Assembly (NCBI GenBank): GCA_964229335.1
Contig: CAXRCZ010000001.1
Location: 742-64,741 of the forward strand
DNA from: Minisyncoccia bacterium
Lineage (GTDB): Bacteria > Patescibacteriota > Minisyncoccia > Phycocordibacterales > UBA918
DNA length: 64,000 nt
Direction: 5' to 3'
Shown: positions 1-64,000 of the stretch, piece by piece
Position numbering within the stretch: the first letter of the stretch is position 1
How the letters are laid out: each line of letters opens with the position of its first letter
Position numbers and translations under genes: made by a program
Notes under the pieces: generated by a model
What the model was told of the DNA's origin: nothing
The model's database searches: none
The model's input: the letters and a program-made list of their open reading frames with translations, nothing else

Positions 1-8479: not shown

Positions 8480-8543
8480 GCAGAGAGTGTAGCACGCACG
8501 ACGACAAATTGTAGCGTTACCAGCAAAGTGAGTCACTGTATTG

Positions 8544-9500
8544 TCACCAACCAAGTACTTCAGGGTTTTGGATTATGAGTGCAATAGCGATTGAAACTAT
8601 AAGACCTAGCAGTAGTTTGAGTAAGTCTTTCCCAACAATGGGAAATACGTGTTTGAACTTGTAGTCTTTGGCTCTGGTCGACATCGCTAACTCTCGCCCA
8701 CTCAAGAGACCGATAAAAACCCACGTGGTAGACATCGGAATGCTGTTCATCTCTTTAAATATTAAAAGAATGATGGCGTAGGTAAAATCAATAATAGTGG
8801 CGCTACGTAAATAGTTAGTGCTAGTTTTCTCAAGTACCACCTTCTGAATCCTGCCACCACGCTGCGACAGGATATAGCCGAGCCCAACCACAAACACTGT
8901 CAGGACAGCAAAAAATTGATAAAGGGTAAGTTCTCGAGGTAAGAAGACAGCGATATTAGCTATGTCATGTGACAACCAGGTATACCACAAAAAACCAGTT
9001 GCTCCCCACTGACACACTCGCCAGATTTTCTCTTTGTCTACTGCTACAGGATTTCTTTTATTATCCCAATCAAAAATAACAATCCAAAGCACATAGGCTA
9101 CAACTCCAGCTATCAGATACCCTAATGCTGATTTTAATAAAATACTTTCAAATACTAGCGAGGAAGCAAACGCGCTTAGTACAAGAAGCGAGGTGGAGGC
9201 GGGTATACCAAAACGAGTCAAGGCCACCAACACTAGCGGGGCTAAAACGTGATACCACTGTATTTCTACATATGGTATTTTTTCTAACCTACCAGAAGCA
9301 ATATCTCCAATATCACCTGTGAAATAACTTATAGATAAAGTTATTACTAAAATTGTGGCTGTATAAAGCCACAAGTAGTACCATTTTATTTTTTGATTAG
9401 AGGCGATGTACGTACCGAGAGTTTGGATACTGTCATTCCCAATCACCGCATAGGCGGCCAAGAGGAAACCGATTAGCATCCAGAGTATCGATATTTCCAT
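8544..9500 (-). CDS. polytopic membrane transporter, possibly a distant PiT/PHO4-like phosphate permease
   Basis: 318 aa with many TM segments. VIGNDSIQTLGT and LSHDIANIA loosely resemble the duplicated GxNDxxN motifs of the PiT family. The function call is weak. Confidence 0.4.
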   Translation of the reverse strand: MEISILWMLIGFLLAAYAVIGNDSIQTLGTYIASNQKIKWYYLWLYTATILVITLSISYFTGDIGDIASGRLEKIPYVEIQWYHVLAPLVLVALTRFGIPASTSLLVLSAFASSLVFESILLKSALGYLIAGVVAYVLWIVIFDWDNKRNPVAVDKEKIWRVCQWGATGFLWYTWLSHDIANIAVFLPRELTLYQFFAVLTVFVVGLGYILSQRGGRIQKVVLEKTSTNYLRSATIIDFTYAIILLIFKEMNSIPMSTTWVFIGLLSGRELAMSTRAKDYKFKHVFPIVGKDLLKLLLGLIVSIAIALIIQNPEVLGW

Positions 9501-9568
9501 TACTCAGATACTACCATATAATAAGAAACTAATTAGAGAGAGTATGGTATGAAGTAAATGCATTTTTA

Positions 9569-10426
9569 CTAATACTGATGATTTACTATGCTTTTGATCT
9601 GCCAAGGTCTCAACAAAAAAGCCGACCATATAAAACACGAATCAGCGCCGGCTTCGAGATATTTTTCTGCGTCCTTATTAGACAGAATTCCGCCGCCGCC
9701 ATTTATCGGTTTTCTAATACCTGCAGCGCGTAGCTGGCGTATGAAATAGAGATTATGTTCTAACAAAGGTCTGCCGGATAGACCTCCTTTAAGTGTCTGT
9801 CTGGTATTACTAAAACAAAAAGCGTCTAAGGAAGAGGATTTTTCATAGACAATGAAGTCATTTAAGGGTGTTTCAGGAGACAGCTTAAGCATGACCGGCT
9901 TATCCCAGTTCTTAAATATTTCTAGCGCTTGAATGATTTCTTCTGTACTTACACGGTCTGCCTTGTCTAGATTAGGACAAGAATAGTTTATCTGAATTCC
10001 ATAAGGAGCTGAGAAGCTTTCATTATCCAAGATGTACCTGATTTCTGAAAGATCAGCCAGTCTCTTTTTGGCAGACTCTGACACACTCCCAACGGATATA
10101 AAGAACGGATTTCGTAAGTTTTGCAATCTATTACTTCTAAGTACTGCTGATAAGCCAGGATTAGAGAGAGCAAACTTGTTAGTAACAGACCTCTTGAGTG
10201 GGTTGACATTTAAAGTCTCTGGAATCACCCGAGCCGGTTGAAAATCTGACCTTAAAAGAACGTTTCCGGAATTTGCCTTTAAAGTTATCGTTTTTGTCAC
10301 AAAAGTAAGCTTTGGGTCATCTGCGTGTATTCTGCTAAAAGCAGTCCACCAATAACCCTCACCAGTAAATCCTAAAGCTCCTGCTCCGCACCAAACCTTA
10401 TTGAAGTTAATTCCTTTTAGCTGCAC
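9569..10426 (-). CDS. dihydroorotate dehydrogenase-like TIM-barrel flavoenzyme
   Basis: 285 aa. CGAGALGF, INYSCPN, KGGLSGRPL and INGGGGI match the DHOD/dihydropyrimidine dehydrogenase family motifs. Confidence 0.6.
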   Translation of the reverse strand: MQLKGINFNKVWCGAGALGFTGEGYWWTAFSRIHADDPKLTFVTKTITLKANSGNVLLRSDFQPARVIPETLNVNPLKRSVTNKFALSNPGLSAVLRSNRLQNLRNPFFISVGSVSESAKKRLADLSEIRYILDNESFSAPYGIQINYSCPNLDKADRVSTEEIIQALEIFKNWDKPVMLKLSPETPLNDFIVYEKSSSLDAFCFSNTRQTLKGGLSGRPLLEHNLYFIRQLRAAGIRKPINGGGGILSNKDAEKYLEAGADSCFIWSAFLLRPWQIKSIVNHQY

Positions 10427-10560
10427 TTAGATATAGTAGCAAATATGATCCGTGTAGATTGAATCAGGAATAGTTGTTACCCTCCGTTCAATAGGTGCAA
10501 GTTATTAACCAAGATAATTATTTTGTAGATATATCTGGTGGTGGTGCATCATCATGTGAT

Positions 10561-10752
10561 CTTGCCAGGAATCGGTCACCTATGGTTACTAACATCCCAT
10601 CCGTTAGGCGCAGGTTACTAAGTGTTCTCACGACACGTCGTTGCGAGCACTAAGTACCTGCTGCCCCAGCTCGCCTATTTTCTCGCTAGGATTTGCGAGA
10701 AAATTATGGCTCCGCTTCACAAAGCCGTGCGCAAGCAAAGCAGTTTGCTTGC
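10561..10752 (-). repeat. structured tRNA-Arg-trailing element, copy B
   Basis: Read on the minus strand, which is the sense of the adjacent tRNA. Hairpin GCAAGCAAA-CTGC-TTTGCTTGC is at + coordinates 10731-10752. Hairpin ATTTTCTCGC-AAATCCTA-GCGAGAAAAT is at 10677-10704. GTACTTAG (10650-10657) is followed by the hairpin at 10623-10649 and then CTTAGTAAC (10614-10622). The order and spacing match copy A. Confidence 0.5.
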
Positions 10753-10757
10753 TCCAA

Positions 10758-10793
10758 CCAAAAACCCTAGTCTCTAGAGACTAGGGTTTTTGG
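10758..10793. terminator. palindromic terminator-like hairpin after tRNA-Arg(GCG)
   Basis: CCAAAAACCCTAGTCTC-TAGA-GACTAGGGTTTTTGG. Confidence 0.6.
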
Positions 10794-10806
10794 TTGTTCG
10801 TCTTTG

Positions 10807-10878
10807 TGCTCTCGCCAGGAATCGAACCTGGAGCGCTGGTACCGCAAACCAGCATTTTATCCATTAAACTACGAGAGC
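10807..10878 (-). tRNA. tRNA-Arg (anticodon GCG)
   Basis: The reverse strand reads GCTCTCG-TA-GTTTAATGGATAAAA... Anticodon stem CTGGT/ACCAG carries loop TTGCGGT. T arm is CCAGG-TTCGATT-CCTGG. The 3' acceptor strand is CGAGAGC plus discriminator A. Confidence 0.85.
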
Positions 10879-11018
10879 GAGTGAGGAGGAGAATCTGAGC
10901 AAGCTCAGATTCTCTCTCCGAATGAAGCTCGGGCAAGAAATTTTGCGAAACGAAGTGAAGCAAAAGTTTCTTACAAGAGCAAGCGAAGGGTGTAACCATT
11001 CGTGCGCCACATCTTACC

Positions 11019-11489
11019 CTAAAAGCCAAATATTTCCAGTATTTTTAACAAGAGCGGCTCACGTAATTCTTCTTCATCTACGCGCTCTTTCAAAAAATCT
11101 TCAATGTCATCAACGTGTTCTGGTGGAATTGGCATCACTAATAATTGAGCAATGCGGCGGTTTGTCTGCAACAAGAGCTGAGGCCCGCGTGGGTCTTCTT
11201 CGTCTATATGGTACGCGGTGAGGCTAGTATACGGATATAGCACACCTTCTACTTTTACCCCCCTAACCGAAATTCCATAGGGAACAATGTCCGGTCGCTT
11301 GGCGGCAGAGATGGCGATTACCCCCGCTGCTACACCTATCAATAAAGCAAACATTACATTGTTAAACAGTATGGCCGCAATTACTAAGGCGGTGGCAATA
11401 ATAGCTAACGCAAAAAACCAATCATTGCCCTTTTCGACATGATGGTGTTGTGGCGCCTCCCAAGTAATTGAGCGTGGTGAACCTTCCAT
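11019..11489 (-). CDS. two-TM membrane protein with a cytoplasmic C-terminal domain, function unknown
   Basis: The start is taken at the internal MEGSPRS. Two adjacent TM helices (FFALAIIATALVIAAILF and FALLIGVAAGVIAISA) are followed by a roughly 90-aa soluble domain. Confidence 0.55.
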   Translation of the reverse strand: MEGSPRSITWEAPQHHHVEKGNDWFFALAIIATALVIAAILFNNVMFALLIGVAAGVIAISAAKRPDIVPYGISVRGVKVEGVLYPYTSLTAYHIDEEDPRGPQLLLQTNRRIAQLLVMPIPPEHVDDIEDFLKERVDEEELREPLLLKILEIFGF

Positions 11490-11600
11490 TTTTGAAATTG
11501 TAGCACGACATATATGGCGCCAGTGACAAGTCACTAAAGTTTTGTTACTATCTTTCGCACCTTATAGCGAGGTTGGCTTTGGCTCTTAGAACGAGAGACA

Positions 11601-11748
11601 AATACAGGAGGGATGGCTGAGTGGAAGAAATATGAACTGCTTCATGTTTCTTCCGTTCCGCGATCAGCGGACACGCGATGTGAGCGATAGCGAACCAGCG
11701 TGAGGTGGACGAAATCTTCGACCACCTGCAAACCACAATAGAATACAC
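11601..11748 (+). pseudogene. partial duplicate of the tRNA-Ser 5' end plus a hairpin-rich 124-nt spacer
   Basis: AATACAGGAGGGATGGCTGAGTGG (11601-11624) repeats AATACACGGAGGGATGGCTGAGTGG (11742-11766) with one indel. No matching 3' acceptor strand follows. The spacer holds hairpins at 11623-11654, 11658-11670 and 11704-11726. Confidence 0.6.
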
Positions 11749-11835
11749 GGAGGGATGGCTGAGTGGTCGAAGGCGCTTGTCTTGAAAACAAGAGACTCTT
11801 TACGGGGTCCGTGGGTTCGAATCCCACTCCCTCCG
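11749..11835 (+). tRNA. tRNA-Ser (anticodon TGA)
   Basis: Acceptor stem is GGAGGGA/TCCCTCC. Anticodon stem CTTGT/ACAAG carries loop CTTGAAA. The long variable arm is GAGACTCTTTACGGGGTC. T arm is GTGGG-TTCGAAT-CCCAC and the discriminator is G. Confidence 0.9.
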
Positions 11836-11842
11836 CTTGTTG

Positions 11843-11869
11843 AAAATACTACCGAAAGGTAGTTATTTT
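11843..11869 (+). terminator. terminator-like hairpin after tRNA-Ser
   Basis: AAAATACTACC-GAAA-GGTAGTTATTTT, with one bulged T. Confidence 0.5.
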
Positions 11870-12098
11870 CTTAAGTGGAGGGAGAAGAAAGCGTGGGACG
11901 CTTTCTGTTGGGATTCGAAGAGGTTAGTCAGATATTTTGTGAGCAGAGCGAATAAAAATATCGACAACCTGTACTGCTCCTGTAAGGAGAGAAATTCCCA
12001 CTCCAACACATAAAGTCATGGAATTGAAAGATTTTCAGAATAACAACCGTGCTATAATCAGACTCTAGAATACGCTCATACTGGCAAGGAGAACATTC

Positions 12099-12347
12099 AT
12101 GAGCAACGTACCTGAAAGCTTTGACCAAATTTTGGATGGATGGCAACCAAAGTGGTATTATCGCTGGTTTCCATTCTTGCCGAGATTAATTCACAATAAG
12201 CAGCTACGACTTCTCACCGTACTTTGGCGCGACTGTGGTTACACCGCCAAATCGGTAGGAAAGCCTCATTTCATAGATTATCTCGTAGCACACCACGAGA
12301 CGCCGTGGTACAAGCTTAAGGTGGCTGGATTTCAGATTTGGTACTGA
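12099..12347 (+). CDS. hypothetical 82-aa Trp/aromatic-rich protein
   Basis: The ORF is followed directly by a good intrinsic terminator. I recognise no motif. Confidence 0.45.
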   Translation: MSNVPESFDQILDGWQPKWYYRWFPFLPRLIHNKQLRLLTVLWRDCGYTAKSVGKPHFIDYLVAHHETPWYKLKVAGFQIWY

Positions 12348-12350
12348 GTG

Positions 12351-12387
12351 CTTCCCGCACGTCAATTATCAATAGGCGTGCGGGAAG
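12351..12387 (+). terminator. intrinsic terminator
   Basis: CTTCCCGCACG-(15-nt loop)-CGTGCGGGAAG, followed by ATTTATT. Confidence 0.65.
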
Positions 12388-12458
12388 ATTTATTAAAAAA
12401 GTAAAGTTAAACGAGGCAAACTAATCTTTTTTTTAGTATACATAACAATTCTACATTA

Positions 12459-12487
12459 TTGACTTTATGTCAAATATATGCTATTAT
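12459..12487 (+). promoter_or_regulatory. sigma-70-like promoter for the hydrolase gene
   Basis: TTGACT (12459-12464), a 17-nt spacer, then TATTAT (12482-12487). Confidence 0.5.
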
Positions 12488-12501
12488 ATAGATAGTCCCC
12501 G

Positions 12502-12523
12502 CCTGACGAGATTCCTCGTCAGG
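12502..12523 (+). promoter_or_regulatory. leader hairpin (terminator-like) between the promoter and the start codon
   Basis: CCTGACGAG-ATTC-CTCGTCAGG followed by TTCACGTTTTT. It lies 25 nt upstream of the ATG at 12549. Confidence 0.4.
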
Positions 12524-12548
12524 TTCACGTTTTTAAAGGATCTTTGAA

Positions 12549-13865
12549 ATGTCTACCATAAACCTAGCCGGTCCGTTGCCGGGTAGTCGGCAATGGTCAT
12601 ATTTTCAGCTCCCTACAAAGCAGGAGTGGGCGGAATATTTTGGCACCTTGCGAGAGTTGAGTTTTCTCACTTTCGTTATGCTGACTGTCTTGGGTGCGTT
12701 AGTCTTGTCCTCTCTGTCCAGTAGGGCGGAGGGTATGGCCAGCCCGCCTATAGCAAGTGGCTATATCGCTCGGCCGGTGACGGAGTACGACACTCCTCCG
12801 GTCAAAGTCGATCCGCTCAACTGGCTCGACGGACAAGTTACCCGTAAGGGTAGTCCGAAAGCTGTAGCTGGTGCTTACGAATACGCCACACGTAGTGGAT
12901 ACGTTTTCGCAACCAATGATGCTGAGCTCGATCAATTGGTCGGTAACGGCACGTTGGTAGAGCTCGAGGGTCCATACCTTGAGCTAGTCGACGTGTCGAC
13001 TCCGTATGTCCTGCCGGTAGTGAAGCAATTCGCTAATCGGCTGGCGTTCCAATACGCCAGTAAGGGCTGCGGGAAGTTGGTCGTCACCAGTGCCGTTCGG
13101 ACTATCGAGTATCAGCAAACGTTGGAAAACGGAAGCGGAGACTCGGTTCATCCGACCGGTATGGCGCTCGACTTGCGACGGAACACTCCTCAAGAAAATA
13201 ATAATGAGGAAGTGTTTTGCCACCAATGGCTCGAGGATACCCTGCTTGCCATCGAAGGCGACCGCCGCTTGGACGTCACTCTAGAGGATCACCCTCGCCA
13301 CTTTCACGTGGTGGTGGTGCCGAAGGAGTATCAAGCGTGGCTCGACCAGCAGTCGACCGATATCGATTCTGAAATCGAGTTTCTGGCTATGGCGCTCTTT
13401 TTCGAAGGAGCGTTCGATGAGTCGTATAAAGGATATCAAGCGATTGCTGCGGTCATTAAAAACCGCGTGCGTTCGAGTGAATATCCCAACACGATTGTCG
13501 AGGTGGTGGCTGAAGGAGCAGCGGGTCGCTATACGGGCTCGTGTCAATTCTCCTTCATGTGTGATGGAAAGGTTGAGCGCCGAGAGGAGCTTTGCCGGAC
13601 CGGAACACAGCAACCATCTGCCCATATGCTCGAGAAGTGCGAAAAGCGTTGGAAGAAGGTCGTCAGACTGGCGAAACGTTTCATCGCCTCGGAAGCGGAT
13701 CCCACGCGCGGTGCTGTCCTGTATTACACAGGCAAAACGCCGTACTGGGCCGCCTCTGATATGCGCGGTCCGAAGCGAAAGATTGGCAGCCATTGGTTTG
13801 CCTGTTCGCGACATCGTGGCGACGACGCTTGTACTTGGGTTCCCAAGAAGAAACGTCGTGGCTAA
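12549..13865 (+). CDS. membrane-anchored bifunctional cell-wall hydrolase: LAS/M15-type metallopeptidase-like domain plus SleB-like domain
   Basis: 438 aa with a TM segment (LSFLTFVMLTVLGALVLSSL). SAVRTIEYQ, DSVHPTGMALDL and HPRHFHVVV fit the SxHxxGxAxD and trailing His motifs of LAS/M15 peptidases. In the C-terminal part, LAMALFFEG...AIAAVIKNRV...QFSFMCDG fits SleB-type cell-wall hydrolases. The sequence is visibly richer in G+C than its neighbours. Confidence 0.65.
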   Translation: MSTINLAGPLPGSRQWSYFQLPTKQEWAEYFGTLRELSFLTFVMLTVLGALVLSSLSSRAEGMASPPIASGYIARPVTEYDTPPVKVDPLNWLDGQVTRKGSPKAVAGAYEYATRSGYVFATNDAELDQLVGNGTLVELEGPYLELVDVSTPYVLPVVKQFANRLAFQYASKGCGKLVVTSAVRTIEYQQTLENGSGDSVHPTGMALDLRRNTPQENNNEEVFCHQWLEDTLLAIEGDRRLDVTLEDHPRHFHVVVVPKEYQAWLDQQSTDIDSEIEFLAMALFFEGAFDESYKGYQAIAAVIKNRVRSSEYPNTIVEVVAEGAAGRYTGSCQFSFMCDGKVERREELCRTGTQQPSAHMLEKCEKRWKKVVRLAKRFIASEADPTRGAVLYYTGKTPYWAASDMRGPKRKIGSHWFACSRHRGDDACTWVPKKKRRG

Positions 13866-13951
13866 GCTGTGTAATTTCAATTGCCAGCAATGGTAAGACT
13901 ATACGGGCTTCACCTCGACCTTGTGTCGGGTGGAGCCCTTTTTCTTTGTCC

Positions 13952-13978
13952 GGAATTATATATTTAATTATATAATTC
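13952..13978. repeat. A+T-only hairpin element, copy 2 (reverse complement of 1053-1080)
   Basis: GGAATTATATATTTAATTATATAATTC. Confidence 0.8.
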
Positions 13979-13986
13979 TTGCATAT

Positions 13987-14020
13987 AAAAAACGTCGCGA
14001 GTTCTCTCGCGGCGTTTTTT
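13987..14020. terminator. bidirectional intrinsic terminator
   Basis: AAAAAACGTCGCGAG-TTCT-CTCGCGGCGTTTTTT, just downstream of rpsT. Confidence 0.7.
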
Positions 14021-14028
14021 CCCATTAT

Positions 14029-14298
14029 TTACTTAGTGTCAGCTTTCTTGATGCGGGCGCTGAGGCGTGATTTCTTGCGGGCGGCGGTGTTTTCTTTGAT
14101 AACTCCTCGCTTGGCTGCCTTGTCGATAGCTTTGTAGGCAGTCGGCAAAAGTTCTTTGGCTTTTGCAACATCACCAGCGGCAGCGGCTTTGGTGATTTTT
14201 TTGGTCACCTCTTTCATAGCACTCTTGCGACGCAGGTTGAAAATACGCTTGCGCTCTGATTGCCGATGGGCTTTTTCTGCTCCTTTAGTAATTGGCAT
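14029..14298 (-). CDS. rpsT: 30S ribosomal protein S20
   Basis: MPITKGAEKAHRQSERKRIFNLRRKS...AAKRGVIKENTAARKKSRL is the typical S20 sequence pattern. The start is taken at the second ATG. Confidence 0.9.
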   Translation of the reverse strand: MPITKGAEKAHRQSERKRIFNLRRKSAMKEVTKKITKAAAAGDVAKAKELLPTAYKAIDKAAKRGVIKENTAARKKSRLSARIKKADTK

Positions 14299-14388
14299 AT
14301 ACAATAAATTTAAGTGGGGATACTCTACCTCACTCCCCTAAAAAAGGCAAGGGTCAACGGACTATTATGAATACGGTACAATAGAGAC

Positions 14389-14964
14389 ATGATACGGTCA
14401 CTTACTGGAGAAATTGCCAACATTACAGAACAGTCAGTTACGGTGGTAATTCAGGGTATTGGTTATCTGGTTGCCACTCCACACACTACTGATTTTGCCA
14501 TTGGCGACATTGTCACTTTTCACACTCATCTGGCAGTGCGGGAAAACGCCCTAGATTTATATGGTTTTGCTAGCGAAGCTGAGCTTGATATATTTGAACT
14601 CTTGCTAAGTGTGCCTAAAATCGGGCCGAAGTCAGGATTGCAAATCCTGACCCAAGCCACCCCCTCCCTGCTACTCACCGCCATTCATAAAAATGACCCC
14701 GCTCACTTGCATAAGCTTTCGGGTATCGGAAAAAAAACCTGCGAAAACGTGGTCCGCGCCTTGGAAGGAAAAGCGGAAAACATCGCCCTTGCTGGTCGAG
14801 TTGATTCTGAACATAGTTCACTAAGCAACGCGCAAACTGACGCTATTGATGCTTTGGTCGCACTAGGATACGACCTCTCTACGGCGCGTGACACCATCAT
14901 GGCGCTGAAAGAAGATGGGGCTACCGCTAACGGTCTGGTAGCAAAAGCTTTGAAAAACATCTAA
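14389..14964 (+). CDS. ruvA: Holliday junction branch-migration complex subunit RuvA
   Basis: MIRSLTGEI...GIGYLV...FGF...ELDIFELLLSVPKIGPKSGLQIL...LSGIGKKT shows the OB fold followed by tandem HhH motifs. Confidence 0.9.
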   Translation: MIRSLTGEIANITEQSVTVVIQGIGYLVATPHTTDFAIGDIVTFHTHLAVRENALDLYGFASEAELDIFELLLSVPKIGPKSGLQILTQATPSLLLTAIHKNDPAHLHKLSGIGKKTCENVVRALEGKAENIALAGRVDSEHSSLSNAQTDAIDALVALGYDLSTARDTIMALKEDGATANGLVAKALKNI

Positions 14965-14973
14965 ACTTATCGT

Positions 14974-16248
14974 ATGGAACGGATTCTCTACTTTATAAAA
15001 CGACTAATTCCTAAGCCACTATTTAGAGCCTTGCAGCCTGTGTATCACTATTTACTAGCTTTTGTTGGTGCAGTTATCTATCGTTTCCCTTCACGTGAAT
15101 TAACGGTGATTGCCGTTACTGGCACCAAGGGTAAATCTACCGTTACCGAACTCATCGGCGCGCTGCTTCGAGCGGATGGAAAAAAAGTCGCCTCACTATC
15201 TACTATCCAGTTCACCTTTGATGAGAAAAAAGAACGTAATCTTTACAAGATGAGTGTACCGGGACGATTCTTTGTTCATAAATTTTTGCGCCGTGCAGTT
15301 AATACTGGCTGTCAGTACGTAGTGATGGAAATGACCTCTGAGGGAGCGCGGCAATTCCGTCATAAATTTGTATCGATGGACTGTTTGGTATTCACCAACC
15401 TGACACCAGAACATATTGAATCGCATGGCTCATTTCAAAATTATAAAAATGCTAAGTTGTCTTTAGCCCGTGCAGTAGCTAATTCTAGCAAACGACCAAG
15501 GATGCTGGTGGTAAATGCCGACGATGAGCACGCTGATGATTTTCTTAATTTTGAGGTGGAGAAAAAAGTTACGTACTCGTTGAGCGACCTCAGTCTCCAT
15601 AGTGAACATAAAGAAAGTGTCAGCTTGGTATACCAAGGAACTACTATCCGGGTACCGTTGGCTGGACTCTTTAATGTCTACAATGTACTAGCTGCCATTA
15701 AGACTGTCGCGCATTACGGTGTGTCACTAAAAACCTGTGAAAAGGCATTATTGTCACTGCCACCTATCGCCGGGCGAGTAGAGCAATTTAAGTCAGCTAA
15801 AGATGCGCAGAAGCAAATTACGGTAGTAGTTGACTATGCTCATACACCGGATTCACTCGAAAAGCTATATCAGGCCTTTCCAAATCTGCACAAGATTGCA
15901 GTGCTGGGAAACACTGGTGGTGGGCGTGACACTTGGAAACGACCGGAGATGGCGAGTATCGCAGAGCGCTACTGTGAGCATATATTTCTCACTAACGAAG
16001 ACCCGTATGATGAAAACCCACGCCAGATTGTAGCTGATATGGAAGCTGGTATCACTAACAAAGATAAATTGTCTATTATTATGGATCGCCGAGAAGCCAT
16101 CAGAGCTGCGATTGCTAGTGCACCGACCGGGGCTTGCGTGCTGGTATCTGGAAAAGGAACCGATCCATACATCATGGGACCGAAAGGTACGAGAGAACCT
16201 TGGAGTGATGCGGCAGTGGTGCAAGAACTGCTGGCAGAACTAGACTAA
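14974..16248 (+). CDS. murE: Mur ligase family enzyme, MurE-like
   Basis: VTGTKGKSTV (P-loop), EMTSEG, NLTPEHIESHGSFQNYKNAK and DYAHTPDSLEKLY match UDP-MurNAc-tripeptide synthetases. The N-terminal domain is short and hydrophobic. Confidence 0.7.
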   Translation: MERILYFIKRLIPKPLFRALQPVYHYLLAFVGAVIYRFPSRELTVIAVTGTKGKSTVTELIGALLRADGKKVASLSTIQFTFDEKKERNLYKMSVPGRFFVHKFLRRAVNTGCQYVVMEMTSEGARQFRHKFVSMDCLVFTNLTPEHIESHGSFQNYKNAKLSLARAVANSSKRPRMLVVNADDEHADDFLNFEVEKKVTYSLSDLSLHSEHKESVSLVYQGTTIRVPLAGLFNVYNVLAAIKTVAHYGVSLKTCEKALLSLPPIAGRVEQFKSAKDAQKQITVVVDYAHTPDSLEKLYQAFPNLHKIAVLGNTGGGRDTWKRPEMASIAERYCEHIFLTNEDPYDENPRQIVADMEAGITNKDKLSIIMDRREAIRAAIASAPTGACVLVSGKGTDPYIMGPKGTREPWSDAAVVQELLAELD

Positions 16249-16709
16249 AGGTAGCGATACAAAACAATTCCGCCAGTGACGGCCACATTGAGAGACTCTT
16301 TTTCTCCTCGCATTGGCAGCTCAAGAATGGTGTCTGCGGTATGTGTAGCTTCTGCTGAAACTCCGTCTATCTCGTTACCGAGAATATAAGCCACCTGTTC
16401 TGGTGGAGTAAAATCCTCCAGACTGACTGAGCCTTTGGCTTGCTCTACGGCCACTACGGTGACGTTTTCTTTTTTTAGTTCTTGCAACAATTCAGCCATA
16501 TCATCACGCGATTCCCATTCAACTGATGAAGTGGCGCCAAGAGAAGTCTTTTGTATCTCAGATTGCAGACGACCAAATCGATCGACGGGTTTTGGCGTGT
16601 AGCCAACCAAGAATATTTTATTTACTCCAGCACCGTCGGCAGTACGAAACAACGAGCCAACATTATGGGCACTACGAATATTTTCGAGTATCAGATACCT
16701 CATTATCAT
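16245..16709 (-). CDS. SpoU/TrmH-family RNA 2'-O-methyltransferase
   Basis: LILENIRSAHNVGSLFRTADGAGV, ILGNEIDGVS and ESLNVAVTGGIVLY are SPOUT motifs 1 to 3. The start is trimmed to an internal ATG (16709 or 16703), because the track's extension runs into the tRNA-Lys leader. Confidence 0.75.
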   Translation of the reverse strand: MIMRYLILENIRSAHNVGSLFRTADGAGVNKIFLVGYTPKPVDRFGRLQSEIQKTSLGATSSVEWESRDDMAELLQELKKENVTVVAVEQAKGSVSLEDFTPPEQVAYILGNEIDGVSAEATHTADTILELPMRGEKESLNVAVTGGIVLYRYL

Positions 16710-16815
16710 GAAGAGTAGCAAAATTGACTCCCTGCTACCAGACAGGAGGTTGATTTGAGTCTTAATCATGCTATAGTTTTGCCACCAAAAAAGCACTGCT
16801 TGTCCAATGCAGTGT

Positions 16816-16888
16816 CCGCCCATAGCTCAGTTGGTAGAGCAGCGGCCTTTTAAGCCGAGGGTCCTAGGTTCGAGTCCTAGTGGGCGGA
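16816..16888 (+). tRNA. tRNA-Lys (anticodon TTT)
   Basis: Acceptor stem is CCGCCCA/TGGGCGG. D arm is TAGCTCAGTTGGTAGAGC. The anticodon loop is CTTTTAA. T arm is CTAGG-TTCGAGT-CCTAG and the discriminator is A. The first base pair, C1-G72, is unusual. Confidence 0.85.
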
Positions 16889-16928
16889 CACTGCATTGGA
16901 CTTTTTAGTAAAACTTACCTTGGTTAAT

Positions 16929-17017
16929 AGCGAAGTTGGTAGAGGTGAGACAGTCTGGGAGACTGTCGAACGACTTTTAAGCCGAGGGTCCTAGGTTCGA
17001 GTCCTAGTGGGCGGACA
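16929..17017 (+). pseudogene. tRNA-Lys remnant: degenerate D arm, inserted hairpin, and a perfect copy of the 3' half
   Basis: AGCGAAGTTGGTAGAG (16929-16944) is D-arm-like. GACAGTCT-GGG-AGACTGTC is an inserted hairpin. 16974-17017 is identical to 16847-16890 over 44 nt, running from the anticodon loop to one base past the discriminator. There is no 5' acceptor strand. Confidence 0.6.
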
Positions 17018-17068
17018 GTGGGTTTAACTAATTGTTCTTTGGTACCCATTGATCAACGGAGATTTATT

Positions 17069-17260
17069 ATGAGATTACGACACATATTGTTAACTGGAAC
17101 ACATCAGTCGTCGGGAGTGTTGGGAAATGCAGGTACTTGGTATGTGGGTAGCAAGTACTGCGGGCCATCAGATGCAAGTGTAGACCTTGTAGATATGGAT
17201 AGTATAGAAAATCTTCGCGGCTATGATTTTACCCGTCATACTGCTTATGCCGATGTATGA
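17069..17260 (+). CDS. hypothetical 63-aa protein
   Basis: The ORF runs from an internal ATG and is followed by a good terminator. I recognise no motif. Confidence 0.35.
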   Translation: MRLRHILLTGTHQSSGVLGNAGTWYVGSKYCGPSDASVDLVDMDSIENLRGYDFTRHTAYADV

Positions 17261-17283
17261 TTTTTATGAAATAGTTCCCACCT

Positions 17284-17318
17284 GAAGCGCTCACAAGGTA
17301 GAGCGCTTCTTTATTTTT
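17284..17318 (+). terminator. intrinsic terminator
   Basis: GAAGCGCTC-ACAAGGTA-GAGCGCTTC followed by TTTATTTTT. Confidence 0.65.
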
Positions 17319-17356
17319 ATCTTTTTAGGTTAAGGCTTTATTGCTAAACTACAGTC

Positions 17357-17887
17357 ATGAAAGTTGTAGTAGGTTCAAATAACCCAGTGAAGGTAGCGGC
17401 TGTGCGAGAAGCTTTTTCTGCTGTATTTCCTACACGAGATTTTACGTACGAGAGTTGTTCGGCGGCGTCGAATGTTTCGGAGCAACCTATCGGGTCAAAA
17501 GAAACACGAGCTGGTGCTTACAATCGAGCGGAAGACTGCAAACTTATGTGTCCAGAAGCTGATTTCTGGGTTGGGCTAGAGGGTGGAATCGAAAAAGAGG
17601 AAAATCAATATTGGGTCATCGCTTGGATGTGCGTTATGAGTCCAACAAAGATTGGGTACGGTAAGGCGGGAGCGTTTGCGCTACCAAACCAAATCACCAC
17701 CCTACTTGAGCAAGGCACAGAATTGGGTCACGCTACCGATAGTGTATTTAAAGAAGTGAATTCAAAACACAGAAGCAGCACCGTCGGATTACTGACTGAT
17801 GATGTAATTACTCGAACAGATTATTATCGTGAGGCATTGGTGTATGCCCTTATTCCCTTCAACAAACCTGAGTTGTACAGTGAGTAG
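17357..17887 (+). CDS. yjjX: inosine/xanthosine triphosphatase (YjjX family non-canonical NTPase)
   Basis: MKVVVGSNNPVKVAAVREAF...SEQPIGSKETRAGAYNRA...PEADFWVGLEGGI follows the YjjX pattern closely. Confidence 0.8.
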   Translation: MKVVVGSNNPVKVAAVREAFSAVFPTRDFTYESCSAASNVSEQPIGSKETRAGAYNRAEDCKLMCPEADFWVGLEGGIEKEENQYWVIAWMCVMSPTKIGYGKAGAFALPNQITTLLEQGTELGHATDSVFKEVNSKHRSSTVGLLTDDVITRTDYYREALVYALIPFNKPELYSE

Positions 17888-17919
17888 TATCCTCGGCTAC
17901 TCTTTAGGAAGATACAATC

Positions 17920-18624
17920 TTATAACTTTAATACCCATTCTTCTAACGCTAGGTTGATATCGGTTTTTCCTTGATGAGCGTCATGGTACAGAGACAAAAG
18001 TGATTGGCTAAGTTGGTCTACTTCTCCTGACTTAAAGTTGCGCAAGGCATTTTTGGCTTTTTTGTATGGGTACTCTTTCATTCCCGCTGCCTCAGCACTA
18101 TCGGTTAGGGTGGCAAGTCTGAGCGCTTTTAATTGCCACCATAGTATGCCGATGGTCTTTTCAGCAACGACGCCGGTAGACTGCGCGGTGGTGAGTAATA
18201 TCCATAAGTTTTTCTTATCTTTCCTAGCCAGCGCTTCAGCCAAAGTGAACATATTAAAACTCTCGGGTTTTTCGGCGGCAAATTCCTCAAAAGTTGCAGC
18301 GTGTTTTTGATACTTCTTTTTGGCCGCTGCTAGCAAGCTTCCTTCCAAGACCACTACCTGGTGCGTTGATTCAGCCAATTGCGGCAAAATGGCTTCGAGT
18401 TCGGTTTGAAGTTCTTCATTACTAGATGGTGAATCGATAGTAATAGTGATTTGTTCTGCAAAAAGTGATTCGCTACCAACCGCACCAGCCAGCTCTCCGG
18501 ATTGATACTCTACAGGGTCAATGTTCACTACTGTACCCTCGCCTCGTTCTTGGAGCCAGGCATGGCTCGCATCGACTAATTTTTTTCTATCTGTACCAAA
18601 GAAAACTGCTAACATATTATTCAC
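17920..18624 (-). CDS. possible DNA polymerase III delta subunit (HolA-like)
   Basis: 234 aa. It lies immediately downstream of polA and overlaps it by 8 nt. The helical C-terminal half (ILWWQLKALRLA) resembles the clamp-loader delta subunit. The call is weak. Confidence 0.4.
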   Translation of the reverse strand: MNNMLAVFFGTDRKKLVDASHAWLQERGEGTVVNIDPVEYQSGELAGAVGSESLFAEQITITIDSPSSNEELQTELEAILPQLAESTHQVVVLEGSLLAAAKKKYQKHAATFEEFAAEKPESFNMFTLAEALARKDKKNLWILLTTAQSTGVVAEKTIGILWWQLKALRLATLTDSAEAAGMKEYPYKKAKNALRNFKSGEVDQLSQSLLSLYHDAHQGKTDINLALEEWVLKL

Positions 18625-21007
18625 TCTGGTATGGTTTTAAGTCAGCCCAATTATCGCCCACTTTCACTTCAGCAATAATTGGTACTCCTTTAGTTTTCTT
18701 ATTGTCTAGCACTGAGGTCATGATGGTCAGCAGTTCTGGCACCACGACAGACAATTCTTTTTCTTTAATTTCAAAAATGAGTTCATCGTGAATTTGCAGC
18801 AGCATCCGCACTGTATCAGACAGCTGGTTTGCCTCTATATAGCCTGCAATACGTACCATAGCAATCCGAATGATATCAGCTTGGGTACCTTGAATCGGAG
18901 CATTGATAGCCATTCGCTCAGCAGCCGCTCGGATGAAGGGTACGCTGGAGTTTATTCCCGGAAAATGCCGGCGACGGGAGAAGAGTGTCTCGGTGTACCC
19001 TTTTTGATGTGCTTCTGATTTACTCTCTTCGAGATACTCCGCTAGGGTAGTGAAGGTGTTGAAGTACGCGTTCAAAAACTCTTGTGCTTCTGCCCGAGTA
19101 GTGCCATCTCCCAGGTTTTGCCGTAATGCATTTACTCCCATCCCGTAGAGGATGCCGAAATTTATCACCTTGGCTTGTCGTCGCATGTTAGTAGTGACCT
19201 CTTCTTCACTAACCTTAAATACCCGAGCCGCTACCCCTTGGTGAACGTCTTCCCCATTCTTAAAAATTTCTAGGAGAGCTGGATCCTCAGAGAGGATAGC
19301 AGCGATACGCAACTCGATTTGCGAATAATCTATAGCGACAAGTTTGTACCCAGGACTAGCCACAAAAGCTCGGCGAATGGCTTGTCCATCCTCAGTACGG
19401 GTCGGAATGTTTTGGAGATTTGGATCCTTACTCCCCATTCGACCAGTAGTGGTGCCAGTTTGCAGGAAGGTGGTGTGAATTTTGCCGTCGTCTGCTACTA
19501 GCTTAGGCAAGGTGTCGATGTACGTTGATAGTAGTTTTTGGAGTTCTCGATACCGCAAAATCTCTGGGATGATAGCGTGGTCATTAAGTAATTTTTCTAG
19601 CTCTGACTCTTTGGTAGACCGTTGTCCCCCAGCGGTCTTTTTAGCGTTCTTGGGTTTTAGTCCTAGTTCATCAAACAATACCTCTCCCAGTTGTTTTGGT
19701 GAATTGATATTAAACTCCTTGCCAGCGTGCTGATAAATATTTTTTTCAAGTTTGCTTAGCTCGGTATGCAAACGCTTTGAAAGCTGATTCAAGTACGCTA
19801 CATCAAGTGTGATACCTTGGGATTCCATACCAGCGATAACCTCAATCAGTGGTTGCTCTACATCAGTAAATAAACTCCACAAGTTTTCGTTTTTTACCCG
19901 TTCAATTAACTCCTGGTTAATATCTGGCCAGCTTTCTTTTTTGAGATAGGCTTTACCATATTCAATAATATCTTCGATAGAAGCGTTGTTGCGTTCACTA
20001 TCAAGTAGCCACAGGAGGATAGCGGCTTCTTTATGTTCGCTGGCAGTAATGTCTGTGACTGCTAAATCAGCGTCAGTTTGTGATATCTCGAATAGGCGCC
20101 GCACGCGTTCTGTCACCGCTCTAAATCCTAAATCACTAAAGAGCGACAAGATGGCTTCAGGCTTAGCGTTCTGTTGCCAGGCAGTGTCTTCAACCGAAAA
20201 GCTTTCTAATGCGTCGGTACGAATGGTGGCTAGCATTTTGGAGAACTCGGCCTCCTCTTGGCCGTCTTTCAGTAGTCCGATAACACGCGGTGTTAATCCC
20301 GCCTCAGAAAACGGCGTTTCATCCTTCGCCAATTTTTTATAGATAGCCTCAAGCGAACCGAAGGTGGTAATGAGAGTGGTGGCTGTTTTTTCACCGATAC
20401 CAACAATACCTGGAATATTGTCTGAAGTATCTCCACGCAAACCTTTGTAGTCTGGCAGTAAGGTAGGAGCAAATCCGAACCGTTCTTTAACGGCTTTTTC
20501 ATCATAGAGAACAGTGTCCTTGATACCCTTTTTTAAGGTATACACTTGCACTCGTTTTTTCTCGACACACTGCATCGTGTCCATATCACCAGAAGCGATA
20601 ATTACGCGCAGGTTATTTTGGTCTTTGGTGAGGTGGGCAATAGTACCTAAGATATCGTCAGCTTCAAAACCGGGCTTTTCATATATTGGTATTCCAAACG
20701 CTGCAAATATGTCACGCGAACGGTTGATTTGAGCCACGAGCGATTCATCGGTTTTAGCCCGCCCAGCCTTGTACGAGTCGTAGGCATCGTGACGATAGGT
20801 TGGCTCTGGTAAGTCGTAGCAGGCAGCGATATAGGTGGGTTTAAATTCCTCCACTATCTTGAGGAGCATAGTCGTGACCCCGTAGAGGGCTCCGGTCGGT
20901 TCTCCGGTCGGTGAAGAAAAATCTGGTAGCGCGTGATACGCTCGGTGTAGTACCGCGTGAGCATCAAGCAAAACCAGTGTTTCTTCGGTTCCCTTTTTAG
21001 TAGCCAT
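18617..21007 (-). CDS. polA: DNA polymerase I
   Basis: 796 aa. The 5'-3' exonuclease N-terminus contains LLDAHAVLHRAYHA and GDTSDNIPGIVGIGEKTA. Polymerase motif A is AIDYSQIELRIAA, motif B is RRQAKVINFGILYGM, and motif C is LQIHDELIFE. Confidence 0.95.
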   Translation of the reverse strand: MATKKGTEETLVLLDAHAVLHRAYHALPDFSSPTGEPTGALYGVTTMLLKIVEEFKPTYIAACYDLPEPTYRHDAYDSYKAGRAKTDESLVAQINRSRDIFAAFGIPIYEKPGFEADDILGTIAHLTKDQNNLRVIIASGDMDTMQCVEKKRVQVYTLKKGIKDTVLYDEKAVKERFGFAPTLLPDYKGLRGDTSDNIPGIVGIGEKTATTLITTFGSLEAIYKKLAKDETPFSEAGLTPRVIGLLKDGQEEAEFSKMLATIRTDALESFSVEDTAWQQNAKPEAILSLFSDLGFRAVTERVRRLFEISQTDADLAVTDITASEHKEAAILLWLLDSERNNASIEDIIEYGKAYLKKESWPDINQELIERVKNENLWSLFTDVEQPLIEVIAGMESQGITLDVAYLNQLSKRLHTELSKLEKNIYQHAGKEFNINSPKQLGEVLFDELGLKPKNAKKTAGGQRSTKESELEKLLNDHAIIPEILRYRELQKLLSTYIDTLPKLVADDGKIHTTFLQTGTTTGRMGSKDPNLQNIPTRTEDGQAIRRAFVASPGYKLVAIDYSQIELRIAAILSEDPALLEIFKNGEDVHQGVAARVFKVSEEEVTTNMRRQAKVINFGILYGMGVNALRQNLGDGTTRAEAQEFLNAYFNTFTTLAEYLEESKSEAHQKGYTETLFSRRRHFPGINSSVPFIRAAAERMAINAPIQGTQADIIRIAMVRIAGYIEANQLSDTVRMLLQIHDELIFEIKEKELSVVVPELLTIMTSVLDNKKTKGVPIIAEVKVGDNWADLKPYQSE

Positions 21008-21042
21008 AGATAATCTTAGTATACTGGTTTTTGCTACAAGGG

Positions 21043-21498
21043 CTATGTGATTAGAGTTTGACTACAAGTGATAGTTCTTGATTGATCGGTGTGTAATTCA
21101 AAGTGCAAGTACAAAGTATCAGCTGGTAAAGCGTTTTTAATCTGCTCTGCCCACTCGATACAAAACAACGTAGCTGGCTCTTTGATTAGTTCTGAAAACC
21201 CTAATGGTCCGAGCTCCTCTTCTGCTTCAAGGCGATAGGCATCCATATGAAACAGTTTGTGCCAAGTCGGATGCTGGCAGTCATACTGTCGCAGTATGAC
21301 GAATGTCGGACTAGTGATTGACTCCTCAATTCCAAGCAACCTCCCTAGCTGCTGTACAAACGTGGTCTTGCCGGCACCAAGGTCGCCAGAGAGGGCTAAG
21401 ACTTTTGCGCCTTGCCTTGACTGGAGTGAAGAAAGAATTTCGTCAGCACGGGCGGCGAGTTCTTCGTGGGTGGTAATTGAAAAAGTCTCATTTTGCAT
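21043..21498 (-). CDS. tsaE: tRNA threonylcarbamoyladenosine biosynthesis ATPase TsaE
   Basis: LSGDLGAGKTTFVQ (P-loop), SPTFVIL and HMDAYRL are TsaE/YjeE signatures. Confidence 0.8.
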   Translation of the reverse strand: MQNETFSITTHEELAARADEILSSLQSRQGAKVLALSGDLGAGKTTFVQQLGRLLGIEESITSPTFVILRQYDCQHPTWHKLFHMDAYRLEAEEELGPLGFSELIKEPATLFCIEWAEQIKNALPADTLYLHFELHTDQSRTITCSQTLIT

Positions 21499-21569
21499 AG
21501 CCAGACTGTACCAAACCGCTCGCTGGCTGCAAAGTGGTATCGGTGGGACGTGCTATCATTTTACTGTAT

Positions 21570-23294
21570 ATGGTTGAATTTAATGATAATCCTGGCAGTC
21601 TCAAATACACCGACCTGCGCCGTCAGGAAGAAGAGCGGTTCGTAGCATCAATCGCACCCCAACGCGGGTATCCGTACGTCAATTTGCGCGGCTATACTAT
21701 CAACCCGGAGGCATTGGGACTAGTGACTGAAGAGCAAGCTCGAAAAGCTGAGTTGGTATGTTTTGAACTGCGTCATCGTACAGTGTTAGTGGCGGTAAAA
21801 GAACCCGAACGCACTGAAGTAAAAGCTGTCATAGATCGTCTCCGAGCAGAACGATACGAACCAGAAATCTATATGTGTTCAAAACCAAGCCTTGAACACG
21901 CCTGGCTACGGTATCAAGATGTCGTCAGCTCAAAGGCTGAAAAGAAAGGCGTGTTTGAAATTGATGCCGAGCATATTTCTCAACTTACCTCCACCATAAA
22001 AGATGTGAGCGGCATTATTAGTGCACTCACTCAGATTAATACTCGTAATAACACCCGCCGGATTTCTGAGACACTTGAACTTATCTTTGCTGGTGCCCTA
22101 GCCCTCAAAGCTTCTGATATACATATTGAGCCAGAAGATGCCGGTATTCGCCTGCGATATCGATTTGATGGAGTATTGACTGACATCACTAGCCTCGACA
22201 GCTATATCTACAACCGCCTGATGTCTCGCTTAAAATTATTATCAGGAATGATTCTTAATACTGCTGACGAAGCACAAGATGGACGGTTTACTTTTCGTTC
22301 CGGAGAACGTGAAATTGAAATTCGTTCTTCTGTGATTCCTGGCTCAGCTGGTGAATCAATCGTGATGCGAATCCTTGATCCGACCATGGCTAGTTTTAAG
22401 ATTGAGAACCTCGGCTTGAATCCCCGAATTAAAGAGGTGATTACCAATGAACTAAAAAAGCCGAATGGCATGATTATTACCACTGGACCAACCGGTTCTG
22501 GTAAAACCACCGCTCTCTACGCTTTTTTACAAGAGACAAATTCAAAAGATGTAAAAATTATTACCATTGAAAACCCAGTTGAATATAAATTGGATGGGAT
22601 TGTACAAACTCAAACCGAGGAGGAATACACTTTTGAACAAGGCTTACGCGCTATTTTACGACAAGACCCTGACATCATTATGGTTGGAGAGATTCGGGAC
22701 AGTGAGGTGGCCACGACAGCCATTCACGCCGCTCAGACTGGTCACTTGGTCTTTACGACTCTGCACACCAATAACGCTGCCGCTGGCTTTGCTCGCTTGA
22801 TAGATTTGGGTGTCGACCCGCGCATGTTAGGCACTTCGCTCAACATCATGATGGGGCAAAGATTGGTTCGCGCACTCTGTACCGAGTGCAAGGTTGCGTA
22901 CTCTCCTACTCCGGCGGAAATTGCCTTAGTGCAAAATGTCTTTGCCTCTCACCCGAGTGCACCTAGTCTTCCAGAACAAGTAATCTTATATAAACCAGTT
23001 GGTTGCTCAGCCTGTGGCAACACCGGGTTTGCTGGCAGGGTGGCTATTTTTGAGGGGATAATAATGGATGAAAAAGTGGAAGAAGCAGTGATTCGAGACC
23101 CGAGAGAGCATGTGATTATAGAAGCCGCTACCCATCAGCAAATACCTAACATGTTGCAAGATGGTATGGAAAAAGTAGTAGCTGGCGTTACCTCGCTCAC
23201 TGAACTCGAACGGGTGATAGAAATTCCAAGAGAAAAAACTGGCACATCTCCAACAAAAAAAGCCGAGGATGATTTCTCAGCTCATATTGTCTGA
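21570..23294 (+). CDS. pilB: GspE/PilB-family type II/IV secretion (type IV pilus assembly) ATPase
   Basis: Walker A is TGPTGSGKTT. The Asp box is IITIENPVEY and Walker B is IIMVGEIRD. The His box is GHLVFTTLHTN. A CxxC...CxxC zinc cluster is present (CTEC...CSAC). The start is taken at ATG 21570. Confidence 0.85.
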   Translation: MVEFNDNPGSLKYTDLRRQEEERFVASIAPQRGYPYVNLRGYTINPEALGLVTEEQARKAELVCFELRHRTVLVAVKEPERTEVKAVIDRLRAERYEPEIYMCSKPSLEHAWLRYQDVVSSKAEKKGVFEIDAEHISQLTSTIKDVSGIISALTQINTRNNTRRISETLELIFAGALALKASDIHIEPEDAGIRLRYRFDGVLTDITSLDSYIYNRLMSRLKLLSGMILNTADEAQDGRFTFRSGEREIEIRSSVIPGSAGESIVMRILDPTMASFKIENLGLNPRIKEVITNELKKPNGMIITTGPTGSGKTTALYAFLQETNSKDVKIITIENPVEYKLDGIVQTQTEEEYTFEQGLRAILRQDPDIIMVGEIRDSEVATTAIHAAQTGHLVFTTLHTNNAAAGFARLIDLGVDPRMLGTSLNIMMGQRLVRALCTECKVAYSPTPAEIALVQNVFASHPSAPSLPEQVILYKPVGCSACGNTGFAGRVAIFEGIIMDEKVEEAVIRDPREHVIIEAATHQQIPNMLQDGMEKVVAGVTSLTELERVIEIPREKTGTSPTKKAEDDFSAHIV

Positions 23295-23387
23295 TTAAAA
23301 AAATATTCAAATAGGCAAATGGTAGCCGGTCAAGACAATGAAAAGAAATTTTGTGATATGTTCAAGCTATCGTCGTTATTTCAAAAT

Positions 23388-23515
23388 GATAACTCTCTAA
23401 GCAAGGCTTCCGCATTGAAAGTGAATGCCGCGCTAAGGCAGTGCGTAGCACTCTCACTCTAGGGTGAGCGCCACAAAACCCCTCGCAACGCATCCAAGTT
23501 GCTTAGAGAGTTATC
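23388..23515. ncRNA. candidate structured RNA closed by a perfect 17-bp helix (strand unresolved)
   Basis: GATAACTCTCTAAGCAA (23388-23404) pairs perfectly with TTGCTTAGAGAGTTATC (23499-23515) around 94 nt. That interior contains internal hairpins such as GCATT-GAAAGTG-AATGC and CTCAC-TCTAGG-GTGAG. No ORF is present. Confidence 0.35.
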
Positions 23516-23551
23516 GTTTCGAACTTTATATACTGAGAGAAACTACGTAAT

Positions 23552-23575
23552 AAAACGCTCATGAATGGGCGTTTT
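23552..23575 (+). terminator. weak terminator-like hairpin
   Basis: AAAACGC-TCATGAATGG-GCGTTTT followed by ATTATT. Confidence 0.45.
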
Positions 23576-23689
23576 ATTATTGGAAGAGCTTGCTTAAGTA
23601 AAATACTAGCATATATAAATAATTTGTCAACTATTTTTGCGAATTTTTCCTTTCTCCGCAAAGCTGGGTAATTTTGTTATACTGCTGGT

Positions 23690-24679
23690 ATGTCAGAGTC
23701 TGCCCGTGCCCCCCTCACCCGCGATGATGCGAGTAGTTTGGATAAATCTCTCAGACCCCAGAGCTGGGATGAGTATGTCGGTCAAAAAAAGACCAAGGAA
23801 AATTTACGTATCCTACTCACCGCTGCTCGTGAGCGTGGTCACGCTGCTGAGCACATATTGCTATATGGTCCTCCTGGGCTAGGGAAAACTACTCTGGCCC
23901 ACCTGATTGCTAAAACTATGGGGACCAATATGCGCATCACCTCAGGACCCGCCATCGAACGTGTGGGCGACTTGGCAGCTATTCTCAGCAATCTATCCCC
24001 TGGGGACGTGCTGTTTATCGACGAAATTCATCGCCTATCAAAAAGTGTGGAGGAAGTATTGTATCCAGCTATGGAGTCTGGGGTGCTCGATATAATCATC
24101 GGCAAAGGTCCGTCGGCTCGCACTGTACAACTAGAGCTTCCACCGTTTACCTTGGTTGCGGCCACCACCCGAATGTCATTACTCTCCTCACCCCTACGAT
24201 CACGATTCTCGGGCGGAACTTTTAGGTTGGACTTCTATCAAGAATCTGAGATTGAACAAATATTAAAACGGTCGGCTGGACTTTTGGAAGTTGAGATTGA
24301 CGAGCAGTTGTTTGCTGATATTGCTGGACGCTGCCGGGCAACTCCGCGTACCGCTAACTATTTATTAAAGCGATGTCGTGATATGGCCCAACTGGAAAAC
24401 ACTTCACTGACACCTGAACTTCTGGAAAAGACGTTCCACCTACTTGATATTGATACTATGGGGCTAGGAAAAAGTGACCGACTGGTACTTGATACATTGG
24501 TGCATAAATTCAATGGCGGTCCAGTTGGACTCACTACTATTGCAGCCGCTACTGGTGAAGAACCTTCAACCATCGAAGAGGTAATAGAACCGTACCTTAT
24601 CCAGTGTGGCTTACTAGAACGAACGCCGCGAGGACGAGTGGTTACAGCTGAGGGACACGCTCATGTTGAAAAATCATAA
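23690..24679 (+). CDS. ruvB: Holliday junction branch-migration helicase RuvB
   Basis: LRPQSWDEYVGQ, LLYGPPGLGKTTLA, LFIDEIHRL and ATTR...PLRSRF are canonical RuvB AAA+ motifs. Confidence 0.95.
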   Translation: MSESARAPLTRDDASSLDKSLRPQSWDEYVGQKKTKENLRILLTAARERGHAAEHILLYGPPGLGKTTLAHLIAKTMGTNMRITSGPAIERVGDLAAILSNLSPGDVLFIDEIHRLSKSVEEVLYPAMESGVLDIIIGKGPSARTVQLELPPFTLVAATTRMSLLSSPLRSRFSGGTFRLDFYQESEIEQILKRSAGLLEVEIDEQLFADIAGRCRATPRTANYLLKRCRDMAQLENTSLTPELLEKTFHLLDIDTMGLGKSDRLVLDTLVHKFNGGPVGLTTIAAATGEEPSTIEEVIEPYLIQCGLLERTPRGRVVTAEGHAHVEKS

Positions 24680-24729
24680 TCACATACCATCATAGTAGAC
24701 AAAATAATATAGGAATTTAGTATAAAAAT

Positions 24730-25269
24730 ATGTCAGGACACAATAAATGGAGCAAAATAAAACACAAAAAAGCCGCGACGGATGCGCAAAAAAGTAAGAT
24801 TTTTTCTAAACACTCAGCCCAAATCGCTCTCGAGGTAAGAAACGCCGGCGGTGATATCAATAGCGCCAATGTGCAAGCAGCGGTAGAGCGCGCTAAAAAG
24901 GATTCGATGCCAAAAGACAACATTCAACGAGCGCTAGACAAAGGAGCAGGAGTGGGTGGAGCGGCGCTTGAGGAAGTCATATTTGAAGGATATGGACCTG
25001 GTGGTGTAGCGATGCTTATAGTAGCAGTGACTGACAACAACAATCGAACGGCGCCAGAAATACGACACGCGTTTTCTCGTGCCGGACTAGAGCTTGGTAC
25101 ACCAGGATCTGCTATGTGGGCATTCACTAAGACTGACGGGCAGTATGTACCCACTAACCCAATGGAGCTCGATGACGAAACCGGTGAAAAATTGGCAAAT
25201 TTTATCGAAAGCTTAGAAGAACAAGACGATGTTACAGCTGTGTATACGGCGGCTGACAGCGATGAATAG
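24730..25269 (+). CDS. yebC: YebC/PmpR-family regulator (short form, 179 aa)
   Basis: MSGHNKWSKIKHKKAATDAQKSKIF...MPKDNIQRALDKG is the YebC N-terminal signature. It is shorter than the usual length of about 240 aa. Confidence 0.8.
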   Translation: MSGHNKWSKIKHKKAATDAQKSKIFSKHSAQIALEVRNAGGDINSANVQAAVERAKKDSMPKDNIQRALDKGAGVGGAALEEVIFEGYGPGGVAMLIVAVTDNNNRTAPEIRHAFSRAGLELGTPGSAMWAFTKTDGQYVPTNPMELDDETGEKLANFIESLEEQDDVTAVYTAADSDE

Positions 25270-25274
25270 TGGGT

Positions 25275-25751
25275 ATGCGGGTGATTGGCATTGATCCTGG
25301 CTACGATAGATTGGGAGTGGCTGTCATTGAACCTGGTGAGAATGGAAAGGAGAAGCTTCTCTATTCCACCTGTATTGAAACAAATCGAGATGACTCCATT
25401 CCAGTGCGTTTACACTCTCTGGGAGAGCAATTAGCGGGAGTGATAGTTGAATACAAACCTGATGCGTTGGGAATTGAGACTTTGTTTTTTAACACCAACC
25501 AGAAGACAGCCATCAATGTCGCAGGCGCACGCGGCATAGTCTTATATGTAGCTCAGGTGGCTGGCTGTACCATTCATGAGTACTCTCCACAGCAGATAAA
25601 AACTGCTATGACTGGGTACGGAAAGAGTGATAAATCAGCTGTAATCGACATGGTGAGACGGTTGGTAGTCAATGCTCCAGCCGACGGTCTCGACGATGAA
25701 TACGATGCGATTGCCGTAGCTGTGACCTGTCTTGCTTCTTGCCACAGATAA
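25275..25751 (+). CDS. ruvC: crossover junction endodeoxyribonuclease RuvC
   Basis: MRVIGIDPGYDRLGVAVIE, LGIETLFFN and DEYDAIAVAVTC carry the catalytic Asp/Glu pattern of RuvC. The start is taken at ATG 25275. Confidence 0.9.
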   Translation: MRVIGIDPGYDRLGVAVIEPGENGKEKLLYSTCIETNRDDSIPVRLHSLGEQLAGVIVEYKPDALGIETLFFNTNQKTAINVAGARGIVLYVAQVAGCTIHEYSPQQIKTAMTGYGKSDKSAVIDMVRRLVVNAPADGLDDEYDAIAVAVTCLASCHR

Positions 25752-25855
25752 GTTAAAATCCTGGACGAAAGATCATCAACTTCTTTCAGTTTATTCACTA
25801 ATTGTTTTACATATACTTGTTTATGACTTTTTTTCACTTGAACCCAGAGGACGAG

Positions 25856-26092
25856 ATGTCTGAGGAAGAAGAATTAGATGATGATGACTCATCATCATTA
25901 GATGACGATATTCTCGACGAAGTGAGTGACGATTCTGACGACCTTGAAGATGACGATGTCGAAGGTTTTGGCCACACTGACGATGATGAGGAGGAAGAGG
26001 ATGAGGAAGAAGACACTGAAGACGAACCAGAAGTAGAGGACGACGCAGAAGACGTAGACTACGACCGGTTTGATGATGTTGATGAAATGTAA
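25856..26092 (+). CDS. extremely acidic 78-aa protein
   Basis: The sequence runs MSEEEELDDDDSSS...DRFDDVDEM. By my count 49 of 78 residues are Asp or Glu, with one Arg and no Lys. A strong terminator follows. The start could instead be ATG 25823. Confidence 0.5.
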   Translation: MSEEEELDDDDSSSLDDDILDEVSDDSDDLEDDDVEGFGHTDDDEEEEDEEEDTEDEPEVEDDAEDVDYDRFDDVDEM

Positions 26093-26107
26093 CCACTACT
26101 CCGATAC

Positions 26108-26137
26108 AAAAAGCGGGTGCTTTGGCACCCGCTTTTT
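26108..26137. terminator. bidirectional intrinsic terminator
   Basis: AAAAAGCGGGTGC-TTTG-GCACCCGCTTTTT lies between convergent genes. Confidence 0.75.
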
Positions 26138-26143
26138 GTATCA

Positions 26144-27391
26144 CTACTTCCTTACTTGTAGTAACGCTCGTTGTTTTTTGCCCCGCTGCAACAACACCAA
26201 GTTTGGTGAAGTCACATGAGAACCGATCGTATCTTCGACCGCGACTATTTTCTCGCTATTTAGTGTAATGGCACCCCCTTCAATAAAGGTCCGGGCCTCT
26301 CTCTTGCTCGACGCTAAGCCGCTTTTCACCAATACATTAATTATCTTGTCATTTATTAGAACCTCACATAGGGGCGCATGACGCTCAAGTACTTTTAGGT
26401 CTTCTTTGGGTAAATCAGTGAGCACTGTCGTTCCAAATAGCACTTCGGTGGTTTTTGTAACTGCAGCAGTCACTTTTTCACCATGCACCAATGTCGTCAC
26501 TTCATTGGCTAAGGTGTGTTGGGTAATACGAGCTCCGGGATCGGTTTGCATCTTTTGTTCCAATTTATCTATCTCTTCTAGTGACAGGAATGTAAATAAT
26601 TTGAGATAATCCACCACATTCTCATCTGCCACATTTAACCAAAACTGGTAGAAATGGTACGGACTGGTTTTTTCAGGCGACAACCAAATCGCGTTACCTT
26701 CACTTTTTCCGAATTTTTTACCGGTAGTTTTATCAACAATGATTGGAGTGGTGACCACGTGCGCCTCCGCATTCTCAAGACGACGAATCAAATCTACTCC
26801 TGCGACCATATTCCCCCACTGGTCAGAACCTCCAGTTTGGAGGGTGCAGTTTTTCTTTCGGTACAACATCAAGTAGTCGTACCCCTGTAACAACGGGTAC
26901 GCGAACTCGGTATAAGACAAACCGTTCTCACTAGCCAATCTTGTTGCAATAGCGTCCTTCTTTATTAATTCATTGACAGTAAAGAGTTTTCCAATGTCGC
27001 GCAAAAAGTCTAGCAACTTAACATCTTTGAGCCAGTGATAATTATTTACCATGTCGATTTTTACCCCACCAAACAACTGTTTGGCTTGTTGCTCCATCTT
27101 TCTTACCCGACTATCGATTTCTTTCTGTGAGACCAGCGCCCGCTCTGCGTTCGGCTTGGGGTCACCAATCATTCCTGTGCCTCCCCCCACCAACAACACC
27201 ACCTTGTGTCCAGCCAAGACCAAGTGTCGAAGCAGTATCCACTGCACAAAATTTCCAGCATGAATCGAGTCTGCTGATGGGTCAAATCCGTGATAGACCA
27301 CTCGTGGTGGTCCATCCAAAATATCGCTTAGAGATTCGGCAGTATGTTGATGGATAAACCCTCGTGCCTCCAATTCACTAGATAAACTCAT
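26144..27391 (-). CDS. tyrS: tyrosine--tRNA ligase
   Basis: GFDPSADSIHAGN is the HIGH-type motif and KFGKSEG is the KMSKS-type motif. An S4-like C-terminal domain is present. Confidence 0.95.
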   Translation of the reverse strand: MSLSSELEARGFIHQHTAESLSDILDGPPRVVYHGFDPSADSIHAGNFVQWILLRHLVLAGHKVVLLVGGGTGMIGDPKPNAERALVSQKEIDSRVRKMEQQAKQLFGGVKIDMVNNYHWLKDVKLLDFLRDIGKLFTVNELIKKDAIATRLASENGLSYTEFAYPLLQGYDYLMLYRKKNCTLQTGGSDQWGNMVAGVDLIRRLENAEAHVVTTPIIVDKTTGKKFGKSEGNAIWLSPEKTSPYHFYQFWLNVADENVVDYLKLFTFLSLEEIDKLEQKMQTDPGARITQHTLANEVTTLVHGEKVTAAVTKTTEVLFGTTVLTDLPKEDLKVLERHAPLCEVLINDKIINVLVKSGLASSKREARTFIEGGAITLNSEKIVAVEDTIGSHVTSPNLVLLQRGKKQRALLQVRK

Positions 27392-27470
27392 ATTTAAATA
27401 ACTTTAGCATATATACTGGCTCTTTTGTCTAGACAATTTATGCTACTATTTGCGGTATATAACTATATAT

Positions 27471-29747
27471 ATGAAGCTTCCAAGTATAAAAAATTTACGG
27501 CACCCCAAAAACAGCAAAGAGTTTGTGGTGGACTTACTCATTTTCTTATTTGCTGGAGGGCTATTGCTCGGAGCAGGTTTTTTAGTGTGGCTGGCCACCC
27601 TCGATATTCCTGACCTATCTACATTTGAAGAACGTCAGGTTCTACAATCAACTAAGATTTACGACCGCACTGGTGAAGTGATGCTCTACGACCTCCACCA
27701 AGATGTTCGGCGCACCATCGTCCCATTTGAGGAAATTTCACAACATGTGAAAGACGCTACTATTGCCATTGAAGATGATCAGTTTTACCAACACGCTGGA
27801 GTGGACGTGATGGCAATCGCTCGTGCCGCAATTCGAAACCTGGAAGATGGTGACTTGTTTGGTGGACAAGGTGGTTCAACTATTACCCAGCAAGTGATTA
27901 AAAACTCTATCCTGGAACGAGAGAAGACTTTGACTCGTAAGATAAAGGAAGCGATTCTAGCTCTTAAATTAGAGCGAGTGATGTCGAAGGATGAAATCTT
28001 GGCGGTGTATCTAAACGAATCTCCATACGGAGGAACCATTTATGGTGTTGAAGAGGCTTCAAGAGCTTTCTTTAATACCTCTGCAAGAGACCTCTCAATC
28101 GCTCAAGCAGCATATTTAGCTGCCATCCCCCAAGCGCCAACTTACTACTCACCCTACGGTAACAACCGGGCCGCATTAGATGCGCGACAACAATTAGTGC
28201 TGGAACGAATGAGACTAAACGGATTTATTACATCAGCTGAGTATGAGGAAGCTAGTAATGAAGAGGTGGAATTTGAAACACAAGTAGTTAGTGGTATTCG
28301 TGCTCCACACTTTGTTATGTATATTCGCGAACAATTAGCAGAGAAGTTTGGTGAAGAAGCGTTAGCAGAACAAGGTCTAAAAGTGATTACAACCCTTGAC
28401 TGGGAACTACAAGAAGCCGCTGAAGAAATTGTTCTAGAGCGGGCAACAACCAATAAAGGAAACTTTAATGCCTCTAATGCTAGTTTGGTAGCCACCGACC
28501 CTAAAACTGGAGATGTGTTGGTAATGGTGGGGTCAAAAGATTATTTTGCGGAAGATGTTGATGGGAACTTCAATATAGCCTTGGCAAATCGCCAACCTGG
28601 TTCCTCCATAAAACCCTTTGCCTATGCTATGGCATTTAGTAAGGGGTATTTACCGCAAACTATCTTGTTTGATGTAAGAACTCAATTCTCGACTGCCTGT
28701 GAACCATATGACCTCAGCTCTAGTGCTCCATGTTATGCACCAAACAACTACAACAATGAATTTGTTGGTCCGATTAGTATGCGTAACGCATTGGCTCGTT
28801 CGCTGAATATTCCGGCTGTAAAAACCCTGTACTTAGCTGGTATCAACGACACATTAAAACTAGCAGCTGATATGGGCCTCACCACCCTCAATAATCCCGA
28901 CCGATACGGGCTCACCATGGTACTAGGGGGCGGTGAAGTACGATTACTCGATATGACTCACGCGTATGGTGTATTTGCCAATAAAGGAATTAAGGCTGAG
29001 CCGCGAAGCATCTTACGAATTGAGGACACCCAAGGAAACGTTATCGAAGAAACTGAAGTAAAAGAGACTCGAGTGATAGATGAGAATGTTACCAACATGA
29101 TTAGTGACATATTGTCAGACAACGTAGCCAGAACGCCATTATGGGGAGCAAACTCACGCATCTATTACCCTAACCGAGACGTGGCTGCAAAGTCTGGTAG
29201 TACCAATAATTTCCGCGACGCGTGGTTGATGGGGTATGCACCAAATATCGCAGTAGGTACCTGGGCCGGTAACAACGATAATGCTCCAATGAGAGGTCTC
29301 TCAGGGTTAATTGTGAGTCCGATGTGGGCTGACTTTATGGATGTTGCTCTCGCCAAACTACCAGAAGAATCTTTTACCCAACCATCCATCAACACCAATG
29401 GAGTGAAGCCAGTTCTACGAGGTGAATACATCAACACCACCGCGATTTTAGAATCCTTACAAAATGAAGACGAGGATAATCCAGCTGATCTTGGTGCTAT
29501 TTACGGTAGCGTCCATAACATTCTTCATTATGTAAACAAAAACGACCCACAGGGCCCATACCCAAACAACCCAGCTAGTGATCCACAGTACTACCACTGG
29601 GAATTTGGGGTTGCAGGGTGGCGAGACGCTACCTTTGGTGCTTTGATAAGTACAGCCCAAGAAAATGAAGAAAGTGATTCAGAAGAGAATGAAGAAGATT
29701 CTGATGACGAAGACCGTGATAACGACAGGAATCGGGACAGGGACTGA
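27471..29747 (+). CDS. class A penicillin-binding protein (glycosyltransferase plus transpeptidase) with an acidic C-terminal tail
   Basis: AIEDDQFYQHAGVD and GGSTITQQVIKN are GT51 motifs. SSIKPF (SxxK), SLN and KSGST (KTG-type) are transpeptidase motifs. The tail is ENEESDSEENEEDSDDEDRDNDRNRDRD. Confidence 0.9.
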   Translation: MKLPSIKNLRHPKNSKEFVVDLLIFLFAGGLLLGAGFLVWLATLDIPDLSTFEERQVLQSTKIYDRTGEVMLYDLHQDVRRTIVPFEEISQHVKDATIAIEDDQFYQHAGVDVMAIARAAIRNLEDGDLFGGQGGSTITQQVIKNSILEREKTLTRKIKEAILALKLERVMSKDEILAVYLNESPYGGTIYGVEEASRAFFNTSARDLSIAQAAYLAAIPQAPTYYSPYGNNRAALDARQQLVLERMRLNGFITSAEYEEASNEEVEFETQVVSGIRAPHFVMYIREQLAEKFGEEALAEQGLKVITTLDWELQEAAEEIVLERATTNKGNFNASNASLVATDPKTGDVLVMVGSKDYFAEDVDGNFNIALANRQPGSSIKPFAYAMAFSKGYLPQTILFDVRTQFSTACEPYDLSSSAPCYAPNNYNNEFVGPISMRNALARSLNIPAVKTLYLAGINDTLKLAADMGLTTLNNPDRYGLTMVLGGGEVRLLDMTHAYGVFANKGIKAEPRSILRIEDTQGNVIEETEVKETRVIDENVTNMISDILSDNVARTPLWGANSRIYYPNRDVAAKSGSTNNFRDAWLMGYAPNIAVGTWAGNNDNAPMRGLSGLIVSPMWADFMDVALAKLPEESFTQPSINTNGVKPVLRGEYINTTAILESLQNEDEDNPADLGAIYGSVHNILHYVNKNDPQGPYPNNPASDPQYYHWEFGVAGWRDATFGALISTAQENEESDSEENEEDSDDEDRDNDRNRDRD

Positions 29748-29755
29748 GTATAAAA

Positions 29756-30049
29756 CTAGAGAATAGTGGTTGGTGAGCGATCGCCCAGGGAATCCTTCAG
29801 GTTTTTCAAAATAAGCGCCTCACGCTGCCGAATTTCGCTTTTAATGACACTTGGTGCGGTGAGATAGATTATCCTTGAAGATGGAATGTATCGTACCTGT
29901 GTTTCTAATAGTTCGAATCCTATCAACTCGGCCACCACTTTTCGAAACTCTTTTTCAACCGAAGCTTGTGGTGGGGTGAGTTTTTTCTTATATAAAGACA
30001 GGAGGTTTCCTAACTGCGCACTATTATGCTCGTGAGGTTTCTTTGCCAC
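29756..30049 (-). CDS. DUF721 (DciA-like) protein
   Basis: 97 aa, immediately downstream of dnaN. It shows the VVAELIG...TQVRYIPSSRIIYLTAPSVIKSEI...ILKNL pattern of DUF721 proteins, which commonly sit in dnaA-dnaN clusters. Confidence 0.55.
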   Translation of the reverse strand: MAKKPHEHNSAQLGNLLSLYKKKLTPPQASVEKEFRKVVAELIGFELLETQVRYIPSSRIIYLTAPSVIKSEIRQREALILKNLKDSLGDRSPTTIL

Positions 30050-30057
30050 AAGTAGAG

Positions 30058-31152
30058 CTACTTATTCATCGGCATTACCAAATAGCGACAACTCTTATCA
30101 GTTACCCCTTCTATAATCACCGCTCTACCGATTCCAGCAAAACTCAACTTTAATGAGTCGTCTTGAATAGAACTGAGTGGCTCAACTAGATATTGCTGGT
30201 TAAAACTAAGAATCAACTCATCCCCTTCCACCTCTGACTTGATGGTATCGGTAATGTGACCGACATCATTATTTTGCGAAGTAATAGTTACATTCTTAGT
30301 GGTGAGTGCTAAGGAGACTTGGCGAAACTTGTTTAAAAAGATAGAGGTTTTTTTGAGGGTTTTTTGCAAATCATCTTTCAACACTGTGGCGTAGGAAACA
30401 AACTCTTTTGGGATAATTTGTTGGTAGTCAGGAAAACTTCCGTTTACCAACCGCGAAGAAATATAAACCCCGGTCGCAAATTGTAGTGCACACTGATTTT
30501 CGTCAAGTAATAGTTCAGGGTCTTCTCCTACCACATCACATACCCGAGCTAGCTCTAGAGCGTTTTTTGCTGGAATCATAAACGAACTGTCGATAACCAA
30601 TCCTTTTTGGGGAACTGTTTTCTCCATTAATCGAAAAGAGTCTGTAGCAACAAACGTGAGGGAATGTTCTTTCTTCTGCTGCACATACACACTTCCTAGT
30701 TCTGGTTTTATAGAAGTGTTAGAGGCGGCAAACGCCACACTTTTGATACCGAGAGCAAACATTGCCCCGTTGGTGATTAGTTTATTTTTTTCTAATTTAT
30801 TGATGGTTGGGAACTCATCGGTGGCAAACACTTTGATTGAAGTGGTGGAGTGTGAGGTTTCCATTTGCAAGGTTTGCTCTTCCACTCGTAAGACTATTTC
30901 GGGTTGTCCGATTTGTTGGATGCTTTGTAGAAAAACTTGCGCTGGAACTGCCACCTCTCCCTCTTCTGTCACTTTTACCTCTAAGTCGATTGCAACGTTG
31001 ATTTCGAGGTTGGTAGCTTCTATTACCATCCGCCCTTCCTTGGTTCGTAATCTAACACATTGCAATATCGGTAAGGTTGGATTTTTAGCACTAACCCGTC
31101 CTACCAACTCCAAACTTTTTTGTAGCTGTTCTTGTCCAACAGTGACTTCCAT
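30058..31152 (-). CDS. dnaN: DNA polymerase III beta sliding clamp
   Basis: 364 aa. The N-terminal pattern LQKSLELVGRVSAKNPTLPILQCVRL fits, as does the position directly downstream of dnaA. Confidence 0.95.
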   Translation of the reverse strand: MEVTVGQEQLQKSLELVGRVSAKNPTLPILQCVRLRTKEGRMVIEATNLEINVAIDLEVKVTEEGEVAVPAQVFLQSIQQIGQPEIVLRVEEQTLQMETSHSTTSIKVFATDEFPTINKLEKNKLITNGAMFALGIKSVAFAASNTSIKPELGSVYVQQKKEHSLTFVATDSFRLMEKTVPQKGLVIDSSFMIPAKNALELARVCDVVGEDPELLLDENQCALQFATGVYISSRLVNGSFPDYQQIIPKEFVSYATVLKDDLQKTLKKTSIFLNKFRQVSLALTTKNVTITSQNNDVGHITDTIKSEVEGDELILSFNQQYLVEPLSSIQDDSLKLSFAGIGRAVIIEGVTDKSCRYLVMPMNK

Positions 31153-31455
31153 ATAATTTATTTATACACTATTTTAGCCTTTATTATTAGTCCTGTGGAA
31201 GTGTGCAAAACTACAATATGTGTTGTGTTTTCAGGTCAATATACTCCCCACCTTTTTAATACCCTTGTTGAGTAGTGGTCAAAGTAGTGTGGGTAGGTGT
31301 GAGGATAACAATCGTGGTGGTTATTGTTGTGGAAAAAACCAGCGTTGTACCCTCAATTTTTTACACTATCCCCCACTTATCATAGTTTGTTTTTAACCCT
31401 CTCCACAACTTATCTACACCTTAAATAAAAACTATCGCTCCCTAAGCGACAGTTT
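31153..31455. other. candidate oriC (dnaA-dnaN intergenic region)
   Basis: Three boxes are one mismatch from TTATCCACA or TGTGGATAA: TGAGGATAA (31300-31308), TGTGGAAAA (31328-31336) and TTATCTACA (31410-31418). Weaker boxes lie at 31288-31296 and 31399-31407. There is an AT-rich stretch at 31151-31190. Confidence 0.55.
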
Positions 31456-31461
31456 TTATTT
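31423..31461 (-). terminator. terminator-like hairpin after dnaA
   Basis: AAATAAAAACTATCGCT-CCCTA-AGCGACAGTTTTTATTT, with one mismatch. Confidence 0.5.
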
Positions 31462-32877
31462 AAGGAGCATTCGAACTTGGGATATTTCTTCCTCAAGCTC
31501 GCCACCTTTCTTGAGCTCGGTTTTTATTTTTTCACACGAGTGGATGACGGTGGTGTGGTCTCTACCACCAAGTTTTTTACCAATTGCTGGGTATGAAATC
31601 TGAAAATCTTCCCGCAAAATATACATAATAATTTGCCGCGGTTTCACCACCTCTTTACGACGAGTTTTCTCGTAAATACTAGCCTGATCAATATCATAAT
31701 AGCGAGACACTTTCTCTACCACATCCGATATTGCCAACGTTTTTCGTGGCCGAGAGCTGTTTTTTATAATCATCTTCACTTCCTCGACAGAAAGAACCCG
31801 TCCGTGTAGTTGAGATTGACACATAATTGTATTGAGTGCTCCTTCAAGCTCGCGAACATTTCCTTCAATACTATGTGCTAGGTAATCAACCACTTCGTCA
31901 TACAGCACGATACTGTTTTGGGCCGCTTTGGCGCGTAAAATAGCGGCTCTAGACTCAAGATCGGGTGCTGGTAGGTCAACAATCATTCCTTGAGAGAAAC
32001 GTGATTGAAGACGTTCTTCTAGTCCTGAAAGCAAAGCGGGGTGGATATCACTTGAGAAGACAATTTGTTTGTTGTTGTCATGGAGGGCGTTAAACAAGTG
32101 GAATAATTCCTCCTGAGTTTTTTCTTTCGAAGCTAGAAACTGAATGTCGTCCATGATAAGCACATCGTACTGGCGGTACTTGTCTTTAAAGTTGTTGGCA
32201 GTGCCATTTTGTAGGGAGTTGAAGTAATCAACTGCAAACCGTTCACTGGTGACGTAAAACACTTTTTTCCCAGTCTTTTTTACCCGATTCCCCACCGCTT
32301 GGATAAGGTGAGTTTTACCATGACCAGTTTTTCCATAAATAAACAGTGGATTGTAGGCGATACCAGGCTTTTCACTAACTGTCTTGGCTGCAGCGTGGGC
32401 TAGCGCGTTGTAGGGACCAACCACAAAAGTATCAAAAGAGTATTTTGGATTAAGATTATCAGTTTTGTTGACGTAATACTCTTCGAGAGGTAACGCAGCG
32501 TTAATAGTCTGGTTCTTGTTCGCCTCTTGTTTGCGGTCGTTGCGTTGCACTACTACATATTCCAAGCTACGTACGTGAGGAGAAAGCTCACGTAGAGTTT
32601 TAAGAATCATTGTGTTGAATTTGTCTTGCACCCAGTCGCGTACAAATACACTCGGTACCCCAATTGTGGCAGTGCCGTCTTCGAGAGTGACAATATGTGT
32701 GTCTCGAAACCAAGTTTTAAAGTTAGCAGCGGTGATAGAGAGTTCTATTTTTACCAACGCATCATCCCACAATTGCTTGACGTCTATTTGTTTGGTTTCA
32801 ACAATGCGGTTTGATGATGAGTGATGCGAGACGGTGTTCATAGATAGAGATACAGATTCACTGAATGTAGTATGCAT
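31456..32877 (-). CDS. dnaA: chromosomal replication initiator DnaA
   Basis: IYGKTGHGKTHL (Walker A), LIMDDIQFL (Walker B), a sensor/arginine region, and the C-terminal HTTVIHSCEKI DNA-binding motif. The start is taken at ATG 32877, with 32841 as an alternative. The track's longer extension lies in AT-rich upstream DNA. Confidence 0.95.
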   Translation of the reverse strand: MHTTFSESVSLSMNTVSHHSSSNRIVETKQIDVKQLWDDALVKIELSITAANFKTWFRDTHIVTLEDGTATIGVPSVFVRDWVQDKFNTMILKTLRELSPHVRSLEYVVVQRNDRKQEANKNQTINAALPLEEYYVNKTDNLNPKYSFDTFVVGPYNALAHAAAKTVSEKPGIAYNPLFIYGKTGHGKTHLIQAVGNRVKKTGKKVFYVTSERFAVDYFNSLQNGTANNFKDKYRQYDVLIMDDIQFLASKEKTQEELFHLFNALHDNNKQIVFSSDIHPALLSGLEERLQSRFSQGMIVDLPAPDLESRAAILRAKAAQNSIVLYDEVVDYLAHSIEGNVRELEGALNTIMCQSQLHGRVLSVEEVKMIIKNSSRPRKTLAISDVVEKVSRYYDIDQASIYEKTRRKEVVKPRQIIMYILREDFQISYPAIGKKLGGRDHTTVIHSCEKIKTELKKGGELEEEISQVRMLLK

Positions 32878-33137
32878 TATACCGGTGTCAGAAAAACTGT
32901 AAATAAAAATGCAAAATATTTTTAAATAATGGAAACTGCTACTCACCCAAAAACTACAACTGTGAATAACTTGTGCATAATTTTTTGTGCGCTGCACACC
33001 ATGATGTTTTTTAAAACAAGCAACAAACCCTTACCCAAATAAAACAACCAGACCCATACATTGCAATAATTGTAGAATTGTGGCATTGTAAAAATAGCTA
33101 GCACCCGAACATAAGCAATATAGTAAGGAGACTACTT

Positions 33138-33470
33138 GTGCGCACCACATTTATTACACTGGGAGCCGTACTAGGACTGGCTATAATGCCGGCAGCGGCA
33201 AAGGCTGAACAGGCTCGTGGGGTGGAGGTGACGCAAGATTTGTGCCCCTCCTCCCCCAGAGTTTCGTGCACCACTGGTGAAGTCTGGGCGCGGTGGGCTG
33301 CTAAGTCAATCAACCGCACTGTCGACCAAGCCTGGATTAAGCGGTTTGAAAATCGCGTCGAAGCGAGGGGGTATCAGAGCTATAAACTCCAGGTGGGAGA
33401 CATTATGGTTCTGTGCAAAAAGGGTGCAGCAGACTGCTCACCGGAACGCGTCCGCCGCATTAGCGGTTAA
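33138..33470 (+). CDS. small secreted Cys-containing protein, G+C-rich, function unknown
   Basis: GTG start. A signal-peptide-like N-terminus (TFITLGAVLGLAIMPAAAKA) precedes a mature part with four Cys residues. A terminator follows. The composition is visibly richer in G+C than the flanking DNA. Confidence 0.55.
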   Translation: MRTTFITLGAVLGLAIMPAAAKAEQARGVEVTQDLCPSSPRVSCTTGEVWARWAAKSINRTVDQAWIKRFENRVEARGYQSYKLQVGDIMVLCKKGAADCSPERVRRISG

Positions 33471-33495
33471 ACCCTTCCTCGCATATTTGCTCCAA

Positions 33496-33526
33496 AGGGC
33501 TGGCCAGCTCTCGCTGTGCCAGCCCT
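33496..33526 (+). terminator. intrinsic terminator
   Basis: AGGGCTGGC-(13-nt loop)-GCCAGCCCT followed by TTCTCTT. Confidence 0.55.
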
Positions 33527-33535
33527 TTCTCTTGC

Positions 33536-33563
33536 TTGAATTATTTTTATATTCCTATATAGT
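33536..33563 (+). promoter_or_regulatory. possible rpmH promoter
   Basis: TTGAAT (33536-33541), a 16-nt spacer, then TATAGT (33558-33563). Confidence 0.35.
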
Positions 33564-33584
33564 GTTGACCACTAAACAAACATT

Positions 33585-33734
33585 ATGCCAAAACGAACGT
33601 ACCAGCCAAAAAAGCGAAAGCGAGCCACTACTCACGGTTTCTTGGTGCGCTCTGCCACCAGCGCGGGCGCCAAGATACTGCGTGCCCGTCGCCGCAAAGG
33701 CCGCGCCCAACTAACTGTTAAAAAAGCTCGCTAA
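33585..33734 (+). CDS. rpmH: 50S ribosomal protein L34
   Basis: Below the ORF-track cut-off. My translation is [49 protein letters not shown] (49 aa), the canonical L34 pattern. Confidence 0.9.
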
Positions 33735-33763
33735 GAGCTTTTTTGCTATACTCTTGATTGAGT

Positions 33764-34114
33764 ATGTTTGCTACACATCAACGCCTATCTAGGCCAGAGT
33801 TTGAAACTTGTTTTACCTCTGGACGACGCTACCATGGAGAGGTGGCGACGGTAATTTTCTGCCCCTCCCCCACCCTCAAAGTCTCAGCGGTGGTGGGAAA
33901 AAAAGTCAGTAAAAGCGCTGTCACACGCAACTTATTGCGACGCCGGGTCTATGCTCAACTACGAGACTATTTGTTCGACTCACACACCGGAACATATATC
34001 TGTATATTGAAACCAGGAGCTAAAGATTTGAATAAGTCAGCGTTACATGAGACACTCAAGAGCATCTTACATAAAGTAGTTACCAGTCAAAATCAACCAT
34101 CAACCCATGTTTAG
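33764..34114 (+). CDS. rnpA: ribonuclease P protein component
   Basis: It lies directly after rpmH. LSRPEFETCF...KVSKSAVTRNLLRRRVYAQLR contains the RNR motif region of RnpA. Confidence 0.85.
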   Translation: MFATHQRLSRPEFETCFTSGRRYHGEVATVIFCPSPTLKVSAVVGKKVSKSAVTRNLLRRRVYAQLRDYLFDSHTGTYICILKPGAKDLNKSALHETLKSILHKVVTSQNQPSTHV

Positions 34115-34838
34115 TTATATTTGGCACACATTTTTCTTTGATCCGGTCTATAACGGACTAGTATTTTTTATTGATATTGCGCCACGCGGCGATGTCGGTC
34201 TAGCTATAATTGCGACAGTGATTGTAGTTAAGACTATTTTACTTCCTCTCTCAATCAAGGCGGTCAAAACCCAAAAGGTAATGCGGGAAATTGACCCAAA
34301 ACTAAAAGAAATTAAAACCAAACACAAAGACGACCGACAAGCCCAGGCTCAAGCCATGATGGAGGTATACAAAGAGTCTGAAATCAACCCTTTCGCTAGT
34401 GTAGTATTGGCCTTAATTCAAATACCAGTAATCATTGCCCTTTATTTTGCGGTCGCAACCGGCGGAGGAATCCAATTGCCGAGTATTAATGTTGATTTAC
34501 TCTACTCATTTGTACCGAGTCCGGAGCTGGTTAACATGAATTTTTTAGAACTGGTGAATATTCAGGATCGCAGTCTGTTACTGGCAGTGCTGGCAGGAAT
34601 AACTCAATTTCTCCATATCAATATGACGTTGCCCAAGCTTCCGGAACGAAAGCCAGACGAGGCTCCTACTATGAAAGATGACTTTATGCGCAGTATGCAG
34701 CTGCAGATGCGGTACGTTATGCCGGTAATTATTGCGGTGGTGGCGTACGTAATTTCAGCTGCCATCGCGCTCTACTTCCTGGTGAGCAACCTCGTGACAA
34801 TTGCCCAAGAAGTGTTTGTCAGAAAGCACCGTAACTAA
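34107..34838 (+). CDS. yidC: membrane protein insertase YidC (short form)
   Basis: 243 aa. It has the KTILLPLSIK...Q.KMREI.PKLKEIK and INPFASVVLALIQIPVIIALY patterns of YidC/Oxa1. Its start overlaps the rnpA stop. Confidence 0.9.
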   Translation: MFSYIWHTFFFDPVYNGLVFFIDIAPRGDVGLAIIATVIVVKTILLPLSIKAVKTQKVMREIDPKLKEIKTKHKDDRQAQAQAMMEVYKESEINPFASVVLALIQIPVIIALYFAVATGGGIQLPSINVDLLYSFVPSPELVNMNFLELVNIQDRSLLLAVLAGITQFLHINMTLPKLPERKPDEAPTMKDDFMRSMQLQMRYVMPVIIAVVAYVISAAIALYFLVSNLVTIAQEVFVRKHRN

Positions 34839-34840
34839 CG

Positions 34841-35779
34841 CTAATACTTAACACACTTGCGGTCATTAACGTCGCTTCTAGAGATTAGTTTAGTGTCTTT
34901 GAATACACCACCCCACGCCTTGCATAGTATTTCATACACTTCCATATCTGGCTCATCCATTTCTCTGATTCTGATAGCTGCGGCAACTTCATCAGGATTG
35001 TTTTCTGGTAAATTATTTTTATATGCTTCGAATTCATTTGAGAAGTCATCAACTCTCCTCACAATAGTTGGTAATTGACAGCGAAATACACCGTTCTGTG
35101 AAGAAAAATTACCTGCATTATGGAGACAATAATCATTCATAGAATTTTCAGCTCGACTCATACAAACTCTATACAAATTTGCTTGCATAGTACCATTTGC
35201 TCCCGATGACGCTTCATTTTTACAATAGTCACTTGGTCGAGATACTCGAACACTACCTTCCACGCGAGTGTATTCATCAAGTATGTACCTATACTCACTA
35301 GGGGTAAACTCTTCGAGTCCACGTTTGGCTTCTCCAGTACTTCCTACATCTGTACCGTCTTCTCCTGTGCCCCCACCAGTAGTCAGTCCAGAAGATGTGG
35401 GTGGAGCGATTGCTTCAGGTTTTTCAATAGTGTCAGTGAATTTTAGATCAAGTAGGTTAGGATTTATTTCAGTTAGGATCAGCACTGCTCCAGCCACCAG
35501 CAGCAATCCCAACAAAGCGGATTGAATGTCTTTTTTAGCATCACCTTTGGTGCTCACAATATCGGTCGTCATGTATTTGGCACCAGCCACGATAATTTTT
35601 ACAACTGCCAAAAGTCCCGCAATACCGATTGACCAAACGTATAGAGCGTTAATATAGCCAGCGAAAGATCCTGAACCTTCGGTACCACCAGGAACTTGTA
35701 CAAGAGGACTATATTGAGCTCCTACAAACATAGGAGCTGTTAGGATGAGTATCGCAAAAGTGAATAAGAGTGTTCGCAT
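34841..35779 (-). CDS. VirB2/TrbC-like T4SS pilin module fused to a Cys-rich C-terminal domain
   Basis: A signal peptide (LILTAPMFVGAQ) is followed by two hydrophobic helices (YINALYVWSIGIAGLLAVVKIIVAGAKY and ALLGLLLVAGAVLILTEI), as in TrbC/VirB2-type pilins. A Gly/Thr linker and a roughly 170-aa domain with several Cys residues follow. Confidence 0.5.
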   Translation of the reverse strand: MRTLLFTFAILILTAPMFVGAQYSPLVQVPGGTEGSGSFAGYINALYVWSIGIAGLLAVVKIIVAGAKYMTTDIVSTKGDAKKDIQSALLGLLLVAGAVLILTEINPNLLDLKFTDTIEKPEAIAPPTSSGLTTGGGTGEDGTDVGSTGEAKRGLEEFTPSEYRYILDEYTRVEGSVRVSRPSDYCKNEASSGANGTMQANLYRVCMSRAENSMNDYCLHNAGNFSSQNGVFRCQLPTIVRRVDDFSNEFEAYKNNLPENNPDEVAAAIRIREMDEPDMEVYEILCKAWGGVFKDTKLISRSDVNDRKCVKY

Positions 35780-35783
35780 ATGG

Positions 35784-36989
35784 TTATAGTAGCAAATCAG
35801 AGGAGTCTAGTTGGTAGAGCCATAGACTTTGATCGGTTTTGTTTATAAAGTAAAAGCGAGACTCGCTGGTATTCAGATTTGGTTCTGTGACATCAACATC
35901 TCTCCCGGCTAATTCAGCTGGTGCAACTAGCTGTCGAGTTCCGGCAGAATCAAGATCAATTTCCCAAATTGTATCGTTTAATACAGTCTCTCCTCGGTAC
36001 CAGCTATCAGGCAGGGTGCTCTCTTGTGAATAATCATTTCCGCCGCAGATTGCAATGGTGGTGCCGAGTGCACATTTTTCGGCCAATGTAGTGAGTGCCA
36101 AACTGCGGCGCAATTGTCCATCAAATAGATATGTATTCAACTCCTGCTCTTGTGTGACACTATATATTACATTAGCTCCATTTCCGGTGGCTGATAAGCC
36201 AAAGCCAGACACCGGCAGACGATACCGGCTGCCATCTACATACTCATACAAATAGCCAACCAGGTCAGTAGTTGGCGCTGGAAATATCAAAGTTCGGCCC
36301 TCGTTCCAATCTATTACAGCTTGTGAAAATGGGGCCGAAAACATGCTGTTCGTTGTATCGCGTTCTAGATCATATACCCTACTCTCCACAATAGGTGGTG
36401 TAGAAATACTAAAGAAAATTCTATTTAACCCAAACTCGAATTCAATAACACCGCTCGCTATTGCACGACTGGTAGGTTCTTGTGTATCAAGATTGATTAG
36501 ATACAGGGTGCTGTTTTCTCTATAATCAGAACGTACAACCGCGTAACGTCCATCCGATGATATATCGGCAGCAGTGGCTCTGGGGATAGTGATGTTCGAT
36601 AAACGCTCCTCCTCCCCGGTTGACAGATTAATGGTATATACATGTCCGGTGCCAGCTTCGACATAATAAACAAACGGGGTAATTTCTGTCTGGGTAGTTG
36701 TGGCGCTGGCAAAAGCGGTGGTTGAGCCCACTAAGACTTCTTGATGGGCGATGATAGGTGTAGTGGTGAGTTGTTTTAAGGGAGAAGTATCAAACACATC
36801 AACCACATCTTCAGAAGAAATAGCGCCTCCAAATTGTGCCACATCCACCGATTCGTCAGTTGTGTCGCCAAAACCAAATAAGGCAAACCGCTCGTCTCGC
36901 TCCTCAACCGGAGTTATAAACCAATACACGCCAGCAATACCAGCGAGTACGATGATAACTATGCCTATGATGAGTAAAGTCTTTTTCAT
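35784..36989 (-). CDS. anchored extracytoplasmic protein, possibly a beta-propeller; T4SS-like operon member
   Basis: 401 aa with an N-terminal TM segment. Repetitive beta-strand-like segments are present (YAVVRSD, LYLINLD, FYFINKTDQSLWLY). No motif is assigned. Confidence 0.5.
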   Translation of the reverse strand: MKKTLLIIGIVIIVLAGIAGVYWFITPVEERDERFALFGFGDTTDESVDVAQFGGAISSEDVVDVFDTSPLKQLTTTPIIAHQEVLVGSTTAFASATTTQTEITPFVYYVEAGTGHVYTINLSTGEEERLSNITIPRATAADISSDGRYAVVRSDYRENSTLYLINLDTQEPTSRAIASGVIEFEFGLNRIFFSISTPPIVESRVYDLERDTTNSMFSAPFSQAVIDWNEGRTLIFPAPTTDLVGYLYEYVDGSRYRLPVSGFGLSATGNGANVIYSVTQEQELNTYLFDGQLRRSLALTTLAEKCALGTTIAICGGNDYSQESTLPDSWYRGETVLNDTIWEIDLDSAGTRQLVAPAELAGRDVDVTEPNLNTSESRFYFINKTDQSLWLYQLDSSDLLL

Positions 36990-36990
36990 A

Positions 36991-37944
36991 TCAAAAACGT
37001 AAATTCATCTCACCACGAGCACCTTGTAATAAGTTGGTCGTACTCTGCACTCTAAACCCCAGTGACGCGCTTCCATTTATGCCGGTTTTTTGTAAGGTAA
37101 CTTCATATGGGTTGGAATCAGAAATAGCGTCTTCCCCATTGAGATTCCATTGTTTAATTTCTGCAAGATTGAAAGCAGCTGAACTTAAATTGTATGGCTC
37201 AGCTCGGACTGTGAGGGTGTTGCTCAGGAGTGAGTAGGTGGTGAGAGAGGTTGGTAATATGCCATACAGACTGTGCACTTCATAGAAATACACTCTAGGA
37301 TTTTCGTTGAGTAAATACACTGCTTCTTTAGCCACCACGTTACCAGCAAGATTCGTTACTGAAAGCGAGAGTGTGACCCTAGAATCTTGTGGCATTGTAA
37401 AGGAAACAGTATTCCCTCCTCGTATTGGCTGAGGATACAATCTAGTCTGGTTTACTCGCCAGTCATACACCAAATTATCTCTGGCAGCATTAGTCCCCGA
37501 TAATAAAGCCACTACATTTACTTGGCTTCCAGCACTAGGTAAACCGCGGCCTCGATAAAACTCAGGTACATGTGTGAGGGGTTCTATAATCAGGTCAAGA
37601 TACACAGGTGTAACAGATGTTGTAAAGGCTTCAGTTTGACCGTTTGTTTTAGTAACAACTACCCTCAATTCACTTGTAGATCCAGCTTCACCGGCCACAA
37701 AGCTGACTTCTCTACCGGTGCCAATAAAAACAGTATCCAGGTACCAATTTATCTCCGCACCGTTACTACTACTACGGTAGTCATCCAAGTTTGCAACCAC
37801 ACGCTCTTGCGGCGCGGGATGGCTGGGGGTGAGAGAAATGCTAACCTGGGACGCAACACTACCGGTCGTACCAACTTGTGCCCAAACCCATAGCGGGGCA
37901 AGGAATAAAATACTGACTAGAAAAAGTCTCATTCCTATAATCAT
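36991..37944 (-). CDS. secreted beta-rich protein; T4SS-like operon member
   Basis: 317 aa with a signal peptide (LFLAPLWVWAQ). It has repeated beta-sandwich-like segments. Function is unknown. Confidence 0.5.
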   Translation of the reverse strand: MIIGMRLFLVSILFLAPLWVWAQVGTTGSVASQVSISLTPSHPAPQERVVANLDDYRSSSNGAEINWYLDTVFIGTGREVSFVAGEAGSTSELRVVVTKTNGQTEAFTTSVTPVYLDLIIEPLTHVPEFYRGRGLPSAGSQVNVVALLSGTNAARDNLVYDWRVNQTRLYPQPIRGGNTVSFTMPQDSRVTLSLSVTNLAGNVVAKEAVYLLNENPRVYFYEVHSLYGILPTSLTTYSLLSNTLTVRAEPYNLSSAAFNLAEIKQWNLNGEDAISDSNPYEVTLQKTGINGSASLGFRVQSTTNLLQGARGEMNLRF

Positions 37945-37963
37945 AGCAAAAATAGGGCGCTAA

Positions 37964-38812
37964 TTATTCCTTGAATTGGGATAGTGAAACCGACGCAATC
38001 CAAAAAAGTGGTAGTGGTAATAAATTAGCTATTGGAAATATAAAACAAATCCAAGAAAATATAAAAGCAGGAAATTTCATAGTCACCCCATTACCTAAAA
38101 CCGGATTAGAGCCAGTCATGACGTACAACAAAATAAAGATTAACAACAGTCCTCCCCCCAAGAAAAACAATAACATTTGTACAGCGATGGCTAGGGCTAT
38201 GGGTTCTGTTAAGACTTCTGCTGGGATACCTGTGAGTTCGCCAATAGTCTCACCAGCCAGACTGATTGCTTTGTCTAGACCTGCTATAAGTATACTTTCA
38301 GCTTTCAGTTGCTCCCACCATGCCGCCACTGCAAATAAAACTAGGCTAAACAAAGCAATTGGGATTTGTACCCATACATAAAAATTAAGATAGATAGTGC
38401 CAAGAGTAGTTCCTCGAGCTGCTTTGAAAACCTTCACACTCTTTTTCAAAAGTTTTTTCTTGGCGAGTTTTTTCCGATTACGGAGCGCTCTGCGAGCGGT
38501 TTTTCTAGTAACCCCGTTAGTGTTTGGACTTTGATTTTTTTCAGTGTTTTTTCGATTGGTTACTAAGACGTTTCGAACTGGTGTACTTTTATATTTTTTA
38601 GTCCTCATGCCTTTCTCCGAGGGCAGTCCTCTTTCTTGGGGAGGATATTCAACATTGTCATTAGCGGCTCTTCGATCTACCGTTACTTGTCGAACCGGAT
38701 TGAAATAAGAGTAATTATCGTTGGCGGAGCGACGAGTTGGTGAGTTTTGCGCATCCTGCAGACGAATAGGTTCGGCCTCCACATTACGAATTTTTGAGCC
38801 ACGTGGTGCCAT
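37964..38812 (-). CDS. polytopic membrane protein with a long Arg/Lys-rich N-terminal tail; T4SS-like operon member
   Basis: 282 aa. The first roughly 135 residues are basic and low-complexity (RKTARRALRNRKKLAKKKLLKKSVKVFKAARG). About four TM helices follow. Confidence 0.5.
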   Translation of the reverse strand: MAPRGSKIRNVEAEPIRLQDAQNSPTRRSANDNYSYFNPVRQVTVDRRAANDNVEYPPQERGLPSEKGMRTKKYKSTPVRNVLVTNRKNTEKNQSPNTNGVTRKTARRALRNRKKLAKKKLLKKSVKVFKAARGTTLGTIYLNFYVWVQIPIALFSLVLFAVAAWWEQLKAESILIAGLDKAISLAGETIGELTGIPAEVLTEPIALAIAVQMLLFFLGGGLLLIFILLYVMTGSNPVLGNGVTMKFPAFIFSWICFIFPIANLLPLPLFWIASVSLSQFKE

Positions 38813-38826
38813 ATGGGCTTAGTATA

Positions 38827-40638
38827 CTACACCTGTTTTTCCTTCAGTTCGGCGCGAGCTTGTTTGATTTGCAGTAATTGCGATGGGTCAGAGGTAATGA
38901 TTTGGTCTTCGGTGTAGGAAGCTATAATACGAATCGCGACGTGCTTAAGTCCTACAAAGAATATTCCCTCCCCGACGCTTGATTCCAGCAAGAGATACTT
39001 CTCTTCGTCAGTGAGGTTAAAGGTTTTTTGCACATTATCAATCGCAGTTGGTGACTGTTTCATTAACAGCTGGATTGAGGAGTTGGTAATCATTGGTACT
39101 CCGTATGGTGAGCGTAAAAAGTCTTCCACGTCTTGAGTAATAGTCGCAATCCCTAGGTAATACTTACGACCTCGTTTAGCTAGACTGAAGAGGAACGAAG
39201 CAGTGTCTTCTGACTTCATCATCCACCATGCCTCATCAATCACCATCAGGCGCTTGGCCAATCGGCGGCGGATTGAGCTCCAGATAAAGTTGGTAATGAT
39301 GTACATTGCAATCGTTTTGAGTTCATCTTCCATGTCGCGGAGCGAAAACACCACAAATTTTTGGTTGATATCAACATTGGTTGGGCGGTTCATGAATCCT
39401 GACCAGGTGCCAGAAGTGTATTTTTGCAGTCGACTTAACAATGAGTCACTCCCCTCCATACCAGCTAGTACCATTTCAAAATCCGACAGGAGTGGCGGCT
39501 CTTGGTCTGCAAAATCAGAGTCACCCGTGATGTCTTTAAGGGCATATGTTTCCTGAATCGCAATATCCAACAACGTCTCTTCTTCTGGAGTAAGTCCTCC
39601 ATCAGTCGCACTTTTACCATCCCCTAGCATTAGTTTGAATAATCCAACCAACTCAATAATATGCGTCCGTAAAACATCCGCCGGATCTTCATCAGGCTGT
39701 GGGACCGGTAGGTCAAATGGGTTAATGTGGTGGCTCGAAGACAATGAAATATTAAAGAATCTTCCGCCAGTGGTTTCAGCTAGATATTCATACTCCCTCT
39801 CAGGGTCAATCACGATAACTTCGGTGCCGAACATGAGCGAACGTAAAATTTCAAGCTTGAGTCCATATGACTTACCAGCTCCAGATGTAGCGAAAGTTAC
39901 CGAGTTGTAGTTAGTGAGACTGTAGCGGTCAAATAATACTAACGAAGAGTTGTGACGGTTGATACCATACAAAATGCCGGTGTCAGAAGTGAGGTCAAAG
40001 GAGGTAAATGGGAAAAAGCTTGAAAGCGGTGCTGAATTAAATTTGCTGTGCACCAACAAATTGTCGTTACCCAACGGTACAACACTGCGAAAGCCTGGTT
40101 CTTGTTGGAACAAGGCTGGTTTCATGGTGATTAAACGAGAATCAAGAATGCTACGAATATCATTTTCAGTTTTATTGATTGCTTTCTCGTTTTCACCGTA
40201 TATAGCCATGTAAAAACCGACGTCAAAGAGCTTTTCTTCAGCTTGCATAAGTTTGTCACGCAGGTCTTCTAAGTTACGCCACGCTGCTTCTAGTTGTGGG
40301 TCACGCACTTCTCCCCTTTCCTCCTTGAGACTTATCTGACTCTGCACCTCGGCCACTTTCTTCTGGAATTTTTTCAGTGTCTCGCTCGTGTCAATTGGAT
40401 GGATAAATATAGAAACATCAATCTCACGTGCTAGGTTCAATACCGGCTCCAGCCAGCCATCATTTAAATAGCGAGGATATGAGACCGCATAATATACTCG
40501 AGCGTTCACCCCACTGACATTAATACTTTTTGGAGTGATACTAACTGCTGATGGAGCGATAACATCATTGAGCTTCAAGAGTGGTATATCAGGCTTACCG
40601 TCACTCCCGCCATTTTTTGCAAAATCAAATAGTCCCAT
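38827..40638 (-). CDS. virB4: VirB4/TraC-type T4SS ATPase
   Basis: 603 aa. Walker A is FATSGAGKSYG and Walker B is LMVIDEAWWMM. The N-terminal IAPSAVSI...YPRYLNDGWL pattern is typical of Gram-positive-type VirB4 proteins. Confidence 0.85.
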   Translation of the reverse strand: MGLFDFAKNGGSDGKPDIPLLKLNDVIAPSAVSITPKSINVSGVNARVYYAVSYPRYLNDGWLEPVLNLAREIDVSIFIHPIDTSETLKKFQKKVAEVQSQISLKEERGEVRDPQLEAAWRNLEDLRDKLMQAEEKLFDVGFYMAIYGENEKAINKTENDIRSILDSRLITMKPALFQQEPGFRSVVPLGNDNLLVHSKFNSAPLSSFFPFTSFDLTSDTGILYGINRHNSSLVLFDRYSLTNYNSVTFATSGAGKSYGLKLEILRSLMFGTEVIVIDPEREYEYLAETTGGRFFNISLSSSHHINPFDLPVPQPDEDPADVLRTHIIELVGLFKLMLGDGKSATDGGLTPEEETLLDIAIQETYALKDITGDSDFADQEPPLLSDFEMVLAGMEGSDSLLSRLQKYTSGTWSGFMNRPTNVDINQKFVVFSLRDMEDELKTIAMYIITNFIWSSIRRRLAKRLMVIDEAWWMMKSEDTASFLFSLAKRGRKYYLGIATITQDVEDFLRSPYGVPMITNSSIQLLMKQSPTAIDNVQKTFNLTDEEKYLLLESSVGEGIFFVGLKHVAIRIIASYTEDQIITSDPSQLLQIKQARAELKEKQV

Positions 40639-40640
40639 AC

Positions 40641-41279
40641 TTATGAATTATCAACTACTGGCGCCGAGCCAGTCGGATCATTAGGGTTGTAAATGTGATA
40701 AAACAATTCGACCAATTCATCTTGTCCCAACGCAATTGTTCGCACACCAACTCGGGCTAATCCATCAGCTACTAGTGACAAGCGTTGCTCTAACTGACTG
40801 CGATTACGTTCGAAATCCTCATTATCTTTACCACCTTTCATTCGTTTTGGAGCAAACATACTGGTGATACCCCCACCCAAGTTTACTGCGGAGGGTGAGT
40901 AAGAAACCACTACAAAAAAGTTTTTACTCATCACCTCGACGTCGCTGGTGAACGAACGGATAAAGTGCATGTACTCACGCAATTGGATACGCATCAGGTC
41001 ATTATTCTGCTTATCTTCAAGACCACTTAATAACGCAAGGTACGGTTCGATGTTTAGTCGCCGTGACTGCATATAAATCTGCAACGAAAAATCGAGTGTA
41101 TTGAGAAACTGTTGAAATTGCTGCAACACCGCTCGTTGTTCATCGTATGATTTCAGAGCCAGGTTGATAGATGAGGCCAACAATACCATACTCAACCGAC
41201 CGTCTTTTTGAATGACGACATTATCCCGAATATCCTCGACAGTCACAAATGCTTGGGTTTTGGTTTGAGAAGTAGCCAT
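40641..41279 (-). CDS. T4SS-associated protein resembling the N-terminal region of Gram-positive VirB4 ATPases (possible split domain)
   Basis: 212 aa. VEDIRDNVVIQKDGRLSMVLLASSINLALKSYDEQRAVLQQFQQFLNTLDFSLQIYMQS follows a pattern I recall from VirB4 N-termini of conjugative elements. It is separated from virB4 by 2 nt. Confidence 0.45.
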   Translation of the reverse strand: MATSQTKTQAFVTVEDIRDNVVIQKDGRLSMVLLASSINLALKSYDEQRAVLQQFQQFLNTLDFSLQIYMQSRRLNIEPYLALLSGLEDKQNNDLMRIQLREYMHFIRSFTSDVEVMSKNFFVVVSYSPSAVNLGGGITSMFAPKRMKGGKDNEDFERNRSQLEQRLSLVADGLARVGVRTIALGQDELVELFYHIYNPNDPTGSAPVVDNS

Positions 41280-41281
41280 AA

Positions 41282-41692
41282 TTATGAGTCGTGCTGAATC
41301 GCTTTAAGTTCCAATTCTCTCGCGAGAGTTGAAATATTCTTGTTAGTCCGACGAACTACCGGCGCTTCGCTAGGCGCTGCTTTGATAGCTGGGTCTTCTT
41401 TGTACATCACGCGGTCCTCTTTTCGCCACAGATAGAGCTTTGGTGCCAGGGTGTAGTTAAACATAGCCTCCAAGAAATAAGAAAAGGGCCGGTTATTGAT
41501 TGGGTAGAAAGACAGTGCTGCTGCCAAGACTGCTAGTGGTATCCCTAGAATGACAAATAGAATAAACGGCAGCGTAAAAAACATCACCACCGCCATCCCT
41601 ACTCCCCCACTGAGATAGAGAAATTGTCGCCAGGTCAACGGACCAAATATCTTATCTTCCACCTCAATAAATTGTGGCACTTCAAAACGCAT
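41282..41692 (-). CDS. PrgI/VirB3-like small membrane protein
   Basis: 136 aa. MRFEVPQFIEVEDKIFGPLTWRQFLYL followed by two TM helices is the PrgI-family (VirB3-analogue) pattern. Confidence 0.55.
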   Translation of the reverse strand: MRFEVPQFIEVEDKIFGPLTWRQFLYLSGGVGMAVVMFFTLPFILFVILGIPLAVLAAALSFYPINNRPFSYFLEAMFNYTLAPKLYLWRKEDRVMYKEDPAIKAAPSEAPVVRRTNKNISTLARELELKAIQHDS

Positions 41693-41719
41693 ACAGTACC
41701 TACATTATACATGGCAAAG

Positions 41720-42244
41720 TTACTGCCGAGTGTCGCTGTCCCAACGAGCTGACGGGTCTTTTTGCTGCAAAATATCGTCTTGGCTGGATTGATAGCTCGG
41801 CACCTCATTATTCCTGGCAGTCTGCATGTCTTTGGCCATAGTCTCAATACTATCGAGGCTTTCGATACTTTCTTCAATGTCAGAAATATCAGCAGTAAGC
41901 GAAGTATTATTTGCTTGATTCGTTACTAGAGACATCTCCTGCATGCTTACTTCTCTAGCTTTCACTATTTCTTCAGGCAGCGATGCTTCTAAGAAAAACA
42001 CAGCTTCTTCAGCTACTCCGTTACTCACCTGACATTCTGAAGCAATAAAGTCTTTAAGGTCAGCGTCATTGATAAACAACATAATCCACAAGTGATACGC
42101 GTTATCCAGCACGTCAATTTGCTCGGGAGAAAGTTGGTTAGTTTGACCAAAAACCATAGCCGCCTCAGAAACAAAATCACTCTCCACAAAGGCTCGGTAG
42201 CTTGGCTCTAAGATGTTAAGACGTTCTTGAATTGAAGTGTCCAT
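41720..42244 (-). CDS. acidic soluble hypothetical protein; T4SS-like operon member
   Basis: 174-aa ORF, tightly packed between the VirB6-like and VirB3-like genes. No motif is recognised. Confidence 0.45.
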   Translation of the reverse strand: MDTSIQERLNILEPSYRAFVESDFVSEAAMVFGQTNQLSPEQIDVLDNAYHLWIMLFINDADLKDFIASECQVSNGVAEEAVFFLEASLPEEIVKAREVSMQEMSLVTNQANNTSLTADISDIEESIESLDSIETMAKDMQTARNNEVPSYQSSQDDILQQKDPSARWDSDTRQ

Positions 42245-42246
42245 AA

Positions 42247-44652
42247 TTATTTATTATCAGAATTACTGTCAGAAGAATCTTTTTTTGAAGAATCGTCACT
42301 GTCATCAGAATCAGAATTATCCTTCATTGCTTTAGATAGTTTGTCCAAAGCTTGTTTGTCACCAGCTTTTTTATCTGTTTTTAAGAGCGCTTTACCGCTA
42401 CCGTATTTCTTTTTAAAGTCAGCTACATCACGCTGCCGCTCACCCACTCTAGCAGCCAGTTTAGAAGCTGCGACTCCACCCGCGATAGCACCGACTGCTG
42501 GCCCAGCCACAATCGTTCCAGCCGCAATAGCGGCTGTTGAACCAGCCAAGGCAGCTCCTCGTCGCCAATTAACACCCTTTTCTAGAGATTCCATATACGC
42601 AATTTGCTTTTCGTATTTGATGCGAGCGTTTGCTTCTTTCGCAAGGTTTACATAATTGCCTTTATCGTCTTGCCTCAGTGACGTATTAATGTCTTCTAGC
42701 TCTTTATCAAGCACCCTAACATTTTTCTCCAGATCCTTATCGATAGACTCAATTGATTTTTCAAGATTTTCACGCTTATTGCGAAGCGCTTTAAGGGTAT
42801 CGTAATCATTATTCTTCGCCGCCTCTTTCTCAGCTGTTATGGTTTTTCCAAGTTCTTTAGACAGACCGTCACGTTCTCGCGCTACTCCTAGACTTTCCCT
42901 GAGTCTATTTTCTTCCGCCACCAGTATTTTTTGTTGCTCAATCGCTTTCTTTTGTTTTTCTTCTATAGATGTTTTCTGTTCATTGCTCAAATTACTGTCT
43001 CGCAGTTGATTACCGTAAGATTTAATTTGGGCATCATTTGTGCGTAGTTGATTTTGCTTAGCAGTAAGCTCGCTTTTTATTGCGTCCTCACCTTCCTTTA
43101 CAGTTGCATTGACCGCTATAACTTGTTCTTTTTCTTGTTCTTTTGCAGCTTTCTCTTTTTGACGCACTGCGAGCAACTGAGTCGTTTCATCTTCTACCCG
43201 AACGCGGTTTTCTGGAGTGTTAGTATCTGTTGTCCCAATATCTTTCTCGAGCTTATCTCGCTTCTTCTGGCGATCTTTTTCAGCCTTTGAGTACCCGCCT
43301 TTTTTGCCAGTTCCGATACCAGCGGATTTACCAAGACCACCAACTTGCCTCGCATCAAAGCTTTTGCCAGCAACACTTTGTGAACCTCTCAGCATAGCCC
43401 TCCCAAATGCACTACGTGATGCCCTCTCCTTAGCCTTGTCGCTATTGCTATAGGCATACGCAGCTCTTCCTACAGTATTACGTCCTACCATCCCAGCTGT
43501 TCCAAAACTCATTGTGCCAGCCCCTTTCTTAAGACTTCGACCAGCCCACTGTGAAGTCTTTTTACCCATACTCACTGCATGTCCAGCGCCATCTGCCCCT
43601 AGCTTATTGGCTGCTACCAAAGAAGCAATCATAAACACACAAGCTACGATAAAGAACGGCACGAGGGTGGCATCGGTAGCTCCAGAAGCATTCGCTACAT
43701 CGGAACCATAATTCGCCGAAATGGACGTGGTTTGCTTACCCGCATCTCCCCCTTTTAATAAGCTGCTCTGCCGCATAGTGTCGAGTATTCGAAGAGAAAA
43801 ATAAAGAAACAAGAAATAGATAGGAGCAAAAAAAGCGCGTGACAGAAACATTTTCCAGTATTTTGAAACCGTATCTCCTAGTGGCGGAAGTATCCAACCA
43901 ATAAACATCAATGGCGAAATAATCATGAATAAGCAAAGCACCACAAATCGAATCATTAGAAGCAGTCCTCCTGCTGCAAACACAAAAGCGGCCACTAAGA
44001 ACATCACGCCGTTTGCCACAATATAAGCAATAGAATAGGGTTGACCATCATTGGATTGGTTTTGACCACTTTGCCAGTCCCAAGCCTTGCTAATTCCCAG
44101 CCGATTCATTATGTCACCTGCCATATTGACTTGGTACGGAGCAATAGTATCGCTACCGGGTGAGACTGAATCGTCCTTTAAGAAACCGTTCACCGCAATT
44201 TCAGTAGCTAATTGATTTGAGACATCGACTGCAAATTTGGTGATGAAGAGGCTAAAGTTGACCAGTAGTGCTGCCAGAATTAGGTTGACTAACCAACGGC
44301 GAGTATTGGAGTCATCACTATTCAGGATCATCTTAAAGCCGATGTAGACGAGACCGAAGATGAAAAACAAATTCATAAAGTCCCGGATGGTGTACCACAC
44401 ACTATTAACTGCGACTCCAACAGTGCCGTTAAAGAGGTTTCCAAAACCAATGACAAAGTAATTGATGCCTGTGTCGAGAATGAGACCTCCGAGCCACAAG
44501 GCAATACCGGTAATTGAGACAACTAAAGTGAAAAGAGCATTGGAGAGAAAGGTGGTGAGATCGCTGTTCGCGTAAGCAAAATATGGAACCAACCACAGCA
44601 AAAGCGCCGCCGTACCGAGAAGATAGTACTTGTGCTGGCGCAGTGTCTTCAT
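42247..44652 (-). CDS. VirB6/TrbL-like polytopic membrane protein with a long charged coiled-coil C-terminal extension
   Basis: 801 aa. The first roughly 360 aa contain a signal-like segment plus multiple TM helices. A Lys/Glu-rich heptad-like region follows, then a Gly/Ala-rich hydrophobic segment and a Ser/Asp tail. Confidence 0.6.
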   Translation of the reverse strand: MKTLRQHKYYLLGTAALLLWLVPYFAYANSDLTTFLSNALFTLVVSITGIALWLGGLILDTGINYFVIGFGNLFNGTVGVAVNSVWYTIRDFMNLFFIFGLVYIGFKMILNSDDSNTRRWLVNLILAALLVNFSLFITKFAVDVSNQLATEIAVNGFLKDDSVSPGSDTIAPYQVNMAGDIMNRLGISKAWDWQSGQNQSNDGQPYSIAYIVANGVMFLVAAFVFAAGGLLLMIRFVVLCLFMIISPLMFIGWILPPLGDTVSKYWKMFLSRAFFAPIYFLFLYFSLRILDTMRQSSLLKGGDAGKQTTSISANYGSDVANASGATDATLVPFFIVACVFMIASLVAANKLGADGAGHAVSMGKKTSQWAGRSLKKGAGTMSFGTAGMVGRNTVGRAAYAYSNSDKAKERASRSAFGRAMLRGSQSVAGKSFDARQVGGLGKSAGIGTGKKGGYSKAEKDRQKKRDKLEKDIGTTDTNTPENRVRVEDETTQLLAVRQKEKAAKEQEKEQVIAVNATVKEGEDAIKSELTAKQNQLRTNDAQIKSYGNQLRDSNLSNEQKTSIEEKQKKAIEQQKILVAEENRLRESLGVARERDGLSKELGKTITAEKEAAKNNDYDTLKALRNKRENLEKSIESIDKDLEKNVRVLDKELEDINTSLRQDDKGNYVNLAKEANARIKYEKQIAYMESLEKGVNWRRGAALAGSTAAIAAGTIVAGPAVGAIAGGVAASKLAARVGERQRDVADFKKKYGSGKALLKTDKKAGDKQALDKLSKAMKDNSDSDDSDDSSKKDSSDSNSDNK

Positions 44653-44657
44653 AATGT

Positions 44658-46049
44658 TTATAGGGTGGAGAGAATATTATCCCACTCACTCTCAAGCGCT
44701 CTTATTACCCCTTCTGAGTACAGGCCACTCAGTTCTTGTGCTTCTGCGAGGATTGCTGCCTGCTCTATTACTGCATCATATCGCTCCTCGTCACTCTCAG
44801 CGTTTTCAAATGCTGCTTCTCGCTCGTTATACAAAGTTAATAATCTTTGCAGCTCAGGAATAGTACGCAGTGTGTTATCGAGTATCTCATCTGCTCGGCT
44901 TACCGCTGTAACAGCACGTGATCGTTCGTCCGGAGTCGCCTCAGGATTATTGGATGCTTCAACGAGAGGGTCGCGATAGTTGCGAGCCAATAAACGAGCT
45001 TCAGTTTGTGTATCCAGCAAATCAGAAATCGTCGTTGATCTTCCGGTGCTGTTATTGAGCTGTTCACGACTTTCTTGGCGTAGAGCATCTGTATATGAAG
45101 TGCCCCCGCTCGCATATCCTGTATTAGCAGACAACCCCAGCAGTCCGGTTGCTCCCGTTAAGGCTTGATTGGCAATCTGTCCAATCAGGGCTCCAATAAT
45201 CTCATTGATTTCATCAGCAGCAATGAGTTGGTCTCGTCCAACGCCAAGTGTTTCATTGATTTGGTCTGCGATAACATTGCCAGGAGTAGAAATGACACAT
45301 TGTTCTTTTGGCCCACTAGGTCCCTCGATAGTTTCACAGATTTTACTAGAGAGAAAGCCGCTTCCCCAGCTTAATTTTTCTTCTTCGAGACCAATTATCT
45401 CTGCAAGCCGACGATCAAGCTGAACTTGAGCCTGAGAATATTGACCGTACGGCAAGTACTCATCTGGACGAGAAGTAATCACTAGCCAATCATCCCAATT
45501 GTCGCCAGTAAAGGTGCCCTCAAGGATTCCGGATATGTTCTCGGTAACTTCAGAAAGTCGACAACCGTCATATGGTCGATCTTCACGCGCTCTTTGGTAG
45601 TAAGAGGTCAAGGCTATTTGGATGTCGAGTCTGAAATCAGAACACAAGTAAGAGCCAATTTCGCCCAAGCTGGCAATGTACTCACCAGCTGCTTCATCAG
45701 CTGCATTAAGTAGGAATCGGTCTAAGTCTTGTACAAAAGCCGGACTACCTTGGAAGCCGGAGTTAATCCAGTCCACCAAACTCGAGGTCATATTAGAAAT
45801 GATTGATTTACCTAAAGCAAACGCAATCGCATCAAGAGTGAGTTCTTTTCCGGTTTGAGCGCCTGTAGTGCCAATAATTGTTGTGAGAGCGGCTACTGCT
45901 GCGACATCAATAACTGGAAATTGTGCTTCCGCTTCTGGCACATTGCTGGTTGGTAGTTGTGGTACATATACTATTACGAATGCGAACATTACAAAAACTA
46001 GTCCAGTCAGGGTTTTCTTTAGGTAATTGAAGAAACAGTCCATACTCAA
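44658..46049 (-). CDS. membrane-anchored extracytoplasmic protein; T4SS-like operon member
   Basis: 463 aa with an N-terminal TM segment (LVFVMFAFVIVYV). Function is unknown. It overlaps the upstream gene by 4 nt. Confidence 0.5.
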   Translation of the reverse strand: MSMDCFFNYLKKTLTGLVFVMFAFVIVYVPQLPTSNVPEAEAQFPVIDVAAVAALTTIIGTTGAQTGKELTLDAIAFALGKSIISNMTSSLVDWINSGFQGSPAFVQDLDRFLLNAADEAAGEYIASLGEIGSYLCSDFRLDIQIALTSYYQRAREDRPYDGCRLSEVTENISGILEGTFTGDNWDDWLVITSRPDEYLPYGQYSQAQVQLDRRLAEIIGLEEEKLSWGSGFLSSKICETIEGPSGPKEQCVISTPGNVIADQINETLGVGRDQLIAADEINEIIGALIGQIANQALTGATGLLGLSANTGYASGGTSYTDALRQESREQLNNSTGRSTTISDLLDTQTEARLLARNYRDPLVEASNNPEATPDERSRAVTAVSRADEILDNTLRTIPELQRLLTLYNEREAAFENAESDEERYDAVIEQAAILAEAQELSGLYSEGVIRALESEWDNILSTL

Positions 46050-46930
46050 AGTTGATTATTCGGGTTGAAGACACCAAATATGGTGGCGGTGTCATTTTTG
46101 GTAAACAGGTTGCTGTACGGCTCAATGCTGTAGTACATATTTTCTAGCGCATAGCGTAGTCCTAACGCGTCCTCTTGATAACGACGGATGCGCAGAATAG
46201 CTACGGTTGGATCCGTAGAACTCTCAGTCATCGCCTCGATATCGACAGCTAGTGAATTGTATGTATTAATAAGATCGAGGTGCTGCTTTACAAATATTCT
46301 TGGTACAGGTATTTCCAGACTTTCATCGCGCATGCCACTGTATGCTGCTGCAATATCTTCCAAATCACTCACCCGCTCTGCTTGTTGGAGACGAACCACG
46401 TCATAAAGAATTGAAATTTCGTCATCGCTATCGGCGACGTTGTTTCGTACCATTATCCCTGCCATTGCATTGGCGTAGTTGCGGATGTCATCATCAGTCC
46501 AATTATCGAGTATAGAAATATTGGGTATATCGTAGAGCTTAACAGCGGTCTGCTCTGCTAAAAGATTAGCGGTATCTTCGATCACTTCCGCATCAGTCCG
46601 TCCAAATGGCTGGCTGTTGCGGGCACTGATGATATTTTGGAAAAAATTAACTCCTAGTTGTCCGGTCAATGTTTCAGGAGGTTCGTAGGAAGCGCCTGGA
46701 GTACTTACTGCGATGGGTTCCGCTACCACATAGCTATCACGCCAATCCTCAATCCCGTTATTGTCAGTATCGGTAACATTTATTGCTGTTCGAACTGGTG
46801 CTTGTGTAACCAGTGATGCTGTCTGGGTCGGCGGTGGAGTATTAAGGCTTCCAACAGTGTACGCCAATCCCACCAACGCCAGTCCAACTATAAAAGCGCC
46901 AACAATTCGCTTATTTGAATTGCGTATCAT
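46046..46930 (-). CDS. membrane-anchored protein, first gene of the T4SS-like operon
   Basis: 294 aa with an N-terminal TM segment (IVGAFIVGLALVGLAY). Function is unknown. A VirB8-type role is only a positional guess. Confidence 0.5.
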   Translation of the reverse strand: MIRNSNKRIVGAFIVGLALVGLAYTVGSLNTPPPTQTASLVTQAPVRTAINVTDTDNNGIEDWRDSYVVAEPIAVSTPGASYEPPETLTGQLGVNFFQNIISARNSQPFGRTDAEVIEDTANLLAEQTAVKLYDIPNISILDNWTDDDIRNYANAMAGIMVRNNVADSDDEISILYDVVRLQQAERVSDLEDIAAAYSGMRDESLEIPVPRIFVKQHLDLINTYNSLAVDIEAMTESSTDPTVAILRIRRYQEDALGLRYALENMYYSIEPYSNLFTKNDTATIFGVFNPNNQL

Positions 46931-47026
46931 ACATATGTAAGTATAGCAGCGGCTGGTTGGGATATCTCACAACTGTTCACAGCAAAATAATTGTGGATTA
47001 TATCTGTACAAACTGTGAATACAGTA

Positions 47027-47842
47027 CTATTTGTGTGGATAGGTTGGGGACAGAAAATGACTTGCTAAACAACCCCAAGTATCAAGATTGAGATCTTCAG
47101 CTCTAACTTTATCCCCTACCGCACAGGCCGCGAAGGCTGCCTCGATTAGAGATGCGGGATACTGTTGCCGCAAATTACGCTGTAATTGTTTGCGCTTTTG
47201 ACCAAAAGCGAGATGGAGCAGTGCAAAAAAATCACTGGATGAGTAGGACAGCAAGCGTGTTTTGGAAATATCACTCACCTTTAAAATTGCCGAATCTACC
47301 TTAGGGGGCGGGTTAAAATGCCCGCGCTTAACCGTGGTTACATAGGTTGGAGTGCCAAATACTTTGACTGACAGAGAAAGTAACGACTCTTTTTCTGCTC
47401 GAGCAATGCGGTGAACAAGCTCTTTTTGCATCAAAAAAACTAATTTACTCGGCTGAATCTCATTATCGAGCAGTGTCCGCAAGAGAAGGCCTGATAGGTA
47501 GTAAGGAATATTGGCAACGACTTTAAATGCTTGATTCTCAAGCCCTAACGCTGCCACATCAAGCCGGCGGGCATCTTGGGAATGAAGAATTAGTGACTCG
47601 TGGGCAATTTCATCAGTAAAAGTTTCTTCTAGGGCAGTAATGGCACGTTCGTCAGCCTCAACTGCGATTACTTTTGCTCCTTGCGAAAGGAGCTCTTTAG
47701 TCAATTGTCCAGTACCAGGTCCAATCTCGAGCACAAGTTCGCCTGGCTTTATATCAGCGGCAGCACATAGTTTTTTGGGAATGACGTCACTAGTGAGAAA
47801 GTTCTGCCCCAGAGATTTTTTTGGTGTAAATGGCATTGGCAT
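47027..47842 (-). CDS. rsmA: 16S rRNA (adenine1518/1519-N6)-dimethyltransferase RsmA/KsgA
   Basis: KKSLGQNFL, VLEIGPGTGQLT and VANIPYYLS are canonical KsgA motifs. Confidence 0.9.
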   Translation of the reverse strand: MPMPFTPKKSLGQNFLTSDVIPKKLCAAADIKPGELVLEIGPGTGQLTKELLSQGAKVIAVEADERAITALEETFTDEIAHESLILHSQDARRLDVAALGLENQAFKVVANIPYYLSGLLLRTLLDNEIQPSKLVFLMQKELVHRIARAEKESLLSLSVKVFGTPTYVTTVKRGHFNPPPKVDSAILKVSDISKTRLLSYSSSDFFALLHLAFGQKRKQLQRNLRQQYPASLIEAAFAACAVGDKVRAEDLNLDTWGCLASHFLSPTYPHK

Positions 47843-47900
47843 ACCTCTAGACTAGATAATCATCTATAAAATAGCAACTGCAGCCATTGCTATTGGTCCT

Positions 47901-47984
47901 GCCGCGCCTATTTCTCACACGCTCTGATGTTCTCGATGCTTCAATAGGCATAGAGTCCTCGCGGATGTTCAAAATAGGCGCGGC
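47901..47984. repeat. G+C-rich stem-closed intergenic element (copy C, related to copies A and B)
   Basis: GCCGCGCCTATTT (47901-47913) pairs perfectly with AAATAGGCGCGGC (47972-47984) around 58 nt. CGCCTATTTCTC resembles CGCCTATTTTCTC of copy B (10673-10685). Confidence 0.4.
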
Positions 47985-48006
47985 CGACGCCCTGTACTTG
48001 GTATCG

Positions 48007-49971
48007 CTAATCTAAATAAATAGTTGTCTCATACCCAGAACTATTGTCAGCTGGTGTATCGACATCGACGTGCTCGGGTTTGATGTCATTTAAGAAAGAT
48101 GAGGGCAGATTCACTCGCTGGCTACCAAAAATAGTACGCAGGTGGGCGTAGGACAACCAGATTCTTTTCTGGGCACGAGTTAAGGCCACATAGAACAAGC
48201 GGCGCTCTTCTTCCTGATCAGTTTTCGACTCATCCAGTCGCTCATGTGGAAACAACCCTTCTTCTAAGCCAGTGATAAACACGTACGCAAACTCCAACCC
48301 TTTGGCTGCGTGAATTGTCATCAAGCGAACGGCGTTTTGTTCCTCTTTGTTTTTGATTTCATCTTGATCACTCTGTAAGGCAGCAGTTTCAAGCAGTTGC
48401 TCCACTGCGAGTGCTGGCTCTATGTCTCCATATCGAGTAGCCAAGGTTACTAATTCCCGCAAGTTTTCCAGTCGCTCAAGTGACTCATCAGTCTTCTCTT
48501 CTTTATAAGCTGCCTCAATACCACTCCGACGCATGATGAATTTGATGGTCTCAGCCAAGGGCTTGCTAGTAGCTGTCGCTGCGATGTCGGTCATTATTTC
48601 GTCAAACACCGCCACCTTTTTGGCAGCTCCAGCATTGAGGTCGGCTCTGTTGCCTTCTATCACTTTGAGCATAGTGACTTTTCCAATACCGCGTGTCGGG
48701 GTATTAATGATGCGAGCCAAATCAGCCGTACTACCTGGATTGAGTGCTAGACGCAGGTACGACAACACGTCTTTGACTTCTTTTCGTTCGAAGAATTTCG
48801 TGCCCAGTAGTTGATACGGCACTTCTTGAGAGAGAAAGGCTTCTTCCAAAGCTCTTGATTGGAAGTTTGTTCGATACAGTACCGCAATCTCGGTTGGTTC
48901 TACTCCTTCAGCGATTAAGGTCTTGGCGGTTTCGGCTACGTAATTTGCCTCATCGCCTCCAGTCATTGCTGGGTAGAGGGTGATTTTTTCACCGGGTTGG
49001 TTTTGGGTAAAAACAGTTTTTTCAACTCGGTTTTGGTTTTTAGTAATGATGTCGTTTGAAACCGCGATAATAGTCTGGGTCGAACGATAGTTTTCTTCTA
49101 ACAAAATTGTTTTAGCATTGGGAAAATGCCGCTCAAAGTGCAGTACATTTTTTATATCAGCGCCACGCCAAGAGTAGATATTCTGGTCGATGTCCCCTAC
49201 CGCACATATATTGGTAGCCTCTCCGACTAGTAGCTCAGCAATTTTAAACTGCACTCGGTTGGTGTCTTGGTACTCATCTATATGTAAATAGCGATATCTC
49301 TTTTGCAATGTCTCTCGCACAGTCTGATTGTTTTCCAGCAGTCGCAGTGTCTTCGCTAAGAGGTCATCAAAGTCCAGCGCTTGCTCGGTGTCCATAATGG
49401 TTTCGTACTTTGACCATACTTCGGCTACTACTTGTTCAAAATAACTTTGAGCGTTGTCTTGATACTCGACTTGGGTGATTGCGTCACCCTTCGCTCGTGA
49501 TATCTGTCCTAATATCTTGCGCGGTTCAAATTCTTTTGGGTTGTAGTCGGCTTTTTCCAAAGCTCGCTTGATAGCCTTGGTGCTATCAGAACGATCGTGA
49601 ATAACAAAGTTGCGTAGTAGACCCGCTGATTCGTGAAATTCTCTGAGCAATCGGACTCCTAGGGAGTGAAACGTGGTGATGACGGGCTGGCTATCGATGG
49701 CTGCTCGTGCACTGGGCGGATACTGTTGGAGTAACTGGTTGGCACGCTCTCGCATTTCAGCCGCTGCCTTATTGGTAAAAGTAACTGCCAATATATTGTG
49801 CGGGGCTACGCCCTGGTGAACGAGGTGAACAATTCGGTGGGTGATTACTCGCGTTTTACCAGAACCAGCTCCAGCCAAAACTAGTACCGGGCCTTCGGTA
49901 GTCACCACTGCTTCTTTCTGTGCGTTATTAAGTGAGCTGAGGTAGTCCGGAGTCGTTGTCATGGCTGACAC
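48007..49971 (-). CDS. pcrA: ATP-dependent DNA helicase PcrA/UvrD (SF1)
   Basis: LVLAGAGSGKTRVI, TFTNKAAAEM, YLHIDEYQDTN, VGDIDQNIYSWRGA and the C-terminal VALTRA motif are all present. Confidence 0.9.
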   Translation of the reverse strand: MSAMTTTPDYLSSLNNAQKEAVVTTEGPVLVLAGAGSGKTRVITHRIVHLVHQGVAPHNILAVTFTNKAAAEMRERANQLLQQYPPSARAAIDSQPVITTFHSLGVRLLREFHESAGLLRNFVIHDRSDSTKAIKRALEKADYNPKEFEPRKILGQISRAKGDAITQVEYQDNAQSYFEQVVAEVWSKYETIMDTEQALDFDDLLAKTLRLLENNQTVRETLQKRYRYLHIDEYQDTNRVQFKIAELLVGEATNICAVGDIDQNIYSWRGADIKNVLHFERHFPNAKTILLEENYRSTQTIIAVSNDIITKNQNRVEKTVFTQNQPGEKITLYPAMTGGDEANYVAETAKTLIAEGVEPTEIAVLYRTNFQSRALEEAFLSQEVPYQLLGTKFFERKEVKDVLSYLRLALNPGSTADLARIINTPTRGIGKVTMLKVIEGNRADLNAGAAKKVAVFDEIMTDIAATATSKPLAETIKFIMRRSGIEAAYKEEKTDESLERLENLRELVTLATRYGDIEPALAVEQLLETAALQSDQDEIKNKEEQNAVRLMTIHAAKGLEFAYVFITGLEEGLFPHERLDESKTDQEEERRLFYVALTRAQKRIWLSYAHLRTIFGSQRVNLPSSFLNDIKPEHVDVDTPADNSSGYETTIYLD

Positions 49972-50249
49972 TATAACACGAGTGCAAAAACCAGGCGGAA
50001 AATATTACAGAAATTTTTTAATCCAATGTCAATAGCTGAAATACGTTTATATACAAGCCCAAATCAAGGCTTATTGTACCGTACAAAATATGTGAACTAC
50101 GTCAATTGCTGACTGAAAACACTTTAGTAAAATAGCTCGCATGCCTTAATGAGAGGCACGACGAGCCTCGGCTCATTTCCTCAAGCACGGAAGTACAGAC
50201 AGAACAGCGGTGAGACCTTAATGTGTAACCTATAAGACCTGAAATAAAT

Positions 50250-51296
50250 TTGTCTAATCATTCAACTGATAAGACATCCATATCTAAAAACGCCGGTATC
50301 GTTTCTATCGTCGGAGTAGTCGTATTTGCGATTGTTATCGTTATTCCCCTCTCGGTTCGAGCTGGTTTTCTAGAAGACTTCTTTACTGCTTCTAGTACTA
50401 GCTCCACTACTATTCCAGACGCTGTGCTAGAAGGACCGGCTGATCTAGCGCTTTTAAGTGCTGAACAAAACCCAAACCCTATCGGCGGACAAGGTGGTGC
50501 TGATTTACTGGTTGATGAAAATGCGCTAGTAGCAACTGGTCCAGTCGGCGAAGATGTTTTGGCTTCACAAGCTAGTCAATCAAGTGGCGAAATTCACGTA
50601 TACACCGTGCGTGAAGGCGACTCAATGTCTGAGGTGGCCGAAATGTTTGATGTCACTATTAATACTATTCTCTGGGCCAACGACCTTAGCAAAGCCACTG
50701 ATATTCAACCGGGAGACAGTCTCGTAATCCTACCAATTGCTGGAGTACGCCACGTAGTAAAAGAAGGCGACACCATTGAATCAATTGCTAAAAAATATGA
50801 CGGAAATTCTGAAGAGATTTTGGCCTACAACCAACTATCAGCTGACGCCGCAGTAGAAGCTGGAAGCACACTGATTATTCCTGGCGGCGCCATCACTACT
50901 GTTAGTGCAACCGTGAAGAAATCAAGTTCGGGCGGTAGCGTTGCAGCCAGTACCAACGGCTTTTCTCACCCAGCGCCCGGTGCTATGCGCACGCAGGGTA
51001 TCCATGGCTACAATGCCGTCGACCTCGCAGCTGGTGCCGGTACAGCCATTAGAGCCGCCGCCGCAGGAGAAGTTATCATCGCCAAAGCGTCTGGCTGGAA
51101 TGGTGGTTACGGAAACTACATCGTTATTCGTCATGCCAATGGAGTGCAGACACTTTACGCTCACCTCTCTAGCTTGTATGTGGGAGTCGGTGCTTCAGTT
51201 GCTCAGGGAGCCAATATCGGAACTATGGGCAACACCGGACGATCGACTGGGACGCACTTACACTTTGAAGTACGCGGAGGGTATAACCCTTTCTAA
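50250..51296 (+). CDS. secreted LysM-domain M23 metallopeptidase
   Basis: TTG start and an N-terminal TM/signal segment. Two LysM repeats are present (YTVREGDSMSEVAEMF and HVVKEGDTIESIAKKY). The M23 motifs are HGYNAVDLAA and GNTGRSTGTHLHFEV. Confidence 0.85.
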   Translation: MSNHSTDKTSISKNAGIVSIVGVVVFAIVIVIPLSVRAGFLEDFFTASSTSSTTIPDAVLEGPADLALLSAEQNPNPIGGQGGADLLVDENALVATGPVGEDVLASQASQSSGEIHVYTVREGDSMSEVAEMFDVTINTILWANDLSKATDIQPGDSLVILPIAGVRHVVKEGDTIESIAKKYDGNSEEILAYNQLSADAAVEAGSTLIIPGGAITTVSATVKKSSSGGSVAASTNGFSHPAPGAMRTQGIHGYNAVDLAAGAGTAIRAAAAGEVIIAKASGWNGGYGNYIVIRHANGVQTLYAHLSSLYVGVGASVAQGANIGTMGNTGRSTGTHLHFEVRGGYNPF

Positions 51297-51308
51297 TACA
51301 GCATAAAG

Positions 51309-51339
51309 AAAAAGGCCGGCACAAAGTGCCGGCCTTTTT
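51309..51339. terminator. bidirectional intrinsic terminator
   Basis: AAAAAGGCCGGCAC-AAA-GTGCCGGCCTTTTT. Confidence 0.75.
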
Positions 51340-51390
51340 ATTTTCAAAACAATAACTAAGACCGAAACCTCTCTCCTTGCTATACAAGTA

Positions 51391-51424
51391 GGTACGTACT
51401 TTGGTACGTACCTAAGTACGTACC
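51391..51424. repeat. three closely spaced copies of the palindrome GTACGTAC
   Basis: GGTACGTAC-TTT-GGTACGTACC-TAA-GTACGTACC followed by AAAAAA. It lies between convergent genes. Confidence 0.7.
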
Positions 51425-51457
51425 AAAAAATACATCAATATTGTTAACTCATGGCTT

Positions 51458-52975
51458 TTACATCGGCACACGGTATTGCAGTGCTTCCATTACATGAGAC
51501 ACTTCTATCTCTTCACTCTCTTCCAGATCTGCTACAGTGCGAGCCACTTTTATTAACCGATGATAGCTGCGGGGTGAGAGGTTGAGTTTTTCACTAGAGC
51601 TTTTGAGAACATCTTTGACCTCGTCAGATAGTGAAATGTAATTTTCGATTTGCCGCGCTGATAGTTCAGCATTGGTTGCAGCTTCTTTGTCAGAGGTCGA
51701 ATGTCTATCCAGTTGTCGGACTCGAGCGGCGGTGACTAATTTCCTCGCAGTGTCAGTCTCTCCTTTCTTGGCCGGTAGAGCGGTCAAAGTTTCGTAATCT
51801 ATATGTGGTACCTCCAACCATAAATCAATACGGTCGAGTATCGGTCCTGAGATTTTGTCCTTGTAAGTTTCTCGCATGGCACGCAGTAGGTTATCAGTAC
51901 CATCTTCCACGCCACGGTAGGGATTAAGCGCCGCTACTAAGATAAAGCTGGCCGGAAACTCAGCGCTACCCTGCACGCGAGAAATAGTCACCACCCGATC
52001 TTCTAATGGTTGGCGTAGTGCATCTAACGAACGGCGTTCAAATTCAGGAAATTCGTCCATGAACAATACACCATGATGCGCCAAGGTAATTTCACCTGGC
52101 TTCGGATTACTCCCACCGCCGACCAAGGCAGTGTGTGAGGAGGTGTGGTGTGGGCTGCGAAATGGCGGCCGAGTTGTAATGTCTATTTCACTTCCAGCCA
52201 ACGAGTGAATAGCAGTGACCGCCAGTGATTCTTGGCGCGACAGTGGCGGCAGAATACCGCGCAAGGCTCGAGCCAACATGGTTTTCCCGGTTCCAGGTGG
52301 TCCCACCAGCATAACGTTGTGACCACCAGCCGCCGCTATTAATAGTCCGCGCTTGGCACTTTCTTGGCCTTTGATATCTTCGAGCGTAATAGCACTTTCA
52401 TACCAACCATTTTCAATTTCTGTCAGTGGTTGGATGGACAGCTGGCTTTCTACGTCGGTAGTATTTAAATGATCAACCACTTCACGCAAGCTGCTAGCTG
52501 GACGAATTACGATATCACTTACCAAAGCAGCCTCCACCGCGTTGCTTGCTGGGACAATCACCTCATCAAAGCCAGCTTCCTTAGCGGCTAGTACGCAATT
52601 AAGTGCTCCTCGAACTGAGCGCACGGTTCCGTCTAGTCCTAGTTCACCAATGAGAGCGACTCTGTCTTGTCTCGGTGAGACTTCCCCCGCCGCTTCGAGG
52701 TAAGAGACGGCGATGGGTAAATCAAACAGCGGCCCATCTTTCTTAAGATCAGCTGGTGAGAGTGACACGGTAATCTTGTGATTTTGTGATTTGGGAGAAG
52801 TAAAGCCAGAGTGTTTAATAGCACTACTGACTCTATCTTTAGCTTCGTCAATTGCTTTGCCAGCTAGACCAACAACCGAAAATGCGTGCAGGCCACGGGT
52901 GATATCAGTCTCGATGGTTACTACTGTGCCGCTTAGTACATGGGGTTGGATGGTGTATGTGTGTGCGACAGCCAT
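51458..52975 (-). CDS. comM: YifB/ComM-family Mg-chelatase-like AAA+ protein
   Basis: The Lon-like N-terminal domain contains GLAGKAIDEAKDRV. MLVGPPGTGKTMLA and LFMDEFPEF are Walker motifs. The C-terminal SPRSYHRLIKVARTVADL is typical of the family. Confidence 0.85.
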   Translation of the reverse strand: MAVAHTYTIQPHVLSGTVVTIETDITRGLHAFSVVGLAGKAIDEAKDRVSSAIKHSGFTSPKSQNHKITVSLSPADLKKDGPLFDLPIAVSYLEAAGEVSPRQDRVALIGELGLDGTVRSVRGALNCVLAAKEAGFDEVIVPASNAVEAALVSDIVIRPASSLREVVDHLNTTDVESQLSIQPLTEIENGWYESAITLEDIKGQESAKRGLLIAAAGGHNVMLVGPPGTGKTMLARALRGILPPLSRQESLAVTAIHSLAGSEIDITTRPPFRSPHHTSSHTALVGGGSNPKPGEITLAHHGVLFMDEFPEFERRSLDALRQPLEDRVVTISRVQGSAEFPASFILVAALNPYRGVEDGTDNLLRAMRETYKDKISGPILDRIDLWLEVPHIDYETLTALPAKKGETDTARKLVTAARVRQLDRHSTSDKEAATNAELSARQIENYISLSDEVKDVLKSSSEKLNLSPRSYHRLIKVARTVADLEESEEIEVSHVMEALQYRVPM

Positions 52976-52985
52976 ACAACCAGGT

Positions 52986-53351
52986 TTAGAGAAGAGTTTT
53001 TTCTTCCTCGATATGCGCTTTGCAGGTTCGCGCAGCGGGGTTAATTTCTAAGCGTTCGTCTTCGATTGGTTCACCAGATATTTCACAAATACCCAATTTG
53101 TCATCGTCTTTACTTAGCGCATGCAGAACATTGTTGTACTGCGTTTCTAACTGCGCCATCATGGCTCTCCGTTCATTCCACTCCTCAGTGGTGTCAGCGT
53201 GTGCGTTTTGGTCGGCTACTTCGTCACCAACGTAATCGGGAGTCGCTATCCAGTCGCCAGTTTTGGGATTGTAAGTGGCAATGTCTTCTAGCTGCGCTTT
53301 TAAATCGCTTGCTTCGGCTTCAAGTTTTTCGCGTAATTGTTTTGTATCCAT
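52986..53351 (-). CDS. DksA/TraR (YteA-like) family protein with a degenerate zinc finger
   Basis: 121 aa with a coiled-coil N-terminal part. The C-terminal CEISGEPIEDERLEINPAARTCKAH resembles the C4 finger, but two Cys positions are replaced. Confidence 0.6.
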   Translation of the reverse strand: MDTKQLREKLEAEASDLKAQLEDIATYNPKTGDWIATPDYVGDEVADQNAHADTTEEWNERRAMMAQLETQYNNVLHALSKDDDKLGICEISGEPIEDERLEINPAARTCKAHIEEEKTLL

Positions 53352-53368
53352 ACTTGATTACTTACCTT

Positions 53369-55168
53369 TTAATCTGTTGCACTAATGATAGCAAATGTAG
53401 CAGTATCTCGCGCTATGACCACAATATCATCAGTAATAAATCCGTAGACAAGAATTTGTTTTCCGTCGTATAGCAATACTCGCACATCACGTCCGTCGAT
53501 TACTTCATCGACAAAACGACTTGGACCATTGATTGGTTTTAGTCTTAGAATGGCATCTACATCACTCGCCATGTACGTTTCCCATTCCAAGAGATGTCCT
53601 CTGACACTGAGTGGGTCGTCTACCTCCATGACTAGCGCATGCTCAAGCGAATCAAGTGCTAGCAAACGCAACGTATTGATTGAGCTCACAAAGGTCATAT
53701 CGATTGTAAGATCCATAGTAGCGACTAGTTGTTCCGGTGATAACACTGAACCGTCGATTTGTATGAAACGGACTTCAGTTGGTAGTACTGCATCACTAGC
53801 TCGCAATTCTTCAACACTTAGTAGAAATCCAGTTGGTGTCAGTGGTTCAACTGCCCAATCAATCACTTCGTTTACATTAGTGATAGGTAATACAATTTCA
53901 AATGCTTCATTTGAGGAGTCGGTTGGTGTAAGAATTGTCACAATCGCTCTGACACCAAAGGCAACTATCACTATCGTCAGTATCACTCCGACAGCTCCGA
54001 GCGCCAGCATGTTGGTGTTGAGGTCGTACTGCCGTAGCCATTCACGCCAACCACCCTGCTGAGATGGTGAAGAGTTAATAGCGGCATTCGGTTCTACTGC
54101 CGGAGCAGTTTGAATCACCGGCTCAGTTGCTACCTCAGTCTCTCTGTCTGGCACGGCTGGTTCTGGCGCCAAGGTTATTGTTGGCTCTGCTTCTGGTACA
54201 ACTTCATCTCTTGGCGATGGGACCTGCTCAACTTCTGGTGTCGAAGGTGTATCCACCTTTTCATCAAGCACCTCGTCAGGTACATCAAACTTCCATCCAT
54301 TGGTTGGTGTGATAACCACTGGTGGGGGTGCAATTGGTTTTTTCTTGGCCGGTGGTGGAGTTGATTGCGACTTGGTAGTTGTTTCAGGTTCATCCGTTTC
54401 TCCATCATCGAGTAAAGCATAGCCAGTATCAGTATTCGGCGTCCAGGTAATCTCTGGTGCTTCGGCTTCGTGATGATGTCGACGAAGAATTGCCTCTTTT
54501 AAAGAATCATTATCAGCCGTGAACATCGCACCACTTTGTGTGGTGGCAGTGCGGATAACTCCTTTCCGTCGATCCGCTGATGGTACTGCGTAGCGTCGCA
54601 CTGACGCTTGCTTGCGACGCTTTCTATCTTCCCACCAAGTTTTAATTGAGCTAGATATTTTACTCAACCATCCCCCACTAGTTCGTTTGGTGTCAGTAAT
54701 GATAGTGGTGTCGCCGCTGGCAAACGACCGTTGTTCTTGTCGCCGCTTATGGTCAGCTGTGTCTCTGTTTTTTCTAGGAGCAGCTTTCTCGACTACTGAT
54801 GGTTCTGTGCTGGGCAGTTTTGCATCAATTTCTTTTTGGAGATCTGACACGTGTTCCCCGCCAACCTGCTTCAAATCTTTTTGATACGAAGTCGAGAGCG
54901 GTGGTTTTTTGACTACCGAGGTGACAGGCTCTTTTTCTTCCTTTGTTTTATTTGAAATCTCTGGTGAGGGTTTCTCTTTAATTACCACCTCTTCAGCGGT
55001 AGTCTCTTCGGAGACAGGCGACACCAATCGGTCATCATCCGTTTCTTCCCCACGTTCTTTTTTGACGTCATTGGCAAAGGTGCGAATGCGCGCTAACGCT
55101 TTGTCTTTAGGAAGACTCATTAGATTAAGTATCTCACAGGTTGAGTCAGAGACGCTTTGGTTTTTCAC
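53369..55168 (-). CDS. large single-pass membrane protein with a disordered charged N-terminal half, function unknown
   Basis: 599 aa. A Pro/Glu/Lys-rich region is followed by a TM segment (LALGAVGVILTIVIVAFGV) and a roughly 190-aa C-terminal domain. An alternative start is at 55120. Confidence 0.5.
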   Translation of the reverse strand: MKNQSVSDSTCEILNLMSLPKDKALARIRTFANDVKKERGEETDDDRLVSPVSEETTAEEVVIKEKPSPEISNKTKEEKEPVTSVVKKPPLSTSYQKDLKQVGGEHVSDLQKEIDAKLPSTEPSVVEKAAPRKNRDTADHKRRQEQRSFASGDTTIITDTKRTSGGWLSKISSSIKTWWEDRKRRKQASVRRYAVPSADRRKGVIRTATTQSGAMFTADNDSLKEAILRRHHHEAEAPEITWTPNTDTGYALLDDGETDEPETTTKSQSTPPPAKKKPIAPPPVVITPTNGWKFDVPDEVLDEKVDTPSTPEVEQVPSPRDEVVPEAEPTITLAPEPAVPDRETEVATEPVIQTAPAVEPNAAINSSPSQQGGWREWLRQYDLNTNMLALGAVGVILTIVIVAFGVRAIVTILTPTDSSNEAFEIVLPITNVNEVIDWAVEPLTPTGFLLSVEELRASDAVLPTEVRFIQIDGSVLSPEQLVATMDLTIDMTFVSSINTLRLLALDSLEHALVMEVDDPLSVRGHLLEWETYMASDVDAILRLKPINGPSRFVDEVIDGRDVRVLLYDGKQILVYGFITDDIVVIARDTATFAIISATD

Positions 55169-55211
55169 GCACTACAAGACACTCAACAAGAGGTTTATAT
55201 ATATAAGTATT

Positions 55212-55787
55212 CTACAAGTCGTCAGTATCAGTGCCAACAACTTTCTTCGGCGTCTTACTACCGCGGCGTTTGCGAGCGGGTTTGTAACCGATTAAGAATT
55301 CAGACGGACGCTCATCGATGTCAATAAAGTCATCCACCACTTCACGCAGACGTCCTGAAGCAGAACGGCCAAAGGTGATAGCTTCGACTTGGCATCCCTG
55401 ACTTTTTACATACTCAACAAGTGGAATGAAGTCACCATCACCTGAAGCGAGGATAATAGCGTCGACTTTGTGCGACAGTTTGATAGCGTCAATGGCTAGT
55501 CCTACATCCCAGTCGGCTTTCTTAGCACCACCATAAAATATTTGTAAGTCTTTTGTCTTAATTTCGATTCCCAACTTTTCAAGTGCCTCGAAAAAAGCCG
55601 TCTCTTCACCACTCTCGGTATTTACCACATATGAAAGAGCTCGAATTAATTTTCTTTCACCTACCGTCTCTTTAACAATTGCTCCAAAGTTTACTTTTGA
55701 TTTATATAAATTCTTGGCGCTGTGGTAGAGGTTTTGTGTGTCTATTAAAATTGCTACCCGTTGTTCTGGGTGTCTAATGATTCCCAT
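55212..55787 (-). CDS. NYN/LabA-like domain protein (predicted RNase fold)
   Basis: VAILIDTQNLYHSAKNLY and ILASGDGDFIPLV carry the conserved Asp residues of the NYN/PIN-like fold. Confidence 0.7.
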   Translation of the reverse strand: MGIIRHPEQRVAILIDTQNLYHSAKNLYKSKVNFGAIVKETVGERKLIRALSYVVNTESGEETAFFEALEKLGIEIKTKDLQIFYGGAKKADWDVGLAIDAIKLSHKVDAIILASGDGDFIPLVEYVKSQGCQVEAITFGRSASGRLREVVDDFIDIDERPSEFLIGYKPARKRRGSKTPKKVVGTDTDDL

Positions 55788-55838
55788 AAATATAGTTAAA
55801 AATTACTCTAATATTAAAATCCCTTCTCACTATACCGC

Positions 55839-55875
55839 AAAAAAAATAATTGCTCCAAGAGTGGAGCAATTATTT
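55839..55875 (-). terminator. intrinsic terminator of rpsO
   Basis: The minus strand reads AATAATTGCTCCA-CTCT-TGGAGCAATTATT followed by a T-run. Confidence 0.75.
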
Positions 55876-56140
55876 ACCGTTTCAGACCAAGTTTCTTGAT
55901 GAGCGCTTCGTACGCTTTGGCATCATTTTGTTGCAAGTACTTGAGGTGCTTGCGTCGGTCTGCCACCATCTGAAGTAGACCACGACGAGAGTGAAAATCT
56001 TTCTTGTGCTTGCGCAAGTGAGTCGAAAGTTCTTCAATCTGTCGAGTTAGCAACGCCACTTGGGCTTCTGGCGAACCAGTGTCACCATCGTGTCGTTGGG
56101 TTTTCTTCAAGGTATTCTCCTTAACTCTTTTTGATAGCAT
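55874..56140 (-). CDS. rpsO: 30S ribosomal protein S15
   Basis: [51 protein letters not shown] is the canonical S15 pattern. The start is trimmed to the internal ATG. Confidence 0.9.
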
Positions 56141-56412
56141 AACTAGGTATAAATATGACGTGAGTAATTGTAGATGTGTTGCCGTAGCAACCAATCATCA
56201 CGTCTTGTGATAACCTGCGAAGGTGTTAGAACTATAGCATATATTCAGAAATAAAGCAAGACTATGCTACTACCCTCAACATCGTTTTTCCATTGATAAT
56301 TATTAGGGCAGTTATTTGGTCGAGGTAGCTGAAATAGCTACAGCCAGTGTAGCTACGCTCTTCGGAACTATGCGTGAAACCCTTTTCGTGCACTATTGGT
56401 ATACTTATATCT

Positions 56413-57327
56413 ATGAGCGACCTCATAGAAATGAAACGTCAGTTCTTGGAATATCTGGAAATCGAACGGGGTAGAAGCGTGAAGACAATCGAGAATTACG
56501 ACCGCTATCTCGATCGCTTTTTTGACTTTGTAAAGGTAAAAAAGACCAGTGACCTCACTGAGGAACAGGTTCGAGAGTTTCGCCTTTACCTGAATCGGCA
56601 ACCTGGCACAAAGGTGGGTGGTCGGGTTGAGCCCATGAAACGCCGCACTCAGAACTATTACCTGATAGCAGTGAGGGCGTTTCTCAAATTTTTGCGTAAG
56701 CGTGGCATCAAAGCCTTGTCGCCAGAACGGATTGAACTCGCCAAGGTGCCAGAACGCTCCCTTGACCTTATCTCTTCTTCTGAGTTAAAACGCCTCCGTG
56801 CTGCCCCAGACCAAAAAACCATCGAAGGTAAACGAGACTACGCTATTTTAGAACTACTATTTTCAACCGGGCTGCGCATCTCAGAATTATGCGCCCTCTC
56901 TATCGATGATGTTGACCTCACGCGAGATGAATTTTCGGTCCGCGGGAAAGGCGATAAGGTGCGAGTGGTATTTCTGTCTGACTCAGCTCGTCATGCGGTG
57001 CAAGATTACTTAAAAGAGCGCAAAGACATGGACGATGCACTGTTCGTGCGCTACGGACACAAAGCCAACGATGGAAAAGATTTGCGACTGTCGGCTCGCA
57101 GCGTGCAACGCCTCCTCAAAAAATATGCCGCCATGGCTGGTATCACTCGCAAGGTTACGCCGCACGTCATTCGTCACAGCTTTGCGACCGACTTATTACA
57201 AAACGGTGCTGACCTACGCTCGGTTCAAGCTCTTCTTGGTCACGCTAATATTGGCACCACTCAAGTGTATACCCACGTCACTGACAAGCATTTGCGTGAA
57301 GTGCATAAAAAGTATCACGGAAAGTAG
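56413..57327 (+). CDS. XerC/XerD-type tyrosine recombinase
   Basis: FLEYLEIERGRSVKTIENY forms the N-terminal SAM-like domain. GLRISEL, HVIRHSFAT and LLGHANIGTTQVYTHV carry the R..HxxR..H..Y catalytic residues. Confidence 0.85.
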   Translation: MSDLIEMKRQFLEYLEIERGRSVKTIENYDRYLDRFFDFVKVKKTSDLTEEQVREFRLYLNRQPGTKVGGRVEPMKRRTQNYYLIAVRAFLKFLRKRGIKALSPERIELAKVPERSLDLISSSELKRLRAAPDQKTIEGKRDYAILELLFSTGLRISELCALSIDDVDLTRDEFSVRGKGDKVRVVFLSDSARHAVQDYLKERKDMDDALFVRYGHKANDGKDLRLSARSVQRLLKKYAAMAGITRKVTPHVIRHSFATDLLQNGADLRSVQALLGHANIGTTQVYTHVTDKHLREVHKKYHGK

Positions 57328-57346
57328 ATGTAAATTTGTAACTGCG

Positions 57347-59773
57347 CTACAACACGTCATCGATAAAATCTTCTGGCCCGAGTGAAATAGTATCTCCTGG
57401 TTCTACTTCACCACGCAGGATTTTTTGGGCGACAGCTTCTTCGACTATATCTTGTAATACCCGCTGCATCTCTCGGGCACCAAATTCTGGACTGTATCCT
57501 TTTTCTACCAATAACTGCATGAGTTCAGTTGATACTTCTAGTTGGTAACCTTGGTCTTTGACTCGTTCATACAATTCTTTGAGCATGAGGTTTGCTACGG
57601 CACCTTGCTCTTCTGTGTTAAGTGGTTCGAATACAATCGTGCTGTCAAATCGGTTCAGTAATTCAGGACGAAAAATGTTTGTCTCAATGAGGTGGTCAAT
57701 AATTTGTTGATCTAGATGAGGTAATTCTTTTCTTTGGGTAACAGTTTTTCGGATGAGATCACTACCGGCATTTGAGGTGGCAATGATGATGGTGTTGCGA
57801 GCGTTCACTTTGTTGCCGCGACCATCAGTAAATATTCCCTCATCAAGAATTTGTAAAAATAAATCATGTACGCTACGACTCGCTTTTTCAAATTCATCTA
57901 ACAGAACTACACAGTACGGATGTTTGCGCAGACAATCAGCTAGCTCACCACCAGACTCATCAGTGCCTATGAGGCGAACCAGTCCATGTTCGTTACTATA
58001 TTCCGACATGTCGAATCGCTCTAACTTATCAACGCTACCAAAAAATACTTGCGCCAATGCTTTGGCCGTCTCTGTTTTACCGACACCGGTCGGGCCAAGG
58101 AACAAAAATGACCCGATAGGTTTATCGCTCGCCTGAACACCAGCTCGCGCTCGACGCATAGTGCGAGCTACAGCTTTAATAGCGGCATTTTGACCAATTA
58201 CTTTTTTATGCAAAATGTCTTCTAGGTTCAGTAGCCTATCTCGCTCCTCGTTACTGACTGGTCCAGCTGGAATAGCGGTTTTATCACTCACCACTTGATA
58301 GACAAAATCATCTGTTATTACCACCTGTTTGGTCTGCGTTGCTTTACTAGCTACTTCAACCATAAGGTCAACTGCTTTATCAGGCATTACTCCCTCTACT
58401 ATGTATCGATCAGCTGCTGAAGCAATTGCCACGAGTGCTGGATAAGTGAACATCACTTCTTGTTTGGCTTCGGTGGTTAAGGCAATCGGTTCTAGTAATT
58501 GCACAGTGGCCTCGACTCCAGGACTATCGATCAGTACTTCGCTAAATCTTCTAGTGAGACCAGTCTTTGCTTCTAGGTACTGATGATAATTGTCTGGATT
58601 TTCGGTAGCGATAATATGTAACGCTGAAGTGGCAAAAAATTCGTCTAACAATTCAGGAATAAACACCCCAAGTTGTTCGGCTTCGCGCAAGAAAGAGCTG
58701 AGGTTTTCTATCACCACAATCATATCCCCAGCGTTAGCTGCTTCAGCAAAGAGTCGCAAGAGAGTTTGTTCCAATTCAGGTTTGCTGGTATGAGTGGCAA
58801 ATATCCTCGTTGTATCTAGTACTCGAATATGTTGCGTGAGTAGCGAAGTGGCGGCGGTGCCATTTTTGATTCGGTCATCTAACTCCATTACCAAATCAAT
58901 TTTTCCCACACCAGCTTCACCGACAATTAGTACGTTAGCATTTTTACTGCGCTGCAAAGTACTTTCAATTTCCCGCACCTTATTATCAGCAAACGTCGGG
59001 TGAGCGTGCAAAGTAGAAAACACAGCTGTCGTACGAATATCTCGTGAGTATCGCTCGAGTAAGTAGGCTGTACCATATGACCACTCTCGACCAAGCCCTT
59101 GGTGCGTAGTGAGATTATCTCTCTTCCACCAACACTCTCGAATTTTTTCTCGATGATGTGTATTGATTACCCAGCGCAGCGCACCCATAAACACATTTTC
59201 TCTAATTCCTGCTTGCGAAAACAATGCCGCGAAGTCTGAATCGTTGGCCAGCAAATATGCACCAAGTCCAATCAGGCTCATGGCCTCGCCTTCTTGGAGT
59301 ATGACTTGTTCAGCAGTAATAAACCGTCGCGGATTAATGAGGAACTCTTGAATTGTTCGTGCTTCGAGTCCGGTCCGTAAGAGAGCACTCGTACCGAGCC
59401 ATGACTCACAAAAGGCACGCGTAACATCGTCAGGGTGCGTAAGAATAGCGGATGCTAAATCGTACGTCACCTGGTAGTTCTTGCTCGAAGTTTGGCGTGA
59501 TTTTACCCCCAGATTTTTATAGTAATAACTATTGTGGTAACTGTATGTCAGCAACTGATCAATCCATAACGCTCCACTTAGTATCGCTATCCCCCACCAG
59601 AGATACGGTGAAACAGAACTTACAAATATTGGTCCAACTAAAGCAAAGCATACGCCAACCACAAAAAGCAGAAAGAATGTGCCACGCAGCAAGCTTTGCA
59701 TTTTTCGTGGCAGGATGCGGCCGAGCATGACTGCGGGCTTAAATTTATTTACTTCAGTAGCGAGTGTGTACAT
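57347..59773 (-). CDS. membrane-anchored Clp/Hsp100-family AAA+ ATPase with a degenerate first nucleotide-binding domain
   Basis: 808 aa with N-terminal TM helices (FFLLFVVGVCFALVGPIFV and WWGIAILSGALWI). In D1, Walker A is GEAGVGKI (Ile where Thr is expected) and Walker B is VVIENL (not hhhhDE). D2 is canonical, with LGPTGVGKTETAKA and VVLLDEFEKA. I found no IGF/IGL ClpP-docking tripeptide and no long M-domain. Confidence 0.75.
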   Translation of the reverse strand: MYTLATEVNKFKPAVMLGRILPRKMQSLLRGTFFLLFVVGVCFALVGPIFVSSVSPYLWWGIAILSGALWIDQLLTYSYHNSYYYKNLGVKSRQTSSKNYQVTYDLASAILTHPDDVTRAFCESWLGTSALLRTGLEARTIQEFLINPRRFITAEQVILQEGEAMSLIGLGAYLLANDSDFAALFSQAGIRENVFMGALRWVINTHHREKIRECWWKRDNLTTHQGLGREWSYGTAYLLERYSRDIRTTAVFSTLHAHPTFADNKVREIESTLQRSKNANVLIVGEAGVGKIDLVMELDDRIKNGTAATSLLTQHIRVLDTTRIFATHTSKPELEQTLLRLFAEAANAGDMIVVIENLSSFLREAEQLGVFIPELLDEFFATSALHIIATENPDNYHQYLEAKTGLTRRFSEVLIDSPGVEATVQLLEPIALTTEAKQEVMFTYPALVAIASAADRYIVEGVMPDKAVDLMVEVASKATQTKQVVITDDFVYQVVSDKTAIPAGPVSNEERDRLLNLEDILHKKVIGQNAAIKAVARTMRRARAGVQASDKPIGSFLFLGPTGVGKTETAKALAQVFFGSVDKLERFDMSEYSNEHGLVRLIGTDESGGELADCLRKHPYCVVLLDEFEKASRSVHDLFLQILDEGIFTDGRGNKVNARNTIIIATSNAGSDLIRKTVTQRKELPHLDQQIIDHLIETNIFRPELLNRFDSTIVFEPLNTEEQGAVANLMLKELYERVKDQGYQLEVSTELMQLLVEKGYSPEFGAREMQRVLQDIVEEAVAQKILRGEVEPGDTISLGPEDFIDDVL

Positions 59774-59776
59774 ATA

Positions 59777-60166
59777 TTATATAAACAACAAAGTTACTCC
59801 TCCGAATACACCAACCAGGACTATCACTGGTAAAACTACCCACAGCAAAAAAATCATTCCTCCCACCAGTGCAGTGAGTAACCAGCACAGTAATCCAACT
59901 GTGATGAGTACACTTCTAAGTAATGCACCAATCAGGCGAGAAATAATATTGACCAAAAATACGCCCAACCAATCTTCAATATCAAAACCCCTCTTTCGCC
60001 GTTCTTGAATTCTCTTGAATGGAGCAAAAAAAGTACGAGTCAGTTGTGGCAGTGAGAAAAAATGCGTCACAAACCATAAGAAATTTTTCCAAAGACCGAA
60101 AAGTTCTTTGAAAGCTCGGCTATAATGCCAAACAAAATAATCATGAAAGATGGCCAGTAACAACAT
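59777..60166 (-). CDS. small polytopic membrane protein, probably co-transcribed with the Clp-like ATPase
   Basis: 129 aa. Its stop lies 3 nt upstream of the Clp-like start. No motif is recognised. Confidence 0.5.
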   Translation of the reverse strand: MLLLAIFHDYFVWHYSRAFKELFGLWKNFLWFVTHFFSLPQLTRTFFAPFKRIQERRKRGFDIEDWLGVFLVNIISRLIGALLRSVLITVGLLCWLLTALVGGMIFLLWVVLPVIVLVGVFGGVTLLFI

Positions 60167-60208
60167 TATTAAAAGTATAGCAAGAAAGCCTTAGGTGGCG
60201 ACGATTCT

Positions 60209-60853
60209 CTACACTTCTTGGGCTTGGTTCTCCTCCAAGATTAGCCACTTGGTACCAGCGGCGGTAAGTTCTCGTTCAAAATGCGGATAGACTACCCCTC
60301 GGCCAGCCTTGTTTAGTACTGCATCGTGCACTGGAAAAGCTTTTTGTGGCGCAATCTTTAACACGTAGTGTAGTGCGTCGGTAACTTTGCACCAAGGTCC
60401 GGCAACTGGCAGTGCCAAAACTGGCACCTCTCGGTTGGGATTTGTATATGAATCGCCTGGGTAAAATAGATGGTCGTCAATAAAGTAGCCAGTGTTTTGG
60501 ACTAGACCATATTCCTCAAAAATTTCTTCATGCGTACCGTCGTAGGCTTGTAATAAAATATCTTTGATTGTCTTGCTCTCAGTCCCTTCTAGTGTTTCAA
60601 ACGCAATACCCAGATTAGTTAGCAGGTTTCCGACAGACTGGTTGGTCACTACGGTTGCTTGGGGATTGTGGACCAATAGTTCTTTTAGTGATTCGCTGTG
60701 AAAATGGTCTTTGTGTTCGTGAGTGATAAGGACAAGATCAATATCAGTGAGACTCTGGTGAGTTTCGACGGTGAAGATCCCAGGGTCAGTTAGAATCCTT
60801 TTATTGTTAGTTTCGATTAACAGACAGCAATGTCCAAGTTTGGTGATGTTCAT
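60209..60853 (-). CDS. MBL-fold metallo-hydrolase
   Basis: LVLITHEHKDHF is the HxHxDH motif. The protein is 214 aa. Confidence 0.75.
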   Translation of the reverse strand: MNITKLGHCCLLIETNNKRILTDPGIFTVETHQSLTDIDLVLITHEHKDHFHSESLKELLVHNPQATVVTNQSVGNLLTNLGIAFETLEGTESKTIKDILLQAYDGTHEEIFEEYGLVQNTGYFIDDHLFYPGDSYTNPNREVPVLALPVAGPWCKVTDALHYVLKIAPQKAFPVHDAVLNKAGRGVVYPHFERELTAAGTKWLILEENQAQEV

Positions 60854-60910
60854 GGCTAGTGATGATTACCGATCAATTTTGGTAGATTAAAGTCGCAGCA
60901 GGATATACCC

Positions 60911-61306
60911 ATGGTATCATTTTTGTATATGAAATCTGCTATCAATCAAAACGTACCTCTCTATAGACGCCGCGTCTTTTGGGTAATAATTCTCACAATC
61001 CATTTTTTTAGCGCCGTTACATTTTTTTCCTCAGCAATCCTATTATTGGACGCACCAGAGAACTTACTCTCTAGCTTTCTGGCAATAACTGGCCAGATGA
61101 CCTATTACTACATAATATTTATCATTCTAGGCCATGGAAGCTTAACCGCTATACTGAGCACAATTCTGTATTCGTTTTCAACAGCCATACTTCTCTACTT
61201 ATCTTTTCGAAAAAAAGCGGTTTGTTTAATATATCCAACAGTATACTTGGTTTTGGCAACCATAAGTTGTTTCCTAACGTATCTACTACTGACGTCCTTC
61301 AGCTAA
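60911..61306 (+). CDS. polytopic membrane protein, function unknown
   Basis: 131-aa ORF with about four hydrophobic segments. Confidence 0.45.
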   Translation: MVSFLYMKSAINQNVPLYRRRVFWVIILTIHFFSAVTFFSSAILLLDAPENLLSSFLAITGQMTYYYIIFIILGHGSLTAILSTILYSFSTAILLYLSFRKKAVCLIYPTVYLVLATISCFLTYLLLTSFS

Positions 61307-61315
61307 TCAGTTTGC

Positions 61316-63427
61316 TCATTTCCTTAAGCTTTCAATGTGACCAGATAATTTTTCAATGATATCTCGGAAAGCTTCATTTGCCTCACTCTGGGTAATAGTT
61401 TCGTTTAATAAATCAATACGAATTTGTAGTAGTTCAGTGTAAGTCTGAAGCAATATCTCTTGCCATGACATAGTTGTGATACCAGCCACTTGTGCTGCTG
61501 GTCGACTGTTGCGACTAGTACGAGTAGATGATCCGCCACTGCTGCTGGCTTCAGGCTCTTCGGTCTCCGGTGCTGGGTCGGGTACGCTCGGCGCAACACC
61601 AATGGTGTAGAGCGAGAAGTGGGCAGTAGTAAAGGTCACTTCGTTGTTTTCCATGTCTACCAATGAGCTCACGTATTCCCACAAGCCATTAACCTCATTG
61701 AAATAATAGACTCCGAGATTATTTTCGGTAATTCCCAGTTCAGCCAGTTCCGCTTCGCTGTATCCCAGCGATACATCAACCGAGAAGGTGTCGTTATCAA
61801 GACTGGTGCCAAAGTCCCAGAAGTGTGGCAATAGTGTCAGCTCACCGTAGTTGCTACCGAAGTCAATAATTTCTTGGTACCACTGCGATGACAGCTCGGT
61901 GCCAGCTTCTAGCGTCTCATCAAATACCAGTTTCACTTTTTGTTTGGAGAGATTGAATACCTGTTGCGGAGTTGAGAGGGTGGTCTTGGCGGTTTGGTCG
62001 ATGCCAGCCCACTCAATTGGGTTGTGGAAGCGAACTGTTCCGCTAACGTCTGAGTAGTATGGTCCCTGAGTCCCGGCGCTGCCATCAATGATTTCACCAT
62101 CTGCACCAAATAGGCCTTCATATGTAGTAAACCAAGTGTCAACTTCGGTTTGCAGCAATATTCTTTGCTGCCAGCTATCATTCGTATACATCCTCCCAGT
62201 GTCACTGGTTTCATCGTAAATTTTAATTAAGGGATTTATAACAGAATGATTTCCGACAACAGAATAATTGGCATGTGACCCCAGAGCTACATAAGCTGAT
62301 ACTTGGTCTCCATCGGCAGTAACTTTGCTCCATTCCCGACGCACCGAATCATACTGCTTAAAATCTAGACTCGGGTCGCCATCATTATGGTGGGCACTAA
62401 AGGCGACGTACTCTGGTTCTTTGCTATCTTTATCTAAAAATACAAACACTGATTCCCAATCCCCTTCATGATTGTTGTAGCCACCTTGCTCACCCCAATT
62501 GTTCATGGCGTAGAAGTACCAATACTGCAGCACGAAAAACTCATGTTCAGTACCAAAGTCGTCGGTGTATGAATCTTCGGTTTCGTAGGCATAGTAGGTC
62601 GCTTCGGCATCGCCGCTAGCAACTAGTGCGTCATAGCGATTTTTAGCCTCAGCTAAGTCAAACGTGCCAGTGTCGTCACTACTAAACTGTATTGCCATCT
62701 CCTCGGTGTTATCTGGCAATGCTAGTGAATCCAAGTTGAGGCCATTATTATCGCCACGGGTAACGACGCCGATGCTGCCATTCCACAGACCACTCCCCTC
62801 CACAAAGGCGTCAAGATTCATTGGGAAATAATCTTCATCTTCATGAAAATACAAGATAGGTTCAAATTGTAATAATAAGTCTGACAGAGGTTCAGGTGTT
62901 TCTTCTACACTGTCTTCAACTACCGTAAAGTTTATTAGCGCAAAACCGCTATTGGTAAAATCAAATCCCCCTGGGAGGTCTAGCTCGGGAGTCTCGACTA
63001 TGATTTCGTCACCTGGCCCTGTCGGGGGTATAAAAACACCTATTATATAATCTCCTGGTTCATAAATTTCCTGAAAGTGATCTGCGTCATCAAAGTAGAC
63101 GTTTCCTTCGCGTCGCAATATATCCGTGATTTCTTGTGAAGCTTCACTAGGATCTACAGATACAGATTCCGAGAAATCGATTTCTACCGTATCACCGTCT
63201 TCAACTACCTGACCATTTATTAAAATTGTTGCTGTGAGTGACGGTGCAGGAATCATCTGTAACGGGTTGTCACAACTGGTGGGTATTTCAAATAACTTCA
63301 CCTCATTTTGAAATGCTGCTCTGAAGCATGTCTCTTGAGCTGTAGCGGTAGGAATTAATAATACAGATGATATGACACACCCAGCAATGATAAATGGAAT
63401 GACACGAGATAACGTAGAAATGTACAT
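61316..63427 (-). CDS. large secreted protein with a Vps62-like domain
   Basis: 703 aa with a signal-like N-terminus. FEPILYFHEDEDYFPMN and NHEGDWESVFVFL resemble the signature segments of Vps62/DUF946-type domains. A Ser/Pro linker and a helical C-terminus follow. Confidence 0.55.
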   Translation of the reverse strand: MYISTLSRVIPFIIAGCVISSVLLIPTATAQETCFRAAFQNEVKLFEIPTSCDNPLQMIPAPSLTATILINGQVVEDGDTVEIDFSESVSVDPSEASQEITDILRREGNVYFDDADHFQEIYEPGDYIIGVFIPPTGPGDEIIVETPELDLPGGFDFTNSGFALINFTVVEDSVEETPEPLSDLLLQFEPILYFHEDEDYFPMNLDAFVEGSGLWNGSIGVVTRGDNNGLNLDSLALPDNTEEMAIQFSSDDTGTFDLAEAKNRYDALVASGDAEATYYAYETEDSYTDDFGTEHEFFVLQYWYFYAMNNWGEQGGYNNHEGDWESVFVFLDKDSKEPEYVAFSAHHNDGDPSLDFKQYDSVRREWSKVTADGDQVSAYVALGSHANYSVVGNHSVINPLIKIYDETSDTGRMYTNDSWQQRILLQTEVDTWFTTYEGLFGADGEIIDGSAGTQGPYYSDVSGTVRFHNPIEWAGIDQTAKTTLSTPQQVFNLSKQKVKLVFDETLEAGTELSSQWYQEIIDFGSNYGELTLLPHFWDFGTSLDNDTFSVDVSLGYSEAELAELGITENNLGVYYFNEVNGLWEYVSSLVDMENNEVTFTTAHFSLYTIGVAPSVPDPAPETEEPEASSSGGSSTRTSRNSRPAAQVAGITTMSWQEILLQTYTELLQIRIDLLNETITQSEANEAFRDIIEKLSGHIESLRK

Positions 63428-63532
63428 ATATAGGTAGAGCTGGATTAGTTCACAATATAATAACTATACAGTACGACTATAATACAATTAGTCAATTCAT
63501 CGTCTGGTATTTAAGTCGCTGATTCTAAAAAC

Positions 63533-63555
63533 AAAACGCCCCGAGCGGGGCGTTT
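63533..63555 (-). terminator. intrinsic terminator
   Basis: The minus strand reads AAACGCCCCG-CTC-GGGGCGTTTT followed by a T-rich run. Confidence 0.7.
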
Positions 63556-63575
63556 GTAATCAGTGTGTTCGCTAC

Positions 63576-63869
63576 TTAGTTGCGAACGTCAGCAGCAGCT
63601 TCATCTGCTTCGTCAGAACCTTCTTCTAGTTCGTCAGCTCCTTCATCTAGAGCATCAGCACTACCTTCAAGGCCATCAGCCGCAGCATCGCGAGCTTCCA
63701 TTTCAGCTTCCATAGCAGCTTCTTCAGCTTCCTGCATTGCTTCTTCTACTTCGTCAGCAACGATTGCTTCCAAGTCTTCACCAGATCGGTTAAATGCGGT
63801 CCAGGCTAGAATTAAAGCTAGAATTGCTACAATCAGCGCTAGCCACGCTACCATACTTGTTTTTTGCAT
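63576..63869 (-). CDS. small membrane-anchored protein with an Ala/Glu/Asp-rich helical tail
   Basis: 97 aa. An N-terminal TM segment (WLALIVAILALILAW) is followed by a repetitive EEA/EAE/DEA sequence. Confidence 0.5.
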   Translation of the reverse strand: MQKTSMVAWLALIVAILALILAWTAFNRSGEDLEAIVADEVEEAMQEAEEAAMEAEMEARDAAADGLEGSADALDEGADELEEGSDEADEAAADVRN

Positions 63870-64000
63870 AGGGTTAAATTACGTTACTTGGTAATAATTC
63901 AAATATAGCACCATATTAAGAATGCGTAAACAAAAAGTGTCGTATTTGTACAATTTGTCAAATTTTATCAAAAACCGGGGTTTTCTTTCAGAAACTCCAG

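Follow-up and report, generated by a model that had tools for sequence, protein, structure and literature searches.

An origin-adjacent chromosomal type IV secretion locus of Patescibacteria and its class-wide accessory genes

Nearly all Patescibacteria (CPR) carry a non-conjugative type IV secretion system (T4SS) cluster adjacent to the origin. The system is already known from two reports (Wang 2023, PMC10633639; Quinonero-Coronel 2025, PMC12102498), which cover TrsD, the VirB2-like pilins, the lack of a relaxase and the location near dnaA, dnaN, rnpA and ksgA. Within this literature, TrsD is reported for Patescibacteria, relaxases are confined to 103 of 3035 Patescibacteria genomes, and VirD4-like matches are present in most genomes, mostly distant from virB4 (PMC12102498). 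The T4SS genes of Southlakia epibionticum (Saccharimonadia) are essential by Tn-seq (PMC10633639), and they and the pilins are required for its epibiotic growth independently of ComEC (PMC10633639, PMC12857230). Among Patescibacteria genes of unknown function in methanogenic enrichment cultures, those for T4SS pilins rank near the top in expression (PMC10936435). Uptake of host RNA has been reported for a cultured Minisyncoccota strain, in which tubular structures were also seen and suggested to be T4SS pili (bioRxiv 10.64898/2026.06.21.733656). Of the new T4SS superfamily members, the Patescibacteria system is considered one of the most interesting (PMC12857230).

The locus described here occupies positions 34841-46930 of the minus strand of a 64-kb window, the whole stretch of DNA that was analysed, and is almost certainly a chromosomal T4SS of Patescibacteria (Table 1). 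It differs in no essential respect from the Patescibacteria-clade system, of which it is an instance: the two share a VirB4 of MPF_FATA ancestry, TrsD and PrgI/VirB3 beside virB4, VirB6, a VirB2-like pilin near virB4, the lack of a relaxase and a position near dnaA, dnaN, rnpA and ksgA, which PMC12102498 gives for Paceibacteria. A preliminary description of this DNA had called the composition of such CPR loci largely unresolved; the exact system was in fact published in 2023-2025. PMC12102498 leaves neighbours without profile matches unassigned, whereas five of them (g02, g03, g08, g10 and g11) are found here to be conserved class-wide, two with folds. Also new are a hypervariable C-terminal extension of the pilin and an enrichment of DnaA-box-like motifs upstream of g11.

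Table 1. Genes of the locus and its putative control region.
Feature	Coordinates	Strand	Description
g01	34841..35779	-	VirB2-like T4SS pilin, 3' end of operon
g02	35784..36989	-	N-terminal membrane anchor, TolB-like beta-propeller, two invariant Cys
g03	36991..37944	-	Secreted (signal peptide), Ig-like beta-sandwich domains
g04	37964..38812	-	282-aa protein, net charge +21
g05	38827..40638	-	VirB4 ATPase, 603 aa, lacking the N-terminal domain
g06	40641..41279	-	TrsD-like; free-standing homologue of the VirB4 N-terminal domain
g07	41282..41692	-	PrgI/VirB3-like small membrane protein
g08	41720..42244	-	174-aa acidic protein, net charge -24
g09	42247..44652	-	Extended VirB6/TrbL-like polytopic membrane protein, 801 aa
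g10	44658..46049	-	461-463-aa membrane-anchored protein, orphan family
g11	46046..46930	-	First operon gene; 294-aa bitopic protein, orphan family
Putative operon control region	46931..47042	-	Three DnaA-box-like motifs and an extended -10-like element

The 11 tightly packed open reading frames, separated by gaps of 1-27 nt in the ORF list, form an operon-like array adjacent to the origin, next to dnaA, in a Paceibacteria (Parcubacteria) chromosome. The 11-gene minus-strand packing and the gaps of 27 nt or less had been given in the preliminary description and stand as measured. The 4-nt overlap that it also listed holds only if g10 begins at a TTG; the ATG at 46043, the start used by the public protein P0121 (461 aa), leaves a 2-nt gap to g11. 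The locus is flanked by ksgA/uvrD on one side and by yidC-rnpA-dnaA-dnaN on the other. Its collinear order between ksgA and yidC-rnpA-dnaA-dnaN is kept in every one of the 44 related species loci whose flanks reach 9 kb or more in both directions, and all of these contain yidC, rnpA and dnaA. In total, GTDB species genomes yielded 576 confirmed related stretches. The GC content along the locus is 0.42-0.46, the same as in the flanks and free of anomaly. The locus is a fixed chromosomal feature and not an integrative and conjugative element (ICE); its collinearity bears out the chromosomal placement proposed at the outset.

Five T4SS parts are recognisable: a VirB4 ATPase, a TrsD-like protein, PrgI/VirB3, an extended VirB6 and a Sec-dependent VirB2-like pilin. 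All but the TrsD-like g06 had been named in the preliminary description and are supported by the matches below, although its count of four rises to five with g06, which it had left among the unknowns. The g05 product scored 345 bits against the NCBIfam CD1110-family VirB4 model (cut-off 325; model positions 186-732 of 752) and also matched Pfam P-loop_TraG (1e-25) and the VirB4 structure 4AG5 (E=1.2e-38), with Walker A (TSGAGKS) and Walker B (MVIDEAWW) motifs intact in the translation. Its relatives comprise more than 8000 VirB4 homologues, with thousands of Parcubacteria proteins at 83-88% identity; the best 120 of these homologues share 82-88% identity, and the organism names among those 120 are all Parcubacteria, Kaiserbacteria, Nomurabacteria or Pacebacteria. 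Profile scores and homologue names, rather than a tree, point to a place for this VirB4 in the Patescibacteria clade nested in MPF_FATA. This agrees with the derivation from a Gram-positive-type T4SS suggested earlier, the CD1110 family being of MPF_FATA type.

The g06 and g07 genes lie immediately upstream of virB4, and each is present in 44 of 44 loci. In NCBIfam, the former matched the N-terminal part of VirB4 models (VirB4_plasma, positions 100-235, E=1e-9; CD1110 VirB4, positions 2-120) and the TrsD/TraD family (2e-5), and the latter matched Pfam PrgI (PF12666; E=2.1e-11, 44.7 bits, cut-off 27). In g09, kept in 43 of 44 loci, about six transmembrane (TM) segments fall within the first 350 residues; beyond them lies an extended hydrophilic stretch rich in Lys and Glu, and one more hydrophobic segment occurs around residue 710. 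Neither Pfam nor the PDB gave a sequence match for the g09 protein of the window, and its NCBIfam match to pLS20_p028 is weak (1e-4); 5 of 26 orthologues match Pfam TrbL/VirB6 (PF04610; best E=2e-8), and through them g09 is transitively assigned as a VirB6 homologue near virB4. In the pilin g01, a Sec signal peptide precedes a pilin domain of two helices (residues ~37-105) that terminates in a conserved INP.L motif; a Cys-rich extension of ~200 aa at the C-terminus is hypervariable from one species to the next. Its score against Pfam T4SS_pilin (PF18895; 23.9 bits) falls under the 26.6-bit cut-off, and it matches the Mbov_0395 pilin-like family of NCBIfam at 4e-3 and an HMM built from 28 orthologues at 113 bits. 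Although orthologues range from 122 to 615 aa, the signal peptide and two-helix architecture are conserved in the family alignment, and these features identify g01 as a VirB2-like pilin near virB4. No second pilin gene was found in the 64-kb window.

The remaining six genes had been described, together with g06, as lineage-specific and as encoding anchored or secreted products. Neither statement survives in full. Five of the six are each found in 40-44 of the 44 loci, so the lack of conservation that would have counted against them as components is not seen. Additionally, g06 and g08 are probably cytoplasmic because a Kyte-Doolittle scan of both revealed no hydrophobic segment. Two of the six, g02 and g03, have predicted folds that are recognisable, whereas g04, g08, g10 and g11 stay orphan families. 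The g02 product has a TM segment at residues 4-22, its profile matched TolB in the PDB (E=6e-7), with weak TolB matches in NCBIfam, and the gene is present in 44 of 44 loci. So is g03, whose profile matched the Ig-like domains of T4 Hoc (E=7e-6); among its 29 orthologues, ten match BiPBP_C and four Ig_3, and PKD was matched as well.

The g11 protein (40 of 44 loci) carries an N-terminal TM helix (segment 9-27), then a TSP3-like Ca-binding loop, DTDNNGIEDWRD, at residues 54-65, and an extracytoplasmic all-alpha bundle. Its AF2 model (pLDDT 77.5, pTM 0.61, with residues 146-290 above 90) gave a best Foldseek E of 0.2 against the PDB. A VirB8-like identity for g11 was rejected, the model being all-alpha with no NTF2 match (Foldseek vs PDB). 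The window protein had no Pfam or NCBIfam match, and a Pfam scan of 29 family members returned TSP3_bac, in two members, as the sole notable match. The g10 gene is present in 42 of 44 loci and belongs to a diverse family of great size, with 5392 representative clusters at E<=1e-3. Its product combines a conserved Cys-containing domain, marked by a WINSGFxGxPxF motif and four Cys that are invariant in the alignment, with a C-terminal helical bundle. Its AF2 model (pLDDT 67.9) is confident only at residues 330-460, and this low-confidence model had no Foldseek match below E=0.048; 23 family members showed no informative Pfam domain, with single stray matches only. The g08 protein, in 42 of 44 loci but found only by iterated search, has a conserved and probably helical N-terminal domain of ~90 aa, after which comes a probably disordered tail, variable and acidic/Pro-rich; it has no significant family match (Pfam, NCBIfam). 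Finally, g04 is strongly basic and probably disordered over its N-terminal 140 residues and has ~4 TM segments at the C-terminus. It occurs in 28 of 80 loci and in 14 of the 44 full ones, always in relatives whose VirB4 identity is highest, and has no family match (Pfam, NCBIfam).

The conservation of the parts is uneven. In loci chosen by VirB4 similarity, a choice that biases the comparison, median identity to the window protein in the closer/farther loci groups is 79.5/68.2% for VirB4, 82/57% for DnaA, 65/42.5% for YidC and 57/36.5% for DnaN. The extracytoplasmic parts reach just 23-38% identity to the window proteins. Such values suggest a motor under strong purifying selection, subject to the same bias.

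Upstream of g11, three DnaA-box-like motifs in the same orientation are situated at -112, -92 and -70 from the g11 ATG, along with an extended -10-like TGCTATACT at -18. Counted at no more than one mismatch, the motif is found upstream of g11 in one-third of loci (16 of 49), upstream of dnaA in 72%, of dnaN in 59% and of 12 other genes in 0-9%. The 19 matches upstream of g11 compare with a mean of 2.0 in 500 shuffles that kept mononucleotide content only. No report of this enrichment was found in the literature searched. These putative DnaA boxes may link expression of the operon to the replication initiator.

A Pfam scan of all non-overlapping ORFs of at least 150 aa in the 64-kb window found no relaxase (MOB), VirD4/TcpA or VirB11, as the preliminary description had stated, and the locus has no flanking att-like repeats, adjoining tRNA target or variable insertion site. 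These absences support the earlier non-conjugative reading, and the machine is very probably non-conjugative; a coupling protein (T4CP) may lie elsewhere in the genome. The operon yielded neither a VirB8-like nor a VirB1-like component, so that its channel architecture falls short of known standards. No operon product has a hydrolase domain (Pfam, NCBIfam). Elsewhere in the window, positions 12549-13865 encode a Hydrolase_2 cell-wall hydrolase, and positions 50250-51296, 3.3 kb upstream of the operon, a LysM-M23 peptidase that resembles DipM-type cell-division enzymes. The sole recombinase found, at 56374-57327, is XerC/D-like.

The Southlakia cluster (SEML1_0006-0019) resembles this locus in having VirB4 and PrgI genes as near neighbours, large VirB6-like membrane proteins further along, PF18895 pilins, an origin-proximal position, judged by locus-tag number, and no recognisable relaxase or coupling protein. 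It differs in its six short divergent pilins, arrayed on the opposite strand, where a single pilin with a long variable C-terminal extension is present here. Directly downstream of virB4, Southlakia has peptidase and lysozyme homologues, in contrast to g04, g03 and g02 here and an operon without a hydrolase. The monoderm MPF_FATA systems (pCF10 Prg, pGO1/pSK41 Trs, C. difficile CTn CD1110) share the VirB4 family, PrgI, TrsD-like and VirB6-like proteins and the absence of an outer-membrane core complex. Unlike them, the present locus has no relaxase, T4CP, VirB1-like hydrolase or recognisable VirB8-like protein, contains a VirB2-like pilin, which they lack, and is fixed in the chromosome rather than carried on mobile elements. 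Helicobacter pylori ComB and archaeal Ced (CedB) likewise combine a VirB4-type motor with no relaxase or coupling protein at the locus, and import is documented for such T4CP-less machines (PMC11665869). ComB has a diderm core (VirB7-10), whereas no VirB7-10-like products were found at this locus (Pfam, NCBIfam). By sequence the locus belongs to neither system; a CedB identity was rejected at 36.6 bits against a cut-off of 700 (NCBIfam).

Taken as a whole, the locus is likely to be a vertically inherited chromosomal T4SS of Patescibacteria that forms a host-contacting pilus conduit. The membrane machine would derive from monoderm (MPF_FATA) conjugation systems, with a VirB4 motor split between the TrsD-like N-domain protein g06 and the ATPase g05, and with g07 and the channel protein g09 completing the core. 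The same operon would supply the Sec-exported pilin, an extracytoplasmic set kept across the class (propeller g02, Ig-like g03 and the orphans g10 and g11), and g08 and g04, the latter in closer relatives only. VirB4, VirB3 and VirB6 would build a pilus or tube from g01 with its variable C-terminal domain outside, while the propeller, Ig and helical proteins may form or decorate a wall-crossing part that touches the host cell. That this structure is a pilus conduit is, on balance, probable. Import of host macromolecules, nucleic acids especially, is tentatively preferred as the direction of transport. It is quite unlikely, but conceivable, that in Paceibacteria the whole acts as a DnaA-gated housekeeping feeding tube, in which a VirB2-type pilus bearing a hypervariable domain for host recognition, built by the split VirB4 with a unique wall part made of g02, g03, g10 and g11, would import host nucleic acids. 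The imported RNA or DNA would then supply nucleotides, and the boxes at -70 to -112 would couple operon transcription to replication initiation.

Effector export, nearly as plausible as import, would have the T4SS, like those of pathogens, deliver proteins such as toxins or host-manipulating effectors into or onto the host, its substrates being recruited without a dedicated coupling protein. Effector delivery has been speculated upon (PMC11665869, PMC10633639), T4CP-less exporters such as Bordetella Ptl and Brucella VirB exist (PMC12102498), and the fast-evolving surface parts fit an arms race at the host interface. Nevertheless, the window shows no candidate effector, chaperone or secretion-signal gene linked to the operon (Pfam, NCBIfam), housekeeping genes flank 44 of 44 loci, and a VirB4 conserved as well as DnaA or better suggests a role in core physiology and not a virulence accessory; as an account of the locus, export is rather unlikely. 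A VirB2-type pilus that merely holds the host by a variable adhesive domain, with no passage through it, is improbable. The hypervariable Cys-rich extension of g01, the typical adhesin folds of the Ig-like and beta-propeller surface proteins and the grouping of T4SS pilins with adhesion-related proteins (PMC10936435) would suit it, but the extended VirB6 channel protein is kept in nearly every locus, and the window also contains genes for parts of type IV pili (a PilB-like ATPase, 21534-23294; PilM, 6027-7112), which in Saccharibacteria already give adhesion and motility (PMC12857230). A remnant or cryptic ICE, with its relaxase, T4CP and boundaries outside the window or too divergent, is scarcely tenable: the conjugation-type CD1110 family of the VirB4, a tyrosine recombinase ~9.4 kb upstream and data covering the 64-kb window only would allow it, but the same ksgA / yidC-rnpA-dnaA context recurs in all 44 species-level loci, GC anomaly, att repeats and flanking tRNA are absent, the recombinase, with its XerC/D domain pair, has housekeeping genes around it, and relaxases are rare throughout Patescibacteria.

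Returning to the host-contacting conduit, the Patescibacteria T4SS may be the sole monoderm T4SS that builds a pilus. The window adds no new system, but gives a clean Paceibacteria example with a defined parts list, in which five accessory genes are class-wide, two with folds (g02 and g03) and three without (g08, g10 and g11). Together with the hypervariable pilin domain and the putative DnaA boxes, this list could guide cryo-ET, AF-Multimer modelling and, when a Paceibacteria-host pair becomes tractable, genetics.

Eleven minus-strand ORFs (g01 to g11, with g11 the first gene of the operon) occupy 34841-46930 at spacings of 1-27 nt, which bears out the close packing given in the preliminary description. 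The 4-nt overlap it mentions, which falls between g11 and g10, exists only with a TTG start; the ATG two codons downstream, which is used by the public equivalent of g10 (P0121), leaves a 2-nt gap. The pilin, PrgI/VirB3, VirB4 and VirB6 parts recognised earlier all stand, and g06, previously counted among the unknown products, is added as a fifth. The same type IV secretion system (T4SS) has already been described (Wang et al. 2023, PMC10633639; Quinonero-Coronel et al. 2025, PMC12102498), with TrsD, PrgI, VirB6 and VirB2-like pilins, no relaxase, and in Paceibacteria a position near dnaA, dnaN, rnpA and ksgA. Patescibacteria T4SSs are also discussed in a 2025 review (PMC12857230). The locus is thus a correct rediscovery of a known system, to which modest detail is added here; the enrichment of DnaA-box-like motifs upstream of g11 is a new lead.

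Features of the T4SS locus, its flanks and the remainder of the window, with median identities of four proteins in the closer and farther groups of related loci
Feature	Position	Strand	Description	Median identity to window protein, closer; farther group
Glucose/sorbosone dehydrogenase-family protein	3361-4476	-		
Two small ORFs	4962-6025	-	downstream of PilM; no family match	
PilM	6027-7112	-		
Dihydroorotate-dehydrogenase-like protein	9569-10426	-		
tRNA-Pro(GGG)	16920-17016	+	97 nt, anticodon at position 38 (ARAGORN)	
PilB-type T2SSE ATPase	21534-23294	+	with MshEN domain	
dnaN	30058-31152		downstream flank	57%; 36.5%
DnaA-box cluster	31300-31418		dnaA-dnaN spacer	
dnaA	31456-32997		downstream flank	82%; 57%
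rnpA			downstream flank	
yidC	34107-34838		downstream flank; convergent, 2 nt off	65%; 42.5%
g01	34841-35779	-	pilin	
g04	37964-38812	-	strongly basic, C-terminal TM segments	
g05	38827-40638	-	VirB4 ATPase	79.5%; 68.2%
g06	40641-41279	-	just upstream of g05; TrsD-like	
g07	41282-41692	-	PrgI/VirB3 (2e-11)	
g09	42247-44652	-	about six TM segments, then long Lys/Glu-rich region	
Region upstream of g11	46931-47042	-	DnaA-box-like motifs and extended -10-like element	
ksgA			upstream flank	
UvrD/PcrA helicase			upstream flank	
LysM-M23 peptidase	50250-51296	+	upstream flank; DipM/NlpD-like; divergent from uvrD, 3.3 kb upstream of operon	
comM			upstream flank	
ORF, 599 aa	53369-55168	-	no Pfam or NCBIfam match	
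ORF, 703 aa	61316-63427	-	no Pfam or NCBIfam match	

The ATPase g05 scores 345 bits against the NCBIfam CD1110-family VirB4 model (cut-off 325) and matches Pfam P-loop_TraG (1e-25) and PDB 4AG5 (1.2e-38), with both Walker A and Walker B intact. It aligns to positions 186-732 only of the CD1110-family model, while g06 matches positions 2-120 of that model, as well as positions 100-235 of a mycoplasma VirB4 model (1e-9) and the TrsD/TraD family (2e-5). On these profile matches, the N-terminal part of VirB4 absent from g05 is supplied by g06, for which no match was returned from the PDB on its own. The VirB6-like match of g09 itself is weak; Pfam TrbL/VirB6 is matched by 5 of 26 g09 orthologues (best 2e-8), and the g09 profile returned coiled-coil noise only from PDB sequences.

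The pilin g01 scores 23.9 bits on Pfam T4SS_pilin, just below the threshold of 26.6; it has a signal peptide and a pilin domain of two helices, both of them shared with 69 orthologues. These orthologues span 122-615 aa in total, the pilin domain being conserved and the C-terminal extension varying in both length and sequence (family alignment A9). The extension is Cys-rich and hypervariable between species, and two pilin genes are present in 8 of 69 loci. Saccharimonadia, by contrast, have their short pilins in arrays. The termini of solved VirB2/TraA pili face outward, and by analogy the extension of g01 would decorate the pilus surface.

Among the accessory products, g02 is a membrane-anchored TolB-like β-propeller (profile against PDB, 6e-7), and g03 is a secreted Ig-like protein, its profile matching T4 Hoc in the PDB (7e-6) and its orthologues matching BiPBP_C (10 of 29) or, in others, Ig_3 and PKD. 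The bitopic g11 carries a TSP3-like calcium loop and is modelled by AF2 with confidence as an all-α bundle, for which Foldseek found generic four-helix bundles only (E>=0.2); its candidacy as the missing VirB8 was rejected on this all-α model without structural neighbour. The g10 protein, from a very large family (5392 clusters at 50% identity), combines a conserved Cys-containing domain with a helical C-terminus. Its AF2 model is too uncertain across that domain (pLDDT <50 over most of residues 36-180) and had no Foldseek match below E=0.048. Profiles of g10 and g11 against PDB sequences gave coiled-coil noise only, and a Pfam scan of all members of both families returned nothing useful, with one Beta_helix domain only among ten long g10 relatives. 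Acidic g08 has no hydrophobic segment and a variable tail. The basic residues of g04 are concentrated in its N-terminal half (net charge of the whole protein, +21), and a putative nucleic-acid-binding role is conceivable. Comparison of seven family alignments by hhalign revealed no hidden paralogy, the matches being confined to signal peptides and TM segments.

Conservation was assessed across 80 species-level loci (VirB4 identity 66-88%), onto which the window genes were mapped by iterated HMM search; 44 of these are full loci, with at least 9 kb on each side of virB4. Gene order is collinear in all 44, the sole variation being the order of g01 and g02, which makes the locus a fixed feature of the chromosome; the hypothesis of an integrated conjugative element was rejected on the same synteny. 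The unknown genes, proposed earlier as candidate components, are conserved class-wide, with g04 alone restricted to closer relatives (14/44 full loci, 28/80 overall). The preliminary reading thus withstands its own refuting condition, a lack of conservation of these genes. In the full loci, g02, g03, g06 and g07 each occur in 44/44, g01 and g09 in 43/44, g08 and g10 in 42/44, g11 in 40/44, yidC/rnpA/dnaA in 44/44 and ksgA in 37/44. The 120 closest VirB4 homologues among the matches listed are 82-88% identical to g05, and the organism names given are all Parcubacteria, Kaiserbacteria, Nomurabacteria or Pacebacteria MAGs. Extracytoplasmic operon proteins are 23-38% identical, and surface components 23-29% in the farther group. 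In those farther relatives the median identity of VirB4 (68%) lies above that of DnaA (57%), YidC (42.5%) and DnaN (36.5%), a comparison biased by the choice of loci on VirB4 similarity.

The GC content of the locus (0.42-0.46) equals that of its flanks, and neither att-like repeats nor a tRNA were found flanking it. As stated in the preliminary description, relaxase, VirD4/TcpA and VirB11 are lacking, here among the non-overlapping ORFs of at least 150 aa in the rest of the 64-kb window. Those ORFs encode housekeeping proteins (PolA, RuvABC, TyrRS, PBP1, Mur ligase, ClpB) or type IV pilus parts, or are without family match. Since type IV pilus genes share the window with the T4SS, the genome has both systems; the two small ORFs beside PilM could be PilN/O-like. 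The LysM-M23 peptidase, which at least 13 related loci have in the same place, could have substituted for the absent VirB1 function, a role rejected on its resemblance to DipM/NlpD-type division enzymes and its divergent orientation. The tRNA-Pro call, below the gathering score of the Rfam tRNA model, may represent an intron-containing tRNA, an atypical tRNA or a false call. The two dehydrogenase-type genes sit in a genome expected to be metabolically reduced.

Beyond part identities, packing, chromosomal fixation and the absence of DNA-processing genes, which are observed, we infer a machine that does not conjugate: its split VirB4 would, together with VirB3 and VirB6, assemble a g01 pilus or tube, and the surface proteins would form a wall-crossing part in contact with the host. 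As to direction, we lean tentatively toward import of host macromolecules, because the locus is without a coupling protein, because its motor, in a phylum without nucleotide synthesis, shows the conservation of a housekeeping gene, and because uptake of host RNA, along with tubular structures, has recently been reported (bioRxiv 10.64898/2026.06.21.733656). Effector export by the machine is a less probable reading, and a function in adhesion only is improbable.

Upstream of g11, three DnaA-box-like motifs of the same orientation lie at -112, -92 and -70 (spacing 20 and 22 nt), followed by the extended -10-like TGCTATACT at -18. Its distance of 18 nt from the ATG implies that the leader is very short. 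A promoter/terminator consensus scan did not exceed shuffle expectation. With up to one mismatch, 16 of 49 loci (33%; loci L003-L080) carry TTATCCACA in the 150 nt preceding g11, and 14 of 17 hits are in gene orientation; by the same measure the share is 72% for dnaA and 59% for dnaN, and twelve other genes reach 0-9%. Against shuffles, 19 matches were observed where the shuffled mean was 2.0. The DnaA-box count over the whole window is not above chance, and only the positional enrichment is meaningful. GC skew was discarded as a means of locating oriC within the 64 kb, as it tracks gene orientation. Within 30058-49971, an oriC at dnaA/dnaN, where the DnaA-box cluster of the spacer lies, would mean that transcription of the T4SS operon, ksgA and uvrD runs toward the origin and meets replication head-on; this orientation is the same in 44/44 full loci. 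No mention of DnaA-box enrichment upstream of the T4SS operon was found in the literature searched. The placement of these motifs suggests a DnaA-linked control of the operon, beyond the gene-dosage idea put forward in PMC12102498.
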